Of a DNA stretch of 64,000 nucleotides, positions 1-64,000 are shown piece by piece. How positions within the stretch are numbered: position 1 is the first letter of the stretch; the number at the start of each line of letters is the position of its first letter. Source of the stretch: Schizochytrium sp. TIO01 (taxonomy: Eukaryota > Protista > Bigyra: Labyrinthulomycetes). Below the pieces are notes generated by a model that was not told the origin of the DNA, did not search any database, and saw nothing but the letters and a program-made list of their open reading frames with translations. The DNA lies in the NCBI GenBank assembly GCA_004764695.1, contig SMSO01000025.1:620001-684000 (forward strand), read 5' to 3'. A program made the position numbers and the translations under genes.

Positions 1-453
1 TATGAGTGATATAGTGAAAACAATAATAGATGGATCAATGCCCCCAGTTTGAAAAAAAAAGAAAAAGAAAAAGAAAATATTTGCTAGCGACTTCTACTAG
101 CTATGTAGTTTGACAGATACGATGTTTGAGGTGCAGAGAATGTAGAATAAGTACCGACACTAGTGTCTTGAAATCGTACGCGCGTGAAACCAGAAGGCAT
201 TGCAATCTCAAACCTGCCGTTGCAACTCAGGTTCCTCCGAATGGTATTCAATTCAACATCACTAGAATTCTTCCTAATATAATCTAGATCTGCTGCAAGA
301 GCCAAATTGATTTCCGAAGCGAGGCGACTAAATGAACTTTAATTTGGATCTGTAAATTTAAATTATGTCATTTGGTTGTTTTTAGTTGGACTGAAGAGAG
401 CCTCCACATGTATGCTTATTTGTATTATTTTAAAAAAAGTTGCAGGTTATTTA

Positions 454-3400
454 TTACTTCCTTGCGCTGTTTTTCTTCTTGTTAGACCGAGCGCGCCGAG
501 AAGCTGCAAATGCGGATTGAGGCTTTGGTGTAGATGGGGCACTTTTCGAGGAAGCAGGCACAGCGTACGGGTTTACAACACTTTCTTTCAAGGTATCTGC
601 AGATGTACTAGCAGCCTCATTTACGTTCACAGTTGAGTTTTTCTCTGTTCGTTGCATATAATAGTCAGTTGGTAAAGGACGCGCGACCTCGGTAAATTTG
701 CCAAAGACGGAGTCGAACCCGCTAATGATGTCATCATTCCTTTCAAGTTTTGAATCCGGGTGGGTAGCGACCTCCCAAAGAAGTTTCCGAATGTTTTCGC
801 AATAGGTAATCTTGAGCGAGTTTAGTTTGCGCTGCGATCCAAAAGAGTTTCGATCTTTACCTACACAAATTAGAGCATAGTGAATCCATTCCAAACCTTG
901 AGGGATGAGATCAATCTGTCCAGCTGATGCCAAATGCACCCCCTTTTCACCAAGCAAATTCACACCAACAGCAAAACCTGGAATCACATTACCAGACAAA
1001 GGAAGCATACAAGACGTTAGGGTGTGCCATGGTGCGAGAATACGCTTAACGGTAGGATACTTGACAAAGATATTTGCCTCTTCAGAAGCTTCAGGTCCAA
1101 GTCCCTCCGGCACAGCGTAACGAAGGGGTTCGAAGATCGGTGAAAGTTGCTCGGGAAGTAGCAATGTCTTGTAGGAGTCCTGCCCATTTCGCCAGTCTCC
1201 ATTGCTACCCTTTGCAGTGAGGTCTCTCAATTTAACTGCAGTTCGAGGACGATTCCGAGAGGCATACGCGATCAAAAGGCGAATCCCGAGCGGTGCATCA
1301 CGAACGCCCCCCTCTGAGTCCTCGTAATCATATTGTTCATTACGAACATAAAGGGAGGAGGCATCTTGTGTCTGATGGATTGTAAGAAGGGTCCAGACAT
1401 GACCACTGCCACCCGATTGTGCAAGCTTGATTCTGTCCCAGTATATTGGTTTCCCAGCCAACCCGCACAGTGTCATGTTTTCGGTTAGCTTGAAATTATG
1501 ACAGAAAATATCCACACTTGAATGACAGGTTTCGCTGCCATCCGTATTGTACTCAATGTGAAGGTTCAGGGAAAACTTTGCATATGAACGATTAGTCTCT
1601 CTCTGCCACTTTTGTACGGACTCTACCTGAATACTAAGGATAGAGATGCAAAGAACCTCTTGCCCATTTAGAGATACACGTTCAGCTCCATCAAAATCCT
1701 CCAATTCAAGATGCTCACGTAAAGAACGCAGTAAGTTCTCATCCGAAGGCACAAAAAGATAGTCAACAAGAGGATCCGAGTCCGCAATACTTGACCCATA
1801 TGACTCTTCAGAGTCATAGTCTAAATCAGAATCGTAAAAGTCAGCCATTCCTTCCTGACCGTAGTCTTGAAATTGGGAACCCTCCTTTCTCTGTTTGTTT
1901 GAACGAGTCGAATGAATATCAAGAAGTACACTCCACACACCAGGGTGAGCATGGATTTTCGTGTCCGTAGTGTCCGATGATTTTGCCTTCTTCGACTGTT
2001 GCGAATTTTTTGCAGATTCCGAAGTGTTTTTATAATTGGCAAAAGGTGATGCTAGCAGGTGACGAGCAAAATTGAACAAGGTTTCCTTTTGATCTAGCGA
2101 TGAGGTTCCTTTCACTGAAGCAGCTGACACAGTTACAAGGTGATTCTCATAAAATGCCCATTGAACCTCCTGAGGAAATGCGGTTGCAATCTCCTGCTTG
2201 GTCAGGCCGATTTCCTTCGCAATCGTAAGTCGTGCGTAGCGGCCCTCAGGTTCCTCTATGTTTGCACCAAGACAATCCTCATAGCAGGGGACATTCTTGC
2301 GAGGTTTGTATTGTAAAAGATTTCCACAATTTGAAGAAAACAGGACGAAGCGAATCCGGTTCAATCGAACAGAATCACGGAAAATATCCTCTGGTCGCGG
2401 TAGCATCAAATCAGTATGAGAGTCCATATTGAGTGCCTGCGCCACGGTGATCATAAGGTGGCGGTGAAGAACAACAAGTCTTGACATCCGTGATGGGACA
2501 ATACTACCAACCATGCAGAATCCTGCTCGGAACTTTGATTCTGAACTATGAGACCATATAGACAGCAGGCGCACCAAAGCAAGAGTTTCAGAATACAGAC
2601 CTCCATCAAGAGCAATCTTTGTCGGCAAAGAACCCATCAGAATACCGTGATACTCATTGGGGTCTTTGTGTACTAGTGGTGTTGCAACCCGAAACGGACT
2701 TCTATCTAAGCTGAGGACTGCAGCCAAAGCAACTCCCTCAGGTAGACAGTCCATTATTATGGCACGTGCAATAAGAGTTCCGACGCTGAGATCAAGCCCA
2801 AGCCGCGATACGAAAATACCCAGAGGGGTATGTAATGCGACATCATCATCAAAATGATTCAGAAAGCCTTGATCGTATAGTTGCTTCATTGCAATCTCAG
2901 CGCGCTCTAGTGAAGGCGGATCAATCACATTCAAGAGAATTGGAATCACGGCACCGGAGACCATGCTCTTGAGGTCTAATAAAACCTTATCAAGTGGGCA
3001 TGAGTGGATCTCTGGGAGATCAAACTCGAGCATCGAATTGTACATAGCACGAGTATACAGTCGCCAAACGCGACCTGGGCGCGTGCGCGCCGTTCGACCT
3101 GCACGCTGCGTTGCGGAAGCCTTGGAGACCCAGCGTGCAACCAATGAAGAAGCATTGGAACGAGTGTTATATTCCAGTTCACGACGTGTACCGAAACAAA
3201 TGACGTTGTCAACATCGGGGAGTGTAATTGAAGATTCAGCAGCGTTGGTAGCAACAATGACTTTCAATACGTTTGGCTCAGTTTCTTTCCATGCATCTAA
3301 TTGCTCTTCAAAAGGGATTGTACTGTGAATAGGAATTACGCGAAATTCGCGAATGCCCCCATATACAGAATCAATCAAAGATGGTTGAAAGAGAATGACT

Positions 3401-6400
3401 TCATTAATCTCTTCAAATTGTGCCATAATTTCTGTAATCTCTGCAATTCCTGAAACAAAAATCAAGATAGCAGAACGAGCCTCTTTGCCGATGGCCATTG
3501 CAAGTTGAACTGCCACCCCAAGTTGCTGTTTCACCATGTCCGATTTCACTTCGACCTTCAGATGAGGGTTTTTCGCCAGAAACTCGTGCTTTTCTCCATC
3601 TGTCATGTCAGAGGGTAGGTCTGGGCATAGATCAAGAGCTTTTTGCTGCATGTTCATCAGACCTTGCACACTGCGTTCCATAATAGGGCCTGCGATGGCC
3701 AATAGCATGGGGTCATCTAAGAAGAACTCAGTTAGAGGGTAGCGTTTTGCACCAACAAATAAAGGAGGAGAGCAACTGAAGTAATCTTGAAACAACTTAG
3801 CTTGAAGAGTTGCACTCATAAGAACCAGCTTGATCTTTTTATTAGATTCAAGTAGTCGTTTCGCCAAAAGCACAAGTACATCTTGATCCACACTTCGTTC
3901 GTGGACTTCGTCAAGAATAAGATGGGTCACACTGTCAAAATAGGAGGGTGCTCCCGCAAGTAAACGCACGAGGTATCCAGTAGTACAGAATGTAATTGGT
4001 GCACGAGAATCTCCTTCTTTTACTCCACCGCCAAGCCGCAAACCAACCTGTCCCTTTCCGTTGATGAGCTGTGATTCCACGCGAGTGGCCAAGCTTCGGG
4101 CTGCGATACGACGGGGTTGTGAAATCATAGCGCGAAATGGCCGGCCGCTATTTGCTTCCCATAGGAAGCGTGGGAGGCAACTCGACTTCCCCGAGCCTGT
4201 TTCGCCATGAATAATTGTGACACGGTGACTCTGAACATGTTGGATGATTTTATCACGGTGTGAATCAATAGGAAGGACTTCCTCTTTCACTACTGTCTCT
4301 GTAGGACTTTTGTTCATAAGATTAGTTGCAACGTCATTTGGTTCCGAGAATTCGAACGCAGGATTGGAGTCAACATGATTGCCTACCTGATGGTAACTTT
4401 GACTTAAAACCTCGCGTTTTGAGATCATATCCGGGTAGCTTGGTTGGGCATACATAAAAGAGGCAGAAGCGGTGTTCGAATCATAGGAGCTAACATCACT
4501 ATTTGCATAGGACTGTCGAGGTTGAGCAACAATGACTTCGTCAGGATCGAATTCATCAGTATCAGGTAGACCAGCAATATCCGGACGCCGATCTCCAGAA
4601 ATATTCAATTGGTGAAATTCGGGCAATGGATTATTAATGGAGGTCTTCTCAGGTACCACTGCGGATCTCTCCGACGAATCCTTTAGATCTTCGTCAGGTG
4701 CTGCTGCTGTTGGAATGGGTGCAGTTAGATTGGATACCACTGATAGGTCTTTTTCTATAATGTTGTGACTTTGAGCCTGGCTTGTTCCAGAGCTTGCGGA
4801 TTTTGCTGCGTTTTTCTGCTTGGCCTTTCTACGCCTCGTGTTTCTTTTTGCGGGTTTTCTATTGCTCACTTTCTGTGTCTCAGGAACATCTGTCGAGAAA
4901 CCTTTCGAAAGGTGCGACAGATTTTTTTTCCAGTAGTTTTCATGGAAACCAGAAGCCCCTTCTACAAAAAGGGGGTGTAGAAACTTGTCAAGGCAAAATT
5001 TATTGCTCTTAACCTGAGCCTGGACTATCACATCCATGGGGTCCTTATGAGAAGCTTCCCAATCTGTGGCGGGAAAAAACCATTTAGTATTGTAGTACAT
5101 GCTATGTGATAAGTAAAGGTTAGCAAAGCCCACATCAGAATTTCTCAACGGGCTGTAAATATTGATCACGCCTCGGAGGGCTTGCAAGTAGGCATAGGCT
5201 GCACAGTATTGGCTCCAAGAATTTGCAGTGGGCTGACCAACTTTGATTAAATTTAAACGCTGAAGCTGCCCCCATATTGTCCTGAGACTGCTCAAAACAA
5301 AAGACTCAGGGTCCTCCCGCGTGGGGTCACCACGGCGGTGCCTCGCAACAAGAAGTTGGACACGACCTCGAATGGCCAAAAGAATCTCCTCGATTTGCTT
5401 TATAGTGAAGCCCTCTTCCCCCGGAGGTGTAAACCGTGTAGGACTTTTGCGTATAGGCGTTAAGTAGTTACGGCGAAATGTAAAACGATAGTCAGCGGCT
5501 GCCAAGTATGCTGGACTTTGCATTTCCAACAAATAATCTCGACTCTCATTGTCATAAAACTTTAACGAATATCGTGCACCTTTGCTCAAGCTGTCCATAT
5601 CTCGGAAGTTGGGAGCAGTTCCTTCGCGAAAATGTTTTACAATAGCCGCTATGCGGTCCATTGAAGAAGCGTTAGGGGCAAGGTCTGGGACCTTCCATCC
5701 CTCATAATAGTCGTTACCAATAGCAATAGCTAGATCCGACATGCGATCTGCCGGGATACCGAGGGCCTTTGCAATCTCTTCCCTAGTGTAGGTGCGACAG
5801 AGTCCGTCATGGATGGAGTCCAGTGGCACATACACAGTGTCCGCGGTGAAAAAGAAGTCCGAGTCTTGTGCAAGAATAAAGCTTGCTTCCCATGGTTGTG
5901 CACCCTGGGCTCTTAAAAGTATATTCTGTGCTGCGCACACCTGAGCGAGGTATGCGTCAGCTTCTTCCCGCACCCGAAGCAGGGTCAGCTGAGGACAGGT
6001 AGGCGCACAGGTTGCTAGACCTCCGTAGACTTCCTCCACCCACAACGGAGGAAGCGGGAGGTCCTCGGGCGAGCGCGGGGCTTCACCAAACTCCAAATAC
6101 CTGTACAGTTTGTAGTATTGTTCGCTTCGTCTGGATTTGCGTTTGTTTCTCTCTTTAAGTTTACTCTCATGCACCTCCGGTCCGTCCGCAATCACGAAAA
6201 TGCTCATCTTGGGATCATTAAGTCCAAGACTATTCACAAAATCCTCAGCCATTACACGCCCGAGACCATAGTTCCCACCGCGCTCAGATTGAAGGTCCTT
6301 TCCAAGCCACTTCGCAATGGCGAAAACGAGGCCACTCCCATCCACGAAGCATGGGCCCCCAATGGGCAGGGGCCGCTCCTCCGGCAGCCGCCCCGCCAAT

Positions 6401-6438
6401 ACGCGCTCCAAGTACGCAGTGAAGCCCTGCACACCCAT
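454..6438 (-). CDS. XPG/FEN1/Asteroid-type PIN-like nuclease domain fused to a DEAH/RHA-family RNA helicase (1994 aa)
   Basis: Uninterrupted ORF. The N-terminus has XPG/Asteroid-like motifs MGVQGFT, FVDGSGL, IADG, EEADAYLA, QDSDFF and IGNDY. The centre has helicase motifs GETGSGKS, QPRRIAARSLA, DEVHER, MSAT, IHS, ATNAAESSITLPDV and QRAGRTAR, followed by an HA2-like region. Confidence 0.9.
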   Translation of the reverse strand: MGVQGFTAYLERVLAGRLPEERPLPIGGPCFVDGSGLVFAIAKWLGKDLQSERGGNYGLGRVMAEDFVNSLGLNDPKMSIFVIADGPEVHESKLKERNKRKSRRSEQYYKLYRYLEFGEAPRSPEDLPLPPLWVEEVYGGLATCAPTCPQLTLLRVREEADAYLAQVCAAQNILLRAQGAQPWEASFILAQDSDFFFTADTVYVPLDSIHDGLCRTYTREEIAKALGIPADRMSDLAIAIGNDYYEGWKVPDLAPNASSMDRIAAIVKHFREGTAPNFRDMDSLSKGARYSLKFYDNESRDYLLEMQSPAYLAAADYRFTFRRNYLTPIRKSPTRFTPPGEEGFTIKQIEEILLAIRGRVQLLVARHRRGDPTREDPESFVLSSLRTIWGQLQRLNLIKVGQPTANSWSQYCAAYAYLQALRGVINIYSPLRNSDVGFANLYLSHSMYYNTKWFFPATDWEASHKDPMDVIVQAQVKSNKFCLDKFLHPLFVEGASGFHENYWKKNLSHLSKGFSTDVPETQKVSNRKPAKRNTRRRKAKQKNAAKSASSGTSQAQSHNIIEKDLSVVSNLTAPIPTAAAPDEDLKDSSERSAVVPEKTSINNPLPEFHQLNISGDRRPDIAGLPDTDEFDPDEVIVAQPRQSYANSDVSSYDSNTASASFMYAQPSYPDMISKREVLSQSYHQVGNHVDSNPAFEFSEPNDVATNLMNKSPTETVVKEEVLPIDSHRDKIIQHVQSHRVTIIHGETGSGKSSCLPRFLWEANSGRPFRAMISQPRRIAARSLATRVESQLINGKGQVGLRLGGGVKEGDSRAPITFCTTGYLVRLLAGAPSYFDSVTHLILDEVHERSVDQDVLVLLAKRLLESNKKIKLVLMSATLQAKLFQDYFSCSPPLFVGAKRYPLTEFFLDDPMLLAIAGPIMERSVQGLMNMQQKALDLCPDLPSDMTDGEKHEFLAKNPHLKVEVKSDMVKQQLGVAVQLAMAIGKEARSAILIFVSGIAEITEIMAQFEEINEVILFQPSLIDSVYGGIREFRVIPIHSTIPFEEQLDAWKETEPNVLKVIVATNAAESSITLPDVDNVICFGTRRELEYNTRSNASSLVARWVSKASATQRAGRTARTRPGRVWRLYTRAMYNSMLEFDLPEIHSCPLDKVLLDLKSMVSGAVIPILLNVIDPPSLERAEIAMKQLYDQGFLNHFDDDVALHTPLGIFVSRLGLDLSVGTLIARAIIMDCLPEGVALAAVLSLDRSPFRVATPLVHKDPNEYHGILMGSLPTKIALDGGLYSETLALVRLLSIWSHSSESKFRAGFCMVGSIVPSRMSRLVVLHRHLMITVAQALNMDSHTDLMLPRPEDIFRDSVRLNRIRFVLFSSNCGNLLQYKPRKNVPCYEDCLGANIEEPEGRYARLTIAKEIGLTKQEIATAFPQEVQWAFYENHLVTVSAASVKGTSSLDQKETLFNFARHLLASPFANYKNTSESAKNSQQSKKAKSSDTTDTKIHAHPGVWSVLLDIHSTRSNKQRKEGSQFQDYGQEGMADFYDSDLDYDSEESYGSSIADSDPLVDYLFVPSDENLLRSLREHLELEDFDGAERVSLNGQEVLCISILSIQVESVQKWQRETNRSYAKFSLNLHIEYNTDGSETCHSSVDIFCHNFKLTENMTLCGLAGKPIYWDRIKLAQSGGSGHVWTLLTIHQTQDASSLYVRNEQYDYEDSEGGVRDAPLGIRLLIAYASRNRPRTAVKLRDLTAKGSNGDWRNGQDSYKTLLLPEQLSPIFEPLRYAVPEGLGPEASEEANIFVKYPTVKRILAPWHTLTSCMLPLSGNVIPGFAVGVNLLGEKGVHLASAGQIDLIPQGLEWIHYALICVGKDRNSFGSQRKLNSLKITYCENIRKLLWEVATHPDSKLERNDDIISGFDSVFGKFTEVARPLPTDYYMQRTEKNSTVNVNEAASTSADTLKESVVNPYAVPASSKSAPSTPKPQSAFAASRRARSNKKKNSARK

Positions 6439-8304
6439 GGTGCAGGGTCGCTCGAAGCTGCTAAACTGCTCGCAAACTACTATTGCGCTCCGTCCTCGAG
6501 CAAGTTCAAGGTTTGCTTTTCCGCTTTGTCTCCGAGTTGAGTGGATTTTATCAAATCCAAATCCAACATGAAGTCAACCAAGAATTTGAAAAACTTTCAA
6601 AGTACGGTTTATCCTAACTATAAGGCCAAGGTCAAATAAGCTTCAAAGAAAGTCTATGTTGGGCCTTTTTACTTTTTCTTTTTTGAAATTTGGAAAAAAT
6701 TTAGGGGAAAATTTTTTTTTTTTTTAAAATAAAGGCACCCAAGTTCTTCTCTCTCCGTGGCCAGCTGGCATGAGTCTTTTGCACAAGCTCACATGCTCTT
6801 GATGGTGGTGTATGAGAGCAGAATATGGTAATGGATTTGCTTTTACAGTTATTGCTGGGCGCCTGCGTTTGACCTTGAATTGAATTATGGTTTTCTCTTG
6901 ACTGCTTTCAATCACTGCAGCATTGCACTAGGTTTGCTTTTAAAATTTCGTTTCTTTCTTTGACACCAGGCTGATTTATATATTTTCCCAATATCCCGGG
7001 AACCGGGAATCGGGAGTCGGGCTCTGCAGAAGGGCTTCAAACTGTACGTTTGCTGCTTTAAAGCTAGCTATATAAATATCGAGCATGATTGAATAACTCT
7101 GGTAGCACCACTACTTTTTAGCTATATTCGGCAGGAAGTAAGTGTAGATAATCTTGAACAGGTGTTGCTGGAATGATTCTGCAGAACCCGTGCTTCAACT
7201 TGATCAGAACCATTGAAGATATTCATGATGATCCATCATTATCATGATGGCGCTAGATTTAGAGTTTTAAAGAGCACTTAAGCGAGCTAATCTCAGTAAA
7301 ACCAGAGGGACATAATTGGGGAGAGGTGTTTTTACTGCTATTCTTTCGGTGCGCAGGCACCTAGAGGAACTAGTTCGCAAATTCCAGTAATTCAGATACC
7401 CACTCTCACTATTTCTTCGAACATAAAGGAAGATAAATCAAAGGATGAACATCGGCATCCCAAACCATGTATTTCATGTAGGGGCTCTAATTAATCTTAA
7501 TACTAAGCTACCTAGACCCTCACCCAAGACCGTTCAAAAGCTAGCCCCAATTTTCTTGTTTCGTACTTGAATTACTCAACAAGATATTGATGTTTAAACA
7601 CTGAGAGATTCCCTCGACAATACCTTTCCATACTAATATGTTTCGGGTTGTGTTTTTACCCAACTTGAAGCGAAAAGATTGATAGGAGTGTCATTGAGTA
7701 AAGTGTGTACCCAACTTTAAAAAACAAAACAAAAAAACTTTATAATGTAAAAAGGTATATACATCTTGAACTAAATAAGATTTCCTCAAGCTGCTGGGAG
7801 TGCTTAGGTACTACTACCTAGTATCAGCTTAATGCTAAGAGGCACCTATCATGGATCCGTTAGGCTTTGAGCAAATGACTGTTGCCCTTAATATTCCAAG
7901 TGTTCTTCGTTTTGATACATAGTAAGGCTATGCCGGAGTCAGAGCACTAGCAAAATACAGTAGAACATAAGTAATAAAGAGGAGTGATAACAGATTTTAC
8001 AGAGCGACTTTTGATAAATGCATGATGGTGAAAGCAGGAGAGAACGAACAGGTGTGCGAAAGAAATATTGTTCTATTCGGGTCTTAAAACTCTGGCGTGA
8101 AGGCAAGGTATTGATTAGACCGCTTAGTGGCAAGCCAGAGGTCGTTTGCACGCTACCGGCAAACAGCCGAGAGATATAGGTGTTGACGTGGACTTCTGTC
8201 GAAGTCGTGACAATAAGGCTCACTTGGATACTGGGGCTGGAGACGTGGCTAGAGCAAGGGTCGGCATCTCAGTCGTTTCAAGAGTTTGAAGGAAAGCACA
8301 TATC

Positions 8305-11253
8305 ATGTCAATCTCTGTAAGCTTAGACCGTGTAGAAATTGAGCGCGCTAAAGGTGGAGGTGGAGAATCGGCACCTCAACTAGAGTTCTGGGCAAGGTGC
8401 ACCTTTGAAGATGCATGTGCGTCTGTGTTAAGTTTTTCGTCAAAAGGCTTATCTCGTCCTTGGAGAAACGTTTTCTTTAAAATACCCTCCTCTAACGTCC
8501 ACAAGGACACACTGGATTCCGAGCAGCAAATCATTACAGAGACTTTTGGTTCGTCACGATACTGGCTGAAAGACACTGTTGATCTTCGCCCCTTGAACGA
8601 AGCAAGCTTGACTGTCGTGGCGAACTCTAAAGGCCTTTGTATCGAGATTTTTCACGGCAGAAAATCTACCGAGGATGCCGACGCAACGTCCTCGGTTGTC
8701 TCAACAATGCTATCGCTTGATGCGGTTATTCTTGGGCAACGAATTTCTCGAGAATTATTTCTTGAAGGAGAAAGCGAGGGCCATAAGACGACGTTTAGAT
8801 TTACAGTGGATATTGAACCTGATGATGAAGTTGTTCAGTATGCTGTCCGAAGCCGTTTACTTGAACTCGAAGAGTTCACAGTAGTTTCTGTTCCCACAGC
8901 CTTTATTAAAGATCTTATTGAAACAGTTCGTCCTCAGAAAGATGAAATTGTAAATGATCAAGATGATGAACAAAAGAAGGATGCAAATGTTGCATCAGGG
9001 AAAGCTGAGCCGAGCATCACAATGACACTTGAAGGCTTCACAGAAGAAGAGTTGGATATGCTAGCCACAGCAACAACGGAAGCTGCCCGTGAAATATGTA
9101 TCTCTGTTGAACTACCCCTTCCTTGTGGAAATCGTGAAGAACAAGATCAGAAATTGGAAAAGGTACAACAAGATAGTTATAATATAGGCGAGGAAACACA
9201 TGAAGCACCCGTAGCAAACTCGAAATCTTTAAGAGGAGGCAATGAAGACAGTACCTTCGAGCCTTCAACGAGTGAAATTATCACTACTACTGAACAAAGC
9301 TCTCTGATCAAATTTACGCTTCCAGCAAAACTTTTGAGTTTTGATAAATCTCAACGTAAATGGACCTTGAAGGAAAACAATACAGAAATTTTAAGCTCAC
9401 ACAGCAAGACGAAATTTTATTTTCGCGTCAAAAATTTTGCAGACATAGAAGGAAAGATGCTCTGGACCGACTGTAAAGCAAAGTTAATGCTAAGTTGTGA
9501 AAAGGTGGTCGAAGATGCAGTCGCAAAAGATCCAGAAGCATCTGGAGATATTAATAGCCTTGTTTGTCTGCCAATCAACTTGCATGCGCTTCTACAGCCC
9601 AACGTGTCTTCCGTATCTACAAGCTCGAATGATGGATCGCTGGCTGTCCGGTTACGTTCGTCAAAGCCACTCGCTCGGTTTTTAAGTGGAGAACCTCTGG
9701 AACAATTGCAAATTACCAGCTTGGGACCACGTGTACAGAGTAGCAAGCTACCGAGTTCTTCAAGTACTCTTGCTTCTTGTAAAGCAACCGAAGACATTCA
9801 GGAATACTTTGAAAGCACGCGGTCATCAAAACTTACCAAAGATGATATTCGGCTTCTTCTTCTTTCTTCAATCAACCACGAGACAGGCCTAAAAGTTTGC
9901 GAAACTACTCGTATAGAGCATAAATCCATGACATTACTTACACAATTACAGACTTTAGGGTCTGTAGAGAAGAGTTCTTCCTACCGTCTTCAGCGACTTG
10001 CTGAAGAAGCTGAACTACAAGGTCAGTTTTCACGAGCGCGAGAACTGTGGTGCGAATGTTCAACTCGAGTGGACCCAAAAATGTATGAGGAATTTGCTCA
10101 TTTTACAGCACGAATGGGTGCTCTTGGCCAGGCTTTGGAACTAATTAATCGAGCACCAACTATGACACGAGCACCTTCAACTACTAGCTGTATTGCTTCT
10201 CCTGCTAACAATTGTGTTAGCCCTGCTCGATTTCTTGATTCCAATGGTTCTTTGCAGTTGGACGAGTTCATTAGCCAATACAGCTCCAATACATCTGGCA
10301 TTTCTGCAAAACTGTTGTCCTTGTTTCTTCGTTTTGAATTGGGAGATCGTGATGCTGTTGCATTTCCTACTTCAATTATTCAGTCGATGGCACCAGAGAC
10401 AGATAACGATGAAGGGGTAGCGCAAGGCAGCGCTGAGGTATTTTTGACACTGGCGGAAGAGCTTGCAAAACTAAAGCTTGCGGAATGTACCAAAAAGGCG
10501 CTCATGTGTGCTCACCTAAATGCAGAGACACCGTTCATTGACGAATTACTTGTGCGAAGTGAAATGGTTCGTGCTCAGCACAAAATTATGATTGGACTTC
10601 CTAAGGTTGCTGTTAATATTCTTCAACATGCTTGTAAGGAAGACGAGAACATTTGTCAAGCAAATGTTAGCGAGGTTATTCGTGCCAAAGCTTACCTTAT
10701 GCTTGGAGAAGCTTTGAATTCAGTGATGGAGCACTCCAAAGCTCGAAGTGTTCTGAGTACAGCAATGTCAATTCTCAATGAGCTTGAAGAACGTGGTTTC
10801 AGTGTTAGAGACAAACTTTGGACCCCACAGATTCCTTCATTGCGTCTCAGGATTTCGTTTCATATTGGACAATTGACGTCCGCTGCAGGGGACTGGCGTA
10901 AGGCACGAGTCATTTATCGCAACGCTGTGCGAGCTGCCCCAGCGCTTGGTACTCTGAGCTGGGCCTGGCAGGGTCTTGGCAGGGCGTGCATGCATTTGAG
11001 GGATTTTGCAGAAGCAGATATTGCCCTTCGTAAATCCTTGATTGCTGATCCCGAAAATCCCGTAAGTTGGGGTTTATTCGCAGTTAAACAACTGTCAGCT
11101 GGTCCCATGTCTGCTCCTGCAGAAATCGAGCACGCAATACAACAGGCTCTTCTCAGTGGACTTTGTGATCAAGATCTTCTCAATAGTCTAAACGCGGAAG
11201 ACGCACGAGTAGAAGATCGAGTCAATCTCATTCAGAACTGCCTAGCTAATTAG
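8305..11253 (+). CDS. TPR-containing protein, CFAP70 (TTC18)-like cilia/flagella-associated protein
   Basis: 982-aa ORF with C-terminal TPRs (AWQGLGRACMHLRDFAEADIALRKSLIADPENPVSW). The segment RLAEEAELQGQFSRAR...YEEFAHFTARMG resembles recalled CFAP70 segments. The CDS is secure; the family call is moderate. Confidence 0.65.
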   Translation: MSISVSLDRVEIERAKGGGGESAPQLEFWARCTFEDACASVLSFSSKGLSRPWRNVFFKIPSSNVHKDTLDSEQQIITETFGSSRYWLKDTVDLRPLNEASLTVVANSKGLCIEIFHGRKSTEDADATSSVVSTMLSLDAVILGQRISRELFLEGESEGHKTTFRFTVDIEPDDEVVQYAVRSRLLELEEFTVVSVPTAFIKDLIETVRPQKDEIVNDQDDEQKKDANVASGKAEPSITMTLEGFTEEELDMLATATTEAAREICISVELPLPCGNREEQDQKLEKVQQDSYNIGEETHEAPVANSKSLRGGNEDSTFEPSTSEIITTTEQSSLIKFTLPAKLLSFDKSQRKWTLKENNTEILSSHSKTKFYFRVKNFADIEGKMLWTDCKAKLMLSCEKVVEDAVAKDPEASGDINSLVCLPINLHALLQPNVSSVSTSSNDGSLAVRLRSSKPLARFLSGEPLEQLQITSLGPRVQSSKLPSSSSTLASCKATEDIQEYFESTRSSKLTKDDIRLLLLSSINHETGLKVCETTRIEHKSMTLLTQLQTLGSVEKSSSYRLQRLAEEAELQGQFSRARELWCECSTRVDPKMYEEFAHFTARMGALGQALELINRAPTMTRAPSTTSCIASPANNCVSPARFLDSNGSLQLDEFISQYSSNTSGISAKLLSLFLRFELGDRDAVAFPTSIIQSMAPETDNDEGVAQGSAEVFLTLAEELAKLKLAECTKKALMCAHLNAETPFIDELLVRSEMVRAQHKIMIGLPKVAVNILQHACKEDENICQANVSEVIRAKAYLMLGEALNSVMEHSKARSVLSTAMSILNELEERGFSVRDKLWTPQIPSLRLRISFHIGQLTSAAGDWRKARVIYRNAVRAAPALGTLSWAWQGLGRACMHLRDFAEADIALRKSLIADPENPVSWGLFAVKQLSAGPMSAPAEIEHAIQQALLSGLCDQDLLNSLNAEDARVEDRVNLIQNCLAN

Positions 11254-11691
11254 GCCTGTGTACATTATGTGGCACTTCAAATAGTCAATCTACCGTTCCA
11301 TTATTTCTCAACAGCTATAGGCGCACAAGGGCTTATAGTACACGCTCTGCCCAAAGACTCAGTTTTTAATCTTGAACAAAATACCCAGACGATTTATATA
11401 AATGAGTTCAACAGGCATCTTCTATCCTGATTTCCCATTTCTTTGTTAAAAGATGCAGTATAAGAAGAGAAATACGTTACTGATACATTGTTGCATAATT
11501 TTAAGTTTTTTCGTTTCCTCTGATCTAAAGTATGGATGTTTTTTTCTTCCTACTCGTCTTCTTACTCTTTCAAGTATTTCGATGTGAAATTGTGCTAGAC
11601 TGTAGTTCAAGATAGCCATTCATTTTCTGCCTGCATGACGTGTGCCAGGCAAACGTATATTTGGCTTTGGTGGTACCGCTGACTCAGAAGG

Positions 11692-13470
11692 TTATGTCTT
11701 ATGTCTCACCTTTTGCTTCACCATAGATAGTGCCCTCTGAACAATACTTGATGAGCGAGACCGGGTACGTGAATGGGGCTCTGATAGATCTGCTTTTTCC
11801 TTTTGTTCTTTGACGTCCCCGAACTTATCTTTGGCATCATTAATTAATCCAAATTTATGCATTGCGGATACAGACGAAACCTCCTCACTAGTCTCTACTT
11901 CATTATTCGCCACTTCTGGGCCGAGCCAATGCTCAAATGCTTGCAGCCATGCCACATGTTCTACCATGCTGCCGTTTGTAGCATATACAAGCGACAGAAT
12001 TTCAGGTAAAGCCTTTTGAGCTTGGCTAGCCTCTATATCCGAAGATGGAAAACTTGCTAATATAGCTCCAAATTCTGGATTCGGGTGGCCAAAGAGAACA
12101 AAGCGCATGCGTTCTTCATCAACACGTAAGCGCCCATAAGCATATATCGCTTCTCGAGATAACTCACGAGCAGGCCCCAGAGATCCATGCACATAAATTA
12201 GATGTGCTGCAGGGTCAACTTGGATACTAACATCATTGGCAAACTCAAGCTCGGATGAAATAAGAGCATCAACATTTTCGTCAATATGATCAAGTAGAGA
12301 ACGCAACATATTGCCAATTTGATCATGCTCGCGTAGTGCCAGAAGCGCTTCCTCGAGATTTTGGCGTAAACTAACATTTTCAGCCTCAAGACGCTGTATT
12401 CTCTGCGAAATTGTTTCATTTGAGGTGACTCTCATTGTAATAGTCCGACACCTTTGCGCAAATCTGCATGTTGAAAGTGATTCAGTGATATGGGAAACTT
12501 CTGGATTTATTGTCACAAGAAACGCTGTCTGGCAATTTCCTGTCAAGCTGTCACGTAGCAAAGAAGTCATTGTGGAATTTCGAAATCCTACATGGCCTTG
12601 CCTACCCTGAAGATTCATGATTACCTGTTCCAAGAAATGAAGGGAAAGGTTAATATGCTTGGATGTTTGATCTTGGGTTCGCTCGGACCCTGCAAGGTCA
12701 ACGAAATTAATACGTCCAATGTGTGTCTCAGTCTCGATATCCACAGAGAAGACGCAGTGAGACCGCGAACTTGACATATTCAGTGTGGTACTGCCTGTAC
12801 TCCTCTCTATATTCCCTGCAAAAAAACAGTCTAATGCGCTTTCCTCGTCTACTGCATCACGCACTCCAAGCCCCCGAAGTTCCACTGTTGGCTGAGCTTG
12901 GCTATTTTTCCTCCTTGCCCGACTTTCCCGAACAATCATTGCCACGCGCTTCCTTTCATTCAGAAGGTCGTAAATTATTTCATTATAAACCTCAACAAAG
13001 GAAACTCGGCAACGTTTCAGTCGCGGATCTTCAAAGATAACGGACAGAGCACGAGGAACAACTCCACGGGACTCATAAGTCTCTCGCCCAGTCATGGTGT
13101 AAGTCTTGCCCGACCCAGTCTGACCATAGGCAAAAAGAGTACAGTTTACGCCTTCAAGTACTGCTGCGAGAAGAGGACGCACTGTAGCGCTAAATACATC
13201 TTCTTGCGTCGCATCGGGGCCGAAGACCCCATCAAAAGGGAACTTACTAGTCTGGGATGAGCGTTGTACCTGTTGTGTTGACGGTTCATCCGCGCTTCCT
13301 ATCTGGTGTTTGGTGGCCCACGCGGAGTCACTTGTCATTGGATTAAGCACATAGAGCATATTCCGTGATGCGTCGATATGGATTGCGCTTGGTGCATAGC
13401 TGAGACTGTCTCCATCGTCTTCATTTTCGAGGGTTCCACCCCTCACTCGCGCATAGGTCCTAATTCGCAT
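11692..13470 (-). CDS. Kinesin-9 family (KIF6/KIF9-like) motor protein
   Basis: P-loop FAYGQTGSGKTYT, switch I SSRSH and switch II DLAGSER. The KIF6-type segments YESRGVVPRALSVIF and INLSLHFLEQVI are present, followed by a coiled-coil neck. Confidence 0.9.
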   Translation of the reverse strand: MRIRTYARVRGGTLENEDDGDSLSYAPSAIHIDASRNMLYVLNPMTSDSAWATKHQIGSADEPSTQQVQRSSQTSKFPFDGVFGPDATQEDVFSATVRPLLAAVLEGVNCTLFAYGQTGSGKTYTMTGRETYESRGVVPRALSVIFEDPRLKRCRVSFVEVYNEIIYDLLNERKRVAMIVRESRARRKNSQAQPTVELRGLGVRDAVDEESALDCFFAGNIERSTGSTTLNMSSSRSHCVFSVDIETETHIGRINFVDLAGSERTQDQTSKHINLSLHFLEQVIMNLQGRQGHVGFRNSTMTSLLRDSLTGNCQTAFLVTINPEVSHITESLSTCRFAQRCRTITMRVTSNETISQRIQRLEAENVSLRQNLEEALLALREHDQIGNMLRSLLDHIDENVDALISSELEFANDVSIQVDPAAHLIYVHGSLGPARELSREAIYAYGRLRVDEERMRFVLFGHPNPEFGAILASFPSSDIEASQAQKALPEILSLVYATNGSMVEHVAWLQAFEHWLGPEVANNEVETSEEVSSVSAMHKFGLINDAKDKFGDVKEQKEKADLSEPHSRTRSRSSSIVQRALSMVKQKVRHKT

Positions 13471-14277
13471 GCTCTCAATACCTGCTCACGCCAGAAGACG
13501 TACGCATATGCTCCTGGGAAGAGCAGCTTTAAATTATGATTTGAAGTATGTTGACCTCTTCTGGAAACCTTTCTATTCTTATATTCTCAGCAAAGCCAGA
13601 ATATGTGTAAGTTCCTATTCTCCTGGACCAAGATGGTAGCGGAGGAACGCCCTTTGCTGAAAGGCAGTCCTTGTCTTGCCCTGCGATCTCCCCTCCTTTC
13701 CCTTTGCTTCTCTGTTGCACCGATTTCACTTTTCCAGGTAGAGTCCAAGTCCACTGTGTTACCTCCAAGAACTGGACCTACTGACGCTAAGTTGTATACC
13801 AGTCCACGTAAGAAACTGATACACGGTCCGTCTCTTCCTATCCAATCCCTCGCTCAATTCTTGCGCAAGCAGCCCAGGTCCCTCTCACGCTTCAAGCTCT
13901 GATTTAGTTGCTCTAATTGTCTACTTTTTCTTCTCAAGTTTTCTAAGGCCGGCTATGTATGCATCCCAGCACTCCTATTGTGTGCTGTATATGTGTTGAT
14001 TTCTCTTTTTATCAACAGGGAAACTGTTCTGACTTATTAGTTCTGTGTTGCAATGGCTTTCTGTACCAGCATCGACGTTTCGTCTTCGGCTGCAAGTTCT
14101 TTGTGTCATGTGCAATCCCAAAAGACAAGGAAAGGCTAGCCAATGCAAAGTCAAAGCACCTTACATCACAACCGCATAGAGGTCCGTTACGATTGACAAT
14201 GTGCATTTGACCGAATACAAGACCCAGTGTATAACCCAAAATGTGTTGTGGTCTTGCGCGACTGCTTCCGATCATTT

Positions 14278-14372
14278 AAAAAAAAAAAAAAAAAAAAAAA
14301 AAACATTCTGAAAGTCTTATTATCTTATGTTAGATAGGTAGGTAGGTAGGTAGGTAGCTAGCTACCTATCTA
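14278..14372. repeat. Poly-A tract (26 A) followed by a (TAGG)n microsatellite ending in a palindrome
   Basis: Read directly: A run at 14278-14303; TAGG repeats at 14335-14357 running into CTAGCTACCTATCTA. Confidence 0.9.
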
Positions 14373-14451
14373 TAGCCAATTAAAAGGGAGTCTGGGTAGT
14401 TGAGAATTCACCTCCACGACATAGGACCAGCGTATTGTCTTTCCTTAACCT

Positions 14452-15123
14452 ATGGATCAAATCTTCATCTACATCGAGGCGTTGCCGGTGTGTCGGATGC
14501 TTCCTGGACTTGGACAAGCACTTAGAGGAGGGCGCCTGCTTCGACGCAGCGTGCCAGGTCTGGAATTGCGCAGTACTTCAGCAAACCGTGCCAACACCTC
14601 GCAGGGCTCACTAAATCTCCACAAAGATCCTGAAAAAGGGATCTCTACAGCTGCTCAAACTATTAGTTTAGCCAAAAGAACAATGTCAACTACAAAGAAG
14701 GAGAGAAACCAACGCGAGAACTATCGTTACTGGCTGCCAATCCAGACGAGATGGGGCGATAATGACATGTATGGGCATGTCAATAATGTGGTATATTATG
14801 CCTACTTTGATTCGATTGTAAACCACTTTCTGATTTCTGAGGCGGGGCTTGATCCCATGACATCTGATGCAATCGGCCTTTGTATTGAAAGCTATTGCAA
14901 CTACTATGCATCTCTTGAGTATCCAGAGATAATTGAAGCCGGTCTATTTGTCTCCCACTTAGGCAATTCCTCGTTGAAGTACGAAGTGGGCATCTTTAAG
15001 AAAGGAAGCAATGAGCCGGCTGCCCACGGTCACTTTGTGCATGTTTTTGTAGACCGAACCACTCGCCGCCCGGTTAAGATTCCTGAGCAGATTGCTAGCA
15101 AGGTGAAAGGAAGCTTATTATGA
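14452..15123 (+). CDS. Hotdog-fold acyl-CoA thioesterase (4HBT/YbgC family); likely start at Met 14497 with an Arg-rich, possibly mitochondrial, presequence
   Basis: Motifs TRWGDNDMYGHVNNVVYY, LGNSSLKYEVGIF and GHFVHVFVD. The N-terminal extension MLPGLGQALRGGRLLRRS is Arg/Leu-rich. Confidence 0.9.
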   Translation: MDQIFIYIEALPVCRMLPGLGQALRGGRLLRRSVPGLELRSTSANRANTSQGSLNLHKDPEKGISTAAQTISLAKRTMSTTKKERNQRENYRYWLPIQTRWGDNDMYGHVNNVVYYAYFDSIVNHFLISEAGLDPMTSDAIGLCIESYCNYYASLEYPEIIEAGLFVSHLGNSSLKYEVGIFKKGSNEPAAHGHFVHVFVDRTTRRPVKIPEQIASKVKGSLL

Positions 15124-15374
15124 TTGCCTGAATTTACGAAGAGAAGAAACACAGCAATTTTCTCTACCCCCTTCCCACAATGTGGATGCTTTGATCCTCC
15201 GCCCTCTTTAAGAATAGAAACATGAATCTACGTAGCTGAGTGAGTGATATTGCTGAGTTAAGACATGGAATAAAAACTAGATAGGGCACGGTCGACGCCA
15301 AGCCAAGGAGTTACTTTGGTTTTAAAATATCATTCTACTTTTAATAATGTTTTTTTTTTTGTCTTTGCTTGAAT

Positions 15375-16853
15375 CTACTTTGATAGGAGTCGAGCTTGTT
15401 GTCCAGGATGGAATAATGTACAAAACGGAAAAAAATAATGGCCATCTACGTCTCCGGGTAATTGCTCAAGAACAACTAATTTTAAGCGAATGCCTCCCTT
15501 ATAATATTCAATGGTTCTCAAACTTGAGTCCAAAACGATTGTAACAATATTCTTGTTATCAATAGTCTGTTGACATATGGCTTTATCAGTTGTATCAGAC
15601 ACTTCAAAAATCACTGTATCACGAACAAAGGCTGTATCATTTAGATGTGCAGCCGTGGCGACCCCTGCAGAAACCCATTGACGAGACTGAAGACCAGAAA
15701 ATTCGATACGCATGACTATAGTGCCATCCGCATAACCATCGCTTCCGAACATGCTTGCTTTTGCATCCTGTTCTCCAATATGTGTTGCACAAATTTCAGA
15801 TTCTGATAGTTCTAGAAGGTGTGTGTCAGAACGATTCTTATCCCAACGCAAAGGTCGACTACTAAAATCAAATGGTTTGATACTTTCGAGGCTCCCGACT
15901 GTTCCAAAAGTTGCAATTCGCTGATGCATCCATTCGTCATAACGAAACTCAATTTTAGGGGCTTTAAACTGAGAGAATTTGTCCTCAGGGCTCTGTTTTT
16001 CTTCGTCACTACATTTACCTTCTCCAGAATTCACTTGTAGTTTCTCAGTCTTCATGTCTCCTCCACTTGACTTGCTCTCACTCTTGTCGCCAGATGCAGC
16101 ACCAAGGGCTTCGTCCTCTGCCTGTTCCCGTTTCACCCGAGACAGCACAGAATCAATTCTTGTAGCAATATGATCAAGGTCTCCCCGTTGCTCGTACAAC
16201 TCGGCAAGTAGATGCAGGTCGTCCCTGGTAGATATCTTATTTCCACGATCAAGAAGTGTCTCAGATAAGTCCATAATCTCAGACAGTGCTCCAAGTCCAG
16301 CGGTCAACATTTCGTTGCGACGCCTTGCAACTTCAAAGGCAATACGAACTAGGCATTCCTCCCGTTCGCGAAGAGATCGCATAAAAACGGCAAAGGTCTT
16401 TTGAATTTCTTGAATAGTTTCATCTCTGGCATCGTCCAATATTGCAACTCTTCGTTGTGCTGTGCTCGAAAGTTCCTCTGCTCGGTGTTGCATAGAAGAA
16501 GTATATGTCAGCAACTTCCTCAGGTCATCCCTTCTTTCTTCAGCTGTTTCGCGCAGAACTTCAATTAATTCCTCCACCGCAAGTCCTCGCCAGGGCACTC
16601 CGACACGCTCACTCTGGAGGCGAATATCGTCTGCAACCTCTTTCTGAATCAATGTCATCTCAATGTGGTGATCGATAAATCCAGCAGCAAATGCTGCATT
16701 GCACAAACGTCGATCTGCTTCGGTTTCTTCGAGCAATCGTGCGTACTGGATTTGCTGCTGTTCGTTTAGCTCGTCACCTTCACGGCGAAGCGTGCGCAAA
16801 TCAGCCTGCCGCTGCCAGACCTCTTCGCCTGCAGCATGGTAGGGCTCCGACAT
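15375..16853 (-). CDS. Coiled-coil + B30.2/SPRY-like domain protein (TRIM-like C-terminal half)
   Basis: TRIM-type coiled coil (EIQKTFAVFMRSLREREECL) and C-terminal SPRY-like strands (LRWD, WVSAGVA, IVTIVLD..RTIEYY, FFPFCTL). The start was taken at MSEPY (16853); an upstream exon is possible. Confidence 0.7.
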   Translation of the reverse strand: MSEPYHAAGEEVWQRQADLRTLRREGDELNEQQQIQYARLLEETEADRRLCNAAFAAGFIDHHIEMTLIQKEVADDIRLQSERVGVPWRGLAVEELIEVLRETAEERRDDLRKLLTYTSSMQHRAEELSSTAQRRVAILDDARDETIQEIQKTFAVFMRSLREREECLVRIAFEVARRRNEMLTAGLGALSEIMDLSETLLDRGNKISTRDDLHLLAELYEQRGDLDHIATRIDSVLSRVKREQAEDEALGAASGDKSESKSSGGDMKTEKLQVNSGEGKCSDEEKQSPEDKFSQFKAPKIEFRYDEWMHQRIATFGTVGSLESIKPFDFSSRPLRWDKNRSDTHLLELSESEICATHIGEQDAKASMFGSDGYADGTIVMRIEFSGLQSRQWVSAGVATAAHLNDTAFVRDTVIFEVSDTTDKAICQQTIDNKNIVTIVLDSSLRTIEYYKGGIRLKLVVLEQLPGDVDGHYFFPFCTLFHPGQQARLLSK

Positions 16854-17836
16854 TTCCACCACGCAAGCTAAAAGAGACGTACTGTTTATATTTGGGAGGC
16901 TTACCAAATCACCAACTTTGTGAGGAAAGTCTTCAAACTGTAGAAGATAATGAATCGATTCGTGAATTTTTAAGCACGTACTATTTACTGCTTTTCTACT
17001 CAAACGAGATTTTATACTACCAATTACTTGCAAGTAGCACGATGAAAAATTGTAATGTTAGTAGAAGCACTTTCTATTGTCAATAGATTTTTTTTAATAA
17101 AAAAGAAAAAGGAAAAGAGGTTCTAAAAGACAGAAAAGGAAGGTGTGTACTAAGATATTTAGCCGTTGAACCCGAGGATTCTCAAAGACCCTCAAGGGCT
17201 GGATTCTGCTGATCAAGTCGCTACGATAAGCGGTCGTTTGTAGTACGCATAAATGGGTCGATGGGGGGAGGAAAGAAAGAGAAAAATTAAGCCTTTTCAT
17301 TCAGAAAAGTGAAAAACAATAAAAGCTCTGCGGAGGAGTTCCTGGGGGGATCGAAACTCTTTATATTAACATTACTAATTTAATATTAAAAAAACAAAAT
17401 AAAAATTATTTTAACATAGCATTAGTAGGTGTGCTCTTTGTCTTTTCTCCTACAAGCGTGGCGCCCTATTGCTTGCCTATCGGCATTAACCTTTACTTTC
17501 AGTTTCCCTCAACAGCGCGACATCCATAGTACGCGGTCAAGTCCTTCGTTGTGGTAAACGCTACAATCAGAACACGCAAGTTTAAAAGGCTATTTCGCTC
17601 GCGTGGGGTAGTGAACCAGGTGTAGCTCGGGAACGAGCAAACAGGGTAGAATTATTGGGTCATCAGAGCGCTAAGCGCCAAGCGCCAAGCATAGCGCTTT
17701 CCCGTCGGACCTCTCGCTAATTTGGTCAAAAAGCAGAGCGAAAGTGGGGGAAATCTCTTTTACGCCAAGGGTGGAGTACGTCTCCCTGCGTTTGTGAGCC
17801 TTGGGCAGGCACTTTGCATAGATTCTGACGATTAGG

Positions 17837-20800
17837 ATGAATCATTCCATTGATGCAATGCTAAATTCCCCATGCACTCCTCCGACACCAAGAGCAATGC
17901 ACCGGCGTCGTGGTTCCGGCGTTGAAGAAGTCGTAAGCTCTATTCGTGTGGCAGTTCGTGTGCGTCCGTTCTCAAAGAAAGAACAGACCGCTGGGGCCCG
18001 ACGGATTGTAGAAATGGACGGCGATACAACAATTCTCACCGACCCAACCATGTTTTTGCATCTAGATGAATCACCAAACGACAATGACCTTATTGACGAC
18101 ACCGAGGTGTGGCGAACACAATTTACTTTTGACCGCTGTTTTTGGTCATTTGATAGAAGCACTGGCCCTTCTGGTTATTATGCATCGCAACAAACAGTCT
18201 TTGACACATATGGTCCATGGATTATTGAGAACGCAGTTGAAGGATTTAACTGCTCCCTTTTTGCATATGGTCAGACCGGCTCAGGTAAGACGCATACCAT
18301 GATGGGCAGTGATGTTGATATTAGTCCCAATGGGGATGCAGGGTTTATCCCGCGTCTTTGCAGTGGTATATTTGGGGAAATCAACAAACGATCTATCCCG
18401 CGCATCCCAGCAATAGGAAATGAAAAACTAGGCCGGAGTTCTTTTCATATTGAGGCGTCATATTTCGAAATTTATAATGAGCGTGTATTCGATTTACTCA
18501 ATCCTAACAATCGTATGGATGTATCTGCAAGTCTTCGTGTAAGAGAGCATCCTAAAACTGGTGCATATGTTGAAGATCTGCTGACGATTGTGGTTAGTTC
18601 CTACCACGAAATTGAGGAACTTTTGAAGCAAGGTTCAATGGCCCGTCGGGTTGCAGAAACAAAAATGAATAAGGAAAGTTCACGATCTCACGCAGTTTTT
18701 CAGCTCAACCTTCATAAGCAACGAGAACTTCCCGATGCAAAACGAGTTGAGCAAAGCTCTCGGTTATATTTAGTTGACCTTGCGGGATCAGAACGTGTGA
18801 GTGCGTCAGGTGCAACCGGCGCACGTCTCAAAGAAGCCGCAAATATCAATCGCTCATTGTCAGCACTCTCTGATGTGATAAAAGCACTCACTACGCCTCG
18901 TGCAAACGACCCCTCTGGTAAACATTTTGTTCCTTACCGCAACAGTGCTTTGACATGGCTCCTCAAAGAGTCTTTGGGCGGGAATGCAAAAACTGTGATG
19001 CTGGCCACAGTCTCTCCCGATGCTGTGAACTATCAAGAAACACTAAGCACCTTGAAATATGCGGAGCGGGCTAAAAAGATTGTCAACAAGGCACGTGTGA
19101 ACAAAGAGTCCAACGCTGCACTCGTGGAGGCTTTGCAACTTGAGATTCAGCAACTTCGGGAGCAGCTTGCGCGCTATGAACATGAGGTAAACGAAACTCC
19201 CTCTAGTCCTAATTCTGCTTCTTCTCGTGGCAAACGTTCAGATGTGGACCGCCGTAAGCTCTTAGTACGACTAGAGTCTCAGGAGAAGCTGGTCTCAAGC
19301 CTGTCGGCTTCTTGGGAGCAGAAACGCGAACTTGCTCAGGAGCATTTTGCAGAATTAGAATCCCAAAATGCCAAACTCCAACAAGAACGTGCGGAGATGG
19401 AGGCAGAAATGAATCGTTTGCGATCAGAGAAATTAGCACGCGAATTAGAAGATGAAAAGCGAAGACAAGAACGACAACAGCGACAAAAACAACAAATTGA
19501 ACAACAGCTGCTGAAACGCAAACAGGAGCAGACTAAGCAACAAAGCGCTCAGCGGGAGCTTGAGGAACTCAGATTAAGGGCAGACTCCTTAGAAGAGGCT
19601 CTTATTGCAGCACAACATGAACGCGATATCGCTGTTGATGAATGCAGCGAAGCACAACGTAATCAAGCAATACTTGAGAAAAAGTTATTGAAATCCCGCC
19701 AACGTGTTGACTCACGAAGTTCTCGTTTAGAATCCCTTTACAGACTGATTTTGGAAAACCAAACTTTCGTAAATAACACTGAAGAACCTAACCTTTTTGG
19801 AAACTCGCCTGAGGGAGTCGAAGATAGTGGAGTCGATGAGGCAAAGGATGAATCATCTTCTCAGGGTACATCAATTAGTTCAAAATCTGCAAAATCTGAA
19901 AATTTAGTTGTTAATGTTGAGTCGACTCTTAAGAAACAGCTATTGAGAGCTCAAGACTTAGAAATACGATGCAACAACTTGGAAATGTACAAGAACATTC
20001 TTAGACCCCTGGAAGAGGTTTTGGGATCAAGCAAAGAAGCACTTGCATCTGCCCTAGAGCGGATGAGTAGCGAGCTGAAAAAGGATAAAAATGCGCTTCA
20101 TCATTTTGCAGCTTTCAAGGAGACAGAATTACAGCAGGCCAAGCAACTTAATGAAGCAGAAGCTCGTCTGCAGAGTGATGTAGATGCATTAAGACATCAG
20201 CTCGAGGCTACATCTCACGATTTATCACTTAAGAATGAAGAGGTCAAAGCTCTTAATGTAGAGCTATCTGGACTTAAAAGCAATATTCAAGTTTCAGATG
20301 AGGAGCAAGTGCAGTTTCAGCAGCATGTGCAAGCTATGACCCAGGAATTGTTAACTAAACAAAAAGCAGTCACTTCGATTGCAGAGGAGCTTGAAAAGAC
20401 CCAAACCTTATTGGGAGCTCAAAGAGATGATATCACTAGCACCCAGGCAGAACTTCGTCAAGCATGTGACCGAAATAAGAGGCTACAAGATGAGCTGGAA
20501 CAGACACAAAGCCAGCTCAACGATACACAGGATCAGCTGCGGGTAAGTCAAGAGAATCTCGAAGTGTCCCATAATGATTTGTCGAAGGCTCAACAAGAAA
20601 TAAAGGCGTTAACTCAGGATTTGGTTGTCAAGCAAAACGCTCTTTCTATGACATCAAACGAGTTAGAAAAGGCTGTTGCTCAAGTAGAATCTCAAAGGGA
20701 GGACCTTTCCACATTTCGAAAAGAACTGGATGAGGTCTCCGAGGAGCGAGGGGCTTTAAAAGAGCAACTTCAAGAGTCCTTGGATGCTCTTGATGTTGAG

Positions 20801-22709
20801 AAAGAAGAAAGACTCCAATCTGAGCAGAGAGAGCAAACTAAAATTGTAGAGCTAGCAGAGAAAGAAGCAGTCATGTGCAAGTACGCTACAGAGCTTGAGC
20901 ATTCTTTATCTCAGCTGGAGTCTCGAAATAGGGAAATCACTGGAATTCAACAAGAACTACGTGAGGTCTGTGGAGAAAGGAATCTTTTACAGAACCAACT
21001 GCAGGAAGCACGGAGTGCTACCAACGCTGAAAGTGAAGAAAAGTTGCAATTCGAGAACACCTTACAAAGCATGACAACTGAGCTGACAGCCAAGCAGGAG
21101 CTTTTATCCGCACAGTCTGAGCAACTGAAGGATGCTCGCAAACAAATTGAGTCTCAAGTTAAAGAGCTTGCCCAAATTCAACAAAAATTGAAAAGTGTCT
21201 ATGAAGAAAATGAAGACTTACAGCAATTGCATCAAAGACATTCAAAATAACAAGAGTAGTGGCGACGAGAAAGAGCTACAGCTACAGCAGGATGTGCTTG
21301 CCCTAACGAAGGAGCTGACGGCCAAAAAAGAGTCACGGGCAGCGTTATCAAAGGAACTTGAAGAAAGCCGTACCCAGTTAGAGACTGAAAGAAACGAGGT
21401 AGCAGTGATTCGGCTCGAGCTAGAAAACACTGACGTTCAAAATAAACTTTTACAACGCCAGCTACAGGACGCACACAGTAATGTGGAAAGTGCAAATGCA
21501 AAGCAACAACAATTACAGCAGGAAATGCAGAAAGTATCAGAGGAGCTTAAGGCAAGACAAGACAGCCTTACTACGTTGTCTCAAAAGTTGGAAGTAGCTC
21601 ACACGCAAATTGTAACTCTCCAAAGCAATCTAGAGATGGTACATCAGGATCTCAAACAATCGCGTGAAGAGAATCAGGTATTGCAGGGCGCTCTTCAGGA
21701 CGAACGTGAGGCTCGCGAATCCGCTGAAAGAGCGAAATCAGCCCTTGATGAAGATCTGCGAAAGACTGAAGAGCTATCAAACATTCATGCAAAAGAGATA
21801 GGGGGTCTCAAAGCTGATATCGAACGTCTTCAAAGAGAATTATGTGCAAAGACAAACGCTAGTGAGCTTTTGAGCTCTGAGCTTGAGGGTCTACGGCAGC
21901 AATCTGCCCATTGGCGTCAGTTGCACCAGGACGACATTCGCACTTTAGAGCTGCAGATAAGTAGCATGGAAGCTGACCACACAGCACTTAGTGCTAAGCT
22001 CAAGAGGGCCTCTGAAGAGCTGGAGACATTTCAATCAAGTCAAGGCAGCCTAAACCGGGATTGGGAAAGCAAGTGTATGGAGAAAGACTCTGAGGTTGAA
22101 GAATTAGAAGAACAACTTCGTGCGCAGCAGCAGTCTTTCGAGATTGAGCGAAAAGAGCTGAACCTTGCTGTGACTACAGCACTTAGTCAACTATCAGTCC
22201 TTCAAAGCAATTTGAGCTTGCTTGAAAAGTCAAATCACTCCGTGAGTCAAGCACGAACAAGAGAGAAGGACTCTTTAGAGGGGCAGATGGATACACTTAT
22301 TCGCGATAAATCAATCCTGGAGGGCGAACTTCGCAGCAAGATAGATGAGTGTGACCGCTGGAGGTCATCGGAAATGAATGCGATCAAAGCAAATTCTCGT
22401 TTGGAAATTGAGCTGCTAACCGTGAAGGATCAAAATAACTTCCTTGAAGAAACAGAAGGTAAACTTCGTGACCAGGTTTCACAACTTAGTAAGGTCAAGC
22501 AAGAGCTGACTCAAAAGCTGTATGTATTCGAGCAACAGTCGAACCAGGAGACAAGTGCGCTAAAACGATCCTTGCAGCAACTTCAAGCGGAGGTAGATGC
22601 ACTGCGACAACAGCTTGAAAACGAAAGGATCGCGTTTGATACAATATTCAAGGCGCAATCGGAGACTTTACAGTACACGACCTTTAATCCTCACGAGACT
22701 GAAGAATAG
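17837..22709 (+). CDS. Kinesin-3 family (KIF1/KIF13/KIF14-like) motor with long coiled-coil tail; reading frame interrupted by a +1 frameshift at about 21227-21230
   Basis: Motor motifs VAVRVRPF, FTFD.CFWSFD, GQTGSGKT, LRVREHP, SSRSHAVF, DLAGSER and PYRNSALTWLLKESLGGNAKT. ORFs 17837-21250 and 21195-22709 overlap and continue the same 77-aa coiled-coil periodicity. Confidence 0.88.
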
Positions 22710-23345
22710 AAAATATCTATTGAGTTTTCCCATCAGAAATTTTTATTACTACGTGTATATTCACCAGGAGACGCCTCTTTGTGATGCTACTCTAACATAT
22801 TAAAACTTCGGTACCATGAGTAAATAATTAGGTTGTTTAAAGTTTCACTGAGCAGAACATTCGGAAATCAGTATTCAAAAGTAAAATAGATTTGATTGCG
22901 TGTTTGTATTTTGTGCTTACCATGCTGTTCATACACAAAAGGCCTGTAATTTGTGTATCATTACTATTCTTGTTTACCGAACACACATTAAACTGCGAAA
23001 TATGGAGTATAAAAGTGCAAGGGTATCGTCAAGCAGATTGAGGAAATTTCAAATAACTTCCACATTAGGTGCAATGGTATGAAGGCTGGTCCGTAATAGA
23101 AAGAGCAGTTGAAAGCAAACATCTATAGGTTTGTTGGAAATGCGGTACTTAGGAACTGTACTAGTGTTGTATATAATTCAACTTAAGTGAAATAGTCAAT
23201 CAAGGAGTGAGTTTATTTGCTCATGGATTTGTTATATTTAATGAAGTCAATTGGACCTACGCGGAATGATTGGGTGCCTGTTATGTGCTGTTGTATCAAA
23301 GATAGAAGGAGGCGATCCTTGGTGTATTTTTATAATCGTGTTTTG

Positions 23346-25247
23346 TTATGAAGAGGGTGTCGATTTAACATCGCTGGTAAGGTCCCAGCCGTGCTTCTTC
23401 TTGACCTGCTCAAGGCGACGATCGCTCATACGCATTACGCGTTCTTCGTAACTATCACAGAGGGGACGATCAAAAAGTTTGACGTATTTGGCTGAGATCT
23501 TCGCAACACGACCTGGTTTACGTGGTTGCGCGGGAGGGAAGTCTGTTGGAATCGGAACGCAATCCAAAGACTCCTTAAAAGGAATTTTCTTGCCGTCATC
23601 ATCAACGACAGGGGCCCGAGTGTCAAGAAAGTCGATAACACCTCGTGTCATTGCGGCAGTAATAGAACTCTTGGCTTCACGGAGCTCAAGGCGTTTTCGG
23701 AGCTCAGCAAGAACCTTGGGGTTGTAGTAAAAGTTTACATCACTTTCGGAGTACTCACTCTCGTAGAGAACAAGAGGAAGCTCGGATGCAATCTCATAGA
23801 CTGGTTTCCGCGGGTTCTGCTCAATGTCAAGGAGTGAAGTAACTACCGAGGCTTCCTCAAGCCCTTGTCCGACAAGAAAGAGCACAGAGACAAGACAGCG
23901 AATCTGATGCCAAAGGAAGGCCGAGCCACGGACACGAAAGTAGCACATCTTTTGTACGCCTGGAGCGTCTTGGCACTGCACAATATCTGCTGCCTCAATC
24001 CGGCGTACAAAGTTCTTGACATTGTCTACATCCATTTTACAAAAGTGGCGGAAGTCGTGCGTGCCCACTAGAAGATCAGCAGCCTTTTGCATAGCCTCCA
24101 AATCTAGTTCACGAGCCATAAAGTAGTACCTGTATGTGCGAGTCTCGCAGTTGAAGCGTGCCTGGAAGTCACTACTTGGTGCTGGGGCCCAGCCCAGTAC
24201 AAAAATGTCATCCGGAAGGAGTCTATTTAGGATAACAGGGTAGTCAATTTCATTTGCATCATCACTGGCTGCCTTGTCATTGCCATCCTTATTGCCGTTG
24301 TTATTATTGACCCCTGCATTAACGTTAGCATTACTGTCATTGTTAGCGTCGTCGTCGTTGTCACTCTTAGCCTTCTTCGTCTTAGGCGGCCTCGTTTTGG
24401 TTGCCGGAATAGTTGAGCTTTCTGGGAGAGGTTTTTCTAGCTGCGAGCGTACAGTGAGAGTAATAACCTGTCCTAACGCGGATACACCCACGTCCGTTCT
24501 TCCACATCTTGAATATTTTGCCGAGGCTCTATCTGTGATGAGACAGGCCTTCTTGAGTGCCTGGAACAGGTGCTGTTCAATTGTATCTGGCGTTGTGTCT
24601 TGCACTGCAAGACCCCTGTATGCTTCACCAAAGTACGCTAAATGCAGCGAGATGTGCCTTTGTGCAAAGTACGCCATGTCAAAACCTTTTTGACCACCCT
24701 GCTTCTGTGCCTTGTCCTTCTTCTTGTTGTTCTTCTGACCTTCCTCACAGACATTTGATCTCCCAGCTTCCCCAGATGCTTGATCATCATCTTCGGAACG
24801 TCGTTTTTTCTTCTGAGGCATCATATCCCCTTTCAGAGTGAAAGAGGAGGCGACGACATCTTGCGCTCCTTCTTGTTGGCCGACAGTGGTGGCAGGTGGC
24901 GCTGAAGTCGCTGAAGATCCTGGAAGAAAGCTTGCAGGTGCGACCTGGGCTACGGCAGCCTTTACTGCATCTTCTCCATGGCTTTCCGCAAGCCGCTGTA
25001 CGATGGCCTTGAGCTCAAAGCGTGACAGCCGCCGCAGCCAGTCGCCACCAACACTCATATCTGTCTCCAATACCGCCACTTCTCCAACTCCCGGTTTTTC
25101 TGTTGCTGTTGGATCCTTGCAGATCTCTTCCCTGCTTTCCACAGCAACGTCAACTCTGCTGTTGATCACCTCTGCGTCCACGCGGACCTCGCTTTCAGAC
25201 CCCTCGTGCTTCATGGGTTGCTTGCTGATTTGCTCGGCGCTCTCCAT
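23346..25247 (-). CDS. PUS3: tRNA pseudouridine(38/39) synthase, TruA family (Pus3/Deg1-like)
   Basis: Motifs AYFGEAYRGLAVQ, YSRCGRTDVGVSALGQV (catalytic Asp), LNRLLPDDI, ARFNCETRTYRY, GTHDFRHFCK and GSAFLWHQIR. The start is probably MESAEQ (25247) rather than 25325. Confidence 0.92.
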   Translation of the reverse strand: MESAEQISKQPMKHEGSESEVRVDAEVINSRVDVAVESREEICKDPTATEKPGVGEVAVLETDMSVGGDWLRRLSRFELKAIVQRLAESHGEDAVKAAVAQVAPASFLPGSSATSAPPATTVGQQEGAQDVVASSFTLKGDMMPQKKKRRSEDDDQASGEAGRSNVCEEGQKNNKKKDKAQKQGGQKGFDMAYFAQRHISLHLAYFGEAYRGLAVQDTTPDTIEQHLFQALKKACLITDRASAKYSRCGRTDVGVSALGQVITLTVRSQLEKPLPESSTIPATKTRPPKTKKAKSDNDDDANNDSNANVNAGVNNNNGNKDGNDKAASDDANEIDYPVILNRLLPDDIFVLGWAPAPSSDFQARFNCETRTYRYYFMARELDLEAMQKAADLLVGTHDFRHFCKMDVDNVKNFVRRIEAADIVQCQDAPGVQKMCYFRVRGSAFLWHQIRCLVSVLFLVGQGLEEASVVTSLLDIEQNPRKPVYEIASELPLVLYESEYSESDVNFYYNPKVLAELRKRLELREAKSSITAAMTRGVIDFLDTRAPVVDDDGKKIPFKESLDCVPIPTDFPPAQPRKPGRVAKISAKYVKLFDRPLCDSYEERVMRMSDRRLEQVKKKHGWDLTSDVKSTPSS

Positions 25248-25466
25248 CGCTTTCTCATAATGCATACTAATACACAAAATTTGTAGTAGATTCTTTGAAA
25301 TTACAAAATGCATACTAATACGCAATATTCGCTCCTAAAGCTAAATCGCCATTTCGGGCTTGGAAAGTTTGAGTTCAATTTGTGATCTCTAGATCCGCAA
25401 GTCTTTCACATCTTGAGGTTTTGGTCGCCAAATCTTTGGAAGTAGCTAGCAAAAATATCGCACGGC
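25248..25466. promoter_or_regulatory. Short divergent (putative bidirectional) promoter between PUS3 and the 220-aa gene
   Basis: Only about 220 bp separate two head-to-head ATGs. The gap contains the 15-bp direct repeat AATGCATACTAATAC at 25259 and 25307. Confidence 0.45.
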
Positions 25467-26129
25467 ATGGACACTGCCTCGCGGCGCCGTGAAACTCTCC
25501 TGGCACCGCTTCGAGCAAGGTTTGGGCCGGAGGCTTCCATGGAAGCCCTCATGGAGGTTGCCGTACAAGAGGATGCAGCAGCGGGTGACGTTGAAGAAGG
25601 CGTCAGAGCGAAGGTCAAGAAGCTGAGGTTACAACTTGCGGGGGGAAGGGGCGAGGCTGCACTATGGACACGCGTAGATGAGGCGGCTGCAGGATTGGAA
25701 ACGGTGCTGAGATACCTCCGGAACGAGCTGGAGAACAATGTGGCCCTCGAACGCAGCTGGCGCTTTGCGAAGGAGCTTGAGGCAGCCAATGCTACCGCAA
25801 GACCTTCTTTGCTATCTTCAGGGAGCCCAGTCTTAAGACCTGTAGCAGGAACTCAATCAACATCCCTTGCTGCTCTTGAGGAGGCTTGCGGAGCATCTGT
25901 CAAAGCGTATTCTGCGCTGGGCGATGAGCTGGTGGCAAAGCTACACTGTCTAGACGTGCTTCGAAAGGATGTTGAAGGTGCTGTAATAAGACTCGAGGCG
26001 CTCGTAGAAGAACTAGAGGCAGCTGGGGATGACAGTTCGACTCTGCGCCAGCTTGTGTACCAAAAGCGAGAACTGGCGAATGGAGCCCGCAGGGTAGCAG
26101 CAGCGCTTCAACAGGAGCTCGAGCCCTAA
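25467..26129 (+). CDS. Hypothetical alpha-helical/coiled-coil protein (220 aa)
   Basis: GC-rich ORF with Ala/Glu/Leu-rich heptad-like composition, flanked by AT-richer DNA. No family recognised. Confidence 0.7.
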   Translation: MDTASRRRETLLAPLRARFGPEASMEALMEVAVQEDAAAGDVEEGVRAKVKKLRLQLAGGRGEAALWTRVDEAAAGLETVLRYLRNELENNVALERSWRFAKELEAANATARPSLLSSGSPVLRPVAGTQSTSLAALEEACGASVKAYSALGDELVAKLHCLDVLRKDVEGAVIRLEALVEELEAAGDDSSTLRQLVYQKRELANGARRVAAALQQELEP

Positions 26130-26822
26130 ACAGCGCTCTGATAAACTTTCTAAATTTGCGTCTTTGACCTTCTGCATATTATTATGAGTGATGGTATGGA
26201 ACCATCTCCTTATACCTTTTCACGTTACAACAAGTGCCATATTTCCTTCACATAACGCAATACATGATGGAGTAGCTTCAGCATTAGCCGTAGGAAAGTT
26301 TAACTATGTCTATTCCATGGTGGCTAATATGGCTGCACATGTACACTAGATAAATATAGTCTCTTACAGAATAGAAGGTCATCTGCGGCAGGATAATAAA
26401 GATAAAACAACTTGCACGTTTATGAATTACGAGATTTATATATTCCATACTTGGGTTACCCTCAGGAACCTCCTATACGAGAAGACATGTTGTTTTCTTT
26501 TCTTCTCTGTGTTGTCTGTAGTCAGTGCAGCGCCCATGCCAGGCCAACTGTCAATTATACCTCCTCTACTAAAAGAAAGAACCGGCTACTCTATCTACAC
26601 TAAGCCCTATTTTCAAATGAATGTTTTGGTGATATAGCAAAAGGTTTAGCAAATCTCGCAGTTGCCATAATGACGAAGTACGGTGGATAGATTGAGGCCC
26701 TGGCTTTTCTGTCTCAAGGTTGCTGTTAAAATCTAAAATCATTATCCTAAGGACCTAAAAGACATACTGCATCTTGGCTATGGCAATTTCGCCCTGATCT
26801 ACTTACATGGTATAGTAGCTCC

Positions 26823-27359
26823 TTATAAAATGAGGCCTGTATTCACTTGCGATAGACCATCGGTTGCCTTAAACTTCTGAGCAGCCTGGTTCTCAGGAAT
26901 CTGCTCTTGATTGATGTTTAGCACAGGATCTAGTGCAACTGTTTTCACCATCTCATCCTGCTGTTGCTGATCAAGTGGCTTTGAAGCTGGGACTGGAGAT
27001 TTTTCAAGGTGCACAGGTGGCTGATGTGTGAGCAGCACTGGCGTTTTGCCAGTCCCGTCTCCAATTGCTGGAGGTAGGTTGATAGGTAGCTCTTGCGGGG
27101 CTTCGGCTGCAGTCTCCCCGCTCTGAGCTTTCTCTAAAATATCCCTCAGCTTTGCCAGTCGACACCTTTTTATCGCCAGCGCTTTTATGTTTTCATCCAC
27201 GGCGACGGCGAGGTCGTCATCAGGTCCGTCCTCCTTGATGAAGTTCTCTAGCTCGCGGTTGGACCTCTCCAGATGTTCGATCGCATTTTCTAGCTCCTTG
27301 ATGTCCAACTCCAGTACGGACGGACCTGAGGTCACAGGTACGTCACCAGCACTATCCAT
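26823..27359 (-). CDS. Tma17/Adc17-like small coiled-coil protein
   Basis: IKELENAIEHLERSNREL...AVDENIKAL resembles the recalled yeast Tma17 core (EIENSINHLQRSNARL...SVRENEIVL). The protein has a short hydrophobic C-terminal tail (TGLIL). The start was taken at MDSAGD (27359). Confidence 0.6.
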   Translation of the reverse strand: MDSAGDVPVTSGPSVLELDIKELENAIEHLERSNRELENFIKEDGPDDDLAVAVDENIKALAIKRCRLAKLRDILEKAQSGETAAEAPQELPINLPPAIGDGTGKTPVLLTHQPPVHLEKSPVPASKPLDQQQQDEMVKTVALDPVLNINQEQIPENQAAQKFKATDGLSQVNTGLIL

Positions 27360-28810
27360 TCTTTCCGACTGTTGATGGTTCTGATAGTCTTTATTTATTC
27401 TGGGTATTTGCATAGAGAGAGGTTGAACGTTCAAATGATTTTTGATTTGTGACTGAGGAACACTCTCTGCCACAATTGGTACTAGCTCTACTACGTACCT
27501 AGGATACCATAGCAGGAAAGAAAAAATAGATTGGTTACCTTGCCCTCCTTGCTTTGGGAGCACTCTCAGGCAGCTACTATCAGTCTCTTGTAAGTTAGGC
27601 AAAACATCACGCCAAAAACGCCTATGTGATGATGGAAAGTGGCCGTGTATCTCCACAACTGAAGTTCTTTACAATTTTGCAAACAAACGGGCCGTTGCGA
27701 TGCCTGAGAAAAGGGAGAGGAAGCAGGATATGGTTTGGAAGTTGTAAACCTGAAATTTCTCTCAGGTTTATGCACTGTAGTACTTCACTATGTTAGAGCT
27801 GGAAACAGGACCTACACATGCTGCTGAGAAAGCAAGATATCATATCTATTTGATCTGCTGCTGAGAACATCCCGACTATAAATAAAATCCTCTAACCAAA
27901 GTGCAACACCTTACCTCACCTGAGTCTACGCATAGAGGCCTAATGAGCAACGTTTAGAGCTATATATGATTTAATGTCGTTTTAAAGTTTAGCAACTTCA
28001 ATAGCTAAAATTGATATTCGTTACCTTTTAAAACATGAATTCTTCATGAGATATCACCGGGGAAATCATTGTGAATTCTAAAATACTTTGACGTTTAGAT
28101 AAGTGAACAGTTCAGAATATGAAACATAGTGAAATTGATTGATATGATTCTTTTTAAAGCAGGGGGTAAATCTTTGCTAATTCTTACACCTCAAAGACGC
28201 ATCCAATCAGGGCACTCATTTTGTGGACAACATGGGGCTAGAGTTTCCAACAGTCTTAAGTTAGACTTTTTAAGTGCGAGTATTGTCCATATAATTTGGC
28301 TTATGCCTATCAATGCTTATATTAATTAAGTAGAGTTTCAACACAACGTATCTGGTTGATTGTAGCAATCCAAAGCCCGGTTTGACAACTGTGAACCGCT
28401 ATAAAACGAAAATTCATTAGAGCCGAATACGTCAAAATAAGTCTAATTAAGTCCAAATAAGTCTGTATGTGCATCAATTCACCTCTGTATCTAATTTTAA
28501 TCCCAATTCTCGATCGTAAATTAACAAGCCCATCGCCATCCACCTTTTAAAATGGACAATGGAATCCATGACCCTGTCCTTACCTTTCTAGCTTGTCTTT
28601 ACCCAAATTTTAGTACGCGACTATGATATAGTGTACGATTTCTACAGTAAAATTGCAAACCTAACTCTTGAAGAATACTTAAGTGCCCATCAGCCATGAG
28701 ATTCACGCTCAGAAGAAGCTTTCCATATTCATCTGCATTTGCAGTTGCAGCTTTTTTACCCTGCAATCAAAGGCCTGGCCTGGACACCACACCTAAGTGA
28801 GCTTTGCCAA

Positions 28811-31285
28811 TTAAGGATTTATATTTGGGAGGCTGTGACTTCGGCGAAGGCCAGAATAGTTTCGAGTATCTTGGGAACCTGTTGTAGAAGCTATGTAACC
28901 AGTATGTTGCCACCAGCGCTCGTTAGCTCCCTCGATAGTAAGGAGTGCTCCGCTGTTAAGGATAGTATTACGTCCTACCGATGTGCCAAAATCATATTTA
29001 CCTTTTCTATTTGGCCCTTCACGCTTGCGAGCCCAAAGGTTTGCCCACCATCCTCTCTTTGATTTATATTCACTAATATGCTCTCGTAAAATGGGGACGG
29101 CACCATCAGACTTTCGCTCTTTGATCTCATAAGAGCTTGCTGGTAAGCATTTTGCGCGCCAACTAATTTGCTGAGGTGCTTCTTCTGCACGAAATAAAGC
29201 ATACTCACACATTTCGTTGTCTCCTCGCCAGTTAAGTTTCTTCTTCTGCATTGACTTACGTCTTTGAAGCAAACCATCAGATAAAGCTTCAATATTCCCA
29301 CGCCGTGCACCCGACCCAGGAAGCCATGCCACAACACTTGACCTTAATGACTGTATAGTTGGTGAGCTGAACCGTCCGCCTACCTTGTGATTAAGTTCAA
29401 TGTTTATCTTAGGCTTCTTTAAATTAAAAACGGAAGCTTCTTCAGGAGGCAAATATGTAAAGTTTTCCTGGCCATGTCTATGTTGGAGGCGTTGTTGTCC
29501 AATCTGCAGACTCATTGCAATATTTGGATCGCTATCACTTCTGCGAATTGAGTTGTTACGATGGACTTCTAAAGTGCTCTTTTGAGGTTTGTGCGGAGAA
29601 ATGTTGCCTGGTTTCTTCTGGGGAAAAGTGTTGTTGCTGCCGTAATATGGATTAGGCTGTGATTTAGAGCGGGATCGTCCAGTTTCAAAAGACGGAGTGC
29701 GATTGTCTACAAGTTGAGAAGTGACTCTGGAGTCAGGTATTGTCGAAGCACGATAGCGCCCACTATCAGAAGAATAAAAGCTATGATTTTCTCGACACAT
29801 TTGCACCTGGGTTGATTTTCCCATATACTTAGGTTGAGTACTGTATGCCTCTTCCCTTTGTTTCAAATCATCCGAAGTGGCCCGGCTGACATAACTTGAG
29901 GGGTAACTTGCTACCATAGAGCTTTGCCCGGTTGTTTCTGAAGAGTGATGGTTCAGACCTACGTTGACGCGCTGAGGGATGTAGACAAACCTACTGTTGG
30001 AGTCAATATCTACTGGATTTTGAACGTTTTCACTGGTCGAGCAGGATGAATTTAGTAAAACCCTTTGAGGCATCTCGGCATCTCTTGGAATGTGCTGTTC
30101 GCCACGATTTCCTTTGGTACTGACATTTTGGTGTTTCTTTCCAATCTCATCACTCAGATAGACATACGGATTTGGAGGCTGCATTTTATAACAAAAAGTC
30201 GGATCCGCAGCCCGGGGAAAATGAAGACTCGGGTTCTGGCTTACAGACTGAGATAACGTGGATTGAAAATACCTTGGTGAAGTACTGTACTTACTTGTCA
30301 TCTGCGATGGTGACCCAGACTTTACAGAGTTGTTAAAGTTTTGTCCCTTATGTATGAAAAAAGACGGGCTCGATTCTAACGTGTCAATATGTTGTTTTGG
30401 TTTGTAAGTGTTCTGAGACTTTCCCTGTCGTTTTGATTCCTTATTGAAAAGACTAAATGATTCTATTGGGAAATCTGTGTGTGCCTTTTCCTCGCTATGA
30501 TCTTGGTTTGGTGAAACGCGATCCAGTTCTTCTTTTTTATCATTTCTTTCTTGGTATGGATTCCAAGCAGTGTCAAGGTTGATATCTGTTACGGTCAGAA
30601 CCTTAATGTTTGAAATCTTTGCAGAACGTCTATAAGTTAAGTTTGGAGATCGTGGTCCAGCATACAACTTTGAGTATTGCCTTTCGTGACTAGAACTGTG
30701 CCTTTCACGATTTGTTGAAGACTCCAACACTACATTTTGAGGAGGCAATCTTTGAGTTTTAAGATCCTCTTGGCCTAGGCTGCTATAACATGCCAATTGT
30801 TTTGATTGATCTCCATCCTGAAATGAATGATTGTCTGTTTTTGGAATCGAAGAAGAGGTCATGTATCGGCAGCTGGTATTGTATAAGTCTGATTTCTGCT
30901 GCATTTGAGTTTTATCGCTTAATATTTGATTTTGGACGTTCTTTGTGCAGTGCAAGTCTTTGGAGACGTAAGAGACTCTATAGTCATATTTATGATTTTT
31001 GAGTGGCGCCTGAGACGGCGCAGACAGGGAAGCTTCCATATCATTTCGTTGGCATCGGCCGAAGTTAAGTTGAAGTGAGCCTGGATCTGCGAAATCAGGT
31101 TGTTCATTGAAAGAACGTCGACGTTCAGTATGTATGACGTTTGGCTCTGCTATTTGATCCAAAACAACATTCGCCTCAGTATGCTTTACGACGCCCGGGT
31201 CTTCCTTATACTCGTATCTTCGTAGAGTAATGCCGCACCCAGGTATTTGCCAGGGCTCTCGTCTCTCTTCGAATGTAAACGACAT
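28811..31285 (-). CDS. Hypothetical Ser/Gln/Pro-rich, largely disordered protein (824 aa)
   Basis: A 2.5-kb open frame is very unlikely by chance. Composition is low-complexity and no domain was recognised. Confidence 0.7.
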   Translation of the reverse strand: MSFTFEERREPWQIPGCGITLRRYEYKEDPGVVKHTEANVVLDQIAEPNVIHTERRRSFNEQPDFADPGSLQLNFGRCQRNDMEASLSAPSQAPLKNHKYDYRVSYVSKDLHCTKNVQNQILSDKTQMQQKSDLYNTSCRYMTSSSIPKTDNHSFQDGDQSKQLACYSSLGQEDLKTQRLPPQNVVLESSTNRERHSSSHERQYSKLYAGPRSPNLTYRRSAKISNIKVLTVTDINLDTAWNPYQERNDKKEELDRVSPNQDHSEEKAHTDFPIESFSLFNKESKRQGKSQNTYKPKQHIDTLESSPSFFIHKGQNFNNSVKSGSPSQMTSKYSTSPRYFQSTLSQSVSQNPSLHFPRAADPTFCYKMQPPNPYVYLSDEIGKKHQNVSTKGNRGEQHIPRDAEMPQRVLLNSSCSTSENVQNPVDIDSNSRFVYIPQRVNVGLNHHSSETTGQSSMVASYPSSYVSRATSDDLKQREEAYSTQPKYMGKSTQVQMCRENHSFYSSDSGRYRASTIPDSRVTSQLVDNRTPSFETGRSRSKSQPNPYYGSNNTFPQKKPGNISPHKPQKSTLEVHRNNSIRRSDSDPNIAMSLQIGQQRLQHRHGQENFTYLPPEEASVFNLKKPKINIELNHKVGGRFSSPTIQSLRSSVVAWLPGSGARRGNIEALSDGLLQRRKSMQKKKLNWRGDNEMCEYALFRAEEAPQQISWRAKCLPASSYEIKERKSDGAVPILREHISEYKSKRGWWANLWARKREGPNRKGKYDFGTSVGRNTILNSGALLTIEGANERWWQHTGYIASTTGSQDTRNYSGLRRSHSLPNINP

Positions 31286-33024
31286 TGACTCAAATCAGTG
31301 TGTAGCACGACAACTCACGAAGCGTGCTTCAATGCCGATTGGAAACTGACTCTCTTACCTAGGTCTGGAGACTATCTATTCAGAGGAAGATTTAAATCTT
31401 ATTATTGAAGTAGTAAATGATAATAGACATCTATTCTGCTAGTGTTGTTGAAATAGCTTTGATTACTAAAAGATACATACGTATACCCTTTGTGTAAGTG
31501 CACAGCCTCCTGACAGGTCGAGAACTTGTCGTGTACACGAGTGTTATCATCATCATGTGACACATACGCATATAGATCCGGTTCCATTTTGTATCCGTTT
31601 GGTGGAACATATGTTATTCCTATTGCAGAAGGATAAATTTAATTCATATAAATTAGCAGTAGTAAGCAGTGCTCAAATGCTCTAATGATGCGAACCCTGT
31701 GGTCAAACTTGGTTTATATGAAAGGTACTTGCCATTGAATTTGGAAATATGTGACTTGACTCATATTCTTGATGGTAGTCCAGCTTCCTTCGGAGTAACA
31801 ATCCAAAGAGTCCACTTGACACATTTGTGTCCATGAGAAGAAGTGCAATTTTCTTTTTAAAACGTTGAATCAAGAACATTTTTTTTTGTAACGGATAAAA
31901 TTAAAATCTCAAAACCTTGCCCCCAGGAATCATCTATTGCTGAAACTTAAGGCAAAGCATTCGCTTACAGAGTATTGTATTCAAGCATACACACTGTAAC
32001 AAATTTGAACCGGGTCTACATTTTATTTAACTTTTCTTTTTTTTGGGGGGGGGTGGTTCTAGTTTTATTCTTGGTGTCACCAGGGTTTTTGTTCTATTTC
32101 CAGAATTTCATTGGCCTATGCTATCGCCAGGAAACGCTTTCTTTCTAGCCCATTTTATTCCAATGGGTGCTCTGTTTCTTCTTTTGTTTCTATTTTCAGT
32201 CTTCCTATTAATCTGGCTTTGTATGAACAAATCGTTAAGTAAAACGCAGTTAGTGATATTTGGCGATTTAGCGTGGAGCGATTAGCGAGGGATGGATAAA
32301 TAAATGAAGGAAAGAATAGTTTAGGATTAACATTAAAAAACCACTGCCGAAGTCTGTGAAGTCCAAGCCTTGGAGTGAGCATGTTCTTTTCGAGATATTC
32401 TAGTAAATACACACATACTTGTAAACTTTTCCTGAGAAACTTCAATACCGCCTCAACATAAAGCGGCAGAAAATATGAATGAGTTTAGCTAGCCCCAAAG
32501 TATGTCGCTCTCGCCAAACGCTTCTCTAGATTCTAGAGTTGACATCTCTATTTTTATCTTTCTTTCAAAAGTCGTCATGTTGTGTTTTAATTAAAATAAT
32601 ATGCAGCCAAGAATCTAACCTCACCTAACCTAATCTAGCTCTCCTGTCCGACACTCTTCAGTTCGACTCTAAACATTCTGCAAATACCCAGCCCGATCCG
32701 GAACCCCAATAACATAATTAGCCTCCTCCTCTTTCTCCTGAGCTTGTCATCCTTGTCAGACTACCTCTGCACGCTCCACTACATGAGCTAACTTGCAATA
32801 GTTTTTAATCAATCTTTTAGTATGGGTACTCGTATTTGTCATGATGAAGTGATTTGAATGAGTTATCGATTTGTTGCATCACCCAAGAGCGTATAATTAT
32901 CAAAGTTATAAGAAAAGGAGAGGACAACACTAAAACCGAATAAAACCAAACAAAAGAAGATTAGTAAGTACAATTTTTTAATTTAAAATAAGAAAGAAGA
33001 ATAGGTCGGTAAATTTTGGTAAAT

Positions 33025-36000
33025 TTAGGCTGATGCAATGAGACCATGAGTTCGCAGCTTGCTCAATAAATCATTCACTTGGCTCCGTGACTCATTCAAC
33101 CAGTCCCGAAGTTTCTCACATTCATCACGCAGGGCTTGAATTTCTGATTGGCTATACGAAGCAGATATCGTCAAACCACCTATAGTTCCATCTCCAGGGT
33201 CATAGGTTGCCGAAATGTCAGTCACAGCGGTAGCTTGCGAACCAATCACCTGGTTCCCTCCAACAGATATCGTACCAACATTCGAAATAGCGGTACCGTC
33301 AAAAGAAACACTTTCAATAATTACAGTGCCGGAAGAGGAGCTTACAGTCAATGACGTTGCGCCTGTATGAGAAATTGAGGCAATGTCGTTACTAAGCGAG
33401 ACATCGCCTGTCATGCTGAGAGACACAACATCCGAAATGGCATTGCTTGTGCTAAATGAAACTCCCTGTACAACCACATCACCACCAGACGAAATGGTCA
33501 ACGCACTGCTATCTGCATGCGAAATTGTGGATGCGCCTGAAGCACCGAACGCTAGGTTTCCACCGGACGTCATATCGCCACTTGTGGTCAGCGTTGAGAC
33601 ACTCAAAGCGCCAGTACTTGTGATTGCACCTGTTTTCATGGTAACTCCTGAAACAACGACGTTGCCACCAGAAGTGATTGACAAGTCTGCATTTGCAGCG
33701 CCAGTGTGAGTAATGGCTTGAGCAGAAGATGAAGTCAATGCGATCCCTCCAGCGCTGCTGGTCAAGGTGCCTGTCATGCCGATTGTACTGGCACCGCTCA
33801 CAGCCCCTCCGTTCATTGTGACTCCATGAACAACCACATCACCACCAGACGAAATAGTCAATGCACTGCTATCTGCATGCGAAATTGTGGATGCGCCTGA
33901 CGCGCTGAACGCTAGGTTGCCACCAGACGTAATATCACCACTTGTGGTCAGTGTTGAGACACTCAGAGCGCCCGTACTTGTGATCGCACCCCCATTCATT
34001 GTAACACTATTCACAATAACGTTGCCACCAGAAGTGATTGACAAGTCTGCATTTGCAGCGCCAGTGTGAGTAATGGCTTGAGCTGAAGATGACGTCAATG
34101 CGATCCCTCCAGCGCTGCTGGTCAAGGTGCCTGTCATGCCGATTGTACTGGCACCGCTCACAGCCCCTCCGTTCATTGTGACTCCATGAACAACCACATC
34201 ACCACCAGACGAAATAGTCAATGCACTGCTATCTGCATGCGAAATTGTGGATGCGCCTGAAGCACTGAACGCTAGGTTTCCACCAGACGTAATATCACCA
34301 CTCGTGGTCAGTGTTGAGACACTCAGAGCGCCCGTGCTTGTGATCGCACCCCCATTCATTGTAACACTATTCACAATAACGTTGCCACCAGAAGTGATTG
34401 ACAAGTCTGCATTTGCAGCGCCAGTGTGAGTAATGGCTTGAGCAGAAGATGAAGTCAATGCGATCCCGCCAGCGCTGCTAGTCAAGGTGCCTGTCATGCC
34501 GATTGTACTGGCACCGCTCACAGCCCCTCCGTTCATTGTGACTCCATGAACAACCACATCACCACCAGACGAAATAGTCAATGCACTGCTATCTGCATGC
34601 GAAATTGTGGATGCGCCTGACGCGCTGAACGCTAGGTTGCCACCAGACGTAATATCACCACTTGTGGTCAGTGTTGAGACACTCAGAGCGCCCGTACTTG
34701 TGATCGCACCTCCATTCATTGTGACACTATTCACAATAACGTTGCCACCAGAAGTGATTGACAAGTCTGCATTTGCAGCGCCAGTGTGAGTAATGGCTTG
34801 AGCTGAAGATGAAGTCAATGCGATCCCTCCAGCGCTGCTGGTCAAGGTGCCTGTCATGCCGATTGTACTGGCCCCGCTCACAGCACCTGCGTTCATCGTA
34901 ACGCCATCAACAACGACGTTGCCACCAGAAGTGATTGACAAGTCTGCATTTGCAGCGCCAGTGTGAGTAATGGCTTGAGCAGAAGATGAAGTCAATGCGA
35001 TCCCTCCAGCGCTGCTGGTCAAGGTGCCTGTCATGCCAATTGTACTGGCACCGCTCACAGCCCCTCCGTTCATTGTGACTCCATGAACAACCACATCACC
35101 ACCAGACGAAATAGTCAATGCACTGCTATCTGCATGCGAAATTGTGGATGCGCCTGACGCGCTGAACGCTAGGTTGCCACCAGACGTAATATCACCACTT
35201 GTGGTCAGTGTTGAGACACTCAGAGCGCCCGTACTTGTGATCGCACCTCCGTTCATTGTAACACTATTCACAATAACGTTGCCACCAGAAGTGATTGACA
35301 AGTCTGCATTTGCAGCGCCAGTGTGAGTAATGGCTTGAGCTGAAGATGAAGTCAATGCGATCCCTCCAGCGCTGCTAGTCAAGGTGCCTGTCATGCCGAT
35401 TGTACTGACACCGCTCACAGCACCTCCGTTCATTGTGACTCCATGAACAACCACATCACCACCAGACGAAATAGTCAATGCACTGCTATCTGCATGCGAA
35501 ATTGTGGATGCGCCTGACGCGCTGAACGCTAGGTTGCCACCAGACGTAATATCACCACTTGTGGTCAGTGTTGAGACACTCAGAGCGCCCGTACTTGTGA
35601 TCGCACCTCCATTCATTGTAACACTATTCACAATAACGTTGCCACCAGAAGTGATTGACAAGTCTGCATTTGCAGCGCCAGTGTGAGTAATGGCTTGAGC
35701 AGAAGATGACGTCAATGCGATCCCTCCAGCGCTGCTAGTCAAGGTGCCTGTCATGCCGATGGTACTGGCACCGCTCACAGCACCTCCGTTCATTGTGACT
35801 CCATGAACAACCACATCACCACCAGACGAAATAGTCAATGCACTGCTATCTGCATGCGAAATTGTGGATGCGCCTGACGCGCTGAACGCTAGGTTGCCAC
35901 CAGACGTAATATCACCACTTGTGGTCAGTGTTGAGACACTCAGAGCGCCCGTACTTGTGATCGCACCTCCATTCATTGTAACACTATTCACAATAACGTT

Positions 36001-39000
36001 GCCACCAGAAGTGATTGACAAGTCTGCATTTGCAGCGCCAGTGTGAGTAATGGCTTGAGCTGAAGATGACGTCAATGCAATCCCTCCAGCGCTGCTGGTC
36101 AAGGTGCCTGTCATGCCGATTGTACTGGCACCGCTCACAGCACCTGCGTTCATCGTAACGCCATCGACAACGACGTTGCCACCAGAAGTGATTGACAAGT
36201 CTGCATTTGCAGCGCCAGTGTGAGTAATGGCTTGAGCAGAAGATGAAGTCAATGCGATCCCTCCAGCGCTGCTAGTCAAGGTGCCTGTCATGCCAATTGT
36301 ACTGGCACCGCTCACAGCCCCTCCGTTCATTGTGACTCCATGAACAACCACATCACCACCAGACGAAATAGTCAATGCACTGCTATCTGCATGCGAAATT
36401 GTGGATGCGCCTGACGCGCTGAACGCTAGGTTGCCACCAGACGTAATATCACCACTTGTGGTCAGTGTTGAGACACTCAGAGCGCCCGTACTTGTGATCG
36501 CACCTCCGTTCATTGTAACACTATTCACAATAACGTTGCCACCAGAAGTGATTGACAAGTCTGCATTTGCAGCGCCAGTGTGAGTAATGGCTTGAGCTGA
36601 AGATGAAGTCAATGCGATCCCTCCAGCGCTGCTGGTCAAGGTGCCTGTCATGCCGATTGTACTGACACCGCTCACAGCACCTCCGTTCATTGTGACTCCA
36701 TGAACAACCACATCACCACCAGACGAAATAGTCAATGCACTGCTATCTGCATGCGAAATTGTGGATGCGCCTGACGCGCTGAACGCTAGGTTGCCACCAG
36801 ACGTAATATCACCACTTGTGGTCAGTGTTGAGACACTCAGAGCGCCCGTACTTGTGATCGCACCTCCATTCATTGTAACACTATTCACAATAACGTTGCC
36901 ACCAGAAGTGATTGACAAGTCTGCATTTGCAGCGCCAGTGTGAGTAATGGCTTGAGCAGAAGATGACGTCAATGCGATCCCGCCAGCGCTGCTGGTCAAG
37001 GTGCCTGTCATGCCGATTGTACTGGCACCGCTCACAGCACCTCCGTTCATTGTGACTCCATGAACAACCACATCACCACCAGACGAAATAGTCAATGCAC
37101 TGCTATCTGCATGCGAAATTGTGGATGCGCCTGACGCGCTGAACGCTAGGTTGCCACCAGACGTAATATCACCACTTGTGGTCAGTGCTGAGACACTCAG
37201 AGCGCCCGTACTTGTGATCGCACCTCCATTCATTGTAACACTATTCACAATAACGTTGCCACCAGAAGTGATTGACAAGTCTGCATTTGCAGCGCCAGTG
37301 TGAGTAATGGCTTGAGCTGAAGATGACGTCAATGCAATCCCTCCAGCGCTGCTGGTCAAGGTGCCTGTCATGCCGATTGTACTGGCCCCGCTCACAGCAC
37401 CTGCGTTCATCGTAACGCCATCAACAACGACGTTGCCACCAGAAGTGATTGACAAGTCTGCATTTGCAGCGCCAGTGTGAGTAATGGCTTGTGCAGAAGA
37501 TGACGTCAATGCGATCCCTCCAGCGCTGCTAGTCAAGGTGCCTGTCATGCCGATGGTACTGGCACCGCTCACAGCACCTCCGTTCATTGTGACTCCATGA
37601 ACAACCACATCACCACCAGACGAAATAGTCAATGCACTGCTATCTGCATGCGAAATTGTGGATGCGCCTGACGCGCTGAACGCTAGGTTGCCACCAGACG
37701 TAATATCACCACTTGTGGTCAGTGTTGAGACACTCAGAGCGCCCGTACTTGTGATCGCACCCCCATTCATTGTAACACTATTCACAATAACGTTGCCACC
37801 AGAAGTGATTGACAAGTCTGCATTTGCAGCGCCAGTGTGAGTAATGGCTTGAGCTGAAGATGACGTCAATGCAATCCCTCCAGCGCTACTGGTCAAGGTG
37901 CCTGTCATGCCGATTGTACTGGCACCGCTCACAGCACCTCCGTTCATTGTGACTCCATGAACAACCACATCACCACCAGACGAAATAGTCAATGCACTGC
38001 TATCTGCATGCGAAATTGTAGATGCGCCTGAAGCGCTGAACGCTAGGTTTCCACCAGACGTAATATCACCACTTGTGATCAGTGTTGAGACACTCAGAGC
38101 GCCCGTACTTGTAATCGCACCTCCGTTCATTGTAACACTATTCACAATAACGTTGCCACCAGAAGTGATTGACAAGTCTGCATTTGCAGCGCCAGTGTGA
38201 GTAATGGCTTGAGCAGAAGATGAAGTCAATGCGATCCCTCCAGCGCTACTGGTCAAGGTGCCTGTCATGCCGATTGTACTGGCCCCGCTCACAGCACCAG
38301 CGTTCATCGTAACGCCATCAACAACGACGTTGCCACCAGAAGTGATTGACAAGTCTGCATTTGCAGCGCCAGTGTGAGTAATGGCTTGTGCAGAAGATGA
38401 CGTCAATGCGATCCCTCCAGCGCTGCTAGTCAAGGTGCCTGTCATGCCGATGGTACTGGCACCGCTCACAGCACCTCCGTTCATTGTGACTCCATGAACA
38501 ACCACATCACCACCAGACGAAATAGTCAATGCACTGCTATCTGCATGCGAAATTGTGGATGCGCCTGACGCGCTGAACGCTAGGTTGCCACCAGACGTAA
38601 TATCACCACTTGTGGTCAGTGTTGAGACACTCAGAGCGCCCGTACTTGTGATCGCACCCCCATTCATTGTAACACTATTCACAATAACGTTGCCACCAGA
38701 AGTGATTGACAAGTCTGCATTTGCAGCGCCAGTGTGAGTAATGGCTTGAGCTGAAGATGACGTCAATGCAATCCCTCCAGCGCTACTGGTCAAGGTGCCT
38801 GTCATGCCGATTGTACTGGCACCGCTCACAGCACCTCCGTTCATTGTGACTCCATGAACAACCACATCACCACCAGACGAAATAGTCAATGCACTGCTAT
38901 CTGCATGCGAAATTGTAGATGCGCCTGAAGCGCTGAACGCTAGGTTTCCACCAGACGTAATATCACCACTTGTGATCAGTGTTGAGACACTCAGAGCGCC

Positions 39001-42000
39001 CGTACTTGTAATCGCACCTCCGTTCATTGTAACACTATTTACAATAACGTTGCCACCAGAAGTGATTGACAAGTCTGCATTTGCAGCGCCAGTGTGAGTA
39101 ATGGCTTGAGCAGAAGATGAAGTCAATGCGATCCCTCCAGCGCTACTGGTCAAGGTGCCTGTCATGCCGATTGTACTGGCCCCGCTCACAGCACCAGCGT
39201 TCATCGTAACGCCATCAACAACGACGTTGCCACCAGAAGTGATTGACAAGTCTGCATTTGCAGCGCCAGTGTGAGTAATGGCTTGAGCAGAAGATGACGT
39301 CAATGCGATCCCTCCAGCGCTGCTAGTCAAGGTGCCTGTCATGCCGATGGTACTGGCACCGCTCACAGCACCTCCGTTCATTGTGACTCCATGAACAACC
39401 ACATCACCACCAGACGAAATAGTCAATGCACTGCTATCTGCATGCGAAATTGTGGATGCGCCTAACGCGCTGAACGCTAGGTTGCCACCAGATGTAATAT
39501 CACCACTTGTGGTCAGTGTTGAGACACTCAGAGCGCCCGTACTTGTGATCGCACCTCCATTCATTGTAACACTATTCACAATAACGTTGCCACCAGAAGT
39601 GATTGACAAGTCTGCATTTGCAGCGCCAGTGTGAGTAATGGCTTGAGCTGAAGATGACGTCAATGCAATCCCTCCAGCGCTACTGGTCAAGGTGCCTGTC
39701 ATGCCGATTGTACTGGCACCGCTCACAGCACCTCCGTTCATTGTGACTCCATGAACAACCACATCACCACCAGACGAAATAGTCAATGCACTGCTATCTG
39801 CATGCGAAATTGTAGATGCGCCTGAAGCGCTGAACGCTAGGTTTCCACCAGACGTAATATCACCACTTGTGGTCAGTGTTGAGACACTCAGAGCGCCCGT
39901 ACTTGTAATCGCACCTCCGTTCATTGTAACACTATTCACAATAACGTTGCCACCAGAAGTGATTGACAAGTCTGCATTTGCAGCGCCAGTGTGAGTAATG
40001 GCTTGAGCAGAAGATGAAGTCAATGCGATCCCTCCAGCGCTGCTGGTCAAGGTGCCTGTCATGCCGATTGTACTGGCCCCGCTCACAGCACCTGCGTTCA
40101 TCGTAACGCCATCGACAACGACGTTGCCACCAGAAGTGATTGACAAGTCTGCATTTGCAGCACCAGTGTGAGTAATGGCTTGAGCAGAAGATGAAGTCAA
40201 TGCAATCCCTCCAGCGCTGCTAGTCAAGGTGCCTGTCATGCCGATTGTACTGGCACCGCTCACAGCACCTCCGTTCATTGTGACTCCATGAACAACCACA
40301 TCACCACCAGACGAAATAGTCAATGCACTGCTATCTGCATGCGAAATTGTGGATGCGCCTGACGCGCTGAACGCTAGGTTGCCACCAGACGTAATATCAC
40401 CACTTGTGGTCAGTGTTGAGACACTCAGAGCGCCCGTACTTGTGATCGCACCTCCATTCATTGTAACACTATTCACAATAACGTTGCCACCAGAAGTGAT
40501 TGACAAGTCTGCATTTGCAGCGCCAGTGTGAGTAATGGCTTGAGCTGAAGATGACGTCAATGCGATCCCTCCAGCGCTACTGGTCAAGGTGCCTGTCATG
40601 CCGATTGTACTGGCCCCGCTCACAGCACCTGCGTTCATCGTAACGCCATCGACAACGACGTTGCCACCAGAAGTGATTGACAAGTCTGCATTTGCAGCAC
40701 CAGTGTGAGAGATACTTTGCGACAAACTAGAAGTAAGGAAGAGGCTTCCTGCCGTGCTAATATCGTCTGTTGCTGTAATGGTACCTGAAGTAGATATGGC
40801 ACCTGCATTGAAAGTGACTGTCTCAATAATCACATTTTGGGCATCCGCACTAATGACAACGTTTCCCGATGTAGACAAGATGCTAAGATCTGCTCCGGTG
40901 TTGCCAGTATGAGTAATGCTTTGTGCTGATGAAGAAGTCAGCAGAATACTGCCAGCTGAGTTGGTAAGATCACCGGCCATGGTGATGTCGTTCACATCAG
41001 TCATGTCTTGAGTTTGCAATGTAATGCCTTCAACAATGACTACACCACTGGTCGACGACATAGTCAGAGACGTGGCGCCACTGTGCGTAATGGCTACAGT
41101 ATCACCGGTCATAAGGATGCTCCCTGCAGTGCTAATATCGTCTGTTGCTGTAATGGTACCTGAAGTAGATATGGCACCTGCATTGAAAGTGACTGTCTCA
41201 ATAATCACATTTTGGGCATCCGCACTAATGACAACGTTTCCCGATGTAGACAAGATGCTAAGATCTGCTCCGGTGTTGCCAGTATGAGTAATGCTTTGTG
41301 CTGATGGAGAAGTTAGCAGAATACTGCCAGCTGAGTTGGTGAGATCACCGTCCATGGTGATGTCTGTGGCGGCGCTTATGGCACCTGCATTGAAAGTGAC
41401 TGTCTCAACAATCACATTTTGGGCATCCGCACTAATGACAACGTTTCCTGAGGTAGACGAGATGGTATAGTCAGCTCCATCAGCGCCAACATGCGTGAAT
41501 GTCTGAGCTAAAGTAGAGTAGACTTCAATGTTGCTATCCTTGAAACGTACGCCATCCACATCAACGTTGCCATTTGTAGACAAGATGTTAAGATCTGCTC
41601 CGGTGTTGCCAGTATGGGTAATGCTTTGTGCTGATGGAGAAGTTAGCAGAATACTGCCAGCTGAGTTGGTGAGATCACCGTCCATGGTGATGTCTGTGGC
41701 GGCGCTTATGGCACCTGCATTGAAAGTGACTGTCTCAACAATCACATTTTGGGCATTCGCACTAATGACAACGTTTCCTGAGGTAGACGAGATGGTATAG
41801 TCAGCTCCATCAGCGCCAACATGCGTGAATGTCTGAGCTAAAGTAGAGTAGACTTCAATGTTGCTATCCTTGAAACGTACGCCATCCACATCAACGTTGC
41901 CATTTGTAGACAAGATGCTAAGATCTGCTCCGGTGTTGCCAGTATGGGTAATGCTTTGTGCTGATGGAGAAGTTAGCAGAATACTGCCAGCTGAGTTGGT

Positions 42001-45000
42001 GAGATCACCGTCCATGGTGATGTCTGTGGCGGCGCTTATGGCACCTGCATTGAAAGTGACTGTCTCAACAATCACATTTTGGGCATCCGCACTAATGACA
42101 ACGTTTCCTGAGGTAGACGAGATGGTATAGTCAGCTCCATCAGCGCCAACATGCGTGAATGTCTGAGCTAAAGTAGAGTAGACTTCAATGTTGCTATCCT
42201 TGAAACGTACGCCATCCACATCAACGTTGCCATTTGTAGACAAGATGCTAAGATCTGCTCCGGTGTTGCCAGTATGGGTAATGCTTTGTGCTGATGGAGA
42301 AGTTAGCAGAATACTGCCAGCTGAGTTGGTGAGATCACCGTCCATGGTGATGTCTGTGGCGGCGCTTATGGCACCTGCATTGAAAGTGACTGTCTCAACA
42401 ATCACATTTTGGGCATCCGCACTAATGACAACGTTTCCTGAGGTAGACGAGATGGTATAGTCAGCTCCATCAGCGCCAACATGCGTGAATGTCTGAGCTA
42501 AAGTAGAGTAGACTTCAATGTTGCTATCCTTGAAACGTACGCCATCCACATCAACGTTGCCATTTGTAGACAAGATGCTAAGATCTGCTCCGGTGTTGCC
42601 AGTATGGGTAATGCTTTGTGCTGATGGAGAAGTTAGCAGAATACTGCCAGCTGAGTTGGTAAGATCACCGGCCATGGTGATGTCGTTCACATCAGTCATG
42701 TCTTGAGTTTGCAATGTAATGCCTTCAACAATGACTACACCACTGGTCGACGACATAGTCAGAGACGTGGCGCCACTGTGCGTAATGGCTACAGTATCAC
42801 CGGTCATAAGGATGCTCCCTGCAGTGCTAATATCGTCTGTTGCTGTAATGGTACCTGAAGTAGATATGGCACCTGCATTGAAAGTGACTGTCTCAATAAT
42901 CACATTTTGGGCATCCGCACTAATGACAACGTTTCCCGATGTAGACAAGATGCTAAGATCTGCTCCGGTGTTGCCAGTATGAGTAATGCTTTGTGCTGAT
43001 GGAGAAGTTAGCAGAATACTGCCAGCTGAGTTGGTGAGATCACCGTCCATGGTGATGTCGTTCACATCAGTCATGTCTTGAGTTTGCAATGTAATGCCTT
43101 CAACAATGACTACACCACTGGTCGACGACATAGTCAGAGACGTGGCGCCACTGTGCGTAATGGCTACAGTATCACCGGTCATAAGGATGCTCCCTGCAGT
43201 ACTAATATCGTCTGTAGCTGTAATGGTACCTGAAGTAGATATGGCACCTGCATTGAAAGTGACTGTCTCAATAATCACATTTTGGGCATCCGCACTAATG
43301 ACAACGTTTCCCGATGTAGACAAGATGCTAAGATCTGCTCCGGTGTTGCCAGTATGAGTAATGCTTTGTGCTGATGGAGAAGTTAGCAGAATACTGCCAG
43401 CTGAGTTGGTGAGATCACCGTCCATGGTGATGTCTGTGGCGGCGCTTATGGCACCTGCATTGAAAGTGACTGTCTCAACAATCACATTTTGGGCATCCGC
43501 ACTAATGACAACGTTTCCTGAGGTAGACGAGATGGTATAGTCAGCTCCATCAGCGCCAACATGCGTGAATGTCTGAGCTAAAGTAGAGTAGACTTCAATG
43601 TTGCTATCCTTGAAACGTACGCCATCCACATCAACGTTGCCATTTGTAGACAAGATGCTAAGATCTGCTCCGGTGTTGCCAGTATGGGTAATGCTTTGTG
43701 CTGATGGAGAAGTTAGCAGAATACTGCCAGCTGAGTTGGTAAGATCACCGGCCATGGTGATGTCGTTCACATCAGTCATGTCTTGAGTTTGCAATGTAAT
43801 GCCTTCAACAATGACTACACCACTGGTCGACGACATAGTCAGAGACGTGGCGCCACTGTGCGTAATGGCTACAGTATCACCGGTCATAAGGATGCTCCCT
43901 GCAGTGCTAATATCGTCTGTTGCTGTAATGGTACCTGAAGTAGATATGGCACCTGCATTGAAAGTGACTGTCTCAATAATCACATTTTGGGCATCCGCAC
44001 TAATGACAACGTTTCCCGATGTAGACAAGATGCTAAGATCTGCTCCGGTGTTGCCAGTATGAGTAATGCTTTGTGCTGATGGAGAAGTTAGCAGAATACT
44101 GCCAGCTGAGTTGGTGAGATCACCGTCCATGGTGATGTCGTTCACATCAGTCATGTCTTGAGTTTGCAATGTAATGCCTTCAACAATGACTACACCACTG
44201 GTCGACGACATAGTCAGAGACGTGGCGCCACTGTGCGTAATGGCTACAGTATCACCGGTCATAAGGATGCTCCCTGCAGTACTAATATCGTCTGTAGCTG
44301 TAATGGTACCTGAAGTAGATATGGCACCTGCATTGAAAGTGACTGTCTCAATAATCACATTTTGGGCATCCGCACTAATGACAACGTTTCCCGATGTAGA
44401 CAAGATGCTAAGATCTGCTCCGGTGTTGCCAGTATGAGTAATGCTTTGTGCTGATGGAGAAGTTAGCAGAATACTGCCAGCTGAGTTGGTGAGATCACCG
44501 TCCATGGTGATGTCTGTGGCGGCGCTTATGGCACCTGCATTGAAAGTGACTGTCTCAACAATCACATTTTGGGCATCCGCACTAATGACAACGTTTCCTG
44601 AGGTAGACGAGATGGTATAGTCAGCTCCATCAGCGCCAACATGCGTGAATGTCTGAGCTAAAGTAGAGTAGACTTCAATGTTGCTATCCTTGAAACGTAC
44701 GCCATCCACATCAACGTTGCCATTTGTAGACAAGATGTTAAGATCTGCTCCGGTGTTGCCAGTATGGGTAATGCTTTGTGCTGATGGAGAAGTTAGCAGA
44801 ATACTGCCAGCTGAGTTGGTGAGATCACCGTCCATGGTGATGTCTGTGGCGGCGCTTATGGCACCTGCATTGAAAGTGACTGTCTCAACAATCACATTTT
44901 GGGCATTCGCACTAATGACAACGTTTCCTGAGGTAGACGAGATGGTATAGTCAGCTCCATCAGCGCCAACATGCGTGAATGTCTGAGCTAAAGTAGAGTA

Positions 45001-48000
45001 GACTTCAATGTTGCTATCCTTGAAACGTACGCCATCCACATCAACGTTGCCATTTGTAGACAAGATGCTAAGATCTGCTCCGGTGTTGCCAGTATGGGTA
45101 ATGCTTTGTGCTGATGGAGAAGTTAGCAGAATACTGCCAGCTGAGTTGGTGAGATCACCGTCCATGGTGATGTCTGTGGCGGCGCTTATGGCACCTGCAT
45201 TGAAAGTGACTGTCTCAACAATCACATTTTGGGCATCCGCACTAATGACAACGTTTCCTGAGGTAGACGAGATGGTATAGTCAGCTCCATCAGCGCCAAC
45301 ATGCGTGAATGTCTGAGCTAAAGTAGAGTAGACTTCAATGTTGCTATCCTTGAAACGTACGCCATCCACATCAACGTTGCCATTTGTAGACAAGATGCTA
45401 AGATCTGCTCCGGTGTTGCCAGTATGAGTAATGCTTTGGGTATTGGATGAAGAAAAGCTGATACTTCCTGTAGAGATGGTAAGGTCGCCGGTCATATCTA
45501 TTGTGGTAATATCAGACATAGCTTGATTATTAACAGTAACTCCATCAAGGATAAGGTCTCCCCCGGAGGTAATTGAAAATGCGCTATTGTCAGAATGATC
45601 GATATTTTGGGTTCCTGATGCAGACATAAGAATATCTCCTGTTTGAATTGAGAGATCGCCAGTTCCATCAAGTGTAAAAAAAACTGTATCTGATGATTGA
45701 GGTGTTGCAGAATACACGGTGTCAGAAGCTTCATCTGTTGCAATGGTCCAAGTTGCTCCTGTTATGTATCCTGTTGAAGCTGAGAATTGTACATAAAGCC
45801 CATCAGAAAGGAGCAGAGGAGCGCTATATGCAGAGCTGATAGAAACCCCACTTGTATACGATCCCGAGCCTTTTCTCCATTGAAAAGTGTCTCCTGCCGT
45901 TACTTCAACATAGAAGATTTCACTAGTCGAATCAGTGTAGGTTCCACTAGAAGTAATTGTTTTGCCGGGGATGTGTGTTTCGCCTACTCCGGCTGTAATG
46001 AGATTAAATGCAGCATTGGCAGCTCGCGCTGCTTTAACATCAAAAACGGTATCTGCGAAAGATGTGCTTGTTGCAACTGCTGTTAATGCAGTAGAACTAG
46101 TACTTTCTTGCTTTACTACTCCACCTCCAGTTTCAACAGTTAAGCCATCTTTAATATTGGCGCCTCCTGTGACATCAGCGCCTCCTGCAGCAACATATAG
46201 GCCTCCGGCAGTAATATCAATTCCTCCGGCATCGACAAGAATACCACCTTGCTGAACATAGATGCCGTTATCTTCTACAGTAAGCAAGTCTCCAAAGTAT
46301 GACTTCATTGAGACGCCCAGTCCACCCTGTATCATGACATCCGCAGATGTAGAGGAGGTTGCATCATTTGTACTAGTAGCAGTGATTGTACCACCAAAAT
46401 AAGAATCTAGTGCCACACTGAGGCCGCCATTAGTGCGAAGTGAGCCTGAGCCTACGCTAGTTGATGTGGTAGTACCTTCTGCAACTATGTTTGTTCCAGC
46501 ATATATTGCTTTTGTGACAGCAAGTCCACCTGCATGCATCACAGACCCAGCTGTGGAACTTGTTGCGTCAGTCGTGTCTTCTGTGACAACAATTCCTCCT
46601 ACATATAGTTGCTTTGCGACTGCCATACCGCCAGCTGTTTGAAAAGAGCCGTATGTAGAACTTGTTGCATCAGTGGTTGCTCGCACAAACGTGTCACCGT
46701 TGCCAAATACAGTAAATACCCTGGTACTGCCTGACGCTTGTAAATCAAGTAAACTAAACGATCTTGCTCCAGTCTCTTGAGCACGAATAACAGTCACAAT
46801 ATCTGTAAAGGGCGTACCAAGGGCTGCAACTTCCAAGACAGGTTCAAGAAGGTTTGTTGAAAATATGTCAGCCCCATCTTCGTCAACTATAAGCCCACCC
46901 TCGATGATTTCTGCACCACCATCAGCAACAATGAGACCTCCAGAGTAAATGTAGACCTGACCATCTCCACGTACGTCAAACACAGGTACATCATTTGCAA
47001 GTGCTTCGATAAACTTATAGTCACTGGCAGCAGCCTTGGCTGAGGTGAGTTTAAGGACCGACCCGACAAATGCAAGTCCTGTGTTCTCAATGGTAAAGGT
47101 CGACTGATAGTCATTTGTTACAACTTCGTAAGTCTTGGTATCGCAATTTGAACCACCATATCCAACAAAGCATGCACATGTTCCTGTTGACGCATCACAC
47201 GAGCCTCGACCAGAACACTGCCGAAACTCTTTCAAATAGGTGTTTGTGTCGATGGCGAGGACACACGTTGGCGTTGTTCCACTGGAAATGCCGCTGGTGA
47301 TACAAGTGAATTCGTCAACATCCGGATTACCTGCATGCCAGAAAAGGTTGTTAAAATTACCAGATTCCCATGCAGTAAAAGTGATTGTATACTCAGCACC
47401 GGAATTTGCATCTACAGAGCCCTGAGTGACAGTAACTGATCCAATTGAGGGATGCGCTTCGAGAGCTGTTTTCATGGAAGCTGCATCTAGAGCTGATGCA
47501 TCAGCATCAAATGTAATTGAGTCACCCATAAATCGCAGTTCAAATTCGCCTGCTAGCGTCCCTGACGATGCTCCTGTTGTTAAAGTTATAGTGTAGTCGC
47601 GTTGATACTCATCTACAATGGTAGCTGTTGCTGATGTATAGCTAGATCCTCCGTTGGTAATAGTAATTGATGCAATTGCTCCGTTCGAATCGACTACAGG
47701 AGTGGCGGTGGCACCTGATCCATCACCGGTGATTGTAATCACGGGATTGTTGTAAGCCTCTCCTCCTGTTGTTACAGCTATTGCCGTAATTACGCCGCTG
47801 GAAAGAGTTACCGCACCTAGCTCAGCATCAAATCCTGGTACAGTGTCTGGGTCATCACCCATTGGGCATACAGCGTATTCACAGTTAGGCCCAGTAAAGC
47901 CACGATCACAGTTGCATACATAGTTCTTGCTACTCTCCCAGTTTGTATAAGCGGTTCCCACACCATCCTGATCACTATCTGATCCATACTCAAGGGCAAT

Positions 48001-48701
48001 TTCTGCAATGCTTAAGCAACGTCCCTTACCGCTGCAATCATTATTACAGCGAACACGCTGACACGCATCTCCTGTGAATCCAGTGAAACAATCACATTCA
48101 CCCCGTTCTCGATCACATGTACCAGCGTTAGAACATTCAGCACTACCCACGTGTGCTGTCAAAGCGTCGTAAGGCTTTCCGCTCCACCTGGGGCCAGTGG
48201 GACATGATCCTGTGTCAATGAGGTAAAAAAAAAAATCATAAATAAGATGGAACGTTAGGTTTTGGTGTTTACAGATGCAATTTTGCCCAGAATGACAATT
48301 CGTGGCATCCTTCAAAAAGGAGCGATTCTGCATTTATCTCTTTCGTGTGATTAGAAAACCTCCTTTCTCTTGATATATGGGCTAGTAGATTTCTTAAGCT
48401 AACGCAACTTACGTAATGAACAGTCCGGGGCGCCGTCCCAGCCAGTAAAGCAGGTACACGTATCATCTGGGTTACAAGTACCCCGTTTATTACAGTTATT
48501 TGGACAATGGGCTTCTGCACTTCGAAGGCCCAGCACAATGATTATGAATAGGACAAGGTCCCTACATGTCCCGCGTTTCCTCGAAGGTTTGGAAGGCCTT
48601 ATTTTCAAGGGCTTTAAGGAGCTGAAATGCAAGGTTGAAGGATCCTTGATGAGACCCTGCCCTTGCCGATGTGGCTCCTTTGAGAAGGGTCCCGCTGCCA
48701 T
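33025..48701 (-). CDS. Giant secreted or anchored fibre-like protein (about 5157 aa; exon 1 48701-48413, exon 2 48209-33025): mastigoneme-type EGF head, beta-repeat shaft, phage tail-needle-like C-terminus
   Basis: ORF 48399-48701 carries a hydrophobic segment LVLFIIIVLGLRSAEA and the EGF HCPNNCNKRGTC. It splices in phase to the 5102-codon ORF, giving DCSLR-SCPTG. Further EGF/tenascin-like repeats and a CPMGDDP motif follow, then long Ser/Thr/Gly/Ala tandem arrays, ending SYSQSEIQAL...LRTHGLI. Confidence 0.9.
33470..40710 (-). repeat. Coding tandem array B: 17 long (360 bp, 120 aa) and 7 short (177 bp, 59 aa) units
   Basis: Shadow-ORF starts recur at 360, 537 and 897 bp spacing. Units read GGNVVVDGVTMNAG..., GGNVIVNSVTMNGG... 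and GGDVVVHGVTMNGG.... Confidence 0.95.
40745..45438 (-). repeat. Coding tandem array A: 330-bp (110 aa) and 375-bp (125 aa) units with 1080-bp and 3150-bp higher-order duplications
   Basis: Near-identical copies. Shadow-ORF starts recur at 330, 375 and 1080 bp spacing (e.g. 42518/43598/44678). Shared variants occur 3150 bp apart. Confidence 0.95.
48210..48412 (-). other. Spliceosomal GT-AG intron (203 bp, phase 1) of the giant fibre gene
   Basis: Donor C|GTAAGT at 48412, CTAAC branch-like motif near 48255, T-rich tract, and acceptor ACACAG|GA at 48210. Splicing restores a CGA (Arg) codon and the frame. Confidence 0.85.
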
Positions 48702-51700
48702 CGCAGGGGGCTACAGGTAGTAGATGTAGATCTTTCACTCGTGTACTACCTTGCTTTTCGTCGCACCCTCAAAACTGGATTATAAGCTAAACCTCAAATA
48801 AGACAAGACTGCTACGACACACAAATCCGGGAGGGCCCGAGCGCGGCTACAGAGGTCTTGCACGCGCCTCGCAGTATCAAAGTTCTCAAGGCTCACAGTT
48901 CTCCCTTGTTGAGACCTTTAAAGAAATGCAAAGGCAGCTTAGATCGTTTCGCGCTAAAACAAAGGCTCTCAAAGTCAACTGGCCCTTTGGCCCAATCTAT
49001 CCAAACACCACGGCGAGTGACAGTGACTTTGCCAGCCAATATCACCCGAGCACTGGTGGGGAAAGTACCTCCTTCGATACTTAATTGAGTTCACCTTCCT
49101 CCAAAAAAAAGCACTGAGCACGCTTCGTGACTTAGCGATGCCAAGCTCACCGTTCAATTAATTCCTCGCTCACCTTGCACCTGCACAACCCAATTTCTGG
49201 GACCCTGATCAACGGTCAGACGATTCCCCGTATTCCCGTACTATTTGGGGCAATTCCTATAGGGTTCCTAATATGTTCTGCTATTAGTGTATCTAACGGT
49301 GACTTTTCGTGGATAACAAATTGCAATGGATTGTAATTTCACTTTGTACCGAAGATGCGGTGCTAGCAGCTCTTCGTGTCTGATATCAAATATGTTTGCT
49401 ACTATGTGGCTCGATGTAATAAGCTTTCCCTCACCACCGCTCTCAAGGTGCAGGCCTGCTCTCATGATGATACCTACTACAATAGAAATTTGAGCGCACA
49501 ATGCGAGAACAGGTTTGCATCATGTCGATCAGTTTGCGTAACATCTCCAGGTTCATTAAGAACAGTTAGTAATAGTAGGTACCTGCCTACTAACTGGTGT
49601 ACCTGACTTCATCAAGCTATCTTTACTTCAATTTTTCAAGTTGAAATTGAAGAAGTGGGGGCTCTCTCATTAATTTTATTACTCCTCTACGAGGGGATTA
49701 CTCAAGTAGAAATGTTAGACAGACCATTGAAAATCAGATAGCCTATTTAAACAGTATCCTACCATAGTACCTTGACCTAAGTTTTTTCACTAAGGAATAG
49801 GATTTATATCCTCTGGCTTGTGGGAGTGATGAAACAGCTAAGCACATTTGGTTCAAGTTATGAGCAATTGATTTGGCTTGAATTTTCGCGCAAGCTAGTT
49901 TTAAATTTCAAACCGCTCAAAATGTCAGCTCTACCTTTCCTAAGTACTATCCTATCAGGGGCCTTCAAGTACATTGACTAGTGGTGTTTGCTAGTACTGC
50001 GTCCAAATCATCGTCGTATGGATTGATATCTCATGCAGTAACTCTGATTAGCCAGAGCTAGCTTATGAAGGAGCATTCACTAGGATCGCTTTCCATAAAT
50101 ATGTCATCCTGTATCTACTGGTGTATTAATTCTATTCGTGCACATGATAATAAATCTGAACCTTGCAAGTCATGTTTGGTGTTTGAGTTTAAAAAACAAA
50201 ATTATGTGCAAAAAATGATGTACCGCCAGTTTCTGATAAATGTTGATATCGTATATTTGCAAAAAGGTTGATAAAGTTCCACGAAGGCTAACACTAAAAC
50301 ATACTTCGTTGAGACCCGTACCTTCTTGTATGCGAAGAATAATTATCACAAGGTAGTTTGCAAATTACGAACAATCCCTTAGGGATAATCTTCAGCCCAA
50401 AGTATGAGAATTTAGCTTTATTACTTTTGTAGAGCAATGGATCTGCTTCTACTTGGACCTTGGAGTGCATAATTTTATTTAGTCGAATGTTCCTCTAGCC
50501 TGGTCAATATTTTGCATTCGAAGCAGGCTCAGGACATTTTCAATACAGTTTGTGTAAGATATTCAACAAAACATGCTGATGTAGGAAATTAGATGTTGTA
50601 AGGGCTGAAACCACTACGACCAAAAGGATAACAATTGTACCTCCGATTTGATGTGGTTTGGTAAAAATTTTCAAGTAGTGTGATTGGCTTTATATTCGCT
50701 GGAATTTTCTTACTAGACATCCACACTGTTGACGATGCTAAAATAAATAAGAACAGAGACATATTTCCTACAAGCTGTATCTCATTCTCTCATGTAAAGA
50801 CTATGTATGCAAAGACCTAAATAGTGATTAATAGTAGACTACATGACTTGCAAGCAATTGCCCAAAGTGAACGTCTTAACCATGAATAATGGTTTTTGTA
50901 AAGTTCACCAACAAGATTTATATTCCAAGTCTACTACAGCATGACTCTTTGAGTGTGTCTCATTCTGCCATGAGGAATACCTGATACCGTGGTACTCTGT
51001 GATGCGGTTTAGCTTGCTATGTGAATTTTGAAATATGAAGTGGTGTCTGTCCAAAAATGTGTACTACTATCTTCCAGATAAGCTTGGCAAAAGCTTGAAT
51101 TAGGACTGCATCTTTACCTGCAGACTGTCTTGATTGGAACTAGATGAGCTATAATGTATTTGAAGTTACACAGTTTGAATGTTTTACAACTGCAATGCAG
51201 ACTAGTTAGGATTACTTGAGCAAAGAGAGTTGTTTGTGGTGTTAAAGCAGTATGTAAACTATCACCATATCATTTGACATTGAATCCATCACACTCTCAC
51301 TAGCGAGATGTTATTTTACTGGCAGCCCTTCAACTAGGTAAACCTCAAGCCACAAGCCACCACATCCATCCTGCTTCTAGCTACTAGGTAGCAATGAGCT
51401 AGGGTGATACCTGACTGGTAGCAGACTCTATTCCTTGGTGCATGTTTGCGATGTTGCCGCAACATCGGTCACACACGATGAAAAGTCCGCAGGTCGGTTA
51501 GAAAGTGGAATTTTCAGCGAGATAAACTCAAGACATAGTTCATGGGTTTGCATAATCATAAATTATATGATGCGAGTGAGCCATGCAGGACTCGAACAAT
51601 ATCCATTGCCTACTTGAAGTCTGGTGTGTACTTTTTAGTCTAATACTATGGAAAGCATCCCATGTGTATAATTCAGTGAAGCTTTTGTATCGCGCGAACA

Positions 51701-53050
51701 CAAGTCGCGATCAATTACCCAGGGACTCGGAGGCTTCTTTTATCCTCCATCAATTATCATCGCCCAGCAAACTTGCTCACGAGTCACGACCAAGGTGTGT
51801 TTGATTCCTTGATTCACTCTGAGATGGGTGTACCTATGTTGTCAATTTGTACGCACTATCAGCAAGCAAGCCAGGTGCACGCCCAGACGAGCCACGTCGC
51901 GAATGAAAGTCAAGCAATGCCAGGTAGTTTGACTACTTGATTACCTGCATTGCTAGGCAGGTCTTCTTCTTCTTGATGATGATTTCCTGCCACGTATACG
52001 CACGCAAACGATGATAGTCCACCAAAAGAATCTTTGCATTTCTGATGCTTCTTCGCATGTCTCAGCATGTGTCGGCAAGCTAAAACCTGGTAGCATCTGT
52101 ACCTATGAAAATGTTAGAACTTAGAGAACCTCCAAATGTTAGTGTTTATTTTATTTAGGAATGATATGTTGTAGGGGCTTTGATAAGAGAAGTAAGAGAA
52201 GTGGACGTTAGGTAAGAAAGTGGCATGGCCAAGGAACCGCGAAGCTCTAATCACTTCAAGTGAAGCATGCATACAATACAAGCCAGCAAAGCACTTTAGC
52301 TAGGGATTTGGCGTCCCGGCAAGTGCCTTTCAGGCGCTTCCCCGTGGGCAAACGCATACGCGCAAGTGACAACGTTGAGCGCATCTATGGCTGCGGTTTG
52401 TTCCGGCGGCCGCACTAACCTCACCACTATTGATGCCAGAGTGCCCTCCCGAGCAAAAAGAGAATTTCAAATGCAATTTGATGATTTCTAGCATATCTAT
52501 CCGGACACCTCCGCCGTCTACAAAGTCTTCGGAAGGGGGTCAACTTCAAAAGGCCGGGCTTGCAAACCCTTCGGTGTCGTCCTTTCAGGCAATTTTGCCT
52601 AAACTTGAAACCTCAACAAGTTATCAAGACGGATCAAATTCAAGAAAGCTCGAATGATGGGTCGATGCCTTCCGCCAAGCGCCCATTCGCAAAGCCGAGC
52701 TTTTCTCCTGTCAGTGGTGTAAACTGATCGTTTGCCAAGAGGATTGACTTCAAACCATGCAGTGAATGTCGTACCATCCACGACAAGCTTGAAACATCCA
52801 CGGTTTCCAAAAGCCCAAGATGCAGATTCGTAGTCGATCTTAAACTCCACGTCGCTAGAGCAGTTCTTTTGCGCTACCTATTCAAAAGCAACATTGAAGT
52901 TTATGTCTTTCAGTCGCATTAACCGTGATTTGGGCCTTCGCCCCACGTCGTCATCGAAAATGCAAAATTTTGCAAATTCTATACGTTAATTACTAAGTGA
53001 AAGTTTCTACGTGGGGTGAACTCTGTGTTTTGTGCTACTACTGCTGACTG

Positions 53051-53170
53051 TGTATGTATGTATGTATGTATGTATGTATGTATGTATGTATGTATGTATG
53101 TATGTATGTATGTATGTATGTATGTATGTATGTATGTATGTATGTATGTATGTATGTATGTATGTATGTA
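53051..53170. repeat. (TGTA)30 microsatellite
   Basis: 120-bp perfect tetranucleotide run. Confidence 0.98.
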
Positions 53171-53989
53171 TAGGTTCCTTGGTATTACAGAGACGCTGAG
53201 CAACCTGAACATCAAAGAGTGAGTGCTTCAGCCCATCATTTCGTACCCGCTTTGCAGGCAAATGCGAATTGCAGTTGCCTCCTTGCAGAAAGGCTGTTAC
53301 GAGTTCTACTGCCTATCTTCAGAGCGACCAAGCTGACATCATGCTTTCTTCAGAGTCTTGCTTGCTTGCTATAATTGACTTTGTTAGCTAGGTATCTGCG
53401 TTTCGCTCAGAGGCAGCTGGAGCGAGAGGTTTCGTCGGACCGATTGAGTTCTATTCGTCATTTCTAAACCCACTCGCCTCTCGCGCAAATGAAAGGAAGC
53501 CCAAGACAGCTAGCTAACTAGCTTCGCTCACCTGAGAAGCCTGCCGCCTGGAGAGCCCTCTCTTCAAAGTACTCACGGAAGCTGTCCACACTGGTCTCAT
53601 GCATGCCCTTTACTTCAAAGGAAGATTAGCTAGCGAAGCTGGTAGATACTACCTACTCTCAGTACCTACCTATAGATATTTGAGATAAAAAGAGTAGTAA
53701 CCAAAATCCATAGCTTTAAAGGTATTTTTTCTTTCTTTGGATATGACGAACTTGAAAAGCCTTGAACATTTGAGATGTAATTCTACTACTTAAAAATTCC
53801 TATACTAATATTAAAAGTCAAAACAATAAACAAATAAACAAATAGAGAATCAAATATTCATCGTAGTTAAAACAATAAATTAAAAAAAAAAACCACAAAA
53901 AACCACAAACGATAAACAGGTAAAAAACGAAAGCGCACGACGTCGTTGGTCACTGTCTTTTTCCAGTACTTTTGCTTGCAGATGCAAGA

Positions 53990-54864
53990 CTACCTACCTA
54001 CCTACCTACCTACCTACTCCTCATCTAGTTAAATCCACCCCACCTTCGTACCAATTCTAACTAGAGCACTAGCTGCCGAAGCAAGCCAATGCAGACCAAA
54101 GCAAAATAAAAAAAAAGACCTCCTGTGCTCCTGCCATAGTGAAACGATCCTTAGCATACGTGCCTGCTTACTAGCTAGAGCTACACTGCAATAGAAGCCG
54201 CCGTTCCACTTGTTCTGTTCTTCTGCCTGTTCCGCCTCCTCCGTTCCATTCGTTCTGTTCTCCCAGTTCACTGCTCCTTGCCGCGAATATCCATTGTGCC
54301 TTGGCGATTTCGCAGTTCGTTCACGCTGGCCTCTCGGCCGTTGCGGCACGGGGCCCAGGGCTCAGCAGCAGAGCAGAGCAGTGGGGCTGCGGCTCCGAAG
54401 CACGCGTCACGGATCGACGCGAACCACGAGTGAGTGAGTGAGTGAGTGAGTGGGTCAGCCAGCCAGCGAGCGAGCGAGCGAGTGCGAATCGATCGTGACG
54501 GCCGCTGGTTCTTAAGGTAGGCACGCAGGTAGGTAGTTAAGGAGGAGGGGCAGCGTCTGACTGACTGACTGACTGAAGCTGTCTGTCCCCAGAGGGGTCT
54601 AGATAGTAGATAGATAGATAGATACATACAGACCCTTCCGCTTCTTTCCATGCTACTGGTTTATGTACAGAGAATTGAAGGCTTCTTTCTATTTTCTATT
54701 TTCTATTTTCTGTTTTACAATTAAAATGAAAAGAGAAGAAAGAACCAGAGGAAGTTAATGAAAGTAGAAGAAAGAGAACCGCGAGGAATCAGTCAATGCA
54801 GAAAGAAACGAAAAAAGTGACTGGGAAAGAAGAAGAAGAAGAAGAAGAAGAAGAAGAAGAAGAA
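53990..54864. repeat. Microsatellite cluster: (CTAC)7, (GAGT)n, (GCGA)n, (CTGA)n, (TAGA)n, (TTTTCTA)n, (GAA)12
   Basis: Read directly: CTAC run at 53990-54017 and GAA run at 54829-54864, with the other short runs between them. Confidence 0.9.
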
Positions 54865-57800
54865 GATGTTCTGTTGTGTCGTGGTGAAAGTTTGGAAAGA
54901 GAGTCACGGCGAGTCAGCTCAGCTCAGAAACGACATCATAGCAGGCGTGCACTGGGAGTGTGTGGAAACATCGGGCGCTCAAGGCATCCGAGGCCACGCG
55001 AGCTAGCAGGAACAGTCGATTAGATGCAGCCCAAAGCCTCACATCGCGGATTACACTGCCTGCCTCACCACCAAAGACTTTGAAGTTGTAGCAGAGCACT
55101 CATCGTAAGCAGGTGGCTGGCTTACTACTTAGAAGGAAGCCGCAACGAAAGAAGCGAAAGTCAGTTGAGCAAGCGAGTTGAAGAGGCAAGCTAGCTAACA
55201 GGCCGAGGGTATGTATGTGTCTATCATATTCTGCATTTTCCCTTAGTTTCGGCGTTGCCGCTGACTCACGAAGTGCGATATATTTCAGCGTCTGGCTGAT
55301 TGCAGACCATGCAGAGGTCGGCTTGCTCTGGAAAGGTAGAGATCTATCATCGGTTTGATTGCTTAGTTTGGATATAAGCAACGGATGATAGACATATATT
55401 CATACAACAAACAGTAGGTGCAGTTTTTAAAGAACTTCTACCAAAGCCGTTTTTATCACAGGTCTTCGCAGGGTCCTGGCGATTCTCAAGATCTTTAATG
55501 TCTCAGTATAATTTTAATCCGAACGGTTTTAGAGCAATCCATGGTTCCGAGACTCAACTGAGCAGGATTCGCTTCTTGCGTGCCATGGATGATACGTGAT
55601 GGTGGAACTCGGAGTGTTTGAGCATTTTATCGACGAAGCTAGCCCACTTGACGGAGTTCTGCAACTCGCCATTTAAAAGTTTGTCGTACGGCCTCAAGAT
55701 AGGTAGGTTACCTAGGATATAAGGTTACCCCTCAAAGTGTTGAATTCCTAGTCTCATGAGAATTTGCATATAAAATTAATGCACGCTGGCATCGAGCGAC
55801 CATTGCGCGATCCTTTTTCTCAGTCCCAGCTAGTTCTGCTTTCTCAAAGATGGATTGTAGCAGTACCTAGTTCAAACTATACCTACTACATGATAGTCAC
55901 AGAAAATATCAATGCACAAACTTGCTTACCTCTCCTATCTATCAGAAATGGTGCTGCTAAAGAACCACGAACCTCAAAGAGTATCGTTTACCTTTCCAAT
56001 CCGGGATCTAGATCTATGCATCAATCGTAGCGAGGATGGATGAATGTCTAACACTTAGAGCAAAGCGGTTTTAGTTATTTGAAGAATTCTACTAATGACC
56101 AATTAAGTACGACTCTGCCTCCTGTGGGATATCACAGACGCAATGCTTTAGAAAGCGGAGATAATTTCTTCACGCTTTACGAAAAGTGGCGAACTGACTC
56201 AGAACAATCGTTCTCCACTCAATACAGGAACAAGTCGATGTTGAATTTTGTCTTCTTGTAGTGTCATTGTGGCATTTTGATGTGGCTTTCGCGTCTTGAA
56301 GAAGATTACAAGCTCGCATGCAAGTCCAAGCTAAATTTCTGAATCACGATTTTAAAGTTGATGTTGCCGATGTATTTAAGTTTGTACTGCAGGTATTGCT
56401 ATGTCTTCAGATACGTTTATGCGATGATTGCTGGACCTGGAACATCGGTCTTTCACATCGTATCGAATGAAGACGCAGAAAATGGTACCCATAATGATCT
56501 TGTCAAGTTTTGTATTCTTAATCACGTCAAAAAGGTATTTCAATTTGCAATGCATCGCGAGCTATGGCTACTGCTCTAAATTTTACTTGTTGATATTTTG
56601 ACCCTAACCGACAGCAGCATCTGTACCTTATGCACGTATGTATTGGCAACGAGGGCTTTGGTTTATAACCCGCGTTTTCACTCAAGTATGAACCGTATTT
56701 CCAGTATATATTTATTATTATTATTTCATAATAGTGCCCACCAGTACTTAAACAGGTAGGTTCTATCATATTAGAACAAATCCAATCAAATAGTAAGATT
56801 TTAAAGTTTTATTAATAAAAATATTTTATAAAAAACAAAAGAGAAAATCTAACATAAAATTTCTAATCTTTAGGCTGATTATCCTTAATAGTACTACTAG
56901 TTACCCTTGGCACTCAATAATAATAGAAAAGTAAGGTTCTAGATAGGCAGTAGTAATCTTCCTGCTCTGTTGATGAAGGATTTCCTGAGAGAAGCTTCGC
57001 CATTCCCCAAGCGATGTTTTCACCTCTTGGGCCTATCCTCCAATGCTCGGTCAACTCAGCGCATAGAGCAGAGTATACTCACGAAAACGAGGGTGCAAGT
57101 CACTCAAGTCAGCGTTCTCTTCCTATATGGGTGGAAGAAGGTATTTGCCATGCCTATTCTTTGTACGCTCTGCATAACATGCAAGTGAGGCGGTCTAAGA
57201 TGTGTTTCAGCCATGGGAGTGAATAATTCATACCTACCTATCTCTGTACAAAATGAATTTCTTTTTTTATTAGTTTTAAACTCAGACTTCTTCTTACACC
57301 TTGAAGAAAGCGACTCCAAGTTCTTGAGCGGATAAGAAAGCTTTTGCTAATTTCAAAGTGCGGCACACTCAATTCTTGTTTTCATAATTTAGACATGGAC
57401 TGCTATCATGGTTGGCAATTGTGTGGACACATTGGGATGGCAACCAGAGTCTCATTCACCTTACATGCTCAGTATATCATCATGAATCTTTATTTTGAAG
57501 CTCGCTAGTGAAATTTGACAAATCAAGGTATCCAGATACTAATGCATTGCTCAAAGCCTACCTGAAATGAACATGTGTACGTTAATAAATATTATATCCA
57601 CTAATTCTTCATCATTTATTTTCGAGGTCCAATTCAAGTTCACGAACGCAGTAGATTGAGATCGCAAGTTAATTGGATAAAACTTATATCCCGAGCGCTC
57701 ATCTATTTTCATACCGGCCTAGGTCAAAAATACATACACGCTTCTACATCAAGTCGAATTCTGCTCAACAGGTTGCACCACTATTACCTACAAATAGTGG

Positions 57801-59350
57801 TTAGTTGTAAAGTCATCCTGAGGGGTGAGTGGGTGGGTCTCAATGCGCCTCTACGTTCCCCCTCAAGGGCGATACAAGTATCACCTTAGCGTAGTACTAT
57901 TCCCTACTAGCACTATAGTCACATTTGATCGTGCAATACTACCTGTATTGTATGCGCAATGCTCGCGCTATATGAATCACGAAACGACCATGGTCCGCTG
58001 CCTACCAAGCCGGCCTTTCGTGCTAAATCTTCAGCGCGGGCTCGCTTGCTTCAGCGCGTGCTTCTCGTCGCTCATGTCGCGATCATCACGATGATCCTCT
58101 TCTTCTTCATCATTTAGTTTGTTTCTCAGTTTCTCAGTTTCTTAGTCAGTTGATGTAGTTCGTTCTCCATCATCCCAATTTCATGATCTGTCAAACTCAA
58201 CGCCCAGCAGTAGGTAGGTAGGTTTAATCGGCTCAAGCTTGGACTCCGTGCTGCTTCATCTTACGCACGCCGAGAGCTGGTCGCCGACTTCTCTCTCTGA
58301 GGCTCCGGCTTCCTCCTCCGCCACACTCTGCAGACAGACAAGCGAGTCAGCCTCGCCACCATTCCCAGCTTCTTCAGAGTCCGTCTTGAGCAAATTCCCG
58401 CCACCAGCGTCAGCGCTCTCCTCAGCACATCCACGGCACCATTACTCAGCGAAGCACCGCATTGTCGGCATCGCCGCAAACATCGCCTCACTCTATAGAG
58501 ATGCCAGAAACGACACTTTTTGATTAGCGGTAGTAGTTCCATCCTAGTTGTTTCTTTTCTTTCTTGGTTTCCTCCTATCGATTATTAACTTTATAGTGTC
58601 TTTTGATATCTGTTTGTTTATTTGTTTGTTTGTTTGTTTGTTGCCAACTTCCATGGGTTATAACTAAATGGCTGCGTGAGTAAACACATTATGGATGGAG
58701 GAATGAATAAATGGTTGATTCATTTTTAAAGAATGTGAACGGAGGCATCAAGAGTCTGACAAGGATGATAGCGATCGACGGATTCTTGTTCTTCGTGTAC
58801 TTCTTGTGCTTCGGGTACTGCGACATATTGAGCAAATTCGAAGACTTAGTAAGTATCTCCAGGAAAGAGATTCTCTTAAGTTAAAAGTATTGCTCTCTTC
58901 TGATTTTATTCTTTTAAAGTTAATAAAATAAAATAAAATATTTATTATTCTTCGTAAATGAGATCTTTGCAGACTGTCAGAAAGATAGCTTGCCTTTGTT
59001 TCTTCAACGTCTTCCCCAGTAGGAACACGAAAAACAGCTTCTGCTCTTGCAAAGTGGCTCCCGGATTGACTCTTGTGAAGTAGCGCGAAGATTTTGCTGT
59101 CGAAGACACCTTTCTGAAAATTTAAGGAGTGGGGTAGATAATATCTATTATTTTTTTTTAATAAAAAGGTTTTATAAAACAAATCGTTTCATAGTAAATT
59201 AAAATAAGAACTTCAAAGTTAAAAACAACATTTTAAAAAATAAACATAAATAAAGCGAGATCTTAGAGAAATTAAATCAGAGGAATAAAAGAGAGAAGGT
59301 AGTTCTAGGCCTATTCTTGCTCCTCTTCAAAATTGGAAGTCCGTTAACAG

Positions 59351-59767
59351 AGACTCTGGCAAAGGTCTGCGGATGTAGAAGATGAAGAAAATTCTGTTCT
59401 ATACTCTGATTGAGATGCTTATACACACAAAAAAGATCAGCCATACCAACAAGTTAAAGGTCTTGAACATCTAAAACCCGAACAATTAATTTGGCTGCAG
59501 CAGCTTTCCAAAAATACTTTTTCAGATGGAATAACACACCACCCAAAGGTTTGAGCGAATTTGCTAGCTGCTATCGAAGTCCTATTTTTTAGGCTTGACC
59601 CGATGGTATCCTTCCCTGTCTTCTTCCAAAGATTGTCTAAAGCTGGTGCGACGGTGGAATTTATGTCTTTGGTTTGGCATAATCCTCAATTCGTAAAAAC
59701 TAAGCGTCATCAGGAGCCACGGCCAAATAGAGTTCTGATCAAGCCACGAATCATGACGCGTATTTAA
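59351..59767 (+). pseudogene. Possible decayed exon/pseudogene fragment
   Basis: After an acceptor-like TTAACAG, one frame reads 138 codons of protein-like sequence interrupted only by two in-frame TGA codons (59411, 59552). No family recognised. Confidence 0.3.
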
Positions 59768-61613
59768 AGCTTCATATTTGGTCTCTCCCACGCGACGATT
59801 ACCTTGTGCAAGAAAAAGCACCCTCTTCAGCCTTCTTGTACGCCTTTCTTTAAAGTTACTAGGTACTTCTGTAAAACATGCACGTTAAATAAATAAATTC
59901 TAAGCACATACCTACGCTCGTGCGTACGTAGGCACACACCTGGAGTGGGATTGGGGGGGATTGGTAGAATGCTGCTTTGTTATCCCTCCTCGCAGGAGAC
60001 CAACTGCATCAACTATTTTGAATTGAAGTAAGTTAAAAGTTTGGCTACAAATATTGTTTTACGATCTGAAACCATACATCTCCTTCTTTTATTCCTGTTT
60101 CTGCTGATAACTACACTTAGACTTGGCCTGGTCATATCGACAATGCTGATGACTGCCTTGATGGCATTAAATTGCATGCTTTGAAATGAGTCTAAAGAGT
60201 ATCCTTCTCTCGCTAAATATATAGCTTTTATGTATGTCAAACTATCATAATCTGTTCGGGTTACGCTTCATCTTTTTAAAGTACCAAGAACCTACCTACC
60301 GTATTGTAGCGATGATGGGGTTTACGTATTTCCTTTTGCCCACCACCATCGCGGAGCCTTGAACAAGACAAGGAGCAAGAACTGGAAATGCAATAGGTAG
60401 TATTAAATATTAATCCCATGCAGAGCACACATCCGAACCGGCTTACGCATCGTGCAAGAACTTTAACAGGGTGCCTACCATGGTAGGAAATAAAATTCTT
60501 CAGCCTACTAAGCAGTAGCTCCAGTTCCTGGTATTACAGTTCCCTGGTCAGATCTTGAGTTCCGAATCAACTCATCTTGAGGTTCACTTGGAGCATTCGT
60601 CATTTGGTTCGAGCTCGTTCTATGTTTGCCTGGCAACCTAGAACGTTTGGAACGCCACTTGTGTGATTGAATGACAAGAGGGCTGCCGTTATATCACTTC
60701 TTTATCACTGCTGTAGTCGCTTCATGAATCGCAATCAAACTTATGCAATCAGGGGAGGTACACGTGTACCTACCACCATTTAAGACCTTCGTTTGAGCGT
60801 TCGCGCTTACTTGGCATGTAGCGAACATGATTATCATACAGAGAAGCGCTTGTAGAAGCTGCAGCGTCGAAATCCTAACTTTTTTACCTTAGGTATTGTA
60901 CAGTATCTTTGCTCATTTCTTTTATTTCACTTTTTTTTATTGTTACTTGAAAAGGTCCTAGAGAGGAAAGAAAGTTTATCGCCGTATGACGATTTTTTGT
61001 TTGTTTATCTGTTTAAACTTTTCTAAAATAAAAGAAAAAGGCTTTATTCCACATGAGTCTTACGCGCAGTCCATCTAAGTGCTAGAAAATGCGCTCCAAG
61101 TTGGCAAAAACAAATAAGACATCAAAGAGGTCATCAGGACTAGGAAGATACATGTTTAATCGAAAGTCAGAAAGTTAAAAAGGAATCCCCTTTTATGTAT
61201 AAATTTTAACTTGAAAAAGAAGAAAAAAGAAAAAGACAAGTTCATAAAAGTTAGTCGGTAGGAGATCGCCAGGTTTTCAAGTTCACGAAAGGCAGCAGGC
61301 GCCAGGTCTCTCCGGTGCCAGCGTGGACCTGGGAGGGACTGCGAGGAGGCTGTCTATCTAGGCGCCTAGGCAGCAAGCAGGCTCAGCAGCAGTGAGGAGG
61401 TTTTGCCGGAGCCTTCCGGCAGCCGAGGAAAATGCTTCTTTCTCTCTCTCCTGGAATCTCTTCATTTTCCCTCTTCTCACTCGCTGATTCTACGCATTCG
61501 CTCACAGGCAGGGCGGGTGTAGGTACCTCTGTTAATATGAGAGAGAGGTCAAAGAATCCCTTCTTTCGGGGCTTTTTTCGTTTGTTCACATTTTGATGAT
61601 GATGACGTTATAA

Positions 61614-61742
61614 TAGGTAGGTAGGTAGGTAGGTAGGTAGGTACCTATCTATCTGTTTGTTTGTGCATCATTGCGTGTGTTCTCTTTCATAGAGCCTAAC
61701 AAACAAACAAACAAACAAACAAACAAACAAACAAACAAACAA
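61614..61742. repeat. (TAGG)7 and (AAAC)10 microsatellites
   Basis: Read directly at 61614-61641 and 61701-61740. Confidence 0.95.
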
Positions 61743-62852
61743 GCAAACTACTAACTGACTAAGAAAAGAAGGGTAGAGCCATGATAGTCGTAATCATTGC
61801 TCCACCTTTTGTGATGGTTTACTAATTTTAAAAACAAAAAGTGAGCAGGTATCATCACAGCAACGAAGATAATCCTTCTGAGCAGGCCCGTTTTCCTTTC
61901 TGCCAGGCTACCTTCAGACATGACGAGCCGAGGTGATAAGCAGGCCAGCTGGCAGCTGCAGGCCTCCACACTACACTCTCTCGACGGTGAGGTGGTTTGA
62001 GTTGGTCTTTATCTATCCAAAATTGCTGGTTTCCTTAGTCGATACTCTCCGTCACTGTCGGGGCCTCTGAACTGTGCCAGTGGGGATTCCTATTGTGCCC
62101 CCTGTCTCTCGGATAACTTCCGAGGTCTCTTCCAGGAGGCTTGCCTTCAAAGGAGGGGAATGGGGGTCCTGGTGGGAGTCCGCGCACCCCGCGGGCGCTC
62201 ACTTTGGTTTCACACGCAGTATGACGCATACAATGATAGGGCCCAAGCAGAGGCCGAATGCTTGCGCAATGCTCGACCCAGACACCTCTAGATACTACTG
62301 TTTCTCACTGCTATTGATTATTATTATTATTGTTATTACTATTATTAAAATAAATAATAAATAAATAAATAAATAAAATAATATAAAATAATTTAATGAG
62401 TTTTTAGATTAATTAATCTAAAAGAAGCGATTGGGGCTTCCGCTTGATCAGGTTACTATGGAATAGATTCAGAAATAAAGAAAGCTATAAGTCAAAATAT
62501 GGGGATGAAAACCCAGAAAACTCGACCGACCGTGATGATGACGGATAGTGACGCTTATATCCTCCTGCTCACGAGTATCTTTCCACACTGGCCGGTGCTG
62601 AGGAGGCGATTTCAATTATCGCGGGGTTATCGAAGAAGGTCGATCAGCGAAGGTTTCGTGAAAGTCTCTTTTTCTATTCATTCGTTGGTTCGTTCTGTGT
62701 GTGTGTTAATTTCTTCATTTGTTTGCTTGTTCGTTTATTTCTGTTTTCTATTGATCTGAGTCTTTAATCCAAAAATAAAAATAAAGAGGTGCGCGAATGG
62801 TGGTTAATAGTTCAGGAAACTGGTAGCTCGGAGGATTTTGTTTCTATTTATC

Positions 62853-62910
62853 TGTTTGTTTGTTTGTTTGTTTGTTTGTTTGTTTGTTTGTTTGTTTGTT
62901 TGTTTGTTTG
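62853..62910. repeat. (TGTT)~14 microsatellite
   Basis: Read directly. Confidence 0.95.
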
Positions 62911-63610
62911 AGCAAACCGGACACACCGAAGGGCGAAGCGAGACGGTCCTGTCACACGCACGACAGTAAGTGCGGCTAATCTAAAAGGAGTGCGGCGGCT
63001 CGCCCGCTCTCCTGCCTGCACCCGCCTGCTCGTGCCGCGCGCCTGCAAAGCCCTTGTGCACCGCGCTTTCATGAGTTTGTTCCTTTCACATTTCAGAACT
63101 CAACAACGATGGATTTGACGCACCAGACTAAAAGAAAAGAAACCAAAAACAAACGAAAAAACAAAACAAATACACATGAGCCAAGAAAAGACCAAAAGAA
63201 AAAAAAAAAAAACACCAAAGAGAATCTGCAGTAGTAAAATGCATAATTCTTCGCACCCTAACAGCGATGTCCTCCCCTCTCTCGCGCTCTGCCGCGCGAG
63301 GGCAATAAAGAACCTTGAGCAATAGTGCACACACGGTCAGACAGAAAGGCTGACCGGAAAGTGGCAAATCGCTTTGATCTAACCTGAGCTATAGCTCAAC
63401 TAAAAGGGGATAGATGCCATCTCTCATCTCTAACATTGAACTGTTCTTGTCCAATCGCGTGAACTAGCTACATCTATTTATTATTATTGTTATTACTATT
63501 ATTAATTTATAATAATAACTATCATCAGAAAGATAAGATAAGAAAAGAAAAAAGAAAACCAACACCTATGAATGAATCAATAAATAGTTCATGTGTGAAG
63601 TTAGAAGCAC

Positions 63611-63675
63611 GAATGAATGAATGAATGAGCGAGTGAGTGAGTGAATGAATGAATGAATATTCATTCATTCGTTCA
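63611..63675. repeat. (GAAT)n/(GAGT)n microsatellite joined to an inverted (ATTC)n
   Basis: Perfect 24-bp palindrome at 63647-63670. Confidence 0.9.
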
Positions 63676-64000
63676 TCGCGCTTTCTCAATCGCAGCCTCG
63701 GTACTTCGTTCACGACCTCGTGTGCGATCAAGGCTCGGGCGGAGCCCTTCTGCGAGCGAGCGAGCGTCCACTCTGGCTGCGACGACGCCGGGCTCGTCGG
63801 CACCTCTGTCTGCAGCACCTCTGTCTGTCAGTCTGCTCGACCATTACAATACACCACAGTAGATACTGCTAGAGGTGGCGCTGCCCGTGTCTGACTCAAA
63901 CAAATCGCAGACAACAGCAGATCACTCCAGCATCAGCATCGGCATCAGCATCGGCAGCACGAGAATCATAATCGAGAGCCTCGATCTCCTTGAGGCGCTT

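Follow-up and report, generated by a model that had tools for sequence, protein, structure and literature searches.

In this study, a two-exon gene on the minus strand of Schizochytrium sp. TIO01 was found to encode a protein of 5,157 aa that joins a mastigoneme-type head to a long beta-rich shaft and a tip matching the tail needle of phage P22. We lean towards the view that this protein forms a terminal or lateral filament on the tripartite mastigonemes of the zoospore, about 300 nm long, with its heads docked on the hair tube. Three roles had been put forward in the original prediction (mastigoneme filament, ectoplasmic-net adhesin and bacteria-capturing probe), and the best supported of them, on indirect evidence, is the mastigoneme filament. 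A point absent from that prediction is that, by sequence comparison, the protein has relatives across the stramenopiles, forming a family in which phage-type caps are interchangeable.

Gene structure and transcription

The window is the whole stretch of 64,000 nucleotides that was analysed (contig SMSO01000025.1), and positions refer to it. A two-exon gene of about 5157 aa had been proposed; both exons were found, and the spliced translation runs to a single stop codon. The features are as follows.

48413..48701, minus strand: exon 1, with a long n-region, the h-region (residues 49-59) and the first EGF-like module (residues 66-94; Pfam EGF_Teneurin, E 7.9e-6)
48210..48412, minus strand: intron of 203 nt, GT..AG, spliced out in an X15 contig and retained in DNA run X2
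33025..48209, minus strand: exon 2, the rest of the protein to the stop
47839..48209, minus strand: head core of mastigoneme type, rich in EGF modules, with CPMGDDP at its end (9UFE matches; family profile)
47614..47829, minus strand: insert 1, a beta repeat as usually seen in phage baseplate/virion proteins (PHROG 460, E 1e-10; PHROG 438, E 1.5e-10)
47239..47604, minus strand: insert 2, an alpha/beta domain that lies inside the alignment with mastigoneme chain 9UFE_BA
47128..47229, minus strand: last EGF module (Pfam; 9UFE_BA alignment)
46678..47109, minus strand: neck, a beta module conserved in the family and present in several copies in its Aphanomyces members
45964..46677, minus strand: Gly-Gly beta repeats, common to many proteins without the EGF head
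45634..45963, minus strand: insert 3, about 110 aa, also repeated in the non-family proteins P0008, P0064, P0081 and P0120
40714..45603, minus strand: shaft array A, 28 anchor-defined units of 41-69 aa
33376..40713, minus strand: shaft array B, 41 anchor-defined units of 50-63 aa
33025..33375, minus strand: last shaft unit, P22 gp26-like tip and stop codon (PDB 2POH, PHROG 1219, trimer model, RNA contigs)

The contig from X15, an RNA-type run, lacks exactly the 203 intron nucleotides, and DNA run X2 is continuous there. Exon 1 is covered by RNA contig at 48412-48689, and RNA contigs from X15 and X17 cover the 3' end of the gene (last unit and tip region). The spliced intron and the transcripts at both gene ends show that the gene is expressed, and transcripts occur in at least four RNA-type runs; no run is recorded as RNA, and this status was deduced from the spliced joint and the absence of intergenic cover. 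The expression in these runs may also be vegetative. In X2, X15 and X17 the repeat units appear as collapsed multi-copy contigs with a depth of about 107-223, compared with 11-17 for the unique parts. No contig of the independent runs spans the repeat array, and the exact unit number rests on this assembly. No second giant full-length member was found among proteins of 2,806-8,929 aa, where one of 1,109 candidates matched and was an unrelated repeat protein.

Mastigoneme-type head and predicted N-terminal signal

The head had been described as several EGF/tenascin-like Cys modules with CPMGDDP, and indeed 26 Cys lie within residues 61-455 together with this motif. For the head core, the only six PDB matches at E<=0.001 were the OCM chains of 9UFE (E 6e-24 to 2e-16). 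The family head profile aligned with chain 9UFE_BA from end to end (chain positions 6-363 of 366) at E 6e-66, in agreement with the mastigoneme type assigned earlier, and 9UFE_BA ends where the neck begins, just past the equivalent of the last EGF module. Judged by this alignment, the head is a whole, full-length homologue of a tubular-mastigoneme subunit. With the Ocm/Mas/Sig subunits (9UFE BA, EA/OCM5, AA, DA, FA/OCM6 and CA/OCM3) it probably has a signal peptide in common, and with BA it shares a collinear EGF-EGF-EGF core with CPxGxDP, an alpha/beta insert and a final EGF. BA and OCM5 stop after the last EGF (366-368 aa), whereas our protein runs on for about 4,700 aa as fibre and cap and, unlike them, has one more insert within its head, of phage type.

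A tenascin or teneurin identity, assigned automatically to the Hondaea homologue, was rejected: the likeness is confined to the EGF-like repeats (Pfam PF23106, PF07974), with E 2e-17 for teneurin vs 6e-66 for 9UFE. No FN3, NHL, YD or fibrinogen Pfam domain was found in seven segments that together represent the head, the neck, the tip and the two types of repeat. A Foldseek search with the head model (pTM 0.49) gave nothing at E<=0.001; 9UFE was outside the matches listed there and likewise in the VIA search.

Beta-sandwich inserts had been expected, and two head inserts are present. Insert 1 occurs in some family heads only (P0003, P0015, P0039, P0169 and P0180). Insert 2 is an alpha/beta domain instead of a plain beta-sandwich, and has the fold of a tail-tip/capsid domain of mycobacteriophage Bxb1 (VIA-align to 9d93_Ma: Z 11.4, rmsd 2.5, 103 residues aligned; to 9d9w_Aa: Z 8.2), with no Pfam or PHROG match. 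The corresponding insert of the tube subunit may have this phage-type fold as well.

The sole N-terminal hydrophobic stretch is at residues 49-59, followed by A-x-A|H-C with predicted cleavage after residue 64. A signal or anchor had been suggested at this place. The stretch was found, and it is more likely a cleavable signal than an anchor, because the h-region is only 11 aa long and follows a 48-aa n-region without any other Met. Hydropathy windows exceed KD 1.5 only at residues 44-49 and 227, and the predicted lack of a C-terminal TM segment is thus correct. The N-terminal peak recurred in all nine complete homologues checked, and eight of nine had no C-terminal window above KD 1.5, the exception (P0004) being a partial protein. 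A membrane-anchored receptor was rejected.

Shaft and tip

Behind the neck, the anticipated order of Gly-Gly repeats and about 4000 aa of tandem beta-rich modules was recovered. The anchor-defined units number 70, are 41-69 aa long and form one array of 28 and one of 41, with a last unit running into the tip. Of the 159 collected proteins, 118 carried the Gly-Gly repeat alone, with or without S74, and the phage structural/decoration families PHROG 697/3018 match the Gly-Gly-repeat proteins P0007 and P0017. Insert 3 had no PHROG match. The repeats of two viral-type proteins share 47-51% identity with array B (P0016, E 2e-42; P0030, E 2e-32); 20 shuffles gave E 0.064 at best. Pfam matches of the arrays to DUF7737, LolB and BppU_N gave zero passing stretches and were taken as repeat artefacts. 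Pattern scans of viral contigs with the shaft unit, P0030, P0178 and the tip, which reach close relatives only, found no relative.

The tip comprises the last ~85 aa, a beta segment plus a coiled coil, and matches the tip of the P22 tail needle gp26 (PHROG 1219, E 1.4e-7, profile positions 157-232 of 233; PDB 2POH, E 0.005), which agrees with the phage-like needle tip of the original prediction; its helical nature also held, appearing as a coiled coil in the trimer model. At E<=0.1 there were 25 phage matches, P22-like and tail needle where annotated, and a profile built from tips gave no better PDB match (E 0.02). The tip of the phage tail-fibre-like protein P0178 is 66% identical (tip comparisons were taken from whole-protein alignments). 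Compared with the needle gp26 of P22/HK620 (2POH, 5BU5), the C-terminal ~80 aa are about 35% identical, lie at the chain end and are predicted to be trimeric with a coiled coil, but the similarity is moderate, with a best E of 1.4e-7, the portal plug and long coiled-coil shaft are absent, and here about 4,100 aa of beta repeats precede the tip in a spliced eukaryotic gene. PMC3741392 (2013) reported that the P22 tip had no match beyond the P22-like phages.

The proposed homotrimeric filament gained support from modelling of the last 288 aa, which were predicted as an intertwined homotrimer with a score of 0.90 vs 0.00 for the best control (three runs at 0.89-0.90, at least 94% shared contacts, pLDDT 96) and about 1,500 inter-chain contacts running through shaft units. 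Of 30 solved homo-pairs, 21 attained the calibration mark for this score, and of 23 single chains none did; the score covers 288 of 5,157 aa and may partly reflect the solved gp26 and tailspike structures. An Atlas search with the same 288 aa gave only leads below 0.9, to viral clusters.

The family across stramenopiles

In the family search, 7,984 candidates were scored and names were looked up for 30 proteins. The named members are from Hondaea, Aphanomyces, MAST-3, Ochromonas danica and Aureococcus; those from genomes or transcriptomes fall in lineages whose flagella bear hairs (thraustochytrid, oomycete, MAST-3, chrysophyte, pelagophyte), and the head-bearing ones are all stramenopile where a taxon is given. 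A shaft-only match, P0020, is labelled Durusdinium. Phytophthora, brown algae and diatoms are groups with hairs, and none of their names was among the named matches (7,984 candidates scored, 30 proteins named). The Aureococcus fragment falls in a gp26-capped cluster, and this coccoid genus is not known to have a flagellate stage.

The same head is borne on shafts of very different length that end in one of three mutually unrelated caps, gp26-like, Peptidase_S74 or K1-lyase-C-like (the last at Atlas 0.92-0.93), and the complete homologues found are of 700-2,200 aa. Peptidase_S74 is a self-cleaving chaperone that is cleaved off; P0009 is an S74-bearing member, and the SDxRLK motif is intact in five of six family rows checked. 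The order of the cap swaps is unreadable because the head tree (14 of 46 rows, partial and >90% redundant rows dropped) is unresolved at its base. The O. danica member P0013 (EP01039_P010763) is none of the six chains of 9UFE, which carry OCM names and which we take to come from O. danica; this fits a sparse appendage left out of the tube structure. The gene model of P0013 seems to have been joined with an Sm D3 gene. The family was nowhere described in the literature searched, which did not reach the paper on structure 9UFE.

Two known systems resemble this build. Bdellovibrio MAT fibres have a signal peptide, a conserved N-terminal domain, an intertwined trimeric beta shaft and interchangeable C-termini including S74, but they are bacterial, of about 1,000 aa and with another N-terminal domain; the likeness is one of build, and adhesion has been shown for MATs only (PMC10769870). 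S74 fibres of Polinton-like viruses, giant viruses and phages are long and modular with a trimerisation chaperone at the end (PMC12220804). Our protein differs from these viral fibres in its spliced nuclear gene, predicted signal peptide, mastigoneme head and ordinary eukaryotic neighbours.

Proposed role and alternative explanations

As the RNA contig shows, the gene is transcribed and spliced; the product would then enter the ER through its cleavable signal. The gp26-like cap would start and stabilise the trimer, with about 70 beta units interdigitating behind it, as predicted for the last 288 aa and extrapolated to the whole shaft; in relatives an S74 chaperone or K1-lyase-C-like cap fills the same place. 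Since the heads are homologous to tube subunits, the three N-terminal heads would dock on the mastigoneme tube, at its end or along its side, and the fibre would therefore point outward. Repeat number would serve as a ruler for filament length; with the 0.06-0.07 nm/residue obtained by scaling from Bdellovibrio Bd3182, this protein would reach about 280-330 nm. Hairs bear terminal and lateral filaments (Bouck 1971). Head homology alone need not imply tube binding, and PnMas3 is reported to be absent from the mature hair (bioRxiv 10.64898/2026.09.11.750887). Other points against a hair role are possible vegetative expression, the Aureococcus member, the missing Phytophthora, brown-algal and diatom names, and a low-confidence beta-helix monomer.

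This monomer model of the last 288 aa (AF2, a different program from the trimer run) resembles single-chain, HMW1/FHA-like parallel beta-helices (4phb, Z 13.9; HMW1, Z 13.8), as if the shaft were a filamentous-haemagglutinin-like solenoid of which at most the tip oligomerises. We consider this very unlikely, given a pLDDT of 53 vs 96 for the trimer with its contacts through shaft units, and given that all three cap types derive from trimeric phage fibres or spikes. A shorter real gene whose array was over-expanded in assembly, or an inert endogenous viral remnant, is hardly credible. The near-identical repeat copies, the want of a spanning contig and the shorter complete homologues would fit, but a single open frame extends over 15.3 kb, the intron is spliced, transcripts lie at both ends, and other runs show multi-copy depth. 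Array-B copies also vary mostly synonymously (34 synonymous-only vs 11 changed codon positions), and a Pfam scan identified the neighbour genes as eukaryotic (kinesins, helicase, pseudouridine synthase). An endogenous virus was rejected for such a spliced, transcribed gene among eukaryotic neighbours. It is plausible that viral parts were grafted onto a eukaryotic scaffold; in the reverse direction, viruses could have taken the shaft from their hosts.

Alternatively, a trimeric fibre of the same build might act in adhesion or spacing elsewhere, on the body of the cell, its scales or the ectoplasmic net, with a repurposed mastigoneme module as the head that anchors it to another partner, as a eukaryotic counterpart of the MAT fibres. 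Attachment would have to go through the head because there is no membrane anchor. The trimer model and head homology fit this equally, as do the transcripts in at least four RNA-type runs, the Aureococcus fragment in the gp26-capped cluster, and the variable shafts with swapped tips that are a hallmark of MAT adhesins (PMC10769870). We nevertheless regard it as rather unlikely, because the only close solved relatives of the head are mastigoneme subunits, and because oomycetes, chrysophytes, pelagophytes and MAST-3 have the family but are not known to form an ectoplasmic net. A probe whose gp26-like tip binds the surfaces of bacterial prey is quite improbable. Apart from the tip homology to the phage needle, including the shared tip of P0178, nothing supports bacterial capture; the S74 chaperone that relatives have at the tip position is cleaved off, and the family also occurs in osmotrophic Aphanomyces. 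The P22 tip itself stabilises the trimer, and its removal lowers trimer stability, but it is dispensable and replaceable by a foldon, and swapping it leaves host specificity unchanged (PMC3741392).

Significance

The tripartite hair is the structure that gives stramenopiles their name. The structure of its tube has been solved, and no protein named for the terminal or lateral filaments was found in the literature searched. Tentatively, we suggest that these fine filaments could be domesticated phage-type tail fibres, in which a tube subunit was fused to a trimeric viral shaft, length is set by repeat number, and new trimerisation caps (S74, gp26 tip, K1-lyase-C-like) were taken from the virosphere again and again. 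Even as an adhesin, the protein would represent a widespread, predicted secreted family of trimeric fibres in ecologically major protists and oomycetes, of which the literature searched held no description. As a filament candidate, the family is concrete and can be tested in a group that is amenable to genetics; the length of the gene would predict that of the filament. If this is true, it would be a clear case of phage fibre technology, including the gp26 tip, adopted by an extracellular organelle of a eukaryote, its caps being traded as they are in MAT fibres.

Gene Structure and Surroundings

The giant fibre gene consisted of two exons on the reverse strand:

From 48701 (-): exon 1, read from the sequence, with ATG at 48701, 289 nt, ending at GT
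Following (-): intron, 203 nt, with a pyrimidine tract before its final AG and the frame in phase beyond
33025-48333 (-): open frame of 5,102 codons, the longest of the window in the ORF scan

Joining both exons gave a protein of 5,157 aa. In X15, an RNA-type run, one contig omitted exactly this intron, and the DNA run X2 was continuous through it. The tip and repeats were covered in X15 and in the RNA-type run X17; the intergenic stretch 31400-32422 had no cover in either and was covered in both DNA runs. The gene is therefore a real one, with a spliced intron and transcripts from both ends. The original prediction of a two-exon gene of about 5157 aa was borne out, and the lack of expression that it had named as a refuting result was not found. 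RNA-type contigs at 48668-49176 reached as far as ~475 nt before the ATG, representing either a long 5' UTR or another transcript.

The neighbours were ordinary eukaryotic genes, including two kinesin loci:

11692-13485 (-): second kinesin, by ORF and domain match
17822-22709 (+): kinesin motor ORF and downstream coiled-coil ORF, sharing 21192-21250 in separate reading frames and probably belonging to a single gene that has an intron or frameshift

Just downstream of the fibre gene, a short dispersed repeat (32615-32790) had a depth of about 9,900 in the DNA run X1, compared with 340 nearby, and many loose ends; no second copy occurred within the window, and it may be MITE-like or an interspersed element of another type. 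The 15 kb or so upstream of the gene (48750-64000) held no ORF of at least 150 aa, which is unusual in an otherwise gene-dense window, and microsatellites lay at ~53000-53200.

Head

At E<=0.001, the six chains of the tubular mastigoneme 9UFE were the only PDB matches of the head. The 16-sequence family profile covered residues 6-363 of the 366 in chain BA, the tube subunit (E 6e-66), and teneurins matched it at E 2e-17 on EGFs alone. Because BA was aligned end to end, the head is, by sequence, a homologue of the whole tube subunit, and the fibre part starts where BA ends, in agreement with the mastigoneme-type EGF head proposed earlier. An extra head insert matched phage baseplate/virion repeats (PHROG 460 and 438, E ~1e-10). 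The AF2 model confidently predicted an alpha/beta domain, which superposed on a tail-tip domain of Bxb1 (103 residues at rmsd 2.5, Z 11.4) and on a capsid domain of that phage (Z 8.2); this common fold is no demonstration of function. 9UFE was absent among the matches listed in structure searches with the head model. The alpha/beta insert (47239-47604, -), with the fold of these mycobacteriophage tail-tip/capsid domains, is also present in the core mastigoneme subunit 9UFE_BA, and the models hint that the hair tube itself may include a phage-like decoration domain.

Shaft and Tip

The shaft comprised 70 units defined by anchors: array A had 28, array B had 41, and the remaining one continued into the tip. 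Between the copies of array B, codon variation was synonymous only at 34 positions and altered the residue at 11. The units were also multi-copy in other sequencing runs; none of these had a contig spanning the whole array, so the exact count is that of the present assembly only. The units were 47-51% identical to repeats of the proteins P0016 (E 2e-42) and P0030 (E 2e-32); the best of 20 shuffles gave E 0.064. P0030 starts N-terminally with a head-decoration/tail-fibre domain. P0016, a 3,239-aa protein with LVIVD repeats besides the shaft repeats, adjoins a ribonucleotide reductase (135-2786) that lacks introns and carries a glutaredoxin insert; their contig, L001 (32-42% GC), is likely that of a large DNA virus.

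In the PDB search with the last 116 aa, gp26-family tail needles filled the first six of ten rows (best E 0.005); the same segment also matched the tail needle family PHROG 1219 (E 1.4e-7) and 25 records of P22-like phages. This sequence match to gp26 is modest but consistent, lying at the C-terminus in both proteins. Together with the shaft repeats, it upheld the predicted viral-tail-fibre likeness of the downstream modules. When entered as three chains, the last 288 aa were predicted as a trimer, as the original prediction had anticipated, with a score of 0.90 against 0.00 for the best control (pLDDT 96), a score that resemblance to solved needles may raise. Agreement between runs was at least 94% over ~1,500 contacts. 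In the calibration, which used two copies, 21 of 30 solved homo-pairs attained the mark, as against 0 of 23 single chains. The tail-fibre-like protein P0178 (PHROG 16641, E 1e-19) had a tip 66% identical to that of the giant fibre. P0176 (296 aa) had a signal-like N-terminus, shaft units and a gp26-like tip without the EGF head; by sequence, headless fibres may exist too.

Family across Stramenopiles

Stramenopile relatives were found. The closest named homologue came from Hondaea fermentalgiana (68%), pointing to a thraustochytrid as the likely host, and heads also occurred in three Aphanomyces species, MAST-3, Chlorochromonas (Ochromonas) danica, Aureococcus (a cluster fragment) and many metagenome proteins. 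Among 202 collected proteins, the head was present in 46 rows (redundant, query included); the C-termini of these 46 were a gp26-like tip (23), a third cap (10), Peptidase_S74 (S74) by seed (3), or none/partial (10). Pfam additionally found S74 in P0006, P0009 and P0013, and its SDxRLK motif was intact in 5/6 family rows checked. The third cap resembled viral clusters including K1-lyase_C (Atlas 0.92-0.93), which we treated as a lead. The complete relatives found measured about 720 to 2,200 aa; therefore, the giant fibre protein is the longest seen. The base of the head tree was without resolution. P0013, from O. danica (EukProt EP01039), differed from all six 9UFE chains; its model apparently includes an Sm D3 snRNP gene at the C-terminus, fused probably by an annotation merge. 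P0020, labelled Durusdinium trenchii, was homologous in the shaft only, which possibly reflects contaminating sequence of an associated stramenopile or else an independent occurrence.

Proposed Role

We believed that the product is very probably a secreted homotrimeric fibre. Trimer folding would start at the C-terminal cap, because removal of the P22 tip is described as lowering trimer stability, with foldon able to substitute (PMC3741392), and S74 as securing productive trimerisation before cleaving (PMC10769870). The heads, as tube-subunit homologues, would dock on the mastigoneme tube. The Bdellovibrio fibre protein Bd3182 is given as ~550 A, with a modelled region to residue 922 and cleavage at 782 (PMC10769870). 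Scaled from it, the giant fibre protein would extend about 280-330 nm and P0013 about 50-60 nm. Lateral filaments of about 40 and 200 nm occur in Ochromonas. In the abstract of Bouck 1971 (PMC2108286), two filament sizes are reported, with no numbers.

As its predicted role, we somewhat favoured that of a mastigoneme filament, either terminal or lateral. Against this, limited searches returned no named Phytophthora, brown-algal or diatom relatives, and one member belongs to the coccoid Aureococcus. An adhesin on the cell surface or ectoplasmic net was considered rather unlikely, and bacterial capture improbable. As a monomer, the last 288 aa were modelled as a single-chain beta-helix (pLDDT 53), the sole result in favour of a monomeric solenoid; set beside the trimer prediction, we judged this quite improbable too. 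An assembly or relic artefact was thought very improbable, the gene being spliced and transcribed.

No description of mastigoneme-type heads fused to phage fibres was found in the full-text literature, subscription papers lying mostly outside its scope (parts of bioRxiv 10.64898/2026.09.11.750887, PMC12221091, PMC11412368, PMC6492006, PMC3741392, PMC12220804, PMC10769870 and PMC2108286 were drawn on). Each part of the fibre is already known; their combination, its stramenopile-wide spread and the exchange of caps appear to be new.

Follow-up and report, generated by a model that had tools for sequence, protein, structure and literature searches.

What is a sequence resembling the tip of a phage tail needle doing at the end of a eukaryotic gene, and how did it get there? 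The resemblance, to gp26 of phage P22, was raised in an earlier note on the window (the whole 64,000-nt stretch of DNA analyzed here), and the peptide quoted there is the exact C-terminus of an open frame at 33025..48333 on the minus strand. We favor, at a probability of roughly 70%, the reading that 33028–33348 (−) encodes a phage-acquired C-terminal trimerization/capping module of a giant secreted fiber protein of a thraustochytrid-like stramenopile. As judged by sequence, the protein has three parts: a signal-like segment with an EGF module, Ser/Thr/Gly-rich repeats with a predicted β fold, and a homolog of the gp26 tip and of phage fiber ends. From the 5′ end of the gene, the features are as follows.

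48414..48701 (−): coding part of exon 1 as modeled, from translation; the last base of the exon is 48413
48210..48412 (−): intron of 203 nt, phase 1, with GT at 48412–48411 and AG at 48211–48210
47137..48209 (−): rest of the tubular-mastigoneme-protein-type module (EGF array, middle region, closing EGF), matching PDB 9ufe OCM5 at E 4.9e-24
47389..47811 (−): Gly-rich 'ITITGDGSGATA / ITNGGSSYTS' repeats in the middle of the N-terminal module, matching PHROG phrog_460
45439..47136 (−): non-repetitive fiber base, part of the 1000-residue query that matches P0166
41245..45438 (−): tandem array B, period 330/375 nt, ~12 copies (Tandem Repeats Finder, 87% matches)
33460..40709 (−): tandem array A, period 177/360 nt, ~40 units of ~59–60 residues (Tandem Repeats Finder)
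33028..33348 (−): C-terminal phage needle-tip/tail-fiber-end domain, from gp26 homology, identity to P0011 and the HMM envelope
33025..33027 (−): stop codon, from translation of the open frame

At the level of sequence, the match between the end of this protein and the gp26 needle tip is confirmed. The gp26 sequence given in the earlier note agrees with the deposited one, and the SVGGxxVxG, YxQSEIQA and LRxHGLI blocks stand in identical order in gp26 in a HMMER alignment that pairs residues 18–97 of the last 100 with gp26 residues 159–232 of 233. The proposed homology has statistical support and is collinear to the C-terminus: PHROG phrog_1219 ('tail needle protein') was matched at E 1.1e-7 over profile positions 159–232 of 233; the PDB gp26 entries 3c9i, 2poh, 4lin and 4zkp at E ~4e-3 (3.7e-3 to 4.4e-3), with the first unrelated match ~100-fold weaker (E 0.33); and hhalign, comparing one P22 gp26 with a profile built from 7 sequences of the window's subfamily, gave a probability of 95% (E 3.7e-8). 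By tblastn against 50,697 phage records, 107 matched, all of them tail needle genes of P22-like/Lederbergvirus or APSE phages, at 33–37% identity. The match stops 3 residues short of the stop codon, which puts the domain at the very end of the fiber protein; its profile envelope spans ~107 residues, and the core delimited earlier is 33028–33282 (~85 residues).

The N-terminal half of the domain is extended (VGGNQVIG..., DPGDGTIGGLTIS). An amphipathic helix of 34 residues follows, whose a/d heptad register is clean; it ends in LRTHGLIASA and carries one Cys only, at an 'a' position. An AlphaFold2 monomer model of the last 100 residues (pLDDT 86.8) likewise comprises an extended half and one helix at residues 60–93. 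Could a generic amphipathic C-terminal helix have scored through coiled-coil composition, making the resemblance to gp26 convergent? A broad family profile (A2) rates unrelated coiled coils at E 0.0025–0.003, no worse than gp26 (E 0.007–0.03), so that the helix alone is weakly specific. A Foldseek search of PDB and BFVD with the monomer model also gave no significant match (2poh_A at rank 7, E 6; best BFVD match E 0.41), a null that we treat as uninformative because a single chain of an obligate trimer would be expected to miss. Against convergence, the non-helical half (VGGxxVxG and the YxQSEIQA entry) and the terminal HGLI are matched too; the alignment is collinear to the last residue, its sole internal gap being 7 residues, or one heptad, within the terminal helix; the single-sequence query puts gp26 first by the ~100-fold margin given above; and intermediate phage fiber sequences bridge the window domain and gp26. 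With the PHROG and hhalign values, these observations make convergence highly improbable.

The kinship concerns the tip of gp26, which in the crystal structure is a homotrimer made up of a triple β-helix and an inverted coiled coil. With the P22 tip (residues 141–233; PDB 2POH, 3C9I) and the HK620-type needle (5BU5/5BU8), the last ~75–90 residues are collinear to the C-terminus and share the VGGxxVxG, YxQSE(I/V)QA and LRxHGLI blocks and the terminal heptad helix, whereas identity is just 31–37% and the window's helix is longer by one heptad. The PHROG and PDB alignments cover the tip only, and the window protein lacks the N-terminal gp10-binding plug and the long α-helical shaft. Compared by sequence, its tip domain sits instead behind ~4,600 residues of β-type repeats, in a eukaryotic nuclear gene with eukaryotic neighbors.

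The closest phage relatives by sequence are uncultured tail fibers, not P22. One such protein, P0011 (contig SDBT01004138.1, locus L006), matches the module at 66% identity across 76 residues (E 5e-34). Its module is likewise C-terminal, whereas the protein has 471 residues and a body unrelated to the window's repeats; that body is a phage tail fiber or tailspike (phrog_16641, E 1e-19; tblastn to the tail fiber of Stenotrophomonas phage DLP_6 at 6e-27 and to Flavobacterium phage 11b at 8e-27), encoded on a dense, phage-like contig of 31% GC. The earlier statement that LRxHGLI ends occur in other phage fibers was borne out, many dense phage-like metagenome contigs having fibers that end ...LNDLLAKLRTHGLIAT. 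A profile search recovered 371 protein clusters with the module at E ≤ 1e-3. Among the 150 listed, the majority resemble phage proteins, and their diversity exceeds that of the eukaryotic set; the phage-type diversity in the family includes GGNGLIAD types, LIKGSA types, short forms, and gp26 of enterobacterial and APSE phages. In 166 of 199 family matches the module ends no more than 5 residues from the C-terminus, and in an IMG/VR contig a 100-residue family member directly follows a J-like central tail fiber gene. Phage fibers commonly swap C-terminal modules. Across 185,579 reference genomes of prokaryotes, full-length type-I relatives are nearly absent (a single match, on a 2-kb MAG contig), P0093 of the type-III subfamily had no tblastn match among cultured phages, and a homology search with the C-terminal region limited to proteins of 2,800–8,900 residues returned no match. 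A 2013 paper reported that the P22-type needle tip matched no database entries beyond P22-like phages (PMC3741392); the tip now appears as one branch of a large fiber-end module family of uncultured phages, for which neither Pfam nor NCBIfam holds a model.

Transfer from phage to eukaryote is the more parsimonious direction on these sequences, although not proven. The module would have entered the stramenopile lineage from a phage (or prophage) fiber gene, been fused behind a resident mastigoneme-family gene, and then diversified into several eukaryotic subfamilies. The opposite course, a module native to stramenopiles that was captured by phages, would fit one aspect of the domain tree (101 columns, poorly resolved, unrooted): the eukaryotic minority clusters together, yet P0011 nests among eukaryotic sequences, grouping with L005 and P0051 (support 99/82). 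The scarcity of full-length type-I relatives in prokaryote genomes points the same way, and eukaryote monophyly is neither rejected nor demonstrated (AU p 0.162). Set against a native origin are the predominantly phage-like membership of the 371 clusters, with diversity above that of the eukaryotic set as judged on the 150 listed, the minority status and clustering of the eukaryotic members, and the known habit of phage fibers of exchanging their C-terminal modules (also PMC3741392). We regard capture by phages as improbable.

The gene that carries the tip is eukaryotic, as indicated by its intron, its neighbors and a homolog in Hondaea fermentalgiana. Its earlier description as an intron-containing eukaryotic gene stands: the intron is of the GT–AG type in phase 1, splicing preserves the reading frame (base 48413 being the first of a split Arg codon, C + GA), the Hondaea protein P0166 is continuous over the exon junction (DCSLRSCPTGPRW; DCSLR-SCPTGPRW), and both exons are collinear with the 9ufe mastigoneme proteins. 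In the exon 1 model, the ATG at 48701–48699 is followed by a hydrophobic signal-like segment ending in AEA and then by the first EGF-like repeat; the 45 residues preceding the hydrophobic segment have no counterpart in 9ufe_DA, and the 5′ end of the gene as modeled is uncertain. Neighboring genes encode kinesins, a DEAD-box helicase and a pseudouridine synthase, and GC3 of the tip domain (0.374) falls inside their range (0.35–0.49). The near-absence of full-length relatives from prokaryote reference genomes also fits the favored reading. Rfam and tRNA scans across the whole window were empty, and the contig is not human.

By alignment, the first ~360–400 residues are a complete tubular-mastigoneme-protein module. 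The exons were used as separate search queries, not as a joined spliced protein. Residues 53–93 of exon 1 matched residues 6–46 of 9ufe_DA (tubular mastigoneme protein), covering the signal-peptide end and first EGF (E 2.4e-8), and the exon 2 query matched OCM5 twice (residues 2–120 to 57–181, and 330–357 to 336–363 of 368) as well as five more 9ufe chains at E 1e-16 to 9e-23. The junction in mastigoneme numbering accordingly leaves residues 6–46 in exon 1 and those from 56–57 onward in exon 2. The signal end, EGF array, middle region and closing EGF are shared collinearly with stramenopile tubular mastigoneme proteins (OCM/Mas; 9ufe OCM5, OCM3, OCM6), whereas known members stop at or near the closing EGF (~200–750 residues; 368 in OCM5) and the window protein runs on for ~4,700 residues. 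Its closest relative is P0166, annotated as 'Tenascin, partial': a query made of the first 1000 residues from exon 2 is 67% identical to it over 98% of the query, and by sequence P0166 is probably the ortholog from a related thraustochytrid. The repeat type at the broken end of P0166 is identical to the window's, although its partial model has 1121 residues and breaks off in the repeats, and its name reflects EGF repeats only. An Aphanomyces invadans protein matched the same query at 30% identity over 54%. A tenascin or teneurin identity was rejected: Pfam yielded EGF-type matches only (EGF_Teneurin and EGF_2 above cut-off; EGF_TEN at 45.8 bits, below its cut-off of 65), with no FN3, fibrinogen, YD-shell/Tox-GHH or other tenascin/teneurin domain.

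The gene holds 11 kb of near-identical, mis-assembly-prone tandem repeats, and the Hondaea homolog is annotated as partial and breaks off within its own; the tip might belong to an assembly chimera, a danger already named in the earlier note, or to phage contamination joined to a eukaryotic gene. Several observations oppose this. The frame of 5102 codons (33025–48333) is uninterrupted from the EGF module to the tip, and the last repeat unit runs straight into the domain, with an equal junction in L005, P0017, P0018 and P0026. The GC3 of the domain is host-like, and the flank downstream of the tip is eukaryote-like, without phage character. Both ends also occur together in independent proteins: P0014 (a EukProt genome protein) and P0158 combine an OCM5-like N-terminus (E 5.6e-32 and 2.8e-45) with a tip-type C-terminus. 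L009 encodes EGF-type cysteines and a tip-type C-terminus beside THOC2/WD40 neighbors, and L005, whose N-terminus lies off the contig edge, encodes repeats and a tip-type C-terminus beside a MYST acetyltransferase and RNA pol I A49. Because other eukaryotic contigs and proteins show the three-part design too, the window gene is no chimera, and we give that explanation hardly any weight. A literature search found no report of a mastigoneme-type module fused to a phage-type tip.

Between the mastigoneme-type module and the tip lie ~4,600–4,700 Ser/Thr/Gly-rich repeat residues, in copy numbers that mis-assembly may have altered. Array B translates into ITHTG-type units, and ITH(T/A/S)G-type units number 69 in all (residues 968–4987 of the frame). 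Array A is rich in Ser/Thr/Gly/Ala and predicted to be all-β; in a low-confidence AlphaFold2 model of the last 360 residues (pLDDT 56), the only structure is short strands. The fiber base and repeat units had no match in PDB, and the fiber body and repeat units gave low-complexity matches only in PHROG. The fiber contains 1 N-x-S/T sequon where ~75 are expected, a depletion that fits its passage through the secretory pathway.

By analogy with phage fibers, the terminal amphipathic helix and the preceding extended segment would associate as a parallel homotrimer that sets the register of the three chains. The trimeric module would then nucleate or cap the folding of the long fiber and form its free distal tip, with the N-terminal mastigoneme-type module anchoring the fiber to an extracellular EGF-protein assembly. 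In P22, the gp26 tip contributes to trimer stability and is replaceable by a foldon (Leavitt et al. 2013, PMC3741392). The T4 fibritin foldon and other C-terminal trimerization/registration modules of viral fibers would share the proposed role of a small nucleator or stabilizer of a long homotrimeric fiber, whereas there is no sequence relationship, the foldon being a β-hairpin propeller and the window's module helix-based.

The tip's main job might instead be contact, as an adhesive or sensing end that binds prey bacteria, surfaces or partner cells. P22 makes its first contact with the host outer membrane through the needle tip, an altered gp26 tip changes the rate of DNA delivery (PMC3741392), and the window's tip would lie at the protein's free end if the N-terminal module is an anchor; the extended half (DPGDGTI..LT.S) is also strongly conserved. 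Yet conservation is highest in the heptad helix, no ligand-binding feature was detected in the tip domain, and P22 with unrelated knobs or the foldon in place of the tip still forms plaques, the tip not setting host range (PMC3741392). A contact role is thus a minority possibility beside trimerization and capping.

If a phage-acquired trimerization module is the right reading, the gene would show clearly that a eukaryote has put a structural domain of phages to use in an extracellular fiber. The module sits in nuclear intron-containing genes of marine stramenopiles, is conserved across several eukaryotic subfamilies, and is as much as 66% identical to its counterpart in a living phage lineage. 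The gene would also supply a concrete candidate for the proteins that form filaments on stramenopile flagellar hairs or in some other surface structure of thraustochytrids. More specifically, and as a speculative proposal that we consider unlikely, the family could contribute the lateral or terminal filaments of the tripartite tubular mastigoneme, with an OCM5-like subunit set into the hair shaft, its ~4,700-residue extension projecting as a filament, and the phage-derived trimerization tip holding that filament together at the distal end. A defining stramenopile structure would then be partly built from a phage tail-fiber module. The small C-terminal domain offers a handle for an antibody or tag, and the module may itself serve as a compact natural trimerization tag. 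Within the N-terminal module, the Gly-rich repeats match phrog_460 (annotated as head closure Hc2) at E 4.8e-8, over profile positions 224–336 of 385.

The C-terminal peptide that the earlier note had quoted proved to be the exact end of a 5102-codon minus-strand frame, and its likeness to the tip of the phage P22 tail needle gp26 is real and was upheld by all searches (PHROG, phmmer against PDB, tblastn and hhalign). The gene is laid out as follows:

33025-48333, minus strand: fibre open frame, 5102 codons, with the gp26-like domain at its 3' end
33460-40709, minus strand: tandem array
41245-45438, minus strand: tandem array
48210-48412, minus strand: intron, 203 nt, GT-AG, phase 1, frame kept
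Upstream of the intron: exon 1, hydrophobic signal-like segment plus one EGF repeat

PHROG family 1219 ('tail needle protein') matched the last 85 residues (E 1.1e-7, profile positions 159-232/233). Among all PDB sequences, the top phmmer matches were the gp26 entries 3C9I, 2POH, 4LIN and 4ZKP (E ~4e-3), aligning gp26 residues 159-232 with residues 18-97 of the last 100; the first unrelated match outside gp26 was ~100-fold weaker. All 107 records matched by tblastn among 50,697 phage records, at 33-37% identity, were needle genes of P22-like or APSE phages, and a subfamily profile of the window domain aligned with a P22 gp26 at an hhalign probability of 95% (E 3.7e-8). The sole internal gap against gp26 spans exactly seven residues, one heptad, inside the terminal helix. 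Overall, the interpretation of the earlier note is supported. The P22-type tip had been described as lacking database matches outside P22-like phages (Leavitt et al. 2013, PMC3741392).

Pfam and NCBIfam both lack a model of this domain. Searching 1.84 billion representative proteins with a profile (E<=1e-3) yielded 371 clusters with the domain, which ended within 5 residues of the C-terminus in 166 of 199 local matches. Three types were distinguished:

Type I: DPGDGTI ... ALRDECEKLRD ... LRTHGLIAT/S; includes the window domain
Type II: short proteins with a GGNGLIAD ending
Type III: very numerous, with a GLIKGSA ending

By sequence comparison, P22 gp26 is a distant family member, and the nearest relatives are uncultured phage fibres, not P22. 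The suggestion that LRxHGLI-type ends occur in other fibres was borne out by many dense phage-like metagenome contigs with fibres ending ...LNDLLAKLRTHGLIAT, and one IMG/VR contig carries a 100-residue member directly after a J-like central tail fibre gene. The closest phage relative, the uncultured phage protein P0011 (66% identity over 76 residues, E 5e-34), has the body of a tail fibre or tailspike (phrog_16641, E 1e-19); it also matches Stenotrophomonas phage DLP_6, Flavobacterium phage 11b and Streptomyces phages by tblastn, cultured phages that lack this C-terminal module. When 185,579 prokaryote species genomes were scanned by pattern, one relative of the full-length type-I domain was confirmed, a fibre-like frame also ending ...LNDLLAKLRTHGLIAT on Woesearchaeota MAG contig CAYRCZ010000030.1 (2171 nt, 60% GC), which is possibly viral or mis-binned. 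In the metagenome proteins P0041, P0007, P0021, P0029 and P0049 the helix-entry motif (EVEALRDKCEELGDD-type) occurs 3-5 times in tandem; internal duplication can thus extend the module. Another metagenome protein, P0031 (179 aa), joins a window-type domain to a different N-terminus, by eye presumably a bacterial methyltransferase, and groups with the eukaryotic cluster; it is probably a mis-assembly.

AlphaFold2 modelled the last 100 residues with a pLDDT of 86.8 (66-sequence alignment) as an extended half with two short strands followed by one helix (residues 60-93). The helix carries an unbroken a/d pattern, I-L-C-L-L-S-V-L-L-H, in which the final 'd' residue is an invariant His. C5072 (33115-33117), the only Cys of the domain and of the ~4,700-residue extension, occupies an 'a' position of the heptads inside the near-invariant ECEKLRD motif; relatives carry Val, Ala or Thr instead. 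Foldseek returned no significant match with the single-chain model, a result that is uninformative for one chain taken from what is probably a trimer. The gp26 trimer of P22 is stabilised by the tip (codons 141-233); foldon can replace the tip, DNA delivery then being slower, and the tip does not set host range (PMC3741392). In view of the helix pattern and the P22 tip, the module would trimerise, set the fibre register and cap the fibre, forming its free distal end.

The host gene is eukaryotic and intron-containing, as had been proposed. It lies among two kinesins, a DEAD-box helicase, a TPR protein and a pseudouridine synthase, and the domain GC3 (0.374) falls inside the range of the neighbour genes. 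The gene's closest relative is 'Tenascin, partial' from Hondaea fermentalgiana, a thraustochytrid: 67% identity extends over 98% of the first 1000 exon-2 residues, and the Hondaea protein reads DCSLRSCPTGPRW across the predicted exon junction. The two exons were searched separately. Against exon 2, the mastigoneme protein OCM5 (PDB 9ufe, 368 residues) gave E 4.9e-24, with OCM5 57-181 on query 2-120 and its closing EGF (336-363) on query 330-357; exon 1 residues 53-93 matched residues 6-46 of a 9ufe mastigoneme protein (E 2.4e-8), making the match collinear across the intron. These alignments identify the first ~360 residues of exon 2 as a complete tubular-mastigoneme-protein module. Likeness to oomycete EGF proteins is confined to the N-terminal part. 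The position of the 5' end is uncertain: mastigoneme proteins contain nothing equivalent to the 45 residues modelled ahead of the signal-like segment (48562-48701), so the gene may in truth start elsewhere. Immediately ahead of the hydrophobic segment, the AG at 48563-48562 could be the acceptor of a further upstream exon. Inside the module, Gly-rich repeats (ITITGDGSGATA..., ITNGGSSYTS...) at 47389-47811 match PHROG 460, annotated head closure Hc2 (E 4.8e-8); the gene may contain a second type of phage-like repeat.

An assembly chimera, which the earlier note had named as a possibility, is contradicted by recurrence of the fusion in independent proteins and loci. Two proteins, P0014 (EukProt genome protein, 1884 residues) and P0158 (805 residues), combine an OCM5-like N-terminus (E 5.6e-32 and 2.8e-45, respectively) with the same C-terminal domain. 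At locus L005, the C-terminus is 67% identical with the same repeat type, adjoining a MYST acetyltransferase and RNA polymerase I A49; L009, on a 102-kb contig, adjoins THOC2 and a WD40 protein. Related sequences are labelled 'merc' by source, together with ERR run numbers; we provisionally take 'merc' to denote a marine eukaryote transcript catalogue. The mastigoneme/phage-tip fusion is a conserved eukaryotic family, and the recipient gene belongs to the mastigoneme family of a thraustochytrid-like stramenopile. A role for these proteins as the filaments of tubular mastigonemes is conceivable but improbable.

The domain tree (94 rows, 101 columns) was weakly resolved. Within the type-I group, gp26 formed a long-branched clade (100/100), and 25 of 29 eukaryotic rows formed one group (83/88) that also held phage P0011; an AU test did not reject eukaryote monophyly (p 0.162). 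Phage members are diverse and abundant, which favours transfer from phage to eukaryote with later diversification, although the direction is not proven. To account for P0011, at least one more exchange is needed, or else the survival of a donor lineage.

Beyond the closing EGF, about 4,700 residues comprise a non-repetitive base and the two tandem arrays, with 69 ITHTG-type units in all, a composition of 17% Ser, 15% Thr, 14% Gly and 12% Ala, and no Cys between residues 397 and 5072. No PDB relative of the fibre body was found, and AlphaFold2 modelled the last 360 residues as all-beta at low confidence. Across 33028-47130 (ORF residues 401-5102; 245 Asn, 31% Ser+Thr), one N-x-S/T sequon was observed against 75 +/- 7 expected from shuffles, namely N5080 in the terminal helix, and Ser/Thr occupies +2 in 1 of 42 distinct Asn contexts. 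Such scarcity is consistent with selective avoidance of N-glycosylation in a secreted fibre or with the periodicity of a beta-helix. On the plus strand, antisense to the array, a series of GTG open frames of 60 codons each, all identical, spans 33887-36046; they are by-products of the repeats and were rejected as genes.

The open frame immediately downstream of the fibre gene (28811-31285, minus strand, 824 codons) is Ser/Asn/Gln-rich and has no Pfam match. A homopolymer (T run, then about nine G) occupies intergenic 32036-32056, 1 kb downstream of the fibre-gene stop codon. The plus-strand kinesin frame (17837-21250) and the long frame that follows it, 21195-22709, share 56 nt in different reading frames; 17837-22709 may represent a single gene interrupted by an intron or carrying a frameshift.
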